Source of the DNA: Squalus acanthias
Lineage: Eukaryota
Assembly: GCA_030390025.1 (NCBI GenBank)
Contig: CM059432.1
Coordinates: 87,670,001-87,734,000, forward strand
Direction of reading: 5' to 3'
Length of the DNA: 64,000 nt
Part shown: piece by piece, positions 1-64,000 of the stretch
How the letters are laid out: each line of letters starts with the position of its first letter
How positions within the stretch are numbered: the first letter of the stretch is position 1
The notes under the pieces: model-generated
Databases searched by the model: none
What the model was told of the DNA's origin: nothing
Seen by the model: the letters and a program-made list of their open reading frames with translations, nothing else
Position numbers and translations under genes: made by a program

Positions 1-140
1 CTGAGCGGAACTTGATGCAAGTTAGGATATGCTCAGCAGAGTTTTGGATAAGCTCAAGTTTATGGAGGGTGGAAGATGGGAGGCTGGCCAGGAAAGCATT
101 GGAATAGTCGAGTCTGGAGGCAACATAATCATGGATGAGA
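1..140 (-). mobile_element. Decayed L2-type LINE fragment
   Basis: Similar to 61135-61260 (ttttggatRagctcaagtttatggagggtgga...gaatagtYgagtctgga); resembles antisense L2 RT sequence. Confidence 0.45.
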
Positions 141-1082
141 GTTCTCCAAATCTAGCTCTGCCTTCTCAACTGATGCAATTGAGATTCTTAAAAATGGTAT
201 AGTTACAGGTAGAATACAGTATTGTAATATTGCATTTACAGTGCATCAGTTTCAAAAAAACATGATACTTTATTATACAAGATGTGGCATGACATTTTCT
301 TTTATCTTAAATACAGTATTTTGATTTCATGAAAAGAAATGATGCAGCAACAGCAGAAAGTCAATTTCCTTTGAAGGCAGATTTGGAAAGGATATTTGTT
401 AGCCTGGTTTTTAGAGAAATGAGGTCACATATGGCTGATGTCATTTTGTGGCTCAGTTTCTGGTCTGTTGTGTGTGCTCCTTTCCACTACAATCCATCAA
501 GAGAACGTCAAGTGCCAAGTATAAGGCTGGACTGCTATTACTTGCCTTATTGCAGGATTCATAATTTATTGCCTTGGGCAGAACTTGATGAAATATCTGA
601 AACTGGCACTGGTTGCTAACTTGTTTATACTGTAATTGTATTTGCCAAGGGAACAGTTTTCCATTAGCAATTACTTGTTGGTGAGCAGCCATTTGAATGA
701 AACAAAAGCTCCTAAACACCATTATAGCTAGCCAAAACCATACAGATCATAGTGGTTCCCTGGCAGATGCAGTGAATTGCCCAAAGGTCTCCACACAGAT
801 GCTTTCAGGAGAGGCACTGTTCAACCAGCAGCAGGACCCATCATGGGCATCACAGGCAGAGCCACAGGCTTTTATTAAAGTCACTCAGAAATCAATAGTT
901 TCCTTTTAACTTTGAATTCTACTAAATGAATAAACTCATTTACATAGGTCCAATTCATATATTTATTAATTTAGTAAGTCATTTCATTCAATGAATTTTA
1001 AGGATTAGCAGTTTAAACACAAATCAATAAATTTAAATTGCCATGAATTTTCCATGATTTTGAAATTGTGTTGTGTGATATC

Positions 1083-2240
1083 AGAATCATAGAATAGTAC
1101 AGCCATTCGGCCCATCGAGTCTTTCGAAGAGCAATCCAGTTAGTCCCACTCCCCCGCTCTTACCCCAATTCCCTGCAATTGTTTCTCCGTCAAGTATTTA
1201 TCTAATTCCATTTTGAAGGCTACTATTGAATCTGTAGCCACCACCCTATCAGGCATCATTTTTAATCATAACCACTCGTTGTGTAAAAAAGTTTCCTCAT
1301 GTCGCCTCTGTTTTTTTTGCCAATCACCTTAAATCTGTGCCCTCTTGTTATCGACCCTTCAGCCATTGGAAACAGCTTCTCTTTATTTATTCTATCTAAA
1401 CTCTTCATGATTTTAAACATCTTTATGTAAGGAAATCTCTTTAAATTCAATTAAATGATTCCTGGTTGTCGAGCGTATTGTTCAAATACAAGTTTATTAC
1501 TCAGACGCCAATAGTATAATAACTTACGGTTATACAATAAACTCATACAACCTGGTTTCCTGCAGACCCAAGGTGATCAAGCTTGACTTTCATAGGTGTT
1601 GGCCTTCCGACTGTCCCATGAGCTCTAACTACACGATGGCTGTTACCTGTTCTTATGTATCTCTCTTTACCCATCTGTCACATGTCCAAAAGACCTTCCA
1701 TACATCCTTAAAGGATTTTCCCCTTTAATATGAGTCATATCACATGATACCCAGAATGTATATTGAAGTGAGGTTCCTTCTCACCAAACCTCCAGACCTT
1801 GATGGTTTAATTGCTAATCAATTTAACCTGATGTTTCCTGCCTAACGTTATAGGAGATGCCCTGGACAATCCCAGATAGTTAATGTGATTACTGGCTGGC
1901 CTATTCATCAGTTTTCTGCCCATCCATTGTTCCAGCTAACCTCCAATATTAATACATATCCTTATCTGACAATGACCTTAAGATGTGATTAACTTTGATG
2001 GGACACTTGACAAAAGCAAATTCTAACACCTCTATCAAATCTCCTCTGAGCCTTTTTTGCTCTAAGGAGAACAACCCCAGCTTCTCCAGTCTATCCACGT
2101 AACTGTAATCCATCATCCCTGGAACCATTCCTGTAAATCTCTTCTGTACCCTCTCCAAAGCCTTCAAGTCCTTCCAAAGGTGTGGTGCCCAGAATTGGAC
2201 ACAATACTCCCGCTGCGGCCGAACTAGTGTTTTATATAGA
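1083..2240 (-). mobile_element. CR1 LINE 3' fragment interrupted by a ~600-bp insert
   Basis: ORFs 1262-1450 and 1949-2314 contain CR1 ORF2 C-terminal motifs (YCVQFWAP, LGLFSLE, TRGH); CR1-type tail near 1085. Confidence 0.85.
1426..2028 (-). mobile_element. Probable solo LTR
   Basis: TGTAAGG...AATTCTAACA termini; inserted within a CR1 that resumes at 2029; imperfect flanking duplication tcttta/cctcta; AATAAA on minus strand near 1493-1498. Confidence 0.5.
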
Positions 2241-2849
2241 CATGGTAATGTGGTTGTCTGAAGATCCTCAGTATTTTTAGCAACTTCAAGTGTTAGCAAA
2301 AAGCTAACTGTCATACTGGCTCTTCACTAACACTAAGGCCGGGAAATTGGACTCTCTTGCGCCGGCTGTTAAAGGCGGTTTGGAAGAAAAAATGGTGGCT
2401 GCCTCGCTTCCGGCCTCTTCTGGTGTGTCCTGCGGCGGCTGCCATATTGGGCAGGTCAGCAGCACTGCCGTTGCCTGCGCTTGTTGCTGATATGGAAATG
2501 AGGCAGATTTTGACGTCAATGAGTGTGCAACCCTGATTTGACTTGCGATCTGCCACGTTGAACGTCGCTGCTCCTTTTTACCCCCTCTCCAAATCACGAC
2601 CAGCTGACCATGTGTTCAGCAGCAGGAAGGACCCCCCACCAGCGATATTTAAAGGGATCATCAACAACTTGCAGCTGACTTGCTTTTTGATTTGTACTGG
2701 CTCTGTGTAAGTTTGTGCAACTGTTTGGAGCTTTCTAGAGTTGTTTAAAGTTGGTGAAGTGACAGGGAATGTTGCTGCAAGTGGTGAGGGCCTTGCTTCT
2801 CATTTAAAGAGTTCTGCTCACACCACTTGCTCTACTTGCAGCCCCCCTC

Positions 2850-3989
2850 GCGCTTGAGTATGACAGGGAGATGGAGAGGCAGCAAAGAAGAGAACAAGTT
2901 GCACGCAGAGTCAGGAGGAGGGGCAGAAGGACTCTCAGCAGGAGGCCTTAACCACCTAGGGTCTTCTGAGAGCACTTCTACCTGCAACTAGGCCAGGAGC
3001 AGTGTATTAGGAGGCCCCACTTCACCAAGGAGTTGGTCACAGAACTCTGCCATCTCCGGCAACCAGACCTGCAGCCTGAGAGCAGGGCGATGACGGTGCT
3101 GTCAGTGGCCCTCAAGGTCAGCGTGGCCCTCAATTTTTTCGCCACCAGATCCTTACAGTCTGGAGCAGGAGCCATAGCTAACATCTCCCAGTTCGCCGTC
3201 CATCGCTGCATCCGGGAGGCCACAGAGTCTCTGTACTCCAGGAGAAGGGACTTAATTGTCTTCACTCTGAACAGAGAGAAGCAGGATGAGCACGCATGTG
3301 CCTTTGCCAGGATAGCGGGCTTCCCCATGGTGCAGGGCGCCATTGATTCCACACACGTGGCTTTGCGGGCGCCGCATAGCAATGGCTACCGCTCACTTAA
3401 TGTGCAGTTGGTGTGCGACCACGCCCAGCACATAATGGTGGTGAATGCTCGGTATCCTGGTAGCAGTCATGATGCCTTCATTCTGCATCAGTCTGGTGTG
3501 CCAGCAATCTTCCAGCAACCACATCAAACCCGAGGATAGCTCGGCGACAAGGGCTATCTGCTCTGCACCTGGCTGATGACTCTTCTCTGCAACCCCAGTA
3601 CTCATGGCCAGCAATCATATATTGAGAGCCATGCTGCCACGAGAAACCTCATCAAGCAGACCATTGGGGTGCTAAAGCAATGATTCCACTGCCTTGACTG
3701 CTTGGAAGGAGCCTTGCAGTACACACCGGAGCAGGTGTCCCATTTCCTGGTGATCTGCTGCATGCTCCACAACTTGGCCATCATGAGAGCGCAGCCCTTG
3801 CCATCATGGGTTCCAGGACCAGCTCAGGAGGAGGAAGAGGAGGAGGAAGAGGAGGAAAAGGAGGAGGAAGAGGAGGAAGAGAAGGAAGAGGAAGAAGGGG
3901 AGGAGGAGGAGGAAGGGAGAAGGCAGGCAGCAGATCCCCATTCCGGATGGGTTGTCTGTGAGAGCCTCATCAGACTCCGGTTCCAATGA
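2850..3989 (+). pseudogene. Harbinger DDE transposase, disrupted
   Basis: GAIDSTH, YPGSSHD, MLHN motifs and poly-Glu tail; stop at 3537-3539 and further lesions; homologous to 24139-25386. Confidence 0.9.
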
Positions 3990-4335
3990 ATGAAACCCCA
4001 GATCCCCGTTGCTCACCACTTCCCCACCTTACCATCCCTCTGTCATGAAACATCACAGCGTCCTCCTGGGCACAAAGCTGAAATGAGGCCAACCACAAAA
4101 CAAACATTCCAAACATAATTTATAAATTTATCAAATCCAAATCAAAACAACTTCAACTAATCACCCTTGTGCAGTCCTTAGTGTATGTCTTTCGTGTTCC
4201 TTTTCCTACTCTAGTGTTCCTATGCAGTGCTCCCCCATTGGCTGTGGCATGGCTGGTGGAAGGCTGCTGACTTTCAGTGGTAGGGGGAGACTGCAGATGG
4301 CCTTGCAGGATGACCTTGAGCAGCTCTGGGCCTCG

Positions 4336-6600
4336 CAGTTTCCTTTGTTTAGATTTAGGTCCAATCCGAAACTAGGGTCCTAAATCTAAACAAAGGAAAC
4401 TATGATGGTATGAGGAGTGAGTTGGCTATGATAGATTGGGGAGCTTCATTAAAAGGCATGACGGTGGATAGGCAATGGCTAACATTTAAGGAACGAATTC
4501 ATGAATTGCAACAGTTATACATTCCTTTCTGGCGCAAAAACACGAAAGGAAAAGCGGTCCAACCATGGCTAACAAAAGAAATTAAGGATAGTATTAGATC
4601 CAAAGAGGAGTAATATAAAGTTACCAGAAAAAGTAACCTGAGGATTGGGAGCAGTTTAGAGTTCAGCAATAAAGGACCAAGAGATTGATTAAGAGGGGAA
4701 AAATAGAGTATGAGAGTAAACTTGCAAGGAACATAAAAGCAGATTGTAAAAGCTTCTACAAGTATGTAAAAAGAAAAAGATTAGTGAAGATAAATGTAGG
4801 TCCCTTACAGTCAGAAACAGGAGAATTTATAATGGGAACAAGGAAATGACAGAACAATTAAACAAATACTTTGTTTCTGTCTTCACAGAAGAGGACACAA
4901 ATAATTTCCCAGAAATGCTAGGGAACCAAGGGTCTAATGAGAAAGAAGAATTAAAGGAAATTAGTATTAGTAAAAAAATAGTGCTAGAGAAATTAATGGG
5001 ACTGAAAGCTGATAAATCCCCAGGGCCTGATAGTCTGCATCCCAGCGTACTAAAAGAGGTAGCCATGGAAATAATGGATGCATTGGTTGTCATCTTCCAA
5101 AATTCTATAGATTATGGAACAGTTCCTGCAGATTGGAGGGTGGCAAATGTAACCCCACTATTTAAAAAAGGTGGGAGAGAGAAAACAGGGAACTACAGAC
5201 CAGTTAGCCTAACATCAGTAGTAGGGAAAATGCTAGAGTCTATTATAGAGGATGTGATAACAGGACACTTAGAAAATATCAACGGAATTAGACAATGTCT
5301 ACATGGATTTATGAAAGGGAAATCGTGTTTGACAAACCTACTGGAGTTTTTTGAGGATGTAACTGGTAGAATAGATAAGGGAGAACCAGTGGATGTGGTG
5401 TATTTGGATTTTCAGAAGGCCTTTGATAAAGTCCCACATAAGAGGTTAGTGTGCAAAATTAAAGCACATGGGATTGGGGGTAATATACTGGCATGGATTG
5501 AAAATTGGTTAACAGACAGGAAACAGAGAGTAGGAATAAATGGATATTTTTTGGGGTGGCAGGAGGTGACTAGTGGGGTACCACAGGGATCAGTGCTTGG
5601 GCCCCAGCTATTCACAATATATATCAATGATTTGGATGAGGGAACCAAATGTAATATCTCCAAGTTTGCTGACGACACAAAACTAGGTGGGATTGTGAAT
5701 TGTGAGGAGGATGCAAAGAGGCTTCAAGGCGATTTAGACAAGTTGAGTGAGTGGGCAAATACATGGCAGATGCAGTATAACGTGGATAAATGTGAAGTTA
5801 TCCACTTCGGTAGGAAAAACAGAAAGGCAGAGTATTATTTAAATGGTGATAGATTGGGAAATGCTGATGTACAAAGGTACCTGGGTGTCCCTGTACACCA
5901 GTCACTGAAAGCAAACATGCAGGTGCAGCAAGCAGTTAGGAAGGCAAATGGTATGTTGGCCTTCATTGCAAGAAGATTTGAGTACAGGAGCAAGGATGTC
6001 TTACTACAGTTATACAGGGCCTTGGTGAGACCACACCTGGAGTACTGTGTGCAGTTTTGGTCTCCTTACCTAAGAAAGGATATACTTGCCATAGAGGGAG
6101 TGCAGCGAAGGTTCACCAGACTGATTCCTGGGATGGCAGGACTGTCGTATGAGGAGAGGTTGGGTCGACTAGGCCTGTATTCACTAGAGTTTAGAAGAAT
6201 GAGAGGTGATCTCATTGAAACGTATAAAATTCTGACAGGGCTAGACAGACTGGATGCAGGGAGGATGTATCCCCTGGCTGGGGGGTCTAGAACGAGGGGT
6301 CACAGTCTCAGGAAAATGGGGTAGGACATTTAGGACTGAGATGAGGAGAAATTTCTTCACTCAGAGGGTGGTGAACCTATGAAATTCTCTACCACAGAAG
6401 GCTGTGCAGGCCAAGTCACTGAATATATTTAAGAAGGAGATAGATAGATTTCTAGACACAGAAGGCATCAAGGGGTATGGGGAGAGAGCGGGAATATGGT
6501 ATTGAGATAGAGGATCAGCCATGACCATATTGAATGGCGGAGCAGGCTCGAAGAGCTGAATGGCCTACTCCTGCTCCTATTTTTCTATGTTTCTATGTTT
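4336..6600 (+). mobile_element. 5'-truncated CR1 LINE
   Basis: RT ORF 4846-6324 (GVPQGSVLGP, KFADD); (TTCTATGT)n tail; CTCG duplication at 4332-4335 and 6601-6604. Confidence 0.95.
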
Positions 6601-6734
6601 CTCGAAGGCCCGGCTGTAGACTGCACCACCTTGGCATGGGCGGCCGCAGTCTGGGCTGGCTGGATGACACGCAGCAGCAAAGGCAGTGGCAGAGTGGCAG
6701 TGGTGGGAATAGGAATGCTGTCATCCTGAGAGAG

Positions 6735-6941
6735 ATGTGAGAAGTCGCACAACACCAGGTTATAGTCCAACAGCTTTATTTGAAATCACAAGCTTTCGGA
6801 GCGCTGCTCCTTCGTCAGGTCACCTGACGAAGGAGCAGCGCTCCAAAAGCTTGTGATTTCAAATAAAGCTTTTGGACTATAAGCTGGTGTTGTGCGACTT
6901 CTCACATTTGTCCACCCCAGTCTAACACCGGCATCTCCACA
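6735..6941. mobile_element. Penelope-like terminal fragment: 86-bp inverted repeat containing minimal hammerhead ribozyme cores
   Basis: Arms 6735-6820 and 6822-6907; CTGACGA-stem(GGAGC/GCTCC)-GAAA core; TCATCCTGAGAGAG duplicated at 6721-6734 and 6942-6955. Confidence 0.8.
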
Positions 6942-9483
6942 TCATCCTGAGAGAGGGCAGCAAGTTCTTGCTCCATGGAGCCAATGCCACTCCCACAGGG
7001 CGGTGCCTAAGCATTCCTAGCCATCTGTTGGGGGACAGATTGTGACACTTGCAAGCCCCTTTCCACACTGGTAAACCCAGCCACTATGGCAACAGTCTGA
7101 GCTTCCACTGCAGCACTAACACATTGGGTTACTTCTGCCTGTGCTGCAATGGAAGCTGTGACATCACCCATCTCACGCAGCATCATGGCTGGGTCCACAA
7201 GGTCTCTCATGGAGTCGCCTATCATTTCCATCCTGGAAATCACGGGCTCCAAGCTCCGCGCAAAGCCCCGTGCAATATTGGAGCCGGACTCCCCCATACT
7301 CCTTGACACTGACAAGAGGCTTTCTGGCAGGCTTGCCATTGCACCAAGCTTTTCTGTGTGCATGCCCATCACCCTTCTTCTGAAGGCTGCCCCATCGAAG
7401 TCATCATCTGAGCCCTGTGCAGCAGAACGTTTGCACAAACTCGTCCTCTGGGGAGCTGGCACCTGAGCTACCCTTTCCCCCTGGCCTGGCTGCTGCCCAT
7501 TTGTGTCTGGTGACTCACCCTGTGCAGATCCCACCTCTATACTACTCTCTAAAGTCCGCGCAGTGCCATTTTCTGCACTGCCTGCGAGTGTCAGATGCAG
7601 TGACGGTGTGTCTTCTCCTTCATTGTCCTCCTCCATCACTTCGGGGAATGGCTGTGCTGGTGGGACTTCTTGGGTATCTGAAAGGAGAAAGGCACAAGGG
7701 TCGGGTTGTGGTGAGGGGAGGGGTAAAAGAAGATATCCATGCATACACCATCAGCAGGTTGTAAGTGAGAAGAGATTGTGGGAAGAGGGGGAAGTGGGAT
7801 GTGAGAATAAGGATTAGGTATGAGTATACCGTCATCATCAGCAATGCTTTCAACTTCCCCGCTCACCACGGACTCTGTGATGACCCCTCCAAGGATCTCC
7901 AGCACTGCTTCCTCCAGCTCTGTCAGGGTCTGCAGACGGGCTTCCCATCCACCCCTCTACTGTTGCTCTGGGCGGTTATGAGCGTCCTTTGCCTGCAAGA
8001 GAAATGGAAGTGTGACAGTGAGGGTGAAGTGAAGCTATTTGTGTGAGGTATGAGTGGTGATTGCTTGAGATTATTGGTAGGTGAGTGATGGGAGTGTGGT
8101 GCATTGAGCAGTGTGTGAGGCTAGAGGTGCAGATGGCAGGATATGGCATTTGAAAATGCATTCATTCACCTTGACCACTCGTGTGAGGTCATTAAACTTC
8201 TTGTGGCACTGGAACCAGGTCCTGGGGACAACAATCGTTGCACTGACAGCTTCTGCTATCTCCTCCCACTGCCTTCTGCTGTTTTGCCTTGAAGGCCCTC
8301 TGCTTTCCTGCGAGTAGAGGACCTGACGGCGTCTTTGAACCCCCAGGACCAAGGCCTCCAGTGCTGCATCGGAAAATCTCCTCACCCTCTCTCTTGGCTG
8401 TTGGGCCATGGCTCTCTCCACGTTGACAATGAGGTGCTTCTGCAACAAAGCACCTCCCCTTTAAGTAATGCAGAGAGAATAGGCCAAACTTTATTGGCCA
8501 GTAGACTGCACCCAATATTGGCCCCCTTGTTCAGCGCTAAGCCAATCAGCAGTGCGTTTAGTGATGAACTCAGTACTGCAATCATTATAATGAACAGGCA
8601 GCACGAATTTTGCATGCTGCCTGCTCCACTTTGCGCTTGCGTTTCCCGCGGCCATTTTTGGGACTTATCCAATTTCTAGGCCACAAAGTTTAAGAAGCAT
8701 TTGAGACAAACACTGTGCATAATGTATAGGTTATTGTGTGCAAAACTCCATTTACCTGACCAAAAAGTCAGTGTTATTCAACACTGAGGGCTCACCATCA
8801 CTCTAAAGAGGGTTAAGGATAATTCCTTGTGGCTGGAGAAGAACTTGGAGTGGGAGGAGGAGGCTCCAGTTGTCGTGGTCCATGTAGCAACCAACGACGT
8901 AGGTAGAACTAGGAATGAGGTTCTGCTGAGAGAGTTTGAGGAGCTAGGGTCAAAATTAAAACACAGAACCTCACAGGTAATAATCTCTGGATTGTTACCT
9001 GAGCCACGCACAAATTGGCAAAGGGACAAACAGATTAGAAGGTTAAATGCATGGCTGAAAGAGTGGTGTGGAAGGCAGGGGTTTCAATTCATGGGGCACT
9101 GGCACCAGTACTGGGGAAAGAGGGAGCTGTTCCTTTGGGACAGGCTCCACATAAACTGGGCTGGGACCAGTGTTCTGGCGAATTGAATAACTAGGGTGGT
9201 AGATAGGGCTTTAAACTAATGAAGAGGGTCGAGAGGATTCAGGAAAGGGTAAGAGAAAGGTCAAGGCTGTAGAGCAACGTAGCGATTAGGGTAAAAAGAA
9301 GTAGAATGGGTCAGGAAGGGACAGAGGGGCATTAGTGAATAAGATGACATCAGGGAAAAATAGAAATAAGCTAAAGCTAAAGGCACTATATCTGAATGCG
9401 CGAAGCATTCACAACAAATTGGATGAATTGATAGCACAGATAGAAATAAATGGTTTTGAACTAGTAGCTATTACGGAGACGTG

Positions 9484-10329
9484 GGGCTGGACTTTCTCAA
9501 TGGAGACGTGCTGGAGGCGGGACTTCTGGTTTCCGGGTTTCAGTCCCGCCCCCAGCGATGTCTGACCAACCCACGCTATTTTCCCTTGATTGGCCTTGTT
9601 AAGCCTGCCCTGCGGGCTCACCAGCCAATGAAGGGAAAGCCGGTGACAGATGACGTCAGCGTATGGCGCTTCATTTGTCGAAAATTTTTTGACAGATGAA
9701 TTGTCAGCATTTGACAGCTTTGAGAAGCTGTCAAACACTGACAATCTCTGTTCAAAGGTGAGCCCTTGCACAGAAGGCTCACCAAGACCTCTCTCCTCAG
9801 CAGAAAGCAGATGGCTGCTGCATCTGAGAATGCAGCAGCCATTCTGTCATCTCTGCTGTTGAGATGAGGCACCTCCGGATCCTCAAAGGTTGAAACCTGC
9901 AGAAAGAAGCAAAGGTAAGGAAACTTTTTCCAACACTTTACACTCACCTCTCATACTTACCTCTCCACACTTGCACCCATCACTCACCTCTACAGCGGAC
10001 ATTTCGACCCCTCTCACCCCCACAGACCCACTGCTCACCTCGCTGACCCTGGCGAGGTTCGCAGCCATCGAGAAGCCCGCAATTGCAGGCGTAAAATGGG
10101 GAAACGCCTCAAAACTACCTGTTAGCTACCTGTTAACAGGCAATTAATTGGCTCTAATCTCCTTCCCGCCTTGAGGAGACGGGTCCCTGTGCGACTTGGG
10201 GACCCACCTCCTGGGAAGATGGCACGGAGGTGGGTTGGGAGCGAGGTCAGTACCCGCTCCCAGTTTCTGCCATTTTCCCGGCAGTCCCGCCTCCATACCT
10301 GCCTCCCCAGGGCTGGGAAAATTCCCCCT
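9484..10329. mobile_element. Harbinger-type non-autonomous element (MITE)
   Basis: Splits the CR1 ITETW codons; GTG on both flanks; imperfect TIRs GGGCTGGACTTTC / GAAAATTCCCCCT. Confidence 0.7.
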
Positions 10330-10361
10330 GTGGTTGCAGAGTGACCAAGGTTGGGAACTAA

Positions 10362-11254
10362 GGGGTAAAAATTCAGTTGGTTGCGCCTCCCGTTAGCGCC
10401 TTAAGAGGGCGCTAATGGGGCGCAAAGCCGCTAACGCCCGGGCGCAGCGATGTTTGCGCCGCTCGGGAACTTAACTAGAGATTGTGCGGCGGCGCTAAAC
10501 TTTACCGCTGCGACCACCTGCGCGCGCAGATTGTGACGTCATTCCATGGTGCAACGCCCTTGTGGCGCCCCGGAGCGGAAATTGAGTGGCGCCCCCTGCC
10601 TTACTGCCTGGCGCATCCAACGACCAGAAGACTGGAATGCTATCAATCGCTGTGGGGCTGGGGGGGGCGCTATTTAAAGGGGGCCTCTTCCTGTCTTTTA
10701 TTGTTGGTGGCATTTTTGAACTACGCATTCTGAGAGCGAGAGGGAGAGACTTCTGGAGAGATTCAACGTTGTGTGAAGGAGTTTTGGGTACTGAGCAGCA
10801 CTTTGCAGGTTCATTTTGATTTGCCATTCCTTGTATCGATTTAGCAGAGACTGTGGGAGCTGCACTCTGAGCTCTTTGCCTGATACTCTCCATTGTTCTT
10901 TCCAGCACATTTGATGTGCAAGTCTCTCCAGGCCGAGATTCAAGGCTGCAATGAATAGGATGTAGATGGAAAGCAAGATTAACCATCCCCTTTAAGAACT
11001 GGCCCATGCCATTGTGTGTGTGTTCCATTGCTGACTGACATTACATGAGCTTCGCCAGCGCTCTGAGGTAGCGCCTCACTCCTTGGCCTTTGCGCCTTAA
11101 GACAGGTGTGCAGCGCCTGATTTAGCGCTCCACTCACCTCCCGGGGCGGTAAAAGTGAAGTTTCCAGTCAGTGCCGATAATTAGCGGCAGGCGCTAATAT
11201 TTGCGTCCAGACGATATTTGCGCCCCAAATGGGGCGTGACCTAATTTTTACCCC
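10362..11254. mobile_element. Harbinger MITE (893 bp) cognate to the autonomous element at 21649-25811
   Basis: TIR GGGGTAAAAATT at both ends; TAA target duplication; terminal few hundred bp nearly identical to both ends of 21649-25811. Confidence 0.95.
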
Positions 11255-11838
11255 TAAATATTCCAGGATACTTGACTTTTGGAAGAGATAGTCAAAATGG
11301 AAAAATGGGGAATAAGGAAATGGCGGAGACATGAAACAAATATTTTGTATCTGTCTTCACGGAAGAAGACACAGAAATAGTGGGCAACCAAGGATCTAGT
11401 GAGAATGAGGGAGTTAAGGAAATTAATATTAGTAAAGAAACAGTACTGGAGAAATTAATGGGACTAAAAGCTGACAAATACCCTGGACCTGATGTTCTAC
11501 ATCCTAGGGTTTTAAAGAGATAGTGGATGCATTGGTTTTGATCTTCCAGAATTCCCTAGATTCCAGAACGGTCCCCTCGGATTGGAAGGTAGCAAATGAA
11601 ACTCCGCTATTCAAGAAAGGAGGGAGAGAGAATACGGAACTATAGACCAGTTAGCCAGCATCAGTAGTAGGGAAAATACATGAATCTATTATTGGGGAAG
11701 TGGTGACAGGGCACTTAGAAAATCATAGGGCCTGAATTTCCAATCGGAGGTTTCGTGCGGGCAGATGCCTCCAATCGGAAAAAATTGACGAACTTACCTG
11801 CTGGCTCCATAGGTCCCAAGGCTTGCGATCCTGGGTCT

Positions 11839-12690
11839 CTCTCCCAGTTCCCTAAACTCTGCCTGCAGGACCTCATCCCTCTTTCTGCCTATGTCATTGG
11901 TACCGATATGGACAACGATCTCTGGCTGTTCACCCTCCCCCCTCAGAGTGTCCTGCAGCCGCTCAGTGACATCCTTGACCCTGGCACCAGGACGGCAACA
12001 TACTATCCTGGAGTCACGTCTGCGGCCGCAGAAACGCCTGTCTGCTCCCCTAACTATCGAATCCCCTACCACTATTGCTCTTCCACTCTTTTTCCTCCCC
12101 ATCTGTGCAGCTGAGCCGCCTGTGGTGCCATGGACTTGTCTCTGGCTGCACTCCCCAGAGGAATCATCTGTAATAGAACAGAATACTGGTTGGAGAGCGA
12201 GATGCACTCCGAGGACTCCTGCACTACCTGCCTGGTCCTCCTCTTCTGTCTGGTGGTCACCCATTCCCTCTCTACCTGCACACTCTTAAGCTTCAGGGTG
12301 ACTACCTCCAGAACCGTGCTATCCACGTAACTCTCAGCCTCGCGGATGCACCGCAGTGACTCCAGCCGCCGCTCAAGCTCCAAAACCCTGAGCTCGAGTT
12401 GCAGTAGCTGGTGACACTTCCTGCACATGTGGTCGTCCAGGCTACACGAAGCGTCCAGGACTTCCCACATGGCACAGGATGTGCACTCCACAGGACTGAG
12501 CTGCCCTGTCATGCCTCTATTTAATAGACTAAGAACTAACCCACTGATCTAACTTAGAGAGAAAAAGACAAAGGTAATACTCACCAACCAATCACTTATC
12601 TGCTGTCCTGTGACGTCACTCCTTGAATTTTTTTTCGCCGAATATATACTGCCGCCTCCGCTGCTCGGCATCCGCTCAGGTCCACGCTCT
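11839..12690 (-). mobile_element. CR1 5' fragment (5'UTR plus frameshifted ORF1)
   Basis: CxxCxMW...CxKC zinc finger, coiled coil, VVGDSIVR and HIGTND esterase motifs. Confidence 0.85.
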
Positions 12691-12719
12691 AGTGAGAATG
12701 AGGGACTTAAAATATTATG

Positions 12720-13190
12720 GGCCAGATTTTCCGACCCCCACGGGTGCGTACGAGGTGCCATGAGGGCCATGCAAGTACTGAGTTTAGGCATGCGAAGCGC
12801 TTGCGCCAAAACCCAGCACTTGCGCTCTGTCAAGAATCCTCTTGACAGATCGCACGTCTGCCTGGGAGAAGGGCCTCCGCGGACAGAGAGTTCCGCTTTC
12901 TGCACAACTTCTGCCCACTGAAAATCTTTAAAAATCTTATGCCTGGTAAAAGCAGGCTTTCATTATTTTTTTCAAAAAATTAAATTTTTGTTTAAAATAT
13001 TTAATTTAATGTCATTTTTATTAATTTTAAATATGTGATTAAAAAAAAATTATTTAATGTTTTACTGTGTTTTTTAAGTGATTACCATTCATACTTTTGA
13101 CAGATCCGTGCGTAGAGACCTGTCAAAAGTGTGATGGGGATTCCTTTCTTTGATTGGTTCCCCATGGCCCATGTGATCCCAGGGACTCTT
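12720..13190. mobile_element. Probable MITE fragment
   Basis: GGGCCAGATTTTCC TIR-like start, similar to GGGCCTGAATTTCC at 11728; GC-rich then AT-rich body. Confidence 0.45.
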
Positions 13191-15375
13191 GCGAACCGCA
13201 TGCTGGATCTGGTGCTGGGGAATGAGATGGGCCAGGTCGACCAAGTGTCTGTGGGAGAACACTTGGGTACGAGTGATCATCGTATCATAAGATTTAGATT
13301 AGCAATGGAGAGGAGCAAGGAACAATCTAGAGTGGAACTTCTAAACTGGAATAGGGCTAACTTCAATGGGATGTGAAAGGATCTAGCCAGGGTAAAATGG
13401 AACCAAAGACTGACAGGAAAAACTGTAACGGAACAATAGGTGATCTTTAAGGAGGAGATGTTCCAAGTACAGGCTAGGTACATTCCAACAAGAGGGAAGG
13501 GTAAGGGAACCAAAGCAAGGGCTCCTTGGATGACGAGGCAGATTGTTCAAGAGAAGATGATGAAACAAAAAAAGAGGGTGTATGATGCATGTCAGGTAAA
13601 TTCTTCAAGGGAGAACCAGACCAAATACAATAAGTTGAGAGGGGAAGTGAAGATGAAAATAAGATTGGCAAAGAGAGAATATGAGAGTAGAATGGTTGTT
13701 AACATAAAAGGGAATCCAAAAATCTTCTAACGGCATGTAAATAGTAAGCGGGTAGTAAGAGGCAGGGTGGGGCCTATTAGAGACAAAGAGGGTGATATAT
13801 GCTTAGAAGCACAGGGCAAGGCTAGAATACTCAATGAGTACTTTGTATCGGTGTTCACTAAGGAGGTGGATGCTGACAAAATATCGGTAGAAGTGGAAAA
13901 AGTAGAAGCAATGGAAGGGGTGAAAATTGATAGACAGGATGTACTAGAAAGGCTGGGTATGCTTAGCGTGGATAAGTCACCTGGTCCAGATGGCTTGCAT
14001 CCCAGATTGCTAAGGGAATTGGGGAGGAGATAGCGGAAGGGCTTGCCATAATTTTCCAACCTTCCCTAGATGCGGGGGAAGTGCCTGAGGATTGGAAAGT
14101 GGCAAATGTGACACCATTGTTCAAGAAATGGTGTAAGGACAATCCTAGTTTAACATCAGTGCTGGGTAAAGTTTTAGAAACAATAATCAAGGAAAAAATT
14201 AACGGGCACTTGGATAATTTTAAGCTTATTAAGGAAAACCAACACGGATTTGTAAAAGGCAGATCGTGTTTGACTAATCTAATTGAATTTTTTGATGAAG
14301 TAACAGGGAGGATTGATGAAGGGAATGCAATGGATGTTGTCTACATGGATTTTAGGAAACCATTTGACAAACTACCACATAGAAGGCTGGTTAACAAATT
14401 TGAGGCTCATGGAATAGGTGGGTCAGCGGCAGCTTGGATAAGGAATTGGCTTAAGGACAGAAAACAGCAAGTTGTGGTAAATGGCTGTTTTTCAGACTGG
14501 AGGATGGTTACAGTGGTGTTCCCCAAGGGTCAGTGCTGGGGCCACTGCTTTTTTGATATATATAAATGACCTGGATATTGGAAGACAGAGTAGAATTTCT
14601 AAAATTGCCGATGACACCAAACTTGGGGGTGTGGCAAGCAGTGAGGATGTTATCAATCGACTGCAACAGGACATAGAAAGACTAGCAGAATGGGCAGACA
14701 AGTGGCAGATGGAATTTAATACAGAGAAATGTGAGGTGATGCATTTTGGCAGAAGGAACAGGGAGAGGCAATATACACTTAATGGCACAGTTTCAAAGAG
14801 TGTGCAGTGACAGAGGGATCTGGGAGTTAATGTGCATAGGTCTCTGAAGATGGCAGGACATATTGAGAGATTGGTTAGCAAAGCATATGGAATCTTGGGT
14901 TTCATAAATAGAGGTAGAAACATAGAAACATAGAAACTAGGAGCAGGAGTAGGCCATTCGGCCCGTCGAGCCTGCTCCACCATTCAATACGATCATGGCT
15001 GATCATCCAAATCCAGTACACTGTCCCTGCTTTCTCACACAGAATCCCCATCGAGCCTACACCGACACATATCCCACCCTATCCCCGTAACCCCATGTAT
15101 TTAATTCCCCCTAACATATCCCATCCTATCCCTGTAACCCCACATATTTAATCCCCCCCTAACACTAAGGGTCAATTTATCATAGCCAAATCAACCTAAC
15201 CCGCACATTTTTGGACTGTGGGAGGAAACCGGAGCACCCGGAGGTAACCCACGCAGACACGGGGAGAATGTGCAAACTCCACACAGTGAGTACAAAAGTA
15301 GAGAAGTTATGCTGAATCTTTATAAAGCACTGGTTAGGCCACAATTGGAGTATTGCGTCCAGTTCTGATCACATA
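13190..15375 (+). mobile_element. Decayed CR1 ORF2 fragment
   Basis: Successive broken ORFs with SDH, KSPGPDG, QHGF, IADD and YCVQF motifs. Confidence 0.9.
14916..15287 (-). mobile_element. V-SINE/HE1-like SINE, 5'-truncated, with CR1 tail
   Basis: Minus strand carries GTGTGGAGTTTGCACATTCTCCCCGTGTCTGCGTGGG (V-domain-like); CR1-type tail; near-identical to 18512-18814. Confidence 0.8.
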
Positions 15376-16212
15376 TGCGTTATGGTTCAATGGGGGAGAA
15401 ATTCAGTATCGCCCCAGTTGCGGCGCAATTATCGGCCGGGCGCAAAGATTAGCGCCTGGCACTAATTATCGCCTCCAACTGCAAACTTGACTTTTTTCGC
15501 CCCTGGAGGTGATTGGAGTGCTAAATCAGGCGCTACACATCTGTCTTAAGGCGCAAAGGCCGAGGAGCGAGGCGCTAACTCAGAGCGCTGGCGAAGCTCA
15601 TGTGATGTCAGTCAGCAATGGAGCACAGACACAATGGCGCCAGCCAATTCTTAAAGGGGAGGGTTGATCTTGCTTTCCATCCACATCCTGCTCATTGCAG
15701 GCTTGAATCTCGGCCTGGAGAGACCTGCACATCAAATCTGCTGGAAAGAACAATGGAGAGGCCCAGGGAAAGAGCTCAGAGTGCAGCCCCCACAGTCTCT
15801 TCTAAATCGATACAAGGAAGGGCAAATCAAAATGAACCTGCAAAGTGCTGCTCAGTACCCAAAACTCCTTCACACAGCGTTGAATCTCTCCAGAAGTCTC
15901 CATCTCTCTCTCTCTCTCTCTCTCAGAATGCGTGGTTCAAAAATGTCACCAACAAAAAAAGGCAGGAAGTGCTCATAAGAACATAAGAACATAAGAAATA
16001 GGAGCAGGAGTAGGCCAATCGGCCCCTCGAGCCTGCTCCGCCATTCAATAAGATCATGGCTGATCTGATCCTAACCGCCAATCTACTATCTATCACAGAA
16101 CCATCTCCTGCATCTAACAGAATTGCACACACGAAATAGGAGCAGAATCAGGCTACACAGTCCCTGGGCCCGCTCCACTACCCACAGGGCCATGACCGAT
16201 CCGAACCTAGAC

Positions 16213-19200
16213 TCATGTCCAAATTCCTGCCCGCTCCCCGTAACCCTTAATGCCCTTTACTTCTAGGAAACTGTCTATTTCTGTTTTAAATTTAATTAAT
16301 GTTGTAGCTTCTACAGCTTTTTGTGGCAGCATATTCCATGGACCTACCACCCTCTGAGTGAAGTAGTTCCTCCTCATCTCAGTTTTGAAAGAGCAGCCCC
16401 TTATTCTAAGACTATGTCCCCTAGTTCTCGTCTCACCCGTCATCGGGAACATCCTCCCCGCATCCACCCGATCCAACCCCTTCACAATCTTATATGTTTC
16501 AATAAGATCGCCTCTCATTCTTCTGAACTCCAATGAGTAGAGTCCCAATCTACCCAACCTCTCCTCATATGACCACCCCCTCATCCCCGGGATTAACCGA
16601 GTGAACCTTTTTTGCACTGCCTCGAGAGCAAGGATGTCTTTCCTTAAGTAAGGACACCAAAACTGTATGCAGTATTCCAGGTGCGGTCTCACCAATACCT
16701 TGTACAACTGAAGCAATACCTCCCTATTTTTATATTCTATCCCCCTAGCAATGAAAGCCAACATTCCATTTGCCTTCTTAATCACTTGCTGCACCTGCAT
16801 ACTAACCTTTTGAGTTTCGTGCACCAGGACCCCCAGATCCCTTTGCACTTCAGTACTCTCCAGTTTCTTGCCATTAAGATAATAAATTGCTCTAGGATTT
16901 TTCCTGCCAAAGTGCATCACCTCACACTTTCCAGTGTTGTATTCCATCTGCCAAATCTCTGCCCACTTACTTAGCCTGTCTATGTCCCCTTGCAGGTTTT
17001 TTATGTCCTCCTCACTCACTACTTTCCCTCCCATCTTTGTATCATCTGCAAATTTTGATATGTTACACTTGGTCCCTTCCTCCAAATCGTTAATATAGAT
17101 TGTGAAGAGTTGGGGACCCAGCACTGACCCCTGTGGAACACCACTAGTTACTGATTGCCAGTCTGAGAATGAACCATTTATCCCAACTCTTTGCTTTCTG
17201 TTAGATAGCCAATCCTCTATCCATGCCAGAATATTACCCCCAATCCCGTGATTTTTTACCTTAAGCAATAATCTTTTGTGTGGCACCTTGTCAAATGCCT
17301 TTTGGAAGTCTAAATACACTACGTCCACTGGTTCCCCTTTATCCACTCTATATGTTACTTCCTCAAAGAACTCCAGCAAATTTGTCAAACATGACTTCCC
17401 CTTCGTAAAACCATGCTGACTTTGTCCTATTAAATTATGATTATCCAAATGTCCTGTTACTGTTTCCTTAATAATGGACTCCAAAATTTTACCTACCACA
17501 GATGTTAGGCTAACCAGTCTATAGTTACCAGCCTTCTGTCTACTGCCCTTTTTAAATAAGGGTGTTACATTAGCAGTTTTCCAGTCTGCCGGGACCTTAG
17601 CGGAATCCAGGGAGTTTTGAAAAATTATTACCAATGCATCTACAATCCCTACCGCCACTTCCTTCAAGACTCTAGGATGTAAGCCATCAGGTCCAGGTGA
17701 TTTATCCGCCTTGAGTCCCATTATTTTACCGAGTACCACTTCCTTAGTGATTTTGATCGTGTTTAGCTCCTCTCCCCCTATAGCCCCCTGTTTGTCCAGT
17801 GTTGGGATATTCTTAGTGTCCTCTACTGTAAAGACTGATACAAAATATTCATTCAGTGTTTTTGCCATCTCCATATTTCCCACCATTAATTTCCCGGTCT
17901 CATCCTCTAAGGGACCAACATTTACTTTAGCCACCCTTTTTCTTTTTATATAACTATAAAAACTCTTACTATCTGTTTTTATATTTTTTGCAAATTTACT
18001 TTCATAATCTATCTTCCCTTTCTTAATCAATCTTTTTGTTATTTTTTGCTGCCTTTTAAAGTTTTCCCAATCCTCTGTCCTCCCACTAGATTTCGCTACC
18101 TTATATGCCCTTGTTTTTAGTCGAATACTATCCTTAATTTCTTTACTTAGCCACGGATGACTGTCCTTTCTTTTACACCCTTTTCTTTTCAGTGGAATAT
18201 ATTTTTTTTGGAAGTTGTAAAATAACTCCTTGAATGTACACCACTGATCATGTGTCGTCTTACCCTTTAATCTATTTTCCCAATCCACTCTACTCAATTC
18301 CGCTCGCATACCTTCATAGTCTCCTTTATTCAAGCTTAGCACGCTTGTTTGAGATCCAACCTTCTCACCCTCTCATTGAATATGGAATTCAACCATGTTA
18401 TGGTCACTCATTCCAAGGGGATCCTTTACTAGGACATTTTTAATTAATCCTGTCTCGTTACACAGGACCAGATCTAAGGTTGCTTGCCCCCTGGTCGGTT
18501 CAGTTACATACAGTTCCAAAAATGTGCGGGTTAGGTTGATTTGGCTATGATAAATTGACCCTTAGTGTTAGGGGGGGATTAAATATGTGGGGTTACGGGG
18601 ATAGGATGGGATATGTTAGGGGGAATTAAATACGTGGAGTTACGGGGATAGGGTGGGATATGTGTCAGTGCAGGCTCGATGGGGATTCTGTGGGAGAAAG
18701 CAGGGACAGGGTACTGGATTTGGATGATCAGCCATGATCGTATTGAATGGTGGAGCAGGCTCGACGGGCTGAATGGCCTACTCCTGCTCCTAGTTTCTAT
18801 GTTTCTATGTTTCTATACTGCTCAAGAAACCCATCCCTAATACACTCAATGAACTCATCCTCAAGGCAGCCCTGCCCCATTTGATTTGTCCAATTAATAT
18901 GATAGTTAAAATCCCCCATAATTATAGATGTTCCCTTATTACATGCCTCAACTATTTCCTGATTGATACGCCGTCCAATAGAGTTGCAACTGTTCGGAGG
19001 CCTATAGACTACGCCCACTAATGTTTTTTTCCCCTTATTATTCCTTATCTCCACCCAAACTGTTTCATTATCATGATTTTTTGACCCAATATCATTACTC
19101 TGTATTACAGTGATTCCTTCCTTTATTAACATAGCCACCCCACCTCCCCTTCCTTCCTGCCTGTCCTTCCTGATCGTTAAATAACCTGGTATGTTTAATT

Positions 19201-19471
19201 CCCAGGCATTGTCACCCTGCAGCCATGTTTCTGTAATGGCCACAATATCATAACCATATGTAGTTATTTGTGCCATTAACTCGTCTATTTTGTTACGAAT
19301 GCTACGTGCATTCAGATAGAGAACTTTCAAATATGCTTTGTGGCACTTAGTTCCTGCTTTTTCACTTTTTACCAGTTTACCTTTTACTCCACACACTCTG
19401 TCCCTTCCTGCCACGCTCTGATTTGTGATTCCCCTACTGCTACCTATGTCTATGACCCTCTCTGTTGTCAT
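16213..19471 (-). pseudogene. CR1 ORF2 (APE endonuclease plus RT) broken by a SINE and one nonsense codon
   Basis: Frame is continuous after removing 18512-18814 and one ATAC copy; in-frame TGA at 18373-18375; KFADD. Confidence 0.92.
18512..18814 (+). mobile_element. 5'-truncated SINE of the same family as 14916-15287
   Basis: ATAC duplication at 18508-18511 and 18815-18818; (TTTCTATG)n tail. Confidence 0.85.
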
Positions 19472-19509
19472 TTTTATTTTTTGCTCTCTTGAAACCTCCC
19501 CCCCACTAA

Positions 19510-20466
19510 TTAGTTTAAAGCCCTCTCCACAGCCCTAGTTATTCGATTCGCCAGGACACTAGTCCCAGCACTGGCCAAGTGAAGTCCGTCCCAACGGAAC
19601 AGCTCTCTCCTGCCCCAGTACTGGTGCCAGTGTCCCAAGAAGCAAAACCCATTTTTCCCACACCAGTCTTTGAGCCACGCATTCAACTCCCTGATTTTAT
19701 TTACCCTAGCCAAATTTGCTCGTGGCTCAGGTAGTAATCCAGAGATTATTACCCTCGAGGTTCTGCTTTTTAATTTGGCCCCTAGCTGCTCAAACTCCCT
19801 CAGCAGAACCTCTTTCCTTGTCCTATCTATGTCATTGGTACCAACATGGACCACGACAACTGGATCCTCCCCCTCCCACTCCAAGTTTCTCTCCAGCCCA
19901 GAGGAGATGTCCTTAACCCTGGCACCGGGCAGGCAACACAGCCTTCGGGACTCTCGCTCTTGGCTGCAAAGAACCCTATCTATCCCCCTAATGATACTAT
20001 CCCCTACCACTACAACATTTCTTTTTACTCCCCCCACTTGAATGGCCCCCCTTACCACGGTGCTGTGGCCAGGTTGCTCATCCTCCCTGCAGTCCCCGCT
20101 CCTATCCACACAGGGAGTAAGAGCCTCGAACCTGTTGGACAAGAGCAAGGGCTGCGGCTCCTCCAACACTACCTCCTGGATCCCTGTACCTGCCTCACTC
20201 GTAGTCACACCTTCCTGTCCCTGACCACGGGCTACTTCTGAATTAGTTACTCTAATTGGTGTGACTACCTCCTGAAACACGGAGTCCAGGTAACTCTCCC
20301 CCTCCCTGATGTGTCGCAGTGTTTGAAGCTCGGACTCCAGCTCATCAACACGGAGCCGGAGTTCCTCGAGCAGCCAACACTTACTGCAAATGTGTTCACC
20401 GTGAACATCAATGGTGTCCACCAGCTCCCACATATTGCAGCAGTAACACATCACCTGCTCTCCCAT
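19510..20466 (-). CDS. CR1 ORF1p (zinc finger, coiled coil, SGNH/GDSL esterase-like domain)
   Basis: Intact 318-aa ORF; CYCC...CSKC, VVGDSIIR, HVGTND, DGLHL. Confidence 0.9.
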   Translation of the reverse strand: MGEQVMCYCCNMWELVDTIDVHGEHICSKCWLLEELRLRVDELESELQTLRHIREGESYLDSVFQEVVTPIRVTNSEVARGQGQEGVTTSEAGTGIQEVVLEEPQPLLLSNRFEALTPCVDRSGDCREDEQPGHSTVVRGAIQVGGVKRNVVVVGDSIIRGIDRVLCSQERESRRLCCLPGARVKDISSGLERNLEWEGEDPVVVVHVGTNDIDRTRKEVLLREFEQLGAKLKSRTSRVIISGLLPEPRANLARVNKIRELNAWLKDWCGKNGFCFLGHWHQYWGRRELFRWDGLHLASAGTSVLANRITRAVERALN

Positions 20467-22006
20467 TCTATGTAATTAATTAAAAATGTATTATTTACCC
20501 TTCAGTTAATTTATGCCAGCAGTCTCTGCTACACCACAGATACCCGAGAAACAATAAAATTGAAGTTTTGTATAAAAAAAAAGAGAAATACTCACCAACC
20601 AATCACTTACCTTTAAATAGCGCTCCCCCAGTCCCTTCCTGACTGCAAAACACTCCCCTCAACCTGTCGTTGCTAGCGGCAGGCGGTAAGGCAAGGGATG
20701 CCACTCAATATCCGCTCCGGGGCGTTACGCACTCGACTGACATCACGATCTGCTGCCGCAGGAGATCGTGGCGGTACTGTTTAGCGCCGCCGCAAAATGT
20801 CTAGTTAATTTCGCGAGCGCCGCAAACATCGCCGCGCCAGGGTGCCAGTTGCTTTGCGCCCCATTAGCGCCTTCTTAAGGCGCTAACGGGAGGCGCAACC
20901 AACTGAATTTTTCCCCTTTGACTCCATAATATGATTGGGCGTAGTCAACACGGATTTATGAAAGGGAAATCGTGTTTGAGAAATCTGATAGAGTTTTTTG
21001 AGGTTGTACTTGTAACTAGCTGGGTAGATAAGGGGGAACCAGTGGATGTAATGTATTTGGATTTTCAAAAAGCATTCGATAAAGTGCCACACAAGTGGTT
21101 ATTACACAAAATTAGGGCTCATGGGATTGGGGGTTATATATTAGCATGGATTGAGAATTGGTTAATGGACAGAAAATAGGGAGTAGGAATAAACAGGTCA
21201 TTTTCAGGTTGGCAGGCTGTAACTAGTGGGGTACTGCAAGGATCATTGCTTGGGCCTCAGCTATTTACAATCTTTATCAATGGCTTGGATGAATGGACCG
21301 AGTGTAATGTATCCAAATTTGCTGATGTTACAAAGCTAGGCGGGAAAGTAAGTTGTGAGGAGGATGCAAAGAGGCTGCAAAGTGATATAGACAGGTTAAG
21401 TTAATGGGCAAGAACATGGCAAATGGAATATAATGTGAAGAAATATGAAGATATCAACTTTGGTAGGAAAAATAGAAAAGCAGTGTATTTTTTAAATGGT
21501 GAGAGATTGGGAAATGTTGGTGTTCAGAGGGACCTGGGTGTCCTTGTACACGAATCACTGAAAGTTAACATGCAGGTACAGTGAGTAATTAGGAAAGCAA
21601 ATGGTATGTTGGCCTTTATTTCAAAGGGATTGGAGTACAAGAGTAAGGGGGGGAAAAATTAGGTCGCGCCCCGTTTGGGGCGCAAATATCGTCTGGACGC
21701 AAATATTAGCGCCTGGCGCTAATTATCGCCACTGACTGGAAACTTCACTCTTACCGCCCCGGAGGTGAGTGGAGCGCTAAATCAGGCGCTGCACACCTGT
21801 CTTAAGGCGCAAAGGCCGAGCAGTGAGGCGCTAACTCAGCGCGCGAGCGCAGCGCAGGTGCTGCCAGTTAGCGAGGGAACACAGACACACTGGCGCCGGA
21901 CACTTCTTAAAGCGGGGGGGGCCAACTTGCTCCCCAGCCACACCCTGCTCATTGCAGCCTTGAATCTCAGCCTGGAGAGACCAGTGAATCCATTTTGCTG
22001 CCAAGG

Positions 22007-23826
22007 ATGGAGAGGGTGAGAGAACGAGCTCAGCGCTTCACCGAGCGGGCGTTGGATGCTCTGGTTGGCGCGGTGGAGCGCAGAAGATGTATACTCTTCC
22101 CTGAGAGTGGCAGGAGGCCTTTGCCACGCGAGTACAGAAGAGTGTGGAGGGAGGTGGCTCAGAGCGTCTCCTCCAGGAGCATGGTGCCCAGGACCCATGT
22201 TCAATGCCGCAAAAAGTTCAACGACCTCACTCGGGTCGTCAGGGTGAGTGGCTTTTTCTCAATACCTCTCCATCCCTCCATCTCAACCTCACTCTATGGC
22301 CAGAGGGTCTTAAAACCCCAATGCACAACACTCATCCAACACCTATGGCCCTTTCATGAAACACACACACACATTCCACACTTTGCATACAGTAAGGGCT
22401 ATTCACCTATGGGAGGCACATCAGGCAAGACCATGGCTGCATACAGTAAGGGCTATTCACCTATGGGAGGCACATCAGGCAAGACCATGGCTGTATATTT
22501 ACTCAGATGCTGTCCTTTTTCTTGCAGGCCAAGCTGGCGCATAATCGGAGACAGCAGCAATGGACAGGTGGAGGGCAGCCTCAGCTGCAACCCCTCAGCG
22601 ATCTTGAGGAGCGCGTCCACAGGATTGTGGCAAGCCGGGTGATCGGTCCCGTCGCCACTGGAGACGCCGACCCCGTTCTGGACAGCAATGGTAAGGTCAT
22701 CACCTTTTTGTCCTCTGTCCTTCCACTTGTCCCTCACAACACCAGCCTTTGACACTTTCAATCCAACTTGCTAACTCGCTGCACTTATTCCTCCCTTACT
22801 GCCACCCTGTCCTCACGCTAAAGCCACTCTTGTACCTCCCTGCTTTCAGATGGTGATTCACCAGCTGAGGAGACGGGCCCTGAAGCTGCCAGTGGGAGTG
22901 AAGCTGCAGCCGAGGAGGAAGAGGAAGCCAGAGCATCAGTGCCACCCTCTCCCGAGGAAGCCCATGCCCACACTGGGAACACGCCTTCCCTGGAGGGGAG
23001 CAGGGGGGAAGGGTCTGATGAGGGTGAAGCTCCAGGACCCAGCGGGCTGCAGCAACGCCATGGGGGTAGGGAAGAACGGGGGCCTTCTCCCCAGAGGGAG
23101 AGTAGGCCAGAGACTCCTACTGCAATGGACGCAGAGGAGGAGCGGCTGATCGCAGAAATGAACACCCAGGCGGTGGGCATGCACACTGAGCTCATGGGTG
23201 CAGTGGGAAGGGTGCCCGAATGCATTGAGTCACTGGCAAGGAGTGTGGAGCACTTCGCTGTAGCACAGGCGGATGCCACACTAACGCTTAGTTCTGCAAT
23301 TCAGTCACTGACTGCCGTGATCCCATCTCTGACTGCTCTCATGCAGACTCAGATTGAGGCCACGCGAGCACTGACTGCTGCCAACCTCGATGGTTCGTTC
23401 ACATGTCCCCGGGACTCTCACCGCGCCACAGCAGGCCAGCAATCTGTGCTCCAGCAGATTGCTCCGGATGCTGAAGTGCTGCCCCGTGGGAGTGCCAGTG
23501 TGTCGGGCGAGCAGGGAGTTGCTGTCCTCTCTCACGATGACAGCATTCCTGCTGCCAACACTGTCACTTCTCCACTGCACTTGCCACCACCTGTAGGACA
23601 GACTGCTGCCGCCCATGCAGAGTTGGTGCAGTCTGCAGCCGGGCCCTCCAGGCCCAGAACTGGTCGAGGCCGTCCTTCAGGGGCATCTGCAGTGTCAGGG
23701 TCTGACGATCAGCAGCCTTCCACCAGCCTTGCTGCAGCCACTGAGGTCCCATTACAGAGGAGCAGTAGGGTTAGAAGGGGGGAAGTGCGCAAGGGAAGGA
23801 GATCACCCTCGAAGGGCAAAAAGTAG
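22007..23826 (+). CDS. Harbinger Myb/SANT-like protein, 3 exons (22007-22243, 22528-22690, 22850-23826), 458 aa
   Basis: GT-AG introns with compatible phases give an open frame; RFTERALDALV...WREVA...QCRKKFNDL; basic NLS-like C-terminus. Confidence 0.88.
22384..22491 (+). repeat. 54-bp tandem duplication in intron 1
   Basis: tgcatacagtaagggctattcacc...aagaccatggc occurs twice. Confidence 0.95.
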
Positions 23827-24138
23827 GAGGTGTGACAAAATGCTGGTCATTTTTTTATTAAAGGCCGAGGTTCGTGGTCCAACTTTTGTTTAGTGTTTTG
23901 GACATTATCTCCAGGTTGTGAGAACCAGTTATGTTAATGACTGTTTTTTTGTGTTTATTTCTATGAGTTTGTCATGAGGAAATGACACACACAGAGTTTG
24001 TAAAATAAATAAGTTTTTGTATTCAAAATATACATGTTTGGTGTTTGGAATCATTGGTGCCTTGGCCGGCTTAGGGGTTGCGTGCTGGGTTCATTGATGT
24101 TGTTAGCAATGGCAGAAGCCATTTCCACAGCAGGGGCC

Positions 24139-25386
24139 CTAGAAGCGGCTTGCTATCAGCCGTTGACGGACGGCCCTTGCAGTTTCACCATTGTGGGCCG
24201 CCCTCCCGCCTTGGTGCTGCTGATGATCATCCTCCTCGTCCTCTTCCTCCTCTTCCTCCTCCTCCTCTGGTGGTGCTCCAAGGCCTGGTGGCATTGGCTG
24301 GGTCCTGACGATTGCCATGTTATGCAACATGCAGCACACAACTACGAAGTTGGATACTCGCTCAGGTGAGTACTGCAGGGCTCCTCCAGAATGGTCGAGA
24401 CAGCGGAACCGTTGCTTCAGCACGCCGATTGTGCGCTCAATGATGTTCCTGGTAGCTTGATGGCTCTCATTGTACCGCAGCTCAGCAGGGGTGTTGGGCG
24501 TACGGAACGGTGTCATCAGCCAGGTGCTCAATGGATACCCCTTGTCCCCGAGAAGCCAACCAACTGGCTGATGCGGTGCCTCGAAAAGTTCTGCCACAGT
24601 AGTCTGGCGCAGGACGAAAGCATCGTGGCAGCTGCCAGGATAGTGGGCATTGACAGCGAGTATCAGCTGTCTGTGGTCACAGACCAACTGAACATTCAAG
24701 GAATTGAACCCCTTTCTGTTCCGGAATTCCTCGGCATTCTCATGTGGAGCACGCAAAGCCACATGCGTGCAGTCAATGGCGCCCTGCACCATGGGGAAGC
24801 CCGCTATCCTCGCAAAGCCCAGAGTGCGGTCACGCTGCTTGTCTGGGGTCATGGGGAAAGAGATGAACTCTCGTCTCCTTTTAAAGAGGGCATTTGTGAC
24901 CTGCCGGATGCAGCAATGCACCGCGAACTGGGAGATATTGGCGAGGTCCCCAGCAGCAGCTTGAAATGAGCCAGTAGCATAGAAGTTGAGAGCCACTGTG
25001 ACCTTCACTGCCACCGACAGAGACGTCCTGGACCTCAGTTGAGGCTGCAGATCTGGCTGCAGCAGGTGGCAGAGCTCAGTGACCACCTCCTTGCTGAATC
25101 GCAGCCTTCGCAAACACAGCTCCTCAGACATATGAATGTAGGAGAGCTGTTCACGATATACCCTGGGAGGGTAAGCTCTCCTGTACATATGCCTGTTGGC
25201 CCTCCTCCGTCTGGCCATCATTGCCACTCTCTCTCTGCGTCTCTGTGTCCTCCGATTCAGCTGGAGCAGGACGACGCCCCCAATCAGTGCAGCCCCCATA
25301 GTCTCTTTGCAAGCAAAGTTATGAAGGACAGCAACCAAAGTAGCAGCGAAGTTAGGATCAGTAGGCAAAACTACCTCACAAAGCAT
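24139..25386 (-). CDS. Harbinger DDE transposase (HARBI1-family); alternative start at 25299
   Basis: Uninterrupted ORF with GAIDCTH, GSCHD, LGDKGY and IERTIGVLKQRF. Confidence 0.95.
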   Translation of the reverse strand: MLCEVVLPTDPNFAATLVAVLHNFACKETMGAALIGGVVLLQLNRRTQRRRERVAMMARRRRANRHMYRRAYPPRVYREQLSYIHMSEELCLRRLRFSKEVVTELCHLLQPDLQPQLRSRTSLSVAVKVTVALNFYATGSFQAAAGDLANISQFAVHCCIRQVTNALFKRRREFISFPMTPDKQRDRTLGFARIAGFPMVQGAIDCTHVALRAPHENAEEFRNRKGFNSLNVQLVCDHRQLILAVNAHYPGSCHDAFVLRQTTVAELFEAPHQPVGWLLGDKGYPLSTWLMTPFRTPNTPAELRYNESHQATRNIIERTIGVLKQRFRCLDHSGGALQYSPERVSNFVVVCCMLHNMAIVRTQPMPPGLGAPPEEEEEEEEEDEEDDHQQHQGGRAAHNGETARAVRQRLIASRF

Positions 25387-27835
25387 TGACTCAATGCAAA
25401 AGTCTCTCTTTCTCTCTCTCCGAATCTCTCTCTCTCTCTCAGAACGAGTGGTGCAAAAATGTCAACCACAGAAAAAGACAGGAAGAGGCCCCCTTTAAAT
25501 AGCGCCCCCCCCCAGCCCCACAGCGATTGATAGCGTTCCAGTCTTCCGGTCGTTGGATGCGCCAGGCGGTAAGGCAGGGGTCACCACTCAATTTCCGCTC
25601 CGGGGCGCCACAAGGGCGTTGCACCATGGAATGACGTCACAATCTGCGCGCGCAGGTGGTCGCGGCGGTAAGGTTTAGCGCCGCCGCACAATGTCTAGTT
25701 AAGTTCCCGAGCGGCGCAAACATCGCTGCGCCCGGGCGCTAGCGGCTTTGCGCCCCATTAGCGCCCTCTTAAGGCGCTAACGGGAGGCGCAACCAACTGA
25801 ATTTTTACCCCAGGAAGTCTTACTGCAATTATCTAGGGCTTTAGTGAGACCACACCTGGAGTATTATGTACAGTTTTGGTCTCCTTACCTAAGGAAGGAT
25901 ATACTTGCCATTAGAGGGAGTGCAATGTAGGTTCACTAGGCTGATTCCTGGGATGGGGGGATTGCCCTATGAGTGGAGATTGAGTAGACTAGGCCTATAT
26001 TCCCTTGAGTTTAGAAGAATGAGAGGTGATCTCATTGAAACATATAAAATTCTTAAGGGGCTTGACGGGCTCAATGTTGGGAGGATGTTTCCCCTGGCTG
26101 GGGAGCCTAGAACTAGGGGTCACAGTCTCAGAATAAGGGAACGGCCATTTAGAACTGAGATGAGGAGAAATTTCTTCACTCAAAGGGTTGTGAATGTTTG
26201 GAATTCTCTACCCCAGAGGGCTGTGGAGGCTCAGTCATTGAGTATATTCAAGACAGAGATTGCTAGATTTTTGAATATTAAGGGAATCAAGGGATATGGG
26301 AATAATACAGGAAGGTGGAGTTGAGGTAGAAGATCAGCCATGATCTTATTGAATGTCGGAGCAGGCTCGAAGGGCCGAATGGCCTACTCCTGCTCCTATT
26401 TCATATGTTCTTATTTACCAGTCTCAAACCAGTCTCAGTATTTTAATATCCAATTAACAAACGTCTGAGGATATCTCAATGTCAATGTTAATAACAAATT
26501 GGTTTAAGAGCTTTCGATTTCTGTCTCCATAAAGTGAGATTTTATGAAATTTACAGTTCTGGCACAGAACTTTGCGAAACTTCTTGCCTGAATTTCCAAA
26601 GCATGAAGATCAATGCTGAGAAGGGGAATCTGTAAAATCTACTTTTTAAGGTTCAGTTAGAAAAATATAATAAATGCCTTAGAACAATTATATTGTTGGT
26701 TGAAATAAGGAATTGAGCAGCTTGAAAGAAGAAGGCCAGAAGCCTGTAAAATCATAATTCTGGGTCCTATTTGGAAGCCAGGAAAATCAGGGGATGTAAA
26801 TTTTCCCTTAGTGCATTGAGAGTATGGCAAATGAAAGCTGTCCCCCACCCCCCACCTTTATAGCAGACTTGCTAAACCATGGTACTGAACATAATGCGCT
26901 TTCTTTGAAATTGCATATGTTGGCCCTCGAATTCCATGAGCTGCAGTCTCGATGGTTGCCCTGGGACCCTCTGGTGCTCACCGGCAGTGACCCCCATCGA
27001 GTTTGTGAGGTCAATGGGAGAGTAGTGCATTTTCACTGAGCAAGCAGGTGCAAGTGCTAATTTGGATACTTCTTTTGCACTCACCTGTCCTATTCATTTC
27101 GAAGCTTGAACAGCTGCCGACCGATGGTTGGGTATGGTTGGCCAGGCCTGCCGCCGACCCTGCCACAATTCCAATCTGCCCCTGAACAAGTGGGTCAATC
27201 CTGGAATTCTCTGTTTACAATTTGTCTTTTTCAGGGGTCCAGGCCATTTGTGGGGCTCACATGTGCCATTCTGGAGGCCAATATGCTTCCTCTCTCTTAC
27301 CGTATCAGCCATCACTGATAGCCCAGATCCCTTTCATGACCAGGACTGGGAACCCCGGCTTAGGGAATCCCTAGCCCTGGCCCCGCCCGCAGTCTGTCAA
27401 TTGCCTGGTAAAGGGAGGATGGAAGTTCTGCCTTTTCAAGTCAGTACGGAAACTGGCAGAAATGATGAAAACCAATTGTAACGAGACCTCCACTGCTTCC
27501 CTGAAATTATGGCAAGTGATTAGTAGAATCCCCGTGCAATTTTGGTGTCATTACAACGAACATACAGTTGAGAAGCTAATCAGAAATAATTTGCAGTAAT
27601 GTGTTGAATCACTTGTTAACTATACAAATAGTCATGCGACCCATACAAATTATAAATAGTGGGCACTTCAATCGTAGAGATTATAAATTTGTGTTTGCAA
27701 TGTATTATCACATGGTTTGTCACATGGTTTAGTATGAGCATGCTCAGTTTGCTCTGGCCTAGTAAACAAGCACCTTGACTAACAACTCTTCATGTCTCTG
27801 TCCTTCATTTGTTCTACCCACATATATTAAATTTT

Positions 27836-27855
27836 TGGCAACGAGAATGGGATTC
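27836..27855 (+). promoter_or_regulatory. Primer-binding site, tRNA-Ser(GCT)-like
   Basis: TGGCAACGAGAATGGGATTC versus the vertebrate tRNA-Ser(GCT) complement TGGCGACGAGGATGGGATTC (recalled, not searched). Confidence 0.75.
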
Positions 27856-29967
27856 CAAAGCTATTTTTAGGGATCAAGGAAGGACGCAGTGTTCAACCTT
27901 CGAGTGGCAAAGTTTAAGGTGAATTTGTGACAACTAAACTGAATTTTTTGCGATGTTTTACTGTTACTGCTGATGCAGAATTGTCTGTGCTTTGCCTTCG
28001 CGTGTATGTATACACAGCAACAGCACAGGTAGTGTGCTGACTCACTGTTTAATGGGATTGGGCCTACTGGGTTCATCAGAAGCCTCGGCATGTATGACCA
28101 AGCTCGCGAATGATTCAGTTCTTACATTGAGCAGATGGAGATGTTTTTTAAGGGCAATAATATTATTGAGACTGAAGGTTCAAGCTCAAAATAAAGTAAT
28201 TCGTGAACATAAAAAAGCTATTTTTCTAATGGAAATGGGGCCAGATGTCTACAGAACGTTGACAAACCAACTCACACCAGGGAAAGTGAAGGATGCGTCA
28301 TTTGAAGACATTGTTGAGAAACTCGAGGACCATTTCGACCCAAAGCCATTAGAAATAGCAGAGAGCAATAAATTTGGTACCAGAAACCAAAAACAAAGTG
28401 AAACCATCAGTGAGTACATTGTAGCTCTTAAAAACCTGTCTTTGCATTGTAACTTCGGCACATTTTTGGATCGTGCATTGCGAGGTAAGTTTGTGTGTGG
28501 ACTGGTGGATAAGTGCACACAGTCCAAGTTACTGAACACTCTGAACCTAATGTCTGACATCGCATGAAAAATTGCCCTATCTATGGGGATGGTGTCTAAG
28601 AATGCTAGGGAACTCCGTCCAACTCAAGTGACTAGTGCAGCTGAGGTCTACAGTCACAAAGCCACCGCCAAACCTAAAGCTATGAGACCGAGTCAAAAGC
28701 ATGTCGATGAGAGCAGTTCAGTGAATTGTTATCACTGCAATGGAAATCACTCACCACAGTACTGCTAATACAAAAATGTGAAGTGTTTTCACTGCCAGAA
28801 GCAAGGCCATATTTCAACAGCTTGCAGAGCTAGATTGAAAGCAGGAAGTAAGAACCATTCTCGTGGCAATGCAAAGAAGCGACAACAAAAGAGAGGAATT
28901 CACAATATTGAAGTGAACACACCTGATGTTGAAGAACTAGGCATCTATAGTATCTATGCCATTAGCGGCAATGCTAGCAGTCGTGAGAAAGACTTCCGTA
29001 CAAAACTTTTGATCAATGACCAATATATTGATGTGTGTATCGACACAGCGGTGGACTGCTCTATCCTGACTAAGGACACATATGAGTGTAAGTTTAATCA
29101 AATACCACTTACAAAGAGTACCGTAGAGTTAAAAACCTACTCCGGAGAAATCCTAGAGACATGTGGACAAATGGAATGTACAGTTCAACACAATGGCCAG
29201 TCAGTAAAGCTGCCTATTATTGTAGTGAGCTACAACAACAGGCCAACCCTCATGGGCAAAGACTGGTTGAGAAAGTTAAAACTAGACTGGAAAAACATCT
29301 TCAGTGTAGATGCTTCAAAGAAGTGACTCGACACAATGCTGAACAAGTATAAAAGCATGTTCTCAGACAGTTATGAGGGCATCACTGGGTATAACGCGCA
29401 TACCGCATCAAGTCCAATGCGAAGCCTGTCTATTGTAAGGCAAGGCCGGTCCCCTATGCGTTGAAAAGTCAGGTGGAGGAAGAGCTAGAGAAACTGAGAG
29501 AGAACAGAGTGCTGGTAAAAACTGACAAACGTGAATGGGCTACCCAGATTGTGGTAGTGCCCAAAGCAGACAAAACTGAACGCTGGTGTGGTGACTACAA
29601 AGTTACTATCAACCAAGCAGTTGACAATAAGCAGTACCCGTTACCTACATCACAAGATTTGTATGCAGCACTCTCTTGGTCAAAAGTTTTCTCTAAGCTT
29701 GACCTGTCACACGCTTACGCTCAGCTGAATGTTGACAAAGAGAGTCAACAGTATCTCACCATCAACACACACAAGAGACTGTGCTCATACACCAAGCTCC
29801 GTATGGTGTAAAGTCTCCCCCAAAATCTTCCAGGCTACGATGGATAAGATTTTGCAAGTAGTTCCAAATTGCTTATGCAATCAAGACGATGTGCAGATCG
29901 CAACAAGCAGCGAAGAAGAAAATCTAGAAGTGTTAGATTTAGTGCTTTAAAGGTTGAATTCCCACAA

Positions 29968-32127
29968 TTACATAGGATTACATAGGATATACAACACAGA
30001 AACAGGCCATTTGGCCCAACCAGTCTATGCTGGTGTTTATGCTCCACTCGAGCCTCCTCCTGTCTTTCCTTATCTAACTCTATCAGCATAACCCTCTATT
30101 CCCTTCTCTCTCATATGCTTATCTAACTGCCCCTTAAATGCATCTATACTATTCGCTTCAACCACTCCCTGTGGTAGCGAGTTCCACATTCGCACCACTC
30201 TCTGGGTAAAGAAGTTTCTTCTGAATTCCCTATTTGATTTTTTGGTGATTATCTTATTTTGATGGCCTCTAGTTAGGCTCTTCCTCACAAGTGGAAGCAT
30301 TCTCTCTGTATCTACTCTATCAAAACCTTTCATGATTTTAAAGACCTCTATTAGGTCACCCCTCAGCCTTCTCTTTTCAAGAGAACGGAGACCCAGCCTG
30401 TTCATCCTTTCTTGATAGGTATACCCTCGCATTTCTGGTATCATCCTTGTAAATCATCTTTGCACCCTCTCCAGTGCCTCTATATCCTTTATATAAGATG
30501 GCGACCAGAACTGTATGCAGTACTCTAAGTGTGGTCTAACCAAGGTTTAGCATAACTTCACTACTTTTCAATTCTATCCCTCTAGAAATAAACCCTAGTG
30601 CTTGGTTTGCTTTTTTATGGCCTTGTTAAATTGTGTCGATACTTTTAGTGGTTTCTGTATTTTTACTCCTAGATCCCTTTGTTTCTCTACCCCATTTAGA
30701 TTCTTATTTTTCAAGTAATATGTGACCTCCCTATTTTTCTTACCAAAATGTAATACCTCACATTTATCTGTGTTGAATTTTATTTGCCAATTATATGCCC
30801 ATTCTACAAGTTTATTAATGTCCTCTTGTAATTTGTTGCAGTCCTCCTCAGTACTGGCTATCCCCCCCAATTTGGTGTCATCCACAAATTTAGTGGTCCC
30901 AGCACTGATCCTTGTGGAACACCACTTCCCACCTTCTGCCACTCTGAATAGCTACCGCTCTCTGCTTTCTGTCTTGAAGCCAGCTAGCTATCCATTCTGC
31001 TACTTGTCACCTGACTCCACATTCCCTGACTTTCTTCATTAGTCTATTATGTGGTACCTTATCGAAGGCCTTTTGAAAATCTAGATAAATTATATCTACT
31101 GCATTACCCTTATCTACTCTCAGTGTTACCTCTTCAAAAAATTCAATGAGGTTGGTCAAGCAAGACTTTCCCTTTTGAAATCCATGCTGTCTATTTATCA
31201 TTATATTTTTCATTTCTAGATGTTCTTCTATTTTCTCCTTTAGTAGGGATTCCATTATTTTTCCTACCACCGATGTTAAGCTGACTGGCTTATAGTTCCC
31301 TGGACATGTTCTATCTCCCTTCTTAAATATCGGTATTACGTTAGCTATCCACCAGTCCTCTGGCACTACACCTTTTTCTAACGAATTACTAAATATGTGT
31401 AGTAATGCCTCTGCTATTTCTTCCCTAGATTCTTTTAAAATGTGCAGATGTAATCCTTCCAAACCAGCGATTTTAACCTCCTTGAGTTTCATTAGTTTAT
31501 TTTGTATATCTCCTGATTTTATTTTAAATGCAGTTAACTCATTACTAATCTCATCATCTGATGTCATCTCCACTTGTTCTATCTCCCTGGTAAATACTGA
31601 AGCAAAGTAATTATTTAATATCTCTGCCATCTCTCTATTGCTGCCTATGGTATTATCCTCACCATCCCTTAATGGCCCTATTCCCATCCCGACCTTCCTT
31701 TTTTTATTGATGTGCCTATAAAATATTTTACTATTTTGTTTTATGTTCCTTGATAATTTAATTTCAGAGTTCCTCTTTGCCTTCCTAATTGTTTTTTTGA
31801 CTTCTACCTAATCCCTTCATATTCTCCATTATCATGCTCTCCCCTGCTGTCCATGTACTTAATGTATTCCTCTTTCCTTACCCTCAATTTTACCCTTACT
31901 CATCCACGGTGTCTCATTTGTGTTTAGCTTGTTCTTGTTTATTAGCGGAATATATTTTTCTTGGACTCTGTTGAACACCGTCTTAAATGTTTCCCATTGC
32001 TAATCTACATCATTGTTGTCCATTTTATTTTCCCAAGTTCTATTCTCAGCCCCTCAAAATCAGCTTTTCTCCAATCTATTACCCTGATCTTTGTCATACC
32101 TAGGTCCTTCTCAATTATTATCTTAAA
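29968..32127 (-). mobile_element. 5'-truncated CR1 nested in the Gypsy RT
   Basis: Minus-strand RT ORFs 30070-31687; tail near 29970; Gypsy pol resumes near 32128. Confidence 0.92.
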
Positions 32128-35100
32128 ATGTCTCCATGTCGAATTGAAAAGGAACAAATATGCTTTTGTGCAGCCCGAGGTTGCATACCTTGGTCTGAAA
32201 GTTGATGCAAATGGCTTGCAACCAGTGAAGGAAAAGGTTGATGCTGTCATCAATGCTCCAAAGCCACAGAACATGCCTGAGTTAAGATCTTTCCTTGGAA
32301 TGGTCCAGTACTACGCACGTTTCTTACCTGAGTTAGTGACCATGTTAGCTCCATTGCACGAGCTCCTCAAGAAGGATGTCCAGTGGAAGTGGACAAAAGC
32401 GCAACAGGAAGCTTATGACACTTATAAGAGAAGTCTCTCTAGTGATGCTCTACTTGTGCACTACAACACAGAGTGTGAGCTTAAGTTAGCGAGTGATGCT
32501 TCTAGCTATGGTGTGAGAGCTGTCATAAGCCATGTAATGGATGACAGCCAAGAGAAACCAATCGCATTTGCATCGCAGCCCCTCACAAAGAGCGAAAGAA
32601 ACTACACACAAGTTGAAAAGGAAACACTCGCCATAGTGTTTGGAATCAAGAAATTCTAACAGTTCCTAACCGGCAGAAAGTTTACCCTGATAACCGATCA
32701 CAAACCGCTCCTAGCAATATTAGGGCCCAAATCTGCCATCCCTGCAATGGCCGCATCAAGAATGCAACGATGGGCAGTGTTGTTGTCACAATATGACTAC
32801 ACGATTGAATATCGCACTTTAAAGCAAAACGCAATTGCAGATGCCTTGTCCAGGTTGCCACATGAAGACTCGTGTTGGGAGTGAAGGTGAGATTTTCACA
32901 CTAAGTGCGGTTGACAAAGACTTTCCTGTGAATGCAAGTGAGTTTGCAAATGAGACTCAAAAGGACTCAGTACTGAAAAGAGTGTATGAAAACACCTTGA
33001 ATGGATGGACTGATCAGTGTATGGACACAGAGTTGAAACCATTCCATAACCATCATACTGAACTGTCTTGTGAGCAAGGTTGTATCAAGTGGGGAAACAG
33101 AGTGCTAGTACCTACTTCTTTGAGAGATAGAATTCTGGCCGAAACTTCATACTGAACATCCAGGGATCATCAGTATGAAATCAATTGTAAGAAGCTTTGA
33201 TTACTGGCCTGGATTGGACAGTGATCTTGAATCACTTGTCAGCAAATGCAGTGTTTGCCAAAATTGCAGAAACAAACCACTCAAAACTCCACTACAAGCC
33301 TGGTCAGGGCCAAGTAGACCTTTTCAGAGAGTACATGTAGACTTCTGTGAGAAAGCAAATGATTATTTCCTGGTACTTGTAGATAGTCACTCAAAGTGGA
33401 TTGAAGTGAAACACATGGGTTCAAATACTACAACTGAACGTACCATAGATGAGTTGAGGTCTATCTTCGCATGTCATGGCTTACCTGAAGAGCTTGTTTC
33501 TGACAATGGTCCTCAGTTCTGTTCTGCTCTATTCCAAAAATTCATGAAATGGAACGTTATCAAACATATCATCCAGCTTCAAACGGAGCAGCCGAAAGGT
33601 CAGTCAGAATAGTGAAAGGAGCTCTCAAAAAGCAAGTGTTGCAGGGTTGTTTTGGACTCAGCATGAAGCAACATTTGGCAAATTTCTTGCTGACGTACAG
33701 AGCTACTCCGCACACTACAACTGGCTATACCCCAGCAGAACTCTTGATGAAGAGAACATGATTGAGTTTTGTTCAACCAAATTTGGCCTCAAGAGTTGAA
33801 CAGAAACAGTTGAGTCAGAAACGTTATTATGACAGCAATCAGAAAGTACGCAGTTTCAGACAAAATGAGTGTGTTTGTGTTCTCAGTCCCCCCGGCAAGT
33901 CGAGTTCACACAAGTGGGATATAGGAACCATAGTAGAAGTTGGTGCAACCAAGAGATATTTGGTTGAAATTGGTGACAACACCCGAAGTGTTCATGTAGA
34001 TCAAAGGATCTCTGCTAGAGATGAGCCAAGATGTGATCTTGAACCACTTGATGATGAACACATACATGAGTTTGACTCCGTTCAGACTTCAGAAACTGAA
34101 GTTCCAGGTTCAAACAAATCTGAGATAGAAACAGGATCATCTTTGAGTTCGGAACCAGAACAAAACAGCCCGAAAATTGGTTCAACACCAAAACCTTTTG
34201 TAAGATCAGGAAGGCTCCGTAAACCTGTTATTAAACTGGATTTGTAGTTCATTTGTAGCATTTGTAGTTGATTTAAAAGAAAAAAAGCCAGGAGTTTTTG
34301 TTATGTGGTACATGTAATGCTGGGAAAGGTGGGACCATAGTTTTGTTGTATTTGAGAGGAATATGTACATTTTTTTAAAGGGGAAAACAGTGTAATGTAT
34401 TATCACATGGTTTGTCACATGGTTTAGTATGAGCATGGTTTAGTTCACTCTGACCTAGTAAACAAGCACCTTGACTAGCAACTCATCGTGTCTCTGTCCT
34501 TCATTTGTTTTACCCAGATATATGACAGTGTTCATTGAAAAAACAGGGAGATTTTAAAAAGCCTGCTCATTGTTAAAGATTATTGTGGATGATGTAATGA
34601 AGTGTCTGGGTGGAATGCTAACTCATTAATAAATAGCAGTCACAGGAGATGATCTCTTTGTGGGTAAATATCGCATGTGAAAGGAGATCATCATGGAGAT
34701 CATATGCAGGAAGACTGTATGGGCCTGAGGGATACTGAAATTTGTGCAGACGATTTTGTGCAAAGATGGTCGCATACACTTTGCAACACAACATAGGGTA
34801 TCTGTCAATGAAGCAGCAATATGCATAATAATGGCCATATGCTGATCATGTGCCATCGTATTTTTTTAACAGAGGGGCCACTAGCTCAGCAGGAAGAAGA
34901 CAGTTCCATAGGAATGATAAGATACAGGATGGCTGATGGATTGCGAGTGAGGAATTAACAGATTTCAAAGATCAAGGTAGATGGCTGCTAGATGGAAGTC
35001 GAGCATGGTCATTGGCACCTCTGAGCTGTTTTGTGATTCTGATATCAGGGGGCCAGCTACAAAATGAAAGATGTGGGTTCCAGCCCTACTACATAATTTA

Positions 35101-36559
35101 GGTTGTCACTTCTCTGCTGTACTCTGGAATTGCTGCATTGTCTGAGGTTTTTCTTTTGGTTGCAATGTTATGATGTTTGCTAGCTAAACTGGATTATAAA
35201 AGGTCCTGCTAGCCGAAGGAGAGCAGGGCATTCTCACAGTGTCCTGGCCAACATTCATCGCTCAACCAACACCACCAAAAACAGATTATCTAGTCATATA
35301 TTTGTTTGCTGTCTATAGGATTTGCTGTGCAAAAATTAATGGCACATTTGCCTACATAGCAACAGTGACTGCACGTCAACAAGAATCCATTAGCTGTAAA
35401 GTGCTTTAGGATATCTTGGGAAGGTGATGAAGTGCTATATAAAGCAATTTCTTTCTTATTTTACCTCATGAGCATGAATGGGTGAACTAGTAACTTGTCA
35501 CATACAGAACAAGATGTAATCTGCTTTGGGTCATATTACAGGTGTGCATTTATAACAAAAACAATAACTTTCCACCATGCAGCCTTTCATCGTGCATCAA
35601 GTAGCATTAGTAGCACCTGTAGAGAGACCTCAGGTATTCAGTGACAAGTAGACTCAAGCATCCACGAATGATGCTAAAGCATCAGCACCCAAAAATTCTT
35701 AGGATAGTGAAATTATCTGCTCAGTGACAACCGACGGGACTTGTCCTCCAACTGTGACATGAAAAATCGCAGGAACAGATGGATGACACTTAATCCGACC
35801 CTGAAGAGCATTGCAAAGAATGCAGCCTCCACAGTCAGACGAGGACTGGCATGCTGATTTGGGTCTGCAGCACATAGTAGGTGGCCAGCAGGAGCACAAG
35901 AAAGTCTTCCAGAGACCCCTCAGGAGGCCGTCAGATCTAATCCTTCCAAAAGTCAATCACTTAGGAGCAGTACGCAATAAAGAACACAGTGCACTAGGTC
36001 ATGTAGTACAAGGAGACAGCATATCAGCACATCATATTATCACATTCCACACAAGTGTTCTTATATAAGTAAAAACAAATGCTCTTCACTCTAAGGATTG
36101 AAGTACTTTTTCTATTGAATTCCAATAAAAACACTTAGAAATATGCCAGAAAAAAAAATCACATAATGGACAATAGTTGATCAAATGTGTTGACAATGTT
36201 CTAAGTTAAGAAATAAAGGTGTGGAAATTCACCGTGGCCCATTTTCAAGCAGTGTGCTGGAAGTGCACGCCAGAAGCCAGAGGGTCACCCTAAATTGGGC
36301 CTCAGGCTTCATCAACATATTGCCGGTGAACTGTGGATGCCAATTGGGCAACCAATTGGCCTCCAATAATTATTCCCTTGTTTCCTCTTCACCATATGCA
36401 GGCTCAGTCTGGCAACTATGTCCTTCAGTCAGTGGTGATGCTAACAAGCAATTTTTGGTGGTGGGCATTGAAGTACCCCACACAAGGTAAATTCTGTGCC
36501 TTTGTTTTCTTCAGGGTTTCCATTATATGTTCATCATAGAGGTAATTTGCCAGTTGAAG

Positions 36560-37204
36560 AAGCGTCGTTAGGTACCGACCAGCAGGAGGTTTCCTTGGCT
36601 TTATTTAACCTGAAGTCATGAGACTTCTTGGAGTCAATTTTGAGTAGCTCAGGTCCACACTTCCCACGCAACTGTTTAATGCCGTGCCTTCACCTCTGGT
36701 GGATCTATCTTGCTGGTGGGACAGGAGACACCCAGAGATGGTGATGCGGGAGTGTGGATGTTGACTGAAAGATATGACTCTGTGAGTATGGTTATGATTT
36801 TTGCTTGACTAATCTGTGGGACAGCTCTCCCAACTTGGGCATCAGTCCCCAGATGTTGCTGAGGAGGACTTTGAAGGGTCAACTGGGCTGGGATTGCCTA
36901 AGTCTTGTACTGATCCAATGCCTAGATCATTGCTAATAGGTTTGTCTGATATTTCTCTTGCTCTGTTTTGTAGTGGTTGCTATACAATTGAATGACCACT
37001 TCAGAGAGCATTAAAAGTGAACCACATATTCCATGGTATTAGTGAGCTAGTTGAGTTGCTTACAACAATCGCCAGCATTCATGCTGTTTTTCTCTTGCTA
37101 GCCTGCAAATTACCAGATTTATTGAATTCAATTTCACAACTTGCCATGGTGAGATTTGAACTCACGACCTGCGGGTTGCTTGTCCAGTAACATAATCACT
37201 AGGC
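36560..37204 (-). mobile_element. Old 5' fragment of a tRNA-headed LINE
   Basis: tRNA-like head 37142-37204 with B box GAGTTCAAATC, followed by endonuclease remnant (ILTESYLSV) homologous to 40234-40600. Confidence 0.7.
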
Positions 37205-38584
37205 TTCATACCTGCGATAATAAAAATCTTGGATGTTTGCCCGAAACGTTGTTCAACTTTGTGTGTTGGCTTTTCTGCTACAGAAGATTAATGTTCCTCC
37301 CAACTCCTGCCTGAGATCGAGTTTTTTGCTGCTCCTCTGCTGCAAACATCATATCGCTCTTTGAAATATTGTGCAGCATGCAACAATTATTCCGTTTTCT
37401 CTGAATCACACTGTAACGCACCCTCATGGCAGTACAAACATCAGAATTATTGATTTAAATAATTTGCTTTTATTTTTGCTTGTGAAGTGCATTGTCATTG
37501 ACTCTTTTTTGAGAATGTGAGGTTCTGTACAGGTGTCATCAAGTGCTTATAGATGGGTAACCCATATCTCTCATCCCTACATTATGTATCTCTTCCCTGA
37601 ATAGTTGAGAAACACACAGTTGGGAATGCTTGATTGCACCGAGATGTGTACATTTTGAGCACTGCCCAAAAAACAAACACTAACTTAGGCAACTCTTTGC
37701 TGGTGATTGCATGCCATGTGATTATTAATGGTGCAATAATCTTTTCTCTTAATAAGAGGCAAGGCATGAATACAAGTTATATCACCTTGTACTTTGGAAT
37801 TGCCATCCATCTCAAAAAATTACATCAGTTTGTCCAGTTGCTGTTGGATCCTTGTACTGAACTTTATGTATACAGATGTGTGATAAAATAGGGCATCTGT
37901 TACATCTGTAATACAGCAGTAAATTTCATGTTGATTTCATGTTGGCTTATCTTTGTGATGCCTTCTGCTGGTGTCTGGTATTTTAGTGTGTTGGTCACTT
38001 TTACTTCCAAATGGTTGTGGTCTGCTTCAGATGTTCTCACGGTCACTGATTGCATTCCTGATGAAGTGTGGCCTCCAATATGCACTTTTCCTCACTGAGG
38101 CCCAGGTAGTTGTCATGTCCGTAATACTCATGCTACACTGGATAGTTGTCCACTTCTTATGCCCTTGAATCTCCCAGGCTGTTCTCATCTGTTGTTCTTA
38201 CCCCTCTACCTCCGACATGCCCAGCAATGATAGGCTGATTGTGGTGCTGAAAGTCTCCTCCTCGACTACTTCCATTAGCTATCCTCTGCTCTGCTTACTG
38301 CTCTAGCTCTGCCAGCTTCCTCCATTGATTTTATGGCAACCATCAACTTGAATAGTTGGTGCGCATCATTCGCACATCTCAAGATACATATGGGTCCGAA
38401 TTACATCAGACTCTGACATTTCAATATTGATGAGGCCCCAGCTCCCAAAAAACCCCGGAGTTATAATTGTGGCTGTGGGAATGCAACAGGTTCCGCCCGC
38501 CCGCCATTCTAACCCTCCACCCGCCCACCCCGTTCCTGCCGGACGGACAGGGCTGAAATCAGGGTTAGAAGCGCTGGCAAGTCC

Positions 38585-38945
38585 TATCATTTCAAAATGA
38601 TGAGGGGTTTTGATAAAGTAATTTGGGAGAAACTGTTTCCACTGGCAGGAGGGTCAGTAACCAAAGGACACAGATTGAAGATAATTGGCAAAAGAACCAG
38701 AGGGGAGATGAGGAGAATTTTTTTTACACAGCTAGTTTTTATGATCTGGAATGCATTGCCTGAAAAGGTGGTGGAAGCAGATTCAATAGTAATTTTCAAA
38801 AGGGAATTGGATAAATACTTGAAGGGGAAACATTTGCAGGGCTATGGAGCAGGGGAGTGGGACTAATTGGAGAGCTCTTTCTAAGAACTGGCACAGGCGC
38901 GATGGGCCAAACGGCCTCCTTCTGTGCTGCATGATTATAAGATTC
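38585..38945 (+). mobile_element. CR1 3' end
   Basis: ORF 38597-38866 (FFTQ, WNALP) followed by the 3'UTR. Confidence 0.85.
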
Positions 38946-38949
38946 TACA

Positions 38950-39602
38950 GGGGAAAAATTCGGTCGCGCCCCTTTGGGGCGCTAACTTCACTGAGGCACT
39001 ACTTTTAGCGCCCCGAAAAAGTTAGCGCCCCGCGCCATAAATTGAGTGGTAGTGCCCCAAGCAGGAGATGGACGCAACCGGAAGCGCTCCCCCTCCCTCC
39101 TGGGGCGCTACCATTCAATATCGTGGCGCTACGTGCAACAGCGCCACGCGCATCGGCATGTAGCGCCACGGTATTACATGCTTCCCTCCCCTGATTAAAG
39201 GGGAAGGGCCTAGTGCAGCGTACACCGGGGCCCTGCTGGTGGGGTGCTGGGAAAACCAATCGCGGCTGGCACCCCGCATGAAAAAGCAGGAGGGGGCAGG
39301 TGCTGACAGGCGGCCCAACAAAACATGGCCGCCTGGCACCTGCCCTTTAATTAGCACCGCTGCGACCGGAAAAACACCACCCTGACCCTGTTGGACATAT
39401 CGTCCGGCGGTAGGTCAGGGGGCGTGACCGAAGTTTGCGAGCGGGGCGCTGCGTATGGCGATGACGTCATCGCCGGAGGCGCAGCACTGCGGGGCGCTAC
39501 AGGCTACCGCCGCTGCTAATCTCCTGCTGAATTTCACGGGAGGCATTAGCGGCGCTGTGCCCAGGTGCTAGGTGCTTTGCGCCCTGTTAGCGCCCCCCCC
39601 GG
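38950..39602. mobile_element. Harbinger-type MITE, right end truncated
   Basis: GGGGAAAAATTCGGTCGCGCCCC resembles the left end of 21649; CpG-rich with TTAGCGCC motifs. Confidence 0.7.
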
Positions 39603-39832
39603 GATGCTTTCCTAATTGCTTGCTGTACCTGTATGTTAACTTTCGTGTACAAGGATGCACAAGAGGTCACAGTTGGAGGAACACAGAGTTCTTGGAGGTC
39701 TGGAGAAGATTACAGAGATAGGGAGGGTTGAGGCCTCATGCCTCCCTCACAAAGCAACCCAATTTTTACCCCTACAGTTCTATGATAAGCGATTTCCACA
39801 TTTTATGGTCAGCAGTGTGCCATAATAGGGAA

Positions 39833-42800
39833 CAGCAGCATAGTGGTAATGTCACTGGGCTAGCAATCCAGAGGCCTGGACTAATGATCCAGAGATGTGA
39901 GTTGAAATCCCAACACAGCAGCTGGGGAATTTAAATTCAGTTAATTAAATAAACCTGGAATAAAAAGCTAGTATCAGTAATGGTGACCATGAAACTATCG
40001 GATTGTCATAAAAACCCATCTGGTTCTCTAATGTTCTTTAGGGAAGGAAATCTGCCGTCCTTACCTGGTCTGGCCTATATGTGACTCCAGACCCACAGCA
40101 ATGTGGTTGACTCTTAACTGCCCTCTGAAATGGCCTAGCAAGCCACTCATTTGCAGCAAACCGCTACGAAACACAATAAGAAGAATGAAACAGGACGGAC
40201 CACCCGGCATCGACCTCGGCACCGGCTACGGACATGGCAAAGGCACACCCAGCCCAGTCGACCCTGCAAATCCTCCTCACCAACATCTGGGAACTTGTGC
40301 CAAAATTGGTAGAGGTGTCTCACAGACTAGTCAAGCAACAGCCTGACATAGTCATACTCACAGAATCATACCTTTCAGCCAATGTCCCAAACTCCTCCAT
40401 CACCATTCCTGGGTATGTCCAGTCCCACCGGAAGGACAGAACCACCAGGGGTGGCGGCACAGTGGTATACAGTCGGGAAGGAGTGGCCCTGGGAGTCTTC
40501 AACATTGACTCTTGGCCCCATGAAGTCTCATGGCTTTAGGTCAAGCATGGGCAAGGAAACCTCCTGCTGATTACCTCATACCGCCCTCCCTCAGCTGATG
40601 AATCAGTACTCCTCCATGTTGAACACCACTTGAAAGAAGCAATAAGAGTATACAAGGGCACAGAATGTACTCTGGGTGGGGGACTTCAATGTCCATCACC
40701 AAGAGTGGCTCGGTAGCACCACTACTGACCGAGCTGGCCGAGTCCTGAAGAACATAGCTGCCAGTCTGGGCCTGCGACAGGTGGTGAGAGAACCAACACG
40801 ACGGAAAAACCTACTTGACCTCGTCCTCACTAATCTACCTGTTGCAGATGCATCTGTCCATGACAGTATTGGTAGCAGTGACCACCACACAGTCATTGTG
40901 GAGATGAAGTCCCGTCTTCACACAAGGACATGCTCCATTGTGTTATGTGGCACTAACACCGTGCTAAATGGGATAGATTCAGAATAGATCTAGCAGCTCA
41001 AAACTGGGCATCCATGAGGCGCTGTGGGCCATCAGCAGCAGCAGAATTGTATTCCACCACAATCTGCAACCTCATGTCCCAGCATATCCCTCACTCTACC
41101 ATTACCATCCAGCCAGGGGACCAACCCTGGTTCAATAAGGAGTTTAGAAGAGCATGGCAGGAGCAGCACCAGGCATAACTAAAAATGAGGTCCCAACCTG
41201 GGGAAGCTGCAACACAGGACTACATGCATGCTTAAAAGCGGAAGTAGCATGTTATAGACAGGGCTAAGCGATCCCACAATCAATGGATCAGATCAAAGCT
41301 CTGCAACATGCCACATCCAGTTGTAAATTATGGTGGACCATTAAACAACTAACGGGAGGAGGAGGCTCCATGAATAGCCCCATCCTCAATGATGGTGGAG
41401 CTCAGCACATGAGTGCAAAAGACAAGGCTGAAGCGTTTGCAACCATCTTCAGCCAGAAGTGCCGAGTGGATGATCCATATCGGCTTACTCCTGAGTCCTC
41501 ACCATCACAGAAGCCAGTCTTCAGCCAATTCGATTCATTCCACGTGATATCAAGAAACGGCTGAGCACACTGGATACAGCAAAGGCTATGAGCCCCGACA
41601 ACATCCCGGCTATCGTGCTGAAGACTTGTGCTCCAGAACTAGTCGCACCTCTAGCCAAGTTCCAGTACAGCTATAACACTGGCATCTATCCGACAAAGTG
41701 GAAAACTGCCCAGGTGTGTCCTGTCCACAAAAAGCAGGACAAATCCAATCCGGCCAATTACCACCCCATCAGTCTACTCTCAATCATCAGCAAAGTGATG
41801 GAAGGTGTCATCGACAGTGCTATCAAGCGACACTTACTCACCAATAACCTGCTCACTGATGCCCAGTTTGGGTTCTGTCGGAACCACTCGGCTCCCAACC
41901 TCATTACAGCCTTGGTCCAAACATGGACAAAGGAGCTGAATTCCAGAGGTGAGGTGAGAGTGACTGCCCTCGATATCAAGGTAGCATTTGACCGAGTGCG
42001 GCATCAAGGAGCCCTAGTAAAACTGAAGTCAACGGGAATCGGGGGGAAATCTCTCCACTGGCTGGAGTCATAGCTAGCACAAAGTAAGATTGTTGTGGTG
42101 GTTGAAGGTCAATCATCTCAGCCCCAGGACATCGCTGCAGGTGTTCCTCAGGGCAGTGTCCTTGGCCCAACCATCTTCACCTGCTTTATCAATGACTTTC
42201 CCTCCAACATAAGATCAGAAATGGGGATGCTCGCTGATGACTGCACAGTGTTCAGTGCCATTCACAACTCCTCAGACAATGAAACAGTCCTTGCCTGCAT
42301 GCAACAAGATCTGAATGACGTTCAGGCTTGGACTGATAAGCGGCAGGTAACATTCACGCCACAGAAGTGCCAGGCAATGACTATCTCCAACAAGCGAGAG
42401 TCTAACCACCGCCCTTGAAAATTCAATGGCATTACCATCACCGAATCCCCCACCATCAACATCCTGGGGGTCACCATTGACTAGAAACTTAACTGGACCA
42501 GCCACATAAATACTGTGACAACAAGAGCAGGTCAGAGGCTAGGTATTCTGCGGCGAGTGTCTCACCTCCTGACTCCCCAAAGCCTTTCCACCATCTACAA
42601 GGCACAAGTCAGGAGTGTGATGGAATACTCTCCACTTGCCTGGATGAGTGCAGCTCCAACAGCACTCAAGAACCTCGACACCATCCAGGACAAAGCAGCC
42701 TGCTTGATTGGCACCCAATCCACCAGCTTAAACATTCACTCCCTCCACCACCGGCGTACCGTGGTTGCAGTGTGTACCATCTACAAGATGCACTGCAGCA

Positions 42801-43132
42801 ACTTGCCAAGGCTTCTTCGACAGCACCTCCCAAACCCGCGACCTCTTCCACCTAGAAGGACAAGGGCAGCAGGCACATGGGAACACCACCACCTCCAAGT
42901 TCCCCTCCAAGTCACACACCATCCTGACTTAGAAATATATCGGCGATCCTTCATCGTCGCTGGGTCAAAATCCTGGAACTCCCTACCTAACAGCACTGTG
43001 GGAGTACCTTTACCACACGGACTGCAGCGGTTTAAGCAGGCGGCTCACCACCACCTTCTCAAGGGCAATTGGGGATGGGCAATAAATGCTGGCATTGCCA
43101 GTGACACCCAAATCCCATAAACGAATTTAAAA
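39833..43132 (+). mobile_element. CR1/L2-group LINE with a tRNA/SINE-like 5' end and a single broken EN-RT ORF
   Basis: EN (ILTESYL, GDFN, SDH) and RT (GVPQGSVLGP, LADD) motifs; 3' tail GGGCAATAAATGCTGG...AAAAA; no ORF1. Confidence 0.88.
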
Positions 43133-43929
43133 AATGCCCAATAGCCCATATGAAAGCACAACCCAGGGGTGTAACACTCGTGACCTGCAGTGGATAATGT
43201 GCCTTTCACATATGCCCTCATGTGCGCTTTTCCATTATTTCAGTAGGTGGACTGATAACACTTTGTTTTCTCAGCAGCTGCCGCTGCAAGGAAAGTTTCT
43301 AACCTACGCAAGCCCTCTTTCATTTAAAACACAACACTTAAATGGAACTCGTTTCCAAATCCTTTCTGTGGAAAACTGAATCCCGAAATGTGACAGGGAG
43401 GTTGTAGAGAAGAAGCCAACACATTTGAAAGACAGCACGACCATTATAAAATGGGATTACATCAAATGAGCAGCACCAATTGCATTGTGACCGTAGGTTG
43501 CGGTTGTATCAATGATTCACAGCTGGCAGCACCTTGTTTATGCTGCTTGGCTGAAAATCCAACTCTTATGGCCAGAAGACACCTCTGTCCGTGTGTGCTT
43601 ACATGCATGACAGAGCTCTATTACCGAGCTGGTAAATCCTGAATATGTTGAGAACATTCAGTCTCAAAATATTTAAGTAATCTCTGCCAATCTTTATAAA
43701 GTGTCAAGGAGGTTCAACGCAAGAACCTTTTTAAATAGACCTGACACTGCACTGGAGTTATACTCAGTTCACTTAAGATGTCCTCCTCCAGGGGATCTCG
43801 CAGTATGTCAGGTCAGGATGCAACTCTGAAACGATGCTGTGACATTTGTGTCACTGCAAAGAGGAAACAACTTTGCAGCAACACAGCATAACTGCACCTT
43901 ATAGGAGGTGGAAACTCCAGAATTTTGAA

Positions 43930-44802
43930 CAACAGCAACAATTTGTATTTATATACGCCTTTAACATATAAAAATGTGCCAAAGTGCTTCACAGAAGTGT
44001 AATCAGACAAAAATCTTTGCTGATCCAAAGAAGGTGATATTAGGAGGGGGTAACCAAAAGTTTGGTCAGAGTTGGGTTTTAAGGAGGGTCTTATAGGAGG
44101 AAAGGGAGGTGGAGAGGCTCAGATGTTTAGGGAAGGAATTGCAGAGAGTAGGGCCTAGACAGCTGAAGGCAGAGCCACCAGTGGTGTGGCAAAGGGACTG
44201 AGGGATGCACAAGACGTCACAGTTGGAGGAACACAGAGTTCTTGGAGGGTTGTAAGGCTGGAGAAGATTACAGAGATAGGGAGGGATGAGGCCTCATACC
44301 TCCCTATCTCTGAAGGATTAGGGCTCATGGGATTGAGGATAATATATTAACATGGATGAGGATTAGTTAACAGACAGAAAACAGAGAGTAGGAATAAACG
44401 GGTCATTTTCGAGTTGGCAGGCTGTAAATAGTGGGGTACTGCAAAGATTAGTGCTTGGGCCTCAGCTATTTAGAATCTATAGCAATGACTTAGATGAGGG
44501 GACTGAATGTAATGTATCCAAGTTTGCTGACAATACAAAGCTAGGTGGGAATGTAAGTTGTGAGGAGGATGCAAAGAGTCTGCAAAGGGATATAGACAGG
44601 TTAAGTGAGTGGGCAAGAACATGGCAGATGGACTATAATGTGAAGATATGTGAAGTCATCTACTTTGGTAGGAAAATAGAAAAGCAGAATATTTTTTAAA
44701 TGGTGCGAGATTGGGAAATGTTGGTATTCAGAGGGACCTGGGCGTCCTTGTACACCAATCACCAAAAGTTAACATGCAGGTACAGCAAGCAATTAGGAAA
44801 GC
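43930..44802. mobile_element. L2-like fragment fused through a palindrome to a CR1 RT fragment
   Basis: 44200-44300 is similar to 39650-39745; CR1 RT ORF at 44451-44699. Confidence 0.65.
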
Positions 44803-45499
44803 ATCCTGGTCCTCAGAATCTGAAGAGGATCAGCCGCAGCAGCAGCAGAACCAGGCACACCAACATCACCAACAACAAGAGTGCCAACCTTCTCCTCAAC
44901 CACCTGATGCTGCACAGGGCAGAGGCCATCAGCGCAGGGCTGCACCTCACCGCAGGAGATACACCGAACACAGGGCGAGGATGAGCTTCCTCAACATGAA
45001 AGAGTAGCAGTGCCAAAGGAAGCTGAGTCTTTCGCGAGAGGTAGTCGCAGACATTTGCACAATGCTCGATCAGGACCTGCAGCCCAGAGGAGCAGGTGGA
45101 TACACCTTACCGGTGGCTGTCAAAGTCATCACCGGCCTCAATTTCTTTGCTTCAGGCTCCTTCCAGGGATCAGCAGCAGACATTAGCAGCATCTCCCAGT
45201 CGGCCGCCCACAGATGTATCACGCAGGTCACCGATGCCCTCTTTTCACAAGTCCGCAAATTACATCCACTTTTCCACTGATGAAGCAAGTGTTTCCGAGC
45301 GGGCGCTAGCCTTTGTCAATCTGGCTGCCTTCCCACGGGTGCAGGGCATCATCGACTGCACACATGTGGCCATCAGGGCACCCCACCAGAACCCAGCAGC
45401 ATTTGTAAATTGCAAGGGCTTCCACTCCCTTAACGTGCAGCTGATCTGCAACCATAGGAAGAGCATCATGCATGTGTGCGCGAGATTCCCTGGCAGCTG

Positions 45500-47154
45500 T
45501 GTAAGGGGTTCCTGACCCTGCGTGTCTCGCAGCCTGTGAGATTCACGCGGCTCTGTGCAGCCTGTATGTCAGTGCGGGTCTAGGCCTTGTTGCCTGTTCT
45601 GGTCTCCAGCCAGTCTGGGAACACTAGACACACCTGTGAGTGGTTCGAATCACTCTCCCTTACGGTTCTAGACACTGGACTTAGATGCGAGAGCAGTAAT
45701 GGAGATAAAACTCATGTAGACTTGGTTTGAATGGTACGAAATGGAAAATCTTTATTGCATGATACTTAAAATTATGAAATACATGTCATAAGCACAGATT
45801 AATGACAGTACAATCTTACAAACAGTTATATAGTCGATCTTAGGGAAACGAGGAACGAACGGCACAAAGTAAATAGGGGCACACATTACAAATATCCTTA
45901 ATCCTTAAACCCTCCCCTATCAATATCTATCCTAAACTAGATTCGTAGGATTTCGAGACTCATGCTCACCACTCGTGATAACTCGGAGAAATTCCGAATA
46001 GCTGATCGGATGTTTTTCACCGCAGCACCCACGTGTCGGTCAGGAGATCTCCTGGTCCCACTTGTTTACTTGCTTCTGCTGCTCCGGCTAGCAGGCTGGA
46101 CCGTCTGCTGTGATGAAGACCTGTGTTGGTTGGTTTAACAGGTACTCTTCGAGCACAGTTATCGATATCGTCGATACGATATGTTTCCTTGCAAGTTCAA
46201 AGAAGTCTTCCTGGCGAGGAAAACTTGGCTAATCGACCTACAGGCGCGGTCGGGATTTACTGACCGTGGCGATGGATATGGTCTTCCTCTCTTCTCATCT
46301 CATCTCATCTCATCTCGGGCCTTCGGTTCCGCTGCCAGTTACCAACATAGGTCTTCGTTACGCGACACGAGGTAGATCCGAACGGATCAGAAAGTTCAAC
46401 AGTCTTTTCAGAAGAGGCAACAGGCGAGCAGGAGCGAGCCCAGCTACGAGTACACAGGAGCAGCCACGAGGTTACGAATCGACCGGATAAAAGCACAGGA
46501 GCCAGAGAGCAAGAGCAAGAGAGCGAATGGACGGTTTGGAGCCTGCAATTATAGTGCAAAATCTTCCGTTTTCCCGCCCAACTATAATGTCCATTCTTTT
46601 GTTTAGGGTTTGGCGCCCAAATGTCTTGTATGGGTGATCTCCGTTCTTAATGGGTTTCGGGGCTACTCGTAAATGTCTGAGTACCTGTTAATATTTCTCC
46701 CATTGTTAAATCGGTCGGTGTTCTCCCTGGAGGGGTTTGGGGCTTCCAAGTGTCCTGTATAACTACCTGCTAACGGCTCTCTCATCGTAGAGTCGTTGGG
46801 ATTTTACATATTAATGTCTTTTGGATGGGCCCTTGATTACTCGGTACAATGGCTTTCCTTTGTACCTGGGAGACCGATTTCAGTATCTATGTTTATACTG
46901 CAAACCCATAATGTCTCGTGTATTATCTTCACTGTGCTGAATCTTAATCGATCTTGCACAAATGTTTATTGGAACGCCATCTTGTCTGCCTGTTGAAAAG
47001 TCTAGAATGTTCTGTCACGAGGTGCGGCGGCCATTTTACAGGCTGCTTGTGTCCACTTTAAACCTGCCAGCATTCTGCTGAAATAAAAGCTGTTTGAACG
47101 AAACTCTGTGTTTTCTCCTTATTAACAAAATCGCGATATATTGCGAATTCTACA
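45500..47154 (-). repeat. 3' LTR (1655 bp)
   Basis: Direct repeat of 56615-58269 (offset 11115). Confidence 0.98.
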
Positions 47155-47167
47155 GTCCCTCCTGTTG
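47155..47167 (-). promoter_or_regulatory. Polypurine tract
   Basis: AACAGGAGGGAC immediately before the 3' LTR on the minus strand. Confidence 0.65.
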
Positions 47168-47607
47168 ATGCGAATAACTCCGCTTATCGTATCAAAAAAT
47201 CATAGTGGTGAGCAATGTTATCTCGATTTCTCTCTGAATCCAGTAAATTAATCCCATAATTTTAACTTAGCTAGGGTCTCTGTGTCGTCCTTATTTCCCA
47301 AGAAAATTACATTTTATATCACCGTAGGCATTATTTGCCCTTAAACTTACACCACTTGTTTTCCTTCCCGGCGTAACCAGGCCGATGCCTCTCGTATCAC
47401 CTGTATATTCATCTTTTATTCAGGGAAAGGAAAAACAAAAAACCCAAAACCAAACAATCATTTTTAACTGTAACACCATCACCAAAATAATCAACACCAA
47501 CTCTTAAAACATGTCGAGTTCCCAACGTATTTACAATCTCTGAAAATCTTATATGAGTACAAACTTCCGCGGCGCACGCGGCGAGCGGGGGTGACGCCAT
47601 TTTCCGA

Positions 47608-50142
47608 TTACACGATGCTTTCGTCGTGCACGCGCACGTAACGTTCTCGCCACTCTCCCGTGTTTTCATGCTTGGTGAGGCGTTTGTCTCTTTTACAATG
47701 TACGACCAATAGGTACACTACAATAAACACTTGGCATACGACTAAAATGTGGGAGGCTATTCTGATCCATGAAGGCACTTCAATATTAGTGAACAGATTC
47801 CACCACGGTGGAACTACTATATCCAGAATGTCTGTTCCTATTTCGACAGTTTTCTGCTCTAATGTGTAAAAGTGTTTCTGTGACACCGCGACGGCTTTTA
47901 AAAGCTTGGTGAGGTGTTCAGGGAGAGGGGGAATGAGGTATCCAAAATGCGTGACGAATCGCTGCAAGTCGGTGAAATTCTCTTTTACTGTGAGATGAAC
48001 AGTGGATGGTTCAGGGATTGGGATAATTCGCTGTTGTGCTACTTGAACTTCCGCCCTGGGTTTAAAACAGAAACTGCTGTCACTCACCGGACACCGGCTA
48101 CGGTTTCCATGCTGGTAGTGTTGCGCTGCAGTGGTAACACAATATGTTCCACCCCCGATGTATGCTACCTGCGGAGGCACATGATCTTGTGCCATTGCCT
48201 CCATGGTGCAATTCATGGACTTGGCGCCAGTCGTTCTGAACCCGCACTGTGGTGTTAAAAAGGCATTCAAGTGCTGGGGGCACAGTATTATGTGTGCTCC
48301 CCTGCCACGACAACCAGAGAGATCTGTACCTGTCATCGTTTGCTCCCAGCGGATGACGTAAGGTGGAACCGCTGCATAACGAATGTGGGCTCCCCCCTGA
48401 ATGACACCAATGTTCTCTACCCGATATACCGGGGCGGGCTTTGCTGTGTCGCCCAAAACCGGCATGCATAAAACTATACCCATAATGGTATGGTTTGATC
48501 GTCCGCAGTCCACGGGGACTGGGTATGCTTCTGAAGCTAGCCTGAGCTGGCACGGGCTCAATGCGTTCTGAAAAGGGTGGAGCGCCCGTAGGTGTTTGTT
48601 ACTTATCCAGGACGGAACCAAACCTTGTTTTAAATCCTCCAAATTACTGCGGCCCTCGCCCAGTAACCACGCCCCGTAAAGCACGCACACCTCGTTCTGC
48701 ACAGCTTGATCGGATGCATTCCGATCTTCCCTAATCAGGGCATTTACCGTCTTTGCATGTTTCTCCAACTCTGCTATAATTTCCTTTAAATGGAGGGTCA
48801 TGGCTTGGTCCTCGTGTAGACCTGACCCTACCACTTTATTCTCATCTGTTAGAATGTCTTTTAATTGTGTCTTTAAACCATTAATCTGGGTCTGCAGCTC
48901 CACACTGTCTAGAGCGTTGACCACAGATGTACCCGTGTTAAAAGCAGTGAACGCATCGTTCACCAAACCCCTTCTTTGCCTCCCTACTTGATCCAAAACT
49001 TCCTGTGGTGCGGTGTACAAACTTGTTTTATCAATTTCCGCGAAATCGAATTCGTAAAATTGCCTGAACATCTTGGTCAACAGGACCTGGTACAACTGTT
49101 CCGTCTTTTTGGGGCACCACTCTGGTAACCGCACCTCAGTGAGATTTAAAATCACCGAGGCCACCGCGTAATGTACCCCCTGAAATAGTATCTGGTCTGT
49201 GGGGACCAGTACCAAACCATTCCCGGGTCCCTTACTAGTTTTAGGGCACCCTTCTTCCTCAGCTAGAACCACCGGAATCGTGGGCGGGGCTTTGCGTGGG
49301 CGCGTAATGAGCTCAGTGGCATTTACTGGGATCGGGGAGAATGGGGCTCCGCACCCCCTGGTGCTCGCATCCCACCTCATCCCCTGTCCGTTATCCTGCC
49401 ATTGATTAATAAAAAATATGGAGATGCCTTTGGGGCAAACGTACTTTGACCCCCACATACATACATAAATTCCCTCATCCGGTTCCCACCATTTGTCCCA
49501 ACAGACTTTCACTTGTCCGTCTGTCCCCGTAATTGTCCGATGGGTATTATTACCCAGTCGTTCCCACTCGACCGAAGAGTTCCTCATAGTTTTGCTCAGC
49601 TTTCGCAGCCACCACCATCGGCTCAATGGGACCTTCCCACTACAAGTCAAACAAATCCGTTTGCCGACGGTGACGCTGATCCTGGGTGCGATGATCCTTA
49701 CTTTGGGGCACAGTAAAGAAGTCTCTTGGTAGGCAAACCCCGACGTGCTGGAATACTCCGTTGAGTTCGTTCCCAGCCATCCTGGCCACCTTCCCTTGTG
49801 GAAATAGGTGCTGGTCTCCTCTGCCTTCCGTCTTCCGGTCCCATCCACCGCGATGGGGGCCGTGTCCCCGGAACATCCAAACACCACGACATCCTTGGTG
49901 CGGCCTCGATAGGCCAATCCACATCCGATTGCCACGAGCAATACTAGAATTCGTTCCATCCTTCCTTGGTTCCTGTGATCAGATAGAATGAGGTAGCCAG
50001 CCTCGCAAGAGTCTCTGGCTTTTGTGAAGGGTGAGCGGGTCCCCTGACCTCGCCTCACGTAAACTTCAACGTTCGCTGAATAAACTTCAACTAAACCTAT
50101 CTTTAAAGCTCCCATCATTTTATCGTTTTCTGTTAAAAACAC
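47608..50142 (-). CDS. env: Envelope/class I fusion glycoprotein; likely start at 49959 (MERILVLL...)
   Basis: Signal peptide, Ig-like domain, RQRR furin site, fusion peptide plus heptad repeat, Cys-rich ectodomain, C-terminal TM and basic tail. Confidence 0.88.
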   Translation of the reverse strand: MFLTENDKMMGALKIGLVEVYSANVEVYVRRGQGTRSPFTKARDSCEAGYLILSDHRNQGRMERILVLLVAIGCGLAYRGRTKDVVVFGCSGDTAPIAVDGTGRRKAEETSTYFHKGRWPGWLGTNSTEYSSTSGFAYQETSLLCPKVRIIAPRISVTVGKRICLTCSGKVPLSRWWWLRKLSKTMRNSSVEWERLGNNTHRTITGTDGQVKVCWDKWWEPDEGIYVCMWGSKYVCPKGISIFFINQWQDNGQGMRWDASTRGCGAPFSPIPVNATELITRPRKAPPTIPVVLAEEEGCPKTSKGPGNGLVLVPTDQILFQGVHYAVASVILNLTEVRLPEWCPKKTEQLYQVLLTKMFRQFYEFDFAEIDKTSLYTAPQEVLDQVGRQRRGLVNDAFTAFNTGTSVVNALDSVELQTQINGLKTQLKDILTDENKVVGSGLHEDQAMTLHLKEIIAELEKHAKTVNALIREDRNASDQAVQNEVCVLYGAWLLGEGRSNLEDLKQGLVPSWISNKHLRALHPFQNALSPCQLRLASEAYPVPVDCGRSNHTIMGIVLCMPVLGDTAKPAPVYRVENIGVIQGGAHIRYAAVPPYVIRWEQTMTGTDLSGCRGRGAHIILCPQHLNAFLTPQCGFRTTGAKSMNCTMEAMAQDHVPPQVAYIGGGTYCVTTAAQHYQHGNRSRCPVSDSSFCFKPRAEVQVAQQRIIPIPEPSTVHLTVKENFTDLQRFVTHFGYLIPPLPEHLTKLLKAVAVSQKHFYTLEQKTVEIGTDILDIVVPPWWNLFTNIEVPSWIRIASHILVVCQVFIVVYLLVVHCKRDKRLTKHENTGEWRERYVRVHDESIV

Positions 50143-50145
50143 TAC

Positions 50146-50230
50146 AAACTTAACCTTGAACTATAAACTTAAAACTTAACCTTGAACTATAAACTTAAAA
50201 CTTAACCTTGAACTATAAACTTAAAACTTA
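50146..50230. repeat. 26-bp tandem repeat (x3.3) between pol and env
   Basis: Unit aaacttaaccttgaactataaactta. Confidence 0.95.
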
Positions 50231-50274
50231 CAACTTCTTACTATACAGTGCCGCCCGTTCTCAGGGCGGCCCCT

Positions 50275-53200
50275 TTAAATTCTGAGAAGGCTGCTGCGAG
50301 CTCTTCCCGACGGTGGGAGGGCACTGACCCTTCCCTCTGATCTGCCGCAGCCTGTTGCTGCGCTGACCCTTCCCTCTGATCTGCCGCAGCCTGTTACTGC
50401 TGCGATGTGGCCGGTCTGTACCCGGGTTATCTTAACCTGAATTTTACGCCTTGGGGCAGTCTGGGGACATGACCACATCCTCCTGGGCTGGGGTTCTCTA
50501 CTTGACCTACGGGGAGTTGCTATGGGCGGGGGTTCCGTGACGGACGGACCGGGTTCCGAGACCTCCATCGGGATGACCTGGGGTTCCATCACAGTCGCCG
50601 GCTCCGCCTCCGCTGACTCCGCCTCCCTAACCTCGGGGCTGGCAGTTCGTGGCTCCGCCCTGCTCGGCCCAGCAGGCGGGCCTTCACTCGTGATCTCTGC
50701 CTCCCCTGAGGACTGGACGTTCAAAGCGGGCGGCCACATCTCTGGGAGCCACACCGGTACTCTCTGTGCTCCTATAGCGGCTGGCCCTGCCTCCTCTAGC
50801 TCCTCCCTCCTGTCCTCGGGACCTGCAGCTTGTGTGTCCACCCTGTGTGGATCTCTACCTACAGCCCCCATTCCCTCCAGACCGTTCCTCAGGAACCACC
50901 CGTCATCATCACTATGCTCATCTGCACTATCCTCATCTGACCAGGGTACCCTGAGTTCTTCCTCATCTAACCCCCAATTCCAGAAAAACGCTGCGTGATC
51001 GTCCGGGATGTCCCTTCCCCTGATGCAAGCTGCTATGCCTGCCTGTGTGCCTTGTGGTCCTACCTGGGGCTGTGCTTTCCCATTGGCGGGATTTACCCCT
51101 GTAGTTTTCCCCTGCGCACCCGGCTGGTACAGTTTGCATTGGTTTATGTGGAACCACTTAGTGCGCCGAGGTACTTTTACGGCGTAAACCATGGGACTCG
51201 CCTTGTCTACAATGTTGTAGGGTCCCATATACAGTGGTTCCAGACTCCCTACTCTGGCGTAGTTTCTGACCATGACCTGGTCTCCTACTTCCCACTCCCG
51301 CGTTTTGCGGGGTTCCAGCAACAAGCGATTGCCCTGATGCTGCCTTCCCATGTTCCCAGCCGCCTGCTCATAAACTTGCTTCAGGCGCTCCAAGAGAGTC
51401 TGGGCGAACTTGTCCCTGCTTATCTCTTGGAGCTGACCCTCAGTGAGCACCGGTGCTAGCACATGGGTGGGGGTTCGCCTGAGCCTCCCAGTCATTACCT
51501 CGTGCGGGGAGTACCCCGTACTTTTTGACTGGCTGGCCCGGACCCCCATGAGGACTAAAGGCAGAACTTCCGCCCATTTTTGGGGCGAGTTCCTAGTCTC
51601 TTTCCTCAATTTCTCCTTCAGGGTCCGGTTCATACGTTCAACAATCCCGGATGACTGGGGATTGTGTGCTACGTGCCACTTCCCTTCAATGCCCAAAAGC
51701 ATGAGGGTGTTCTGCATCACCTGGCCGGTGAAATGACTTCCTTGGTCTGACTCCACAAAACGGGGAAGTCCCCACCGCGAGAACACTTCCCGGACCAAGA
51801 TTTTTGCTGTACCCAGTGCCGTAGCTGTTCGACAAGGGAAGGCTTCCACCCACTTGGAAAACACATCCACCAGGACGAGGCAGTACTTATAACCCCCCTG
51901 GGTGGTGGGCAGGGGTCCTATATAGTCGATCTGTATCGACTGCCATGGTCCCTCTACCCGTCTTACGTGTCCCATGGGCACCTTCCTTTTCTGGGGGTCT
52001 GGGTTGTTTGCAGCGCACACAAGGCAGTTTGCGCAGAACTCGCGGACTTGTTCCCTGAGCCCTGGCCACCATCCCGCTTGCTCTACCCGTTGCCAGGTAA
52101 CCTCGGGCCCGGGGTGCCCTGCCCCTGGTCCCTCGTGAGCCAACTGGAGGAATTCCCTCCTGTGCTGCTGCGGCACAACCCACTGCTCCTCGCGGAACAG
52201 CATGCCTTCCTTAACTGAGAGGGTTGCCGTACTGTACGGACCTTCTACCTGCCTCCCCTCAGCAATCGTTTTTAGGACTGCTTTTAGGGCGGGATCCTGG
52301 GCTTGGACGGTCTTAAGGTCTAGGGGCAATGCTACCCTGGGGTTCCCGGGATTCCCGTCCCCGCCTCGGACCGCTGCTATGGGTCCGGTCCTATAGGGGT
52401 TCCAGAAAGTGCCGTCGCGGGCACCCTCCCTGGCTAGCGCATCCGCCTGCCGGTTGCCCTCCCCACGGGGCTCTGTGGAGGAGTGAGCTTTCACCTTATG
52501 GATGAAAATCTCTCCTTCCTCCCCTACTGCTGCAGCTAAGATCTTTTCCAGCAAGGGCTTCACCGTTAAAGGTCGCCCGTCCGCGGAGGTGTATCCGCGG
52601 CGGGACCAAATGGCCAGGTATTCCGTACACGAATTGCAGGTGAACATACTGTCCGAGCAAATCGTGTATGGGGTTGGGAAAATGTCTGGGTGGGTCACAA
52701 CGTACACCACGGCAGACAGCTCAGCCTGCTGCGCGCTCATGGTGCTAGGGAGCTTGATCGCCAGGGCAAGGTCTGCCGCAGGGTCATAAACTCCACACCC
52801 TGTGAGTCGCTCGCCAGCAGACACTGTGCTAGACCCATCAACATAAATCTCGCGCCCAGTGGGATGTATCCCGGCCCGTAAACCTATGTTGACGTCCCAC
52901 ACCCCTTCCACCGAACACCGGTGGGCTGTACCGGGGTATACCAAATTGGCCGCAAGCCTGGGCTCGCAAAGACCTTTTACTCTAAGATCCAACTGGGAGA
53001 GAAGAAGGGTCCAACGCGCAATGCGTGCGCTGCTTACGGTCCCGTCTTTAATCCTCCCATCCAGAAGCATCTTAGTTGGTGTGTGATGTGTGAGGAGAGT
53101 GATGGGAGAGAGCCCTGTGAAGATCGCTGATCTTTTCACAGCCCAATGCGTGGCTAAAAGGTGCCTTTCGCAATTGGAGAAACTTCTCTCCACATCCGTT

Positions 53201-54798
53201 AATACCCTGGATGAATAGACAACCGGCCTCAGCTTGCCGTGACGCTCTTGGAGCAGCACGGCGCTTAAGCTGTCTCCGCTGGCAGCTACCTCCAGGAAAA
53301 ACTCCTTCCCCCCATCTATGGCCCCTAAGGCTGGCGCGGTCTGCAGATCCCTCTTTAACTTCTCGAAGGCTGCTTGGCAGCCCTCGTCCCAAAACCACTC
53401 CACCCCCTTATGGAGGAGTCGGAGGAGCGGCGCCGCTGTGGCCGCATAATCTTCGATAAAATCCCTGCAGTAACCGGTCAGTCCCAAGAAGGACCTCACA
53501 CCCCTCACGTTGTTGGGAATCGGTAATTCTTGCACCGACTCCCTCCTTGCTTTGTCTATGGCTCTTTCCCCAGCGCGTATGGTCAGTCCCAGGAATTTTA
53601 CTTCCCGCTGACCGATACGTGCTTTCTTAGGGTTTATTTTAAAACCCTTTCTCGCTAACAGCTCCAATAACTCGTCCAGCAGTGGTCCGTGCTCCTCCCT
53701 TGAGTCCGTAAATAGGAGCAAATCATCCACATACTGTACTATCTGATTGGGCTGACTAAACTCCTTTAAACTTCCTGCCATACACTGATGAAAAATACTG
53801 GGGCTATTGTGGAAACCCTGTGGCAGACAGTTCCACGTGTACTGTTGCCCTTTGAAAGTAAAAGCAAACTTGTACTGGTCCTCTCGCCGCAGCGGGATGG
53901 ACCAAAAACCGTTCGAGATATCCAGCACCGTGAACGTGGTCGCGGACGCTGGGATGCTCCCTATTAGGTCAGCAACTGCTGCTACTGTGGGCGCGCAGGC
54001 GGGAATGTTACTGTTAAGGACTCTGTAGTCCACCGTGGCTCTCCACGAATTATCCGGCTTCCTAACCGGCCATAATGGGGAGTTCACGTGTGTGGCTATC
54101 GGCCTCAACACGCCCTGCTGCACCAAGGAAGACATTGCTGTCTCCATATCTGATTCTGCTTCTTTGGGGAAGTTATACTGCTTTTGGGGTCGGGTCATGG
54201 GGTCCCCATCTACGCTGACCTCAAACCCGACCACTCTCCCACAATCGTGCTTGTGGGTTGCAAACGCGTGCATATTATCTGACACGTACGTTTGCATGTC
54301 CGTTGGGACATCTGCGACCATAAGCCTGAGGTCGTAGCCTCCGGATGGCTGTACGGTACACAGGACCCCTGTTTCTTCCTCCCCCGGAATCACTATTACC
54401 TCGCCTTTTTCACCTTTAGCTCCCCAGAGACAGTGATTTCTGAGGTCCACGAGGATCCCGTGTCCCGCTAGGAGATCGGACCCGAGAATACCTCTTCCAC
54501 CCCCCTTTTGCCATGCCATCAGTATACACTTCCACTTAAGGCGAAGTGTTCCTAAACGAATGGATAGCGGAAGGGAAAACGTGCCAGCCTGTTCTTTTCC
54601 TGTGAACCCTGCTAACGTGAATGGGACCTTGGTAGATAGCGGCGAGTCAAAAGGGTTATCTGTATGGATTATGGTGCAAGAAGCTCCCGTGTCCAACAAA
54701 TAACTACCCTTCTGTTTCTCTACCTCCATCTCCACCACAGGTCGCCTCCACGCATCATAGCTAAGCGGACACAGGTAGACGGGCTGTGCTGGTTCTAG
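50275..54798 (-). CDS. pol: Pol: protease, RT, tether, RNase H, integrase, long C-terminal extension
   Basis: LLDTGAS; LPQGF and YVDD; YVDGSS...SAQQAEL...SDS...HKVKAH...GNRQAD; HHCC, IDYIGP, SDQGSHF, VERMN, GPY; frame is open from the gag stop. Confidence 0.96.
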   Translation of the reverse strand, partial: LEPAQPVYLCPLSYDAWRRPVVEMEVEKQKGSYLLDTGASCTIIHTDNPFDSPLSTKVPFTLAGFTGKEQAGTFSLPLSIRLGTLRLKWKCILMAWQKGGGRGILGSDLLAGHGILVDLRNHCLWGAKGEKGEVIVIPGEEETGVLCTVQPSGGYDLRLMVADVPTDMQTYVSDNMHAFATHKHDCGRVVGFEVSVDGDPMTRPQKQYNFPKEAESDMETAMSSLVQQGVLRPIATHVNSPLWPVRKPDNSWRATVDYRVLNSNIPACAPTVAAVADLIGSIPASATTFTVLDISNGFWSIPLRREDQYKFAFTFKGQQYTWNCLPQGFHNSPSIFHQCMAGSLKEFSQPNQIVQYVDDLLLFTDSREEHGPLLDELLELLARKGFKINPKKARIGQREVKFLGLTIRAGERAIDKARRESVQELPIPNNVRGVRSFLGLTGYCRDFIEDYAATAAPLLRLLHKGVEWFWDEGCQAAFEKLKRDLQTAPALGAIDGGKEFFLEVAASGDSLSAVLLQERHGKLRPVVYSSRVLTDVERSFSNCERHLLATHWAVKRSAIFTGLSPITLLTHHTPTKMLLDGRIKDGTVSSARIARWTLLLSQLDLRVKGLCEPRLAANLVYPGTAHRCSVEGVWDVNIGLRAGIHPTGREIYVDGSSTVSAGERLTGCGVYDPAADLALAIKLPSTMSAQQAELSAVVYVVTHPDIFPTPYTICSDSMFTCNSCTEYLAIWSRRGYTSADGRPLTVKPLLEKILAAAVGEEGEIFIHKVKAHSSTEPRGEGNRQADALAREGARDGTFWNPYRTGPIAAVRGGDGNPGNPRVALPLDLKTVQAQDPALKAVLKTIAEGRQVEGPYSTATLSVKEGMLFREEQWVVPQQHRREFLQLAHEGPGAGHPGPEVTWQRVEQAGWWPGLREQVREFCANCLVCAANNPDPQKRKVPMGHVRRVEGPWQSIQIDYIGPLPTTQGGYKYCLVLVDVFSKWVEAFPCRTATALGTAKILVREVFSRWGLPRFVESDQGSHFTGQVMQNTLMLLGIEGKWHVAHNPQSSGIVERMNRTLKEKLRKETRNSPQKWAEVLPLVLMGVRASQSKSTGYSPHEVMTGRLRRTPTHVLAPVLTEGQLQEISRDKFAQTLLERLKQVYEQAAGNMGRQHQGNRLLLEPRKTREWEVGDQVMVRNYARVGSLEPLYMGPYNIVDKASPMVYAVKVPRRTKWFHINQCKLYQPGAQGKTTGVNPANGKAQPQVGPQGTQAGIAACIRGRDIPDDHAAFFWNWGLDEEELRVPWSDEDSADEHSDDDGWFLRNGLEGMGAVGRDPHRVDTQAAGPEDRREELEEAGPAAIGAQRVPVWLPEMWPPALNVQSSGEAEITSEGPPAGPSRAEPRTASPEVREAESAEAEPATVMEPQVIPMEVSEPGPSVTEPPPIATPRRSSREPQPRRMWSCPQTAPRRKIQVKITRVQTGHIAAVTGCGRSEGRVSAATGCGRSEGRVSALPPSGRARSSLLRI

Positions 54799-56610
54799 TC
54801 ATGGGGTACTATTAGACGGTCCTGCGGCACCTACGGGGCCGGTTGCGACCGCCACCTGTCCACGCGCATTCAAGACCAGCTTGCGCATGGCTCCTAACAC
54901 TGCTTCGAGGTCGTCGGGAGGGGTGGGTGCCTTGGCTTCCTTAGCCGGGACAGGCGCCTGGGCTCGGACCGCGGGATTTTTATCCTTGGAATCCTTCCAA
55001 GGGTTCCTGCAATGCTTGCGCCAGTGCCCTGTCTTCCCACACCCGTAACAAGCATTACTTGCCTGTGGGGCGCGATTACCCTCCTGATGCCACTCTCTTT
55101 GATACGGGGCTGCGGGTCGTACCTCATGTACTCTTCCCTTAAGGGGACGTGTTGCCATACCCCTTATATTGCGATAACCTAACGTGAGTCGATTCAAGAC
55201 CGACTCTTCCGTAATGTTGGGGTCATTGGGATCAAACCATGCTTTTGCCTGCTCTCTGACGGCTGGTAAACTGTTGGCTATTATGCACCTAAGCCAATGA
55301 GTTAAAGCTAAACCTTCCACATCTTCGCGCTCGGGCGCACCTAGACAGCTGCGCTCATATACTGGCCACAGCCTGTCGGCAAAAACCTTCGGGGGTTCTC
55401 CCTCCATCTGCACTGTCTGTCCCACTCTAGCAAACGGACCTTCGTCGTTCGCCCCCAACACTTCTAGGACCTCATTCTTTAATTCCTCATAACTCTTGGT
55501 TCCCCTCTTGCTCTCGCCTGAGAGACACTGAAGGACCGAGCTGTCTAATGAGAACAGCAGCATTTTTGCTGTCTCCCCATCATCGCAGCCGTTAATGGCT
55601 GCGGCTTGCTCAACTTCTCTGAAATGTACGGAAGGGTCGTCTACCTCGGTCAGCTTCCGTACGTGATTTATCATAGCTCTCAGCTGATGTGAACTGTGAG
55701 GCAACACCAGCTGTCCGAGGAGATCCCCCGGTTCTTCCCCACCGTTTCTGCTTGGGCCCCTTTTAATACCCGTTACTGGATACAACGATCCCTTTTCTAC
55801 TTCCTTTTCAATGGGCTCTTTTGTTTCTTCCATTGCTTCCTCCCTAACCCAGGTTTCTGAATAGCTGGGTGGCGCGGAGGGCGCAGTGGCTACTACTTCT
55901 TCTGCTTTACTTGGTGGGGATTTTCTAAATCTCTCATTTACTAGCGGCTGGTGCGCCGACGGATTGATAAGGCACACCATGCCGTTCGCATTGTTCACGG
56001 CCTTTTTGAGGTGCTCTATCTCCCTTTGGCAGGCGCTATGATCGGCTCCCTGAAACTTATCCTCAAGGGCCAACTTATATGCCGCCCTAACCCCCATCAA
56101 GCTTTCTTCTTGAGTTCTTATCTGGGCAGCTTGGCGGTTACATCTTTCCTTTAACCTGCTCTCATTCAATTTTGCCTCAGTGACCTGGCACTCGAGATAA
56201 TCTATCCTTGTTTTAAGGTGACTGGAGACTTCCTGGCTTTCTTGGTGTAACTCATTTAAATTCTTAATGAGCACCTCCCCTCCAGAAACCTTCTCCTCCA
56301 TTTCTCCCTCTAAATGACTGATTCGAGCTACTAGCGCTGTAATGGTCTGGTTTGAAATCTGAACCTGCCTTTTGTAACACATAAGCCAGACTGCTTTCTC
56401 AAGTGTCTTTCTATGTTCTTTACTATCTGTCCACCTTTCAGCTGCCTCTAGTGGGCTCTTATCCGCTAACAATTCACTTATCCATTTCTTAGTTAGATTA
56501 ACCTTTCCAAACACATAATCCGCTATCTTTTCCTGCATAACATTTCGTACAGTCATTCCAAAATCTAACACACTACCCTCTCGCTGCCAGTGTCCTGCCG
56601 CGGTCGCCAT
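54799..56610 (-). CDS. gag: Gag, 603 aa
   Basis: ATG at 56610; N-terminal coiled coil; PSAPPSY; CCHC knuckle CYGCGKTGHWRKHC at 55009-55050. Confidence 0.92.
   Translation of the reverse strand: MATAAGHWQREGSVLDFGMTVRNVMQEKIADYVFGKVNLTKKWISELLADKSPLEAAERWTDSKEHRKTLEKAVWLMCYKRQVQISNQTITALVARISHLEGEMEEKVSGGEVLIKNLNELHQESQEVSSHLKTRIDYLECQVTEAKLNESRLKERCNRQAAQIRTQEESLMGVRAAYKLALEDKFQGADHSACQREIEHLKKAVNNANGMVCLINPSAHQPLVNERFRKSPPSKAEEVVATAPSAPPSYSETWVREEAMEETKEPIEKEVEKGSLYPVTGIKRGPSRNGGEEPGDLLGQLVLPHSSHQLRAMINHVRKLTEVDDPSVHFREVEQAAAINGCDDGETAKMLLFSLDSSVLQCLSGESKRGTKSYEELKNEVLEVLGANDEGPFARVGQTVQMEGEPPKVFADRLWPVYERSCLGAPEREDVEGLALTHWLRCIIANSLPAVREQAKAWFDPNDPNITEESVLNRLTLGYRNIRGMATRPLKGRVHEVRPAAPYQREWHQEGNRAPQASNACYGCGKTGHWRKHCRNPWKDSKDKNPAVRAQAPVPAKEAKAPTPPDDLEAVLGAMRKLVLNARGQVAVATGPVGAAGPSNSTP
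56592..56609 (-). promoter_or_regulatory. Primer-binding site, tRNA-Ser-like
   Basis: TGGCGACCGCGGCAGGAC starts 5 nt after the 5' LTR; partial match to the tRNA-Ser complement TGGCGTAGTCGGCAGGAT (recalled, not searched). Confidence 0.65.
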
Positions 56611-56614
56611 TTTC

Positions 56615-58269
56615 TGTAAGGGATTCCTGACCCTGCGTGTCTCGCAGCCTGTGAGATTCACGCGGCTCTGTGCAGCCTGTATGTCAGTGCGGGTCTAGGC
56701 CTTGTTGCCTGTTCTGGTCTCCAGCCAGTCTGGGAACACTAGACACACCTGTGAGTGGTTCGAATCACTCTCCCTTACGGTTCTAGACACTGGACTTAGA
56801 TGCGAGAGCAGTAATGGAGATAAAACTCATGTAGACTTGGTTTGAATGGTACGAAATGGAAAATCTTTATTGCATGATACTTAAAATTATGAAATACATG
56901 TCATAAGCACAGATTAATGACAGTACAATCTTACAAACAGTTATATAGTCGATCTTAGGGAAACGAGGAACGAACGGCACAAAGTAAATAGGGGCACACA
57001 TTACAAATATCCTTAATCCTTAAACCCTCCCCTATCAATATCTATCCTAAACTAGATTCGTAGGATTTCGAGACTCATGCTCACCACTCGTGATAACTCG
57101 GAGAAATTCCGAATAGCTGATCGGATGTTTTTCACCGCAGCACCCACGTGTCGGTCAGGAGATCTCCTGGTCCCACTTGTTTACTTGCTTCTGCTGCTCC
57201 GGCTAGCAGGCTGGACCGTCTGCTGTGATGAAGACCTGTGTTGGTTGGTTTAACAGGTACTCTTCGAGCACAGTTATCGATATCGTCGATACGATATGTT
57301 TCCTTGCAAGTTCAAAGAAGTCTTCCTGGCGAGGAAAACTTGGCTAATCGACCTACAGGCGCGGTCGGGATTTACTGACCGTGGCGATGGATATGGTCTT
57401 CCTCTCTTCTCATCTCATCTCATCTCATCTCGGGCCTTCGGTTCCGCTGCCAGTTACCAACATAGGTCTTCGTTACGCGACACGAGGTAGATCCGAACGG
57501 ATCAGAAAGTTCAACAGTCTTTTCAGAAGAGGCAACAGGCGAGCAGGAGCGAGCCCAGCTACGAGTACACAGGAGCAGCCACGAGGTTACGAATCGACCG
57601 GATAAAAGCACAGGAGCCAGAGAGCAAGAGCAAGAGAGCGAATGGACGGTTTGGAGCCTGCAATTATAGTGCAAAATCTTCCGTTTTCCCGCCCAACTAT
57701 AATGTCCATTCTTTTGTTTAGGGTTTGGCGCCCAAATGTCTTGTATGGGTGATCTCCGTTCTTAATGGGTTTCGGGGCTACTCGTAAATGTCTGAGTACC
57801 TGTTAATATTTCTCCCATTGTTAAATCGGTCGGTGTTCTCCCTGGAGGGGTTTGGGGCTTCCAAGTGTCCTGTATAACTACCTGCTAACGGCTCTCTCAT
57901 CGTAGAGTCGTTGGGATTTTACATATTAATGTCTTTTGGATGGGCCCTTGATTACTCGGTACAATGGCTTTCCTTTGTACCTGGGAGACCGATTTCAGTA
58001 TCTATGTTTATACTGCAAACCCATAATGTCTCGTGTATTATCTTCACTGTGCTGAATCTTAATCGATCTTGCACAAATGTTTATTGGAACGCCATCTTGT
58101 CTGCCTGTTGAAAAGTCTAGAATGTTCTGTCACGAGGTGCGGCGGCCATTTTACAGGCTGCTTGTGTCCACTTTAAACCTGCCAGCATTCTGCTGAAATA
58201 AAAGCTGTTTGAACGAAACTCTGTGTTTTCTCCTTATTAACAAAATCGCGATATATTGCGAATTCTACA
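56615..58269 (-). repeat. 5' LTR (1655 bp)
   Basis: Direct repeat of 45500-47154; TATAA near 57664-57668 and AATAAA at 56866-56871 on the minus strand. Confidence 0.98.
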
Positions 58270-59700
58270 GCTGCCATGACTCTTACATCCTGCGCCAGTC
58301 CACAGTCCCTCAGCTCTTCACACCGCCAAACGAATTTTCCGGCTGGCTCCTTGGAGACAAGGGCTATCCCCTGAAGACGTGGCTAATGACACTGTTGAGG
58401 AAGTCCTCAAACGAGTCTGAGGAGCGCTACAATCAAAGCCACATTTCCACCCGATCTCTCATAGAGCAAACAATAGGGTTGCTCAAAATGTGCTTCAGAT
58501 GCCTGGACAGATCTGGTGGAGCCCTTCAGTATGCACCAGCCAGGGTGTCCAGAATCGTCATTGTCTGCTGCACCCTGCACAACATTGCACTGCAGCGAGA
58601 ATTAGCGTTGCCTGAGGAACAAGTGGCAGAGTGCACAGCCTCTTCAGAGGAGAAGGAGGAGGAGGAGGAGGAGGATGAGCAGAATGAGGGTCAGCAAGAG
58701 GAAGACCTGGAGAAGGTGGCTGCCCCAGTGTGACCAGCTCGCGAGCACATTGCTGCCTGTGATGCCAGGGATGGCCTAATCATTGCCAGATTCACATAAC
58801 TTTATGCAGCACACACATGTGGCTGCCGCATACACATGAAGGATGGCATTACCACACTGCCACACCATAGAGCATCTGTATAATGAACTGTTCAATCGTT
58901 GCACTGTCACCACCATTGCTGGAAAATAAAGGCACCCTTACCCAAACTTGATGGGCCGAATGGCCTCCTTCTGTGCCGTTATGACTCTATATGACTCTTT
59001 GGCCCTTGTCTGCGCCACCTCAATTTGTGATCATACATATGGCAACCACATCAATCATTCACAATACATTACTTTATTACAACAAAATAAAAGAATTGAG
59101 ACTTAGCATTCATTTATAGGAAAATACCCAAGTGACTATCCTAGTGCCTATTTATGTGTGAGCTTTCTTTTACGTGTGCTTGTACGAGGTGCTACCCCTG
59201 TGGCTTCACCAGATGTAGAGGCAGGCTGCTCACTTCCCTGCTGCGCCTGCTTAGACACCTTTGGCGGTCGTCCTCTGGGTTTTGGAGCCTTTGAGGGCCC
59301 CGCCAAAGTCTGCTCTTCCTGCAGCTGTGCAGGGGCAGACTCGGCTATCACTGTTCAGGGAGGCATATGGGGATCTGACCGAGGGGTTGGCAAAGAGGAG
59401 GAAGTTGGAGCACTTGAAGAGGAGCCCCCACTTCCATGTCCCCTCCAACCATCATCCCTCTCATGGGCCACCCGCACTTCTCTACTAGCAAGTAGCTGGA
59501 GAGCACCTTGCTGCACATCAGTGGGGCCATGAGGACCCATGTCTATATTGACATTCCTCATAACAAGGACGTCTATGAACCTCTGGTTTCTCTCCTCAAT
59601 AGATGCCCATCTATTTAGAAGTGTTACCATGTTCTCCTGAGTCTAGCGACTTATGTCCTCCATGGAGGTGGCCATCCTTTCCATGGCAGAAGCTACAGTT

Positions 59701-60248
59701 TAAAAAAAAATTCGTTTATGGGGTGTGGGCATCGCTGGCAAGGCCAGCATTTATTGCCCATCCCTAATTGCCCTTGAGAAGGTGGTGGTGAGCCGCCTTC
59801 TTGAACCGCTGCAGTCCGTGTGGTGAAGGTACTCCCACAGTGCTGTTAGGTAGGGAGTTCCAGGATTTTGACCCAGCGACGATGAAGGATCAGCGATATA
59901 CCTCTAAGTCAGGATGGTGTGTGACTTGGAGGGGAACTTGGAGGTGATGGTGTTGCCATGCGCCTGCTGCCCTTGTCCTTCTAGGTGGAAGAGGTTGCGG
60001 GTTTGAGAGGTGCTGCCGAAGAAGCCTTGGCGAGTTGCTGCAGTGCATCTTGTAGATGGTACACACTGCAGCCACGGTATGCCGGTGGTGGAGGAAGTGA
60101 ATGTTTAAGGTGGTGGATGGGGTGCCAATCAAGCGGGCTGCTTTGTCCTGGATGGTGTCGAGCTTCTTGAGTGTTGTTGGAGCTGCACTCATCCAGGCAA
60201 ATGGAGAGTATTCCATCACACTCCTTACTTGTGCCTTGTAGATGGTGG
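59701..60248 (-). mobile_element. 3' fragment of the LINE family at 39833-43132
   Basis: ORF 59890-60219 is homologous to ORF 42515-43120; same tail plus an A-rich junction. Confidence 0.9.
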
Positions 60249-61820
60249 AAAATGGCCAGTGCGTGTGCCATGACGCTGCTCATATTTGAGATGGACTCCT
60301 CCATTCTCTGCACACTCGCAGTCACCGTGGCTGAATACCCTGTCAGAGCCTCCTGCACTTGTTCCTGAAGCTCCAGGATCACCCTCTTCCTGGATGGCCC
60401 CCGAGATTCAGGGTCTGCATGCAGCTCAGTGGAGCGAGGAGACTCCTGCGGCCTCTGACAAGGATTCTCCACTGCTGTCCCTGTCTCCACCATCTGATTT
60501 TGCTCACTTGTGACTTGTGATACACCAGGTGACAACACTACTCTATCTCGCATAGGACCCACCGAGGTGTGCGTCTCTGCGCTGGTGCTGGGTGCGCTCA
60601 TTTCTGCTGACGCTGCTCCCTCAGAGGCTGGAGGATCCTCTGAGGAGTGCTCCTGCTCTTCCTCCTGGACAGTGGGGCTTCTCTTGATGGTCCTGTGGGA
60701 GAGTAAAGACATGAGTTAGACATGTGATATGTAGATTGCAGACACATCCCATTGTGCACATGATTAGCTCTCAATTTCTTTTGACATCAGATCCCAATCG
60801 AGTCATTTATGATTGCAAAATAAGATGTCTGGAAAATAATTCTGTCACCAGGTTGTTCTAATGAGCCCCTCTCTCCATCCCCCACTTCAGGCTGCTCAAC
60901 TTCCCCTTAAATACAACGGCAGCAAACGCGTCATCAGAGGAGCTGAACAGACCCACACCTAATGATTGGGCTGGGCAGCGCGCACCGAGGGCTTAACAAG
61001 CCTAATTATCGCAAAATTCTATCAGCAGAGCGGCTGCAGCTGGGAGCAGGACCGGAACCCGTCAGCTACCTCCCCCAACGCTAACCTGCCTCAGCTGGGA
61101 AAATCCAGCCCCTGGTGTGGGAATGGATATGGGTAACAGAGTTTTGGATGAGCTCAAGTTTATGGAGGGTGGAGGGTGGCATACTGGCTAGGAGAGCATG
61201 GAATAGTTGAGTCTGGAAGTGATAAAGTCATGGGTGAGGGTTTCAGCAGCAGATGGGCAAAGGCGGGCCAGAGATGAATGATGTTACGAAGGTGGGAGTT
61301 GGCTATGGGGTTGGAGGCTCAGCTAGGGGTCAAATATGATACAACCTGAGAAATAAGTAAAAATTACTGTGTGGTAGAGGCAGTTTATGGATGACCCAAT
61401 CAGCAAACCGCCAGAAGAGGACTGTTTCAGCAAATTGGGTTTGTGATAAGGTTAGATTTGAATAGTAGATCAAAGCCTGAGAGTGGACATGATCCAGGAT
61501 TTTAGGAGACAGGCCAATCTTCTTTTCTTTGATGAAAACAAGTTCAGTTCTGTTTGTTCTTCCTTTTTGGATAGAAAGCCCTAGGCCTGAAATTCCTGCA
61601 GGCACAAAAGCACTGTAATCTGGGTAGGCAGGTTTGTGATTTCAAAAGACCCGTTTATGGTGGGTCCCTGCCCCTCTTTCCTCCTGTCGAAAATCCTCCC
61701 TGAAGTGGGTGCATTATACACCTTATTGATTGCTTTCGGGCAATTGGAAAGTGGCTGCAGTTCAAGTTTTTTTCAAGCATTTTGGACCAAGTTCCAGGGG
61801 ATGCAAGTGGCTAAGGCAGT

Positions 61821-63965
61821 CATAGAAACATAGAAAAATAGGAGCAGGAGTAGGCCATTCGGCCCTTCGAGCCTGCTCCGCCATTCAATATGATGATGGC
61901 TGATCCTCTATCTCAATACCATATTCCCGCTCTCTCCCCATACCCCTTGATGCCTTTTGTGTCTAGAAATCTATCTATCTCCTTAAATATATTCAGTGAC
62001 TTGGCCTCCACAACCTTCTGTGGTAGAGAATTCACAGGTTCACCACCCTCTGAGTAAAGAAATTTCTCCTCATCTCAGTCCTAAATGTCCTACCCCGTAT
62101 CCTGAGACTGTGATCCCTCGTTCTAGACCCCCCAGCCAGGGGAAACATCCTCCCTGCATCCAGTCTGTCTAGCCCTGTCAGAATTTTATAAGTTTCAATG
62201 AGATCCCCTCTCATTCTTCTAAACTCTAGTGAATACAGGCCTAGTCGACCTAATCTCTCCTCATACGACAGTCCTGCCATCCCAGGAATCAGTCTGGTGA
62301 ACCTTCGCTGCACTCCCTCTATGGCAAGTAAGGAGACCAAAACTGCACACAGTATTCCAGGTATGGTCTCACCAAGGCCCTGTACAACTGTAGTAAGACA
62401 TCCCTGCTCCTGTACTCAAATCCTCTTGCAATGAAGGCCAACATACCATTTGCCTTCCTAACTGCTTGCTGCACCTGCATGTTTGCTTTCAGTGACTGTT
62501 GTACAGGGACACCCAGGTCCCTTTGTAAATCAGCATTTCCTAATCTATCACCATTTAAATAATACTCTGCCTTTCTGTTTTTCCTACCGAAGTGGATAAT
62601 TTCACATTTATCCACGTTATACTGCATCTGCCATGTATTTGCCCACTCACTCAACTTGTCTAAATCGCCTTGAAGCCTCTTTGCATCCTCGTCACAACTT
62701 ACAATCCCACCTAGTTTCATGCCGTTAGCAAACTTGGAAATATTACATTTGGTTCCCTCATCGAAATCATTGATATATATTGTGAATAGCTGGGGCCCAA
62801 GTACTGATCCCTGCCGTACCCCACTAGTCACCGCCTGCCACCCCGAAAAAGACCCATTTATTCCTACTTTCTGTTTCCTGTCTGTTAACCAATTTTCAAT
62901 CCATGCCAGTATATTACCCCCAATCCCATGTGCTTTAACTTTGCACACTAACCTCTTATGTGGGACTTTATCAAAGTCCTTTTGAAAATCCAAATACACC
63001 ACATCCACTGGTTCTCCCTTATCTATTCTACCAGTTACATCCTCAAAAAACTCCAGTAGGTTTGTCAAACACGATTTCCCTTTCATAAATCCATGTAGAC
63101 TTTGTCTAATCCCGTTGATATTTTCTAAGTGTCCTGTTATCATAAGAACATAAGAACATAAGAAATAGGAGCTGGAGTAGGCCATTCGGCCCTTCGAGCC
63201 TGCTCCACCATTCAACAAGATCATGGCTGATATTCTGCCTCAACTCCATTCACCGGCCCTATCGCTATATCCCTTGATGCCCTTACTAGTCAGAAATCTA
63301 TCGACTTCTGTTTTGAATATACCCAATGACTGAGCCTCCACAGCCCTCTGTGGTAGAGAATTCCAAAGATTCACCACCCTCTGTGTGAAGAAATGTCTTC
63401 TCATCTCAGTCCTGAATGGCCTACCTTTTATCCTGAGGCTGTGGCCCCTGGTTCTCGACTCTCCAACCAAGGGAAACATTCTCCCAGCATCCACCCTATC
63501 AAGCCCTGTAATAATTTTGTATGCTTCAATGAGATCCCCTCTCATTCTTCTGAATTCAAGAGAATACAGGCCTAGTTTACTCAATCTCTTCTCTTATGAC
63601 AGTCCCGCCATCCCAGGAATCAATCTTGTGAACCTTTGCTGCACTCCCTCTATGGCAAGTATATCCTTCCTTAGGTAAAGAGACCAAAATTGTACACAGT
63701 ACTCCAGGTGTGGTCTCACCATGGCCCTATATAATTGGAGTAAGACTTCTTTACTCCTGTACTCAAATCCTCTTGTAATGAAGGCCAGCATACCATTTAT
63801 GATCCTTTATAATAGACTCCAGCATTTTCCCTACTATTGATGTTAAGCTAACCGGTCTGTAGTTCCCTGTTTTCTCTCTCCCTCCTTTTTTAAATAGTGG
63901 GGTTACATTTGCCACCCTCCAATCTGCAGGAACTGTTCCATAATCTATAGAATTTTGGAAGATGA
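61821..63965 (-). mobile_element. Stacked CR1 3' fragments
   Basis: Two tails (61821, 63141); RT ORFs at 62032-63791. Confidence 0.92.
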
Positions 63966-64000
63966 TGAGGAGGTCACTGGGCCAAAACCAGCTGCAGGTC

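Follow-up and report, generated by a model that had tools for sequence, protein, structure and literature searches.

Described envelopes and the window element

According to the available text of bioRxiv 10.1101/2024.03.17.585361, the N-terminal receptor-binding domain (RBD) of gamma-type Env has a modified IgV fold and leads into a proline-rich region, and the same text describes RBD exchange between lineages and one capture of a SIRP-derived IgV domain. F-type Env has already been described for lokiretroviruses (Loki; PMC7947760) and foamy viruses (PMC11468914), as far as the accessible portions of these sources extend. Loki ERVs were found in 0 of 6 cartilaginous-fish genomes in the portion of PMC7947760 available, and ERVs resembling snakehead retrovirus (SnRV) are known from a chimaera (PMC4422223, PMC6001957, PMC4977317 and PMC12193657, each available in part).

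In this study, we analysed a window of 64,000 nucleotides from Squalus acanthias (contig CM059432.1), which carries on its minus strand a provirus whose Env probably joins an Ig-like head to an F-type fusion core. The original prediction considered such a domain not typical of retroviral Env. This statement fails for gamma-type Env, whose RBD has the IgV fold in the available preprint text, but it holds for F-type Env within the literature searched, where we found no account of a retroviral Env that combines an F-type core with an Ig-like head, nor one of an F-type Env in the SnRV-like grade. The words 'shark' and 'paramyxo' have 0 occurrences in the available text of bioRxiv 10.1101/2024.03.17.585361.

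The window Env resembles the gamma-type RBD-C envelopes (MLV, FeLV, Env-Pb1), as described in accessible sources, in its N-terminal IgV-like domain and proline-rich region. However, RBD-C is carried by a gamma/alpha-type Env and lacks the B-F disulfide, whereas the window domain has both canonical cysteines and sits on an unrelated, F-type core; in addition, the SIRP-like captured RBD has a clear donor in that account, whereas none was found for the window head. Foamy virus Env (PMC11468914, available portion) also combines an F scaffold (8rm1/8rm0) with its own receptor module, but the RBD of foamy viruses has a non-Ig fold and is inserted internally, whereas the window module is N-terminal, as in the coronavirus spike, and Ig-like. 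Lokiretrovirus Env (PMC7947760, available portion) shares with the window element the F-like Env, the RxKR-type site, the fusion peptide, the transmembrane segment and a pol with dual RNase H; the three Env entries examined, of the 23 listed there, all lack an N-terminal module, unlike the window Env.

The provirus and its retroviral placement

The gag frame (54799..56610, minus strand) encodes an N-terminal coiled-coil-like stretch and a weak CCHC knuckle. It is followed, in frame after its stop, by pol (50275..54798, minus), which encodes protease, RT, tether, a second RNase H beyond the tether, and integrase. LTR comparison delimits a 5′ LTR at 56615..58270 and a 3′ LTR at 45500..47155 (both minus strand, 1656 bp, TG...CA), which are 99.94% identical. 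The sequence CAGC borders both ends of the element and is likely a 4-bp target duplication. The primer-binding site (56592..56609, minus) is complementary to the 3′ end of the host tRNA-Arg(UCG), a pattern with 424 matches genome-wide; a large tandem array with a 1.6-kb unit (G000:C26, about 39-42 Mb) contains genes for this tRNA. The first ATG of gag (56610) overlaps the primer site 4 bases past the LTR, which leaves almost no leader; the frame stays open back into the LTR end (window 56592-56614), and this ATG is a candidate start. An AT-rich tandem repeat of variable length among copies separates pol from env (window 50130-50240).

The 102-aa Ig region has 150 scored matches in the genome, every one of them 100% identical (there were 5447 first-look candidates, older families included), and this identity argues that the element is a very young, large, many-copy expansion. 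Because the family is so young in the genome, the Ig-like domain is not a decayed relic. Ten copies from the same genome were sampled by their env matches, so env-less copies lie outside the sample: 4/10 are full length, 5/10 (L040, L041, L043, L046 and L049) share a deletion of most of pol (window 51146-54767) with gag and env kept, some of them arranged as tandem arrays (about 7.75 kb) with shared LTRs, and 1/10 has another rearrangement. Fourteen public runs (7 studies, six organism labels), none of them listed as RNA, contain 62-83% of the sampled words from window 49250-49960. By this word content, the Env-head family or close kin is present in several related species or labels. Contigs of three sequencing runs span the whole stretch, which attests presence and not expression. 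Ordinary repeats, named by their motifs, lie at window 4750-6324, 16213-20475, 24139-25461 and 27974-34247; they are presumably LINE frames of CR1 type, a transposase frame resembling Harbinger and a decayed element resembling Gypsy.

The F-like Env first suggested a lokiretrovirus, a placement that the RT motif and the RT tree contradict. The window RT lacks the NSPAEF motif, and a forced Loki clade was rejected (p-AU 0.001); in the available published Loki RT rows, NSPAEF occurs 42 times and QGFHN 0 times. By eye, P0093 and P0103 match the available Loki rows and P0088 matches the available SnRV row. In a careful tree of 26 rows, from which a length filter removed P0110, a 100/99 branch separates the window RT, together with the retroviruses, from P0093 and P0103; the RTs closest to it belong to NYNRIN-like Pols of amphibians and coelacanth, and it does not group with P0088/SnRV. 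A quick tree of 117 of the 120 matches placed it, weakly, in a 14-row group with P0088 (SH-aLRT 81). An F-like Env and dual RNase H, both present in the window element, are common to other lineages and not diagnostic of Loki. We therefore read the element, from its RT, as a basal retrovirus of SnRV-like grade, with the clade not fixed.

SnRV itself was compared through L027, a viral contig that matches it. The window RT shares the retroviral side of the RT tree with the nearby P0088, the row that matches SnRV. L027 differs from the window element in its primer site and in an Env frame of 1134 aa, longer than that of the window. The Env of L027 (6131-9535) seems to combine an F-type core with two furin-like sites and, at its N-terminus, an Ig-like motif (V-set E=0.095); its core aligns to the window Env family (hhalign probability 86.8, E=4e-6). 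A description of these features was not found in the literature searched, and an earlier remark (Hart et al. 1996) is possible.

The Env core and its N-terminal head

The Env frame comprises 850 codons (47608-50160, minus strand) and follows those of gag and pol. Its start, MERILV, from which residues are numbered (1 at 49959), and a predicted signal peptide (hydrophobic aa 1-16) occupy 49912..49959, and homologues begin alike. The fusion core (aa 238-720, 47800..49248, minus) was recognized by ESM Atlas as Baculo_F (0.95) and Fusion_gly (0.93), although recognition stayed under the threshold of the tool, and a family profile of 20 rows matches foamy Env 8rm1 at E=2.6e-4 (8rm0 also matched). 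An RQRR cleavage motif lies at 48970-48981 with a putative fusion peptide after it, and hydropathy predicts a transmembrane helix (aa ~734-754, 47698..47760, minus) with a short tail that ends at the stop at 47608-47610. These profile matches and motifs argue that the core is of class Ib-like F type, homologous to paramyxo-, pneumo- and baculovirus F and foamy Env, with a furin site, a fusion peptide and a transmembrane segment. A gamma-type identity was rejected: the TLV coat (gamma-type SU/TM) families gave no match to the Env in Pfam at E<=10, and the core is F-type.

According to the original prediction, an Ig-like domain at 49450..49705 lies between the signal peptide and a proline-rich linker. 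This arrangement was confirmed, with the head between the signal-like stretch of aa 1-16 and PRKAPPTIP (49299, aa 221), which belongs to the head-module end and Pro/Thr-rich linker at 49249..49401 (minus). Signal peptide and Ig core are separated by about 65 residues of the same head module (aa 17-83, 49711..49911, minus), conserved in the family alignment with an invariant R-x-P-G and an N-S-T/S sequon. The motifs that had been named are all in frame: in the minus-strand frame of window 49450-49704 (aa 86-170), ISVTVGKRICLTC ends at C106 (aa 94-106), WWWLRK spans aa 115-120 (W115-117) and DEGIYVC ends at C167 (aa 161-167). The spacing is canonical, with B-strand C106, C-strand W117 and F-strand D161-x-G-x-Y-x-C167 and 61 residues between the cysteines; extra cysteines stand at 84, 103, 153 and 175, and the B/C/F motif is conserved across family members, with the domain kept in shark and ray families. 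The strict pattern LxC..W..DxGxYxC, composed only after the sequence had been seen, occurred in 16/200,000 shuffles of aa 17-236 and 3/50,000 shuffles of the whole Env.

The extent given originally was too short. All the motifs lie within it, but the G strand, which is predicted to close the domain at aa ~178-187 (to ~49400), falls outside, and the probable V/I-set-like core, as judged from motifs, profile scores and fold prediction, occupies aa 84-186 (49402..49710, minus). The Pfam search that had been proposed gave Ig_3 at 15.6 bits (E=0.024) against a cut-off of 30; the best Ig score in the family (E=0.0085) is likewise under the curated cut-off. The front of Env is probably a strongly diverged IgV/I-set-like domain, with a predicted beta-sandwich fold. 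The aligned model range begins at residue 16; model confidence is low over most of aa 17-83, part of which may form an edge strand. Single-sequence AlphaFold of the head was uninformative (pLDDT 36), a BFVD fold search returned nothing at E<=0.001, and a PDB profile search from an initial alignment whose rows had not been trimmed yielded no Ig match.

The nearest named relatives come from a skate, a sawshark and the whale shark. Between signal peptide and core start, 51 relatives were compared; only the window head was folded, and the Ig calls for other heads are from motifs and weak Pfam scores. The window-type Ig head recurs in P0001, P0002, P0004, P0009, P0016, P0026 and P0187 and in older families of the same genome. 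A different Ig-like head is found in P0012 of bamboo shark (UniRef name 'Ig-like domain-containing'), related to the own-genome copy L024, and a third is common to two frogs (P0018, P0047). P0034 carries a V-set-like head that lacks the canonical cysteines and weakly matches, among other PDB entries, CEACAM and SLAM-family domains. Env relatives from smooth-hound and sawshark (P0011, P0022, P0030) have a cysteine-rich head in the same slot, lacking an Ig motif in P0011 and P0022, and the slot is empty in P0035 and P0046. Similar proline-rich linkers precede the core in P0011, P0022 and P0187. In a 12-row core tree, the window family is sister to the cores with cysteine-rich heads (100/100), and P0034 is sister to the headless P0035 (99/100). 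On this tree the N-terminal slot is modular, with sister cores differing in head.

Function and origin of the head

An F-type fusogen is otherwise without a receptor-binding head, which a single-glycoprotein retrovirus needs, and a head on a proline-rich linker is the layout of gamma-type RBDs. For these reasons, we believe that the IgV/I-set-like domain is rather probably an exchangeable receptor-binding head. Furin would cut Env at RQRR, with the head remaining on the N-terminal subunit at the periphery of the trimer; the head would bind a protein on the host cell surface, plausibly through an Ig-Ig contact like that of nectin/CADM-type domains, and recombination at the linker would have exchanged heads between lineages. 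The original interpretation, a captured host domain for receptor binding or immune modulation, stands in part: the sandwich is probable and receptor binding plausible, but the search for a host donor gave no significant match in the part of the host IgSF that it covered.

More tentatively, and with somewhat less than even probability in our judgement, basal aquatic retroviruses (shark, ray and frog ERVs and exogenous SnRV) may make up an envelope class that has gone unrecognised, in which an F-type fusogen offers an N-terminal plug-in slot. Different host IgSF domains would have entered this slot repeatedly, each time independently, as attachment heads (nectin/CRTAM-like here, CD2/SLAM/CEACAM-like in P0034), and these envelopes would have converged on the gamma-type design of Ig head plus proline-rich linker on a non-homologous scaffold. 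If true, F-type envelopes extend from foamy viruses and lokiretroviruses to the basal SnRV-like grade, a candidate receptor-binding module can be named for a group with unstudied entry, and two unrelated retroviral envelope scaffolds have reached the same modular design.

The head could instead be an immune decoy or modulator, displayed on particles and infected cells as the mimic of an inhibitory or adhesion ligand of the host, with attachment left to the F core or glycans. Viral Ig-domain immunomodulators are common, the weak BFVD rows include a poxvirus IL-18-binding protein, headless F-type Envs exist, and the best sequence match among solved structures is CRTAM, a T/NK-cell IgSF protein. 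However, the CRTAM match is weak and generic, the non-Ig cysteine-rich module suits an attachment slot better than Ig mimicry, and the covalent position on the fusogen parallels known RBDs; we regard this reading as unlikely. Less probable still is a structural or shielding cap, rich in disulfides and glycans, which would have no specific ligand and would serve to stabilise the prefusion trimer or to hide the core: the four N-glycosylation sequons (aa 65, 127, 137 and 213) and eight cysteines of aa 17-237 and the high conservation of the head within its family would suit a cap, but sister lineages carry unrelated modules or, in some cases, none. Marginally behind it, a beta-rich viral domain whose motif arose by convergence and not by IgSF descent accords with the sub-threshold Ig scores, the missing donor and the failure of different heads to align (3.6 bits or less between the window head and others; hhalign probability 3% to the snakehead virus head, which leaves that homology unsupported), but chance rarely yields B, C and F motifs at the correct spacing and five methods agree on Ig and on nothing else.

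The donor searches spanned part of the host IgSF. In the PDB, the best host IgSF match was CRTAM at a non-significant E=0.005, a word-indexed search of 5.8 billion returned 6 matches, all from the Env family and none a host IgSF protein, and the host Ig frames of 30 of the 150 own-genome Ig_3 loci listed gave a best E=0.2. Among those 30 loci, more than 5 bits were reached by 2/27 Ig-motif peptides and 3/315 others. The head likely originated ultimately from a host IgSF gene, too old to trace, and host capture in deep time is plausible.

One or more additional families of F-type Env, relatives of P0012, are present in the same genome (L021-L026), mostly decayed, with 83 matches; in L024 a LINE fragment lies between integrase and env. 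In the gene models P0002, P0007 and P0038, pieces of Env are joined to host exons such as those for zinc-finger or F-box domains, and these fusions are probably annotation artefacts or exonised pieces of LTR elements.

What the first reader, a model, noticed from the sequence alone, without database searches (positions are those of the whole stretch)
54790..54801. gag-pol joined by a TGA-CTAG stop-codon readthrough signal
Seen: gag ends CCA TGA CTA GAA, and the same frame stays open into protease (60 nt to the called pol start). Known: UGA-CUAG is the strong readthrough context of vertebrate genes such as AQP4, MDH1 and LDHB, whereas gammaretroviruses use UAG plus a pseudoknot. Inference: Gag-Pol is made by UGA suppression using a cellular-type motif.
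Basis: partly seen in the sequence, partly recalled or inferred. Interest (0 to 1): 0.8.

Follow-up and report, generated by a model that had tools for sequence, protein, structure and literature searches.

The report
Alphavirus-type leaky stop in shark-like retrovirus
In a young, intact endogenous retrovirus, likely of a shark or ray, the gag gene ends in TGA-CTAG in frame with pol, so Gag-Pol is likely made by ribosomes reading through a leaky UGA signal known from alphaviruses and vertebrate genes, and the same TGA-CTA junction sits unremarked in published lokiretrovirus sequences.

Summary
Observation confirmed (minus strand). The stop at 54801-54799 is the only one between a 603-codon gag and a 1507-codon in-frame pol, in an intact provirus with LTRs one base apart.

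The stop looks inherited, not a lesion. Gag relatives at 45-52% identity end at the same place. Copies in six sequencing runs vary at neighbouring third positions, with no variant listed in TGA-CTAG (tables incomplete). UGA readthrough is the best explanation (0.8) but is untested.

'Cellular-type' is wrong. UGA-CUA is the viral type II signal (alphaviruses) and occurs at fission-yeast Gypsy gag-pol junctions. UGA gag stops are known in fish and frog retroviruses.

What is new is this context in a vertebrate retrovirus; my literature searches found no report. All 7 published lokiretrovirus records with a visible gag stop read TGA-CTA in frame, one has sense CGA-CTA, and the paper does not mention it. 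RT and RNase H trees put this element outside lokiretroviruses, though the RT test does not reject kinship. A downstream hairpin is unexceptional. The scan noted a like junction in a diatom Copia element.

New variant of a known kind; interest 0.55.

The parts
56615..58269 (-). 5' LTR, 1655 nt, TG...CA
   Evidence: blastn of the two LTRs: 1 mismatch, no gap; termini and 4-bp target duplication CAGC
56592..56609 (-). primer-binding-site-like 18-mer starting TGG, 5 nt after the LTR; tRNA-Arg assignment is recalled, not from a call
54802..56610 (-). gag, 603 codons from the first ATG, one CCHC knuckle 69 residues before the stop
   Evidence: profile of three Gags matches retroviral nucleocapsid chains, best E 1e-4
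54799..54801 (-). gag stop codon TGA, the only stop between gag and pol
54795..54798 (-). CTAG directly after the stop (type II readthrough context)
   Evidence: no variant listed at 54794-54802 in six runs, tables incomplete
54767..54802 (-). 36-nt stretch, starting one base before the stop, to which contigs of diverged relatives still align
   Evidence: loose-end positions 54802 (5 of 6 runs) and 54767/54769 (5 of 6 runs)
54732..54792 (-). predicted extended hairpin, +7 to +67 after the stop; not exceptional
   Evidence: z -2.72 for 149 nt; z +0.68 to -2.23 by window length, rank 36 of 141 windows
50275..54798 (-). pro-pol in the gag frame: protease, RT, tether, RNase H, integrase, long low-complexity tail
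   Evidence: Pfam RVP 17-111, RVT_1, RT_RNaseH_2, RNase_H, Integrase_H2C2, rve
47608..50160 (-). env ORF (850 codons stop to stop): RQRR site, hydrophobic peptide, long Cys-rich ectodomain, C-terminal hydrophobic stretch; F-type fusogen as a lead
   Evidence: feature hits to Baculo_F and Fusion_gly clusters at 0.87-0.89; no envelope Pfam hit
45500..47154 (-). 3' LTR, preceded by a purine-rich tract

Best explanation
The element is an intact endogenous retrovirus, likely of a cartilaginous fish, whose gag ends in TGA-CTAG in frame with pol, and it likely makes Gag-Pol by programmed readthrough of that UGA. Most ribosomes would stop and release Gag. A few percent would insert an amino acid by a near-cognate tRNA (Arg, Cys or Trp by general knowledge of UGA suppression) because the CUAG after the stop weakens termination; this would set the Gag to Gag-Pol ratio. 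Shown: frame, single stop, motif, intact element, conserved Gag end. Inferred: that readthrough happens, its rate, and that CUAG drives it. A downstream hairpin may help but has no support beyond a prediction.
For: (1) One stop, same frame, no slippery site, other frames closed. (2) LTRs differ at 1 of 1656 aligned bases, target duplication present, gag, pol and env open, so the layout is that of a recently replicating element. (3) Both Gag relatives found (2 of 7999 candidates scored; 52% and 45% identical, one from the skate Rhinoraja) end within one alignment column of the window Gag; 3 of 4 members of the skate cluster share that end, 1 is cut short. (4) Contigs of six runs (five organism codes) vary at the third bases of the three codons after CTA (54793, 54790, 54787) and at 54803 and 54807, but no variant is listed at 54794-54802; diverged relatives stop aligning exactly at 54802 in 5 of 6 runs. 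(5) The Pfam protease match starts at residue 17, upstream of the first Met at residue 24, so a Pol started at that ATG would lack part of the domain. (6) UGA-CUAG supports readthrough in reporters, and UGA-CUA alone gives 1.5% (PMC4132726). (7) In the published lokiretrovirus records, 7 of 7 visible gag stops are TGA-CTA in frame with pol (4 CTAG, 3 CTAA; frames read by eye).
Against: No readthrough assay, ribosome profile or confirmed RNA data; all laid data are contigs. The variant tables are not exhaustive: hides 113 rows, and omits the 54793 row and lists fewer differences than its pieces carry. The bases after the stop were not seen in the skate, frog or coelacanth relatives (proteins only). 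The nearest retroviral relatives held as DNA use other contexts: 0 of 13 in-frame gag-pol junctions in fetched loci read TGA-CTA (12 TAG, 1 TGA-AGA). The hairpin ranks 36 of 141 windows. A weak acceptor-like site lies at 54761, between the stop and the first ATG. In Tca2 the sequence around a gag UGA did not direct readthrough in yeast reporters (PMC2194720 abstract). One toad gene model (P0048) has 213 residues in front of its protease.
Confidence: 0.8

Rival explanations
1. Pol is made from its own spliced RNA, as in foamy viruses, and starts at the ATG 69 nt after the stop; TGA-CTAG is then just the end of gag.
For: A donor-like site at 57087 in the 5' LTR and an acceptor-like YAG at 54761 just before the ATG at 54729. 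The element branches deep among retroviruses and its Env looks F-type.
Against: The acceptor is weak (9 of 12 pyrimidines) and one of 24 such hits in the element. The protease match begins before the ATG. Splicing does not explain why pol stays in the gag frame with CTAG. RT and RNase H do not group with the foamy rows. The only joint listed (54647-54990) came from a run listed as probably DNA and has non-splice ends.
Confidence: 0.09
2. The stop is bypassed another way, by reinitiation, internal initiation or a small internal promoter as found at the Tca2 junction, and CUAG is incidental or only a minor help.
For: Tca2 precedent. In-frame GTG and ATG codons lie 60-69 nt after the stop.
Against: Retroviral Pol is normally packaged as a Gag fusion (established knowledge). 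The motif recurs in 7 of 7 visible lokiretrovirus gag stops and in fission-yeast Gypsy elements.
Confidence: 0.07
3. The TGA is a lesion of this copy, for example CpG decay of a CGA codon in an originally fused gag-pol frame.
For: One lokiretrovirus record has CGA-CTA at the matching place, and 10 of 24 records are annotated as a single fused frame.
Against: Gags at 45-52% identity end at the same column. No variant is listed at the stop in six runs. The Pol search covered fused lengths (828-2638 aa), and the one close hit (84%) is a 1145-aa Pol-only call.
Confidence: 0.03

Closest known systems
Alphavirus nsP3-nsP4 opal readthrough (Beier-Grimm type II, UGA-CUA/UGA-CGG)
   Same: Same stop and 3' context (UGA-CUAG in Middelburg and chikungunya viruses per PMC4132726); it sets the dose of a polymerase; a UGA/CGA pair occurs in alphaviruses and among lokiretrovirus records.
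   Different: Positive-strand RNA viruses. Their stimulator is a 126-177 nt long-range stem-loop; here only an unexceptional 60-nt hairpin is predicted.
Gamma- and epsilonretroviral gag-pol readthrough; snakehead retrovirus (UAG-GGC)
   Same: gag and pro-pol in one frame, one stop between knuckle and protease.
   Different: UAG followed by G, with a pseudoknot in gammaretroviruses; here UGA-CUAG. Pseudoknots were not tested with a dedicated tool.
UGA-ended gag in SSSV (UGA-AGA), ZFERV (UGA-CGA), Rhinella ERV (UGA-AGU) and XtERV-S (TGA)
   Same: Fish and amphibian retroviruses with an in-frame UGA between gag and pol, readthrough presumed.
   Different: None of the three listed contexts is CUA; the XtERV-S context was not seen.
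Lokiretroviruses (Wang and Han, PMC7947760)
   Same: Dual RNase H; probably F-type Env; TGA-CTA at gag-pol in 7 records.
   Different: RT tree puts the window on the retrovirus side (SH-aLRT 98) and its RNase H away from the loki/foamy group. No long insert between protease and RT. The paper lists none from cartilaginous fish, and 10 of its 24 records are fused frames.
Fission-yeast Ty3/gypsy Tj1, Tcry1, Tosmo1-3
   Same: Conserved TGA-CTA/CTG between gag and pol, already linked in print to the CTAG readthrough motif.
   Different: Fungal retrotransposons, not vertebrate retroviruses with an envelope.
Vertebrate UGA-CUAG genes (AQP4, OPRK1, OPRL1, MAPK10, MDH1)
   Same: Identical 7-nt context, active in vertebrate cells.
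   Different: They yield short C-terminal extensions; here the extension is a 1507-residue enzyme polyprotein.

Membership tests
Type II (UGA-CUA) programmed readthrough | UGA followed by CUA or CGG | tested here: met
   definition
Type II (UGA-CUA) programmed readthrough | Downstream ORF in frame, with no other route needed | tested here: met
Type II (UGA-CUA) programmed readthrough | Stop and context conserved among relatives | tested here: inconclusive
   Stop position conserved; context only indirectly, from incomplete variant tables and alignment ends
Type II (UGA-CUA) programmed readthrough | Measured readthrough that depends on the context | not testable with these tools
   needs a reporter or ribosome profiling
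Type II (UGA-CUA) programmed readthrough | 3' stimulatory stem-loop (common, not required) | tested here: inconclusive
   hairpin predicted, rank 36 of 141 windows
Gammaretroviral type III readthrough | UAG followed by a purine-rich spacer | tested here: not met
Retroviridae (endogenous) | LTR-PBS-gag-pro-pol-env-LTR with tether plus RNase H | tested here: met
Retroviridae (endogenous) | RT groups with retroviruses | tested here: met
   SH-aLRT 98 in a quick tree rooted on Gypsy rows; no bootstrap
Lokiretroviruses | RT within the loki clade | tested here: not met
   Best trees place it outside; AU test does not reject grouping (p 0.18). Loki labels were set by me: P0007 by eye-likeness to published records, P0076 and P0077 by grouping with it
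Lokiretroviruses | RNase H groups with foamy viruses | tested here: not met
   loki rows join foamy (84); the window joins the SnRV/class I side (94); 150 columns only
Lokiretroviruses | Env like paramyxo/pneumovirus F (PF00523) | tested here: inconclusive
   No Pfam hit; feature scores 0.87-0.89 to F-type clusters; model unusable, pLDDT 33
Lokiretroviruses | Integrase closest to CGIN1/NYNRIN | tested here: inconclusive
   Relatives are annotated NYNRIN-like; IN tree unresolved; no NYNRIN row in the tree
Snakehead-retrovirus-related clade Huo (PMC6001957) | RT groups with snakehead retrovirus | tested here: inconclusive
   Best RT score among fetched viral loci is L081 (44%), taken as SnRV from its motifs and UAG-GGC junction; trees leave it open, AU p 0.45
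Spumaretrovirinae (spliced pol) | RT within foamy clade; pol out of the gag frame with its own start | tested here: not met

The most novel reading that the evidence does not exclude
UGA-CUA readthrough is the ancestral way of making Gag-Pol in the lineage that gave retroviruses and lokiretroviruses. It survives in this deep-branching shark-like retrovirus and in part of the sister group, with an alphavirus-like switch between UGA and CGA. The UAG-plus-pseudoknot of gammaretroviruses and the frameshifts of other genera would be later replacements.
Probability: 0.2. Interest if true: 0.78.

Novelty: new variant of a known kind. Interest (0 to 1): 0.55.

Why it matters
Reviews list retroviral readthrough as UAG plus pseudoknot, with a few untested UGA cases in other contexts. 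A type II UGA-CUA(G) junction in a vertebrate retrovirus, and unremarked in 7 lokiretrovirus records, would add a third signal class to retroviral gene expression. It makes the origin of gag-pol recoding testable on a tree. It also gives short natural cassettes for asking how UGA-CUAG is tuned when a polymerase dose depends on it. In practice, gene callers start these Pol proteins at a downstream Met and label them NYNRIN-like, and a screen that bars premature stops could pass over such elements (inference).

Tried and rejected
No whole genome was held, so no census of copies could be made. No RNA holder was listed among the runs; this says nothing on expression.

DNA of close relatives was not found. 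Viral-contig scans with Pol, Gag and the junction pattern were empty or gave only distant retroviruses. Metagenome and genome scans gave distant elements at 25-33% identity.

Single-sequence AlphaFold models of Env (pLDDT 33) and the C-terminal half of Gag (41) were too poor for a fold search. The Env profile hit to Niban in the PDB comes from a chimeric gene model in the alignment. Rfam gave nothing at gathering level. The careful RT tree did not finish; all trees are quick trees with SH-aLRT only.

Frameshifting was rejected: same frame, no heptamer. A first guess that the element is a lokiretrovirus was dropped. A special 3' structure was not supported.

Of the 24 lokiretrovirus records, 7 gave a readable stop and 10 are annotated fused (only Pfl was checked at the junction). 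The other 7 were left out of the count: Aro, Ape and Lch start at or near pol; Lca and Rca show no junction in the text displayed; Bpe was not examined; Tfu shows X-L-S in its Gag protein. The supplement file is cut in storage, and line breaks can hide motifs.
Full report
OBSERVATION. The finding lies on the minus strand. The junction reads CCA TGA CTA GAA at 54804-54793. The TGA is the only stop between a 631-codon frame (gag; first ATG 56610, 603 codons) and a 1507-codon frame (pol). The other two frames are closed close by and no slippery heptamer was found in 54700-55300. By pol composition, CTAG after a given stop has probability 0.0037, and CTA is the rarest Leu codon in pol, 12 of 133.

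THE ELEMENT. It is a complete provirus. The LTRs at 56615-58269 and 45500-47154 differ at one base; there is a 4-bp target duplication and a PBS-like 18-mer. Gag has one CCHC knuckle. Pol carries protease, RT, tether, RNase H and integrase, and the env frame is open. The nearest named Gag and Env relatives come from a skate and a sawshark, and an RT fragment from a sevengill shark, so the host is likely a cartilaginous fish (inference). The nearest named Pol relatives are frog and coelacanth proteins at 38-42%, labelled NYNRIN-like or Gypsy integrase-like. Quick RT trees put the element with these proteins on the retrovirus side (SH-aLRT 98), unresolved against snakehead retrovirus, with loki-like rows as sister. 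AU tests reject neither window plus loki (p 0.18) nor window group plus SnRV (p 0.45). Its RNase H does not join the loki/foamy group, and the integrase tree is open. Group labels are mine, set from motifs seen. The post-cleavage Env scores 0.87-0.89 to F-type fusogen clusters, a lead only.

IS THE STOP INHERITED? The Gag search returned 2 relatives among 7999 candidates scored, 52% and 45% identical in the alignment. Both end within one column of the window Gag. Of 4 members of the skate cluster, 3 share that end and 1 is cut short. Of 203 stored proteins, 24 align to the start of the protease. 23 of them begin within 11 residues of the match (12 are one frog cluster; all are gene calls), and 1 toad model has 213 unrelated residues in front. 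Contigs of six runs from five organism codes were laid on the junction. Variants are listed at 54787, 54790, 54793, 54803 and 54807, so the third bases of the three codons after CTA all vary, while none is listed at 54794-54802. Contigs of diverged relatives stop aligning at 54802, one base before the stop on the coding strand, in 5 of 6 runs, and at 54767 or 54769 in 5 of 6. These tables are incomplete: hides 113 rows and omits the 54793 row. The position of the stop is therefore well supported; conservation of CTAG within the family is supported only indirectly.

THE SAME SIGNAL ELSEWHERE. The supplement of the lokiretrovirus paper (PMC7947760) holds 24 consensus records. In 7 the gag stop could be read, and all 7 are TGA-CTA in frame with the start of pol. 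Four have CTAG (Ofa, Cne, Pyo, Sau) and three have CTAA (Bsp, Dcl, Lro); frames were read by eye, and Bsp shifts frame further downstream. Pfl has the sense codon CGA before CTA, and the Tfu Gag shows X-L-S at that place. Ten records, Pfl among them, are annotated as one fused frame; Tfu and six others gave no readable stop. The paper's main text has no occurrence of readthrough, stop codon or frameshift, and no paper in the library holds both lokiretrovirus and readthrough. As a control, 0 of 13 in-frame gag-pol junctions in fetched retroviral loci read TGA-CTA: 12 are TAG and 1 is TGA-AGA. One more fish-type locus ends gag in TGA-CAT with a broken frame behind it.

MECHANISM. Most likely a few percent of ribosomes decode the UGA with a near-cognate tRNA and continue into pol (confidence 0.8). 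Shown are the frame, the motif, the intact element and the conserved Gag end; readthrough itself is inferred. The motif works in vertebrate cells: deleting CUAG made readthrough almost undetectable in four genes, and UGA-CUA alone gave 1.5% (PMC4132726). A Pol started at the first ATG would lack part of the protease match, which begins at residue 17 against Met 24. A hairpin at +7 to +67 is predicted, but its z-score ranges from +0.68 to -2.72 with window length and it ranks 36 of 141 windows in gag-pol; I do not count it as evidence. The rivals are a spliced pol RNA (0.09; a weak acceptor-like site at 54761, one of 24), another bypass as at the Tca2 junction (0.07) and a lesion (0.03).

WHAT IS KNOWN. 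Readthrough at gag-pol is textbook for gamma- and epsilonretroviruses. UGA gag stops are listed for SSSV, ZFERV and a toad ERV with contexts AGA, CGA and AGU, and for XtERV-S. UGA-CUA is the viral type II class (alphaviruses, a triatovirus), so it is not a cellular borrowing by default. I found no report of UGA-CUA at a vertebrate retroviral gag-pol junction in searches, judged from their listings and the papers opened. The library lacks most subscription papers and, as far as I know, Repbase records, where it could be noted.

PAPERS SEEN. PMC7947760: parts 1-3 of 4 of the text and searches in its supplement, which is cut in storage. PMC13517186: abstract, passages, the first part of section 2, and sections 4.2.3 and 4.2.4. 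PMC4422223: part 1 of 2. PMC2194720: abstract. Passages only: PMC4132726, PMC8278194, PMC6001957, PMC10435555, PMC5210030, PMC12440569, 10.1101/2022.12.06.519325 and 10.1101/2023.10.26.564294. PMC9040795: a term search with no hits. Supplements of the two preprints were not seen; that of PMC10435555 was not opened and may list this element. The tRNA-Arg label, LDHB, the residues inserted at UGA and Pol packaging are recalled.

VERDICT. The feature is real and readthrough is probable. Each ingredient is known; the combination in a vertebrate retrovirus, and its unremarked presence in lokiretroviruses, appears new. Convergence on a 6-7 nt leaky context is easy and is seen in fungi, so shared ancestry gets only 0.2. 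New variant of a known kind; interest 0.55.

Noticed in passing
window 56592-56610 (-): The first in-frame gag ATG lies 5 nt after the 5' LTR and overlaps the primer-binding site, so the PBS would encode the first Gag codons. The skate Gag model begins alike, but Met 25 is the Met all three Gags share internally and may be the real start.
   Followed up: partly
window 47608-49953 (-): Env has no CX6CC motif and a long Cys-rich ectodomain after RQRR. It scores to F-type fusogens and by eye resembles lokiretrovirus Env spacing, although RT and RNase H place the element outside that group.
   Followed up: partly
window 55980-56430 (-): The N-terminal third of Gag looks like a long coiled coil (weak Pfam and PDB coiled-coil hits), recalling the smc-like region fused to lokiretrovirus Gag.
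   Followed up: no
window 50275-51120 (-): Pol runs about 280 residues past the integrase SH3-like region into an acidic, Pro/Ala-rich tail with a short duplicated unit near its end.
   Followed up: no
window 50150-50240 (-): A roughly 26-nt T-rich unit is repeated about three times between pol and env, just before a likely env splice acceptor near 50130 (seen by eye).
   Followed up: no
window 45500-47154 and 56615-58269: The LTRs are unusually long (1655 nt) and contain a GATGA microsatellite.
   Followed up: no
window 58197-58733 (+): The provirus sits in a stretch whose translation looks like a Harbinger/HARBI1-type transposase fragment (recalled likeness); the flanks hold many CR1-like LINE pieces.
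   Followed up: no
L118 (whole contig), L001: A near-complete fish-type retroviral sequence lies inside a bacterial MAG (gag ends TGA-CAT), and a 13.8 kb metagenome contig holds another deep-branching retrovirus with a TAG-GGC junction.
   Followed up: partly
window 52820-52910 and 55000-55070 (-): The strongest local folding z-scores in gag-pol (-5.4 and -4.1) lie in the RNase H region and near the Gag knuckle, not at the stop.
   Followed up: no
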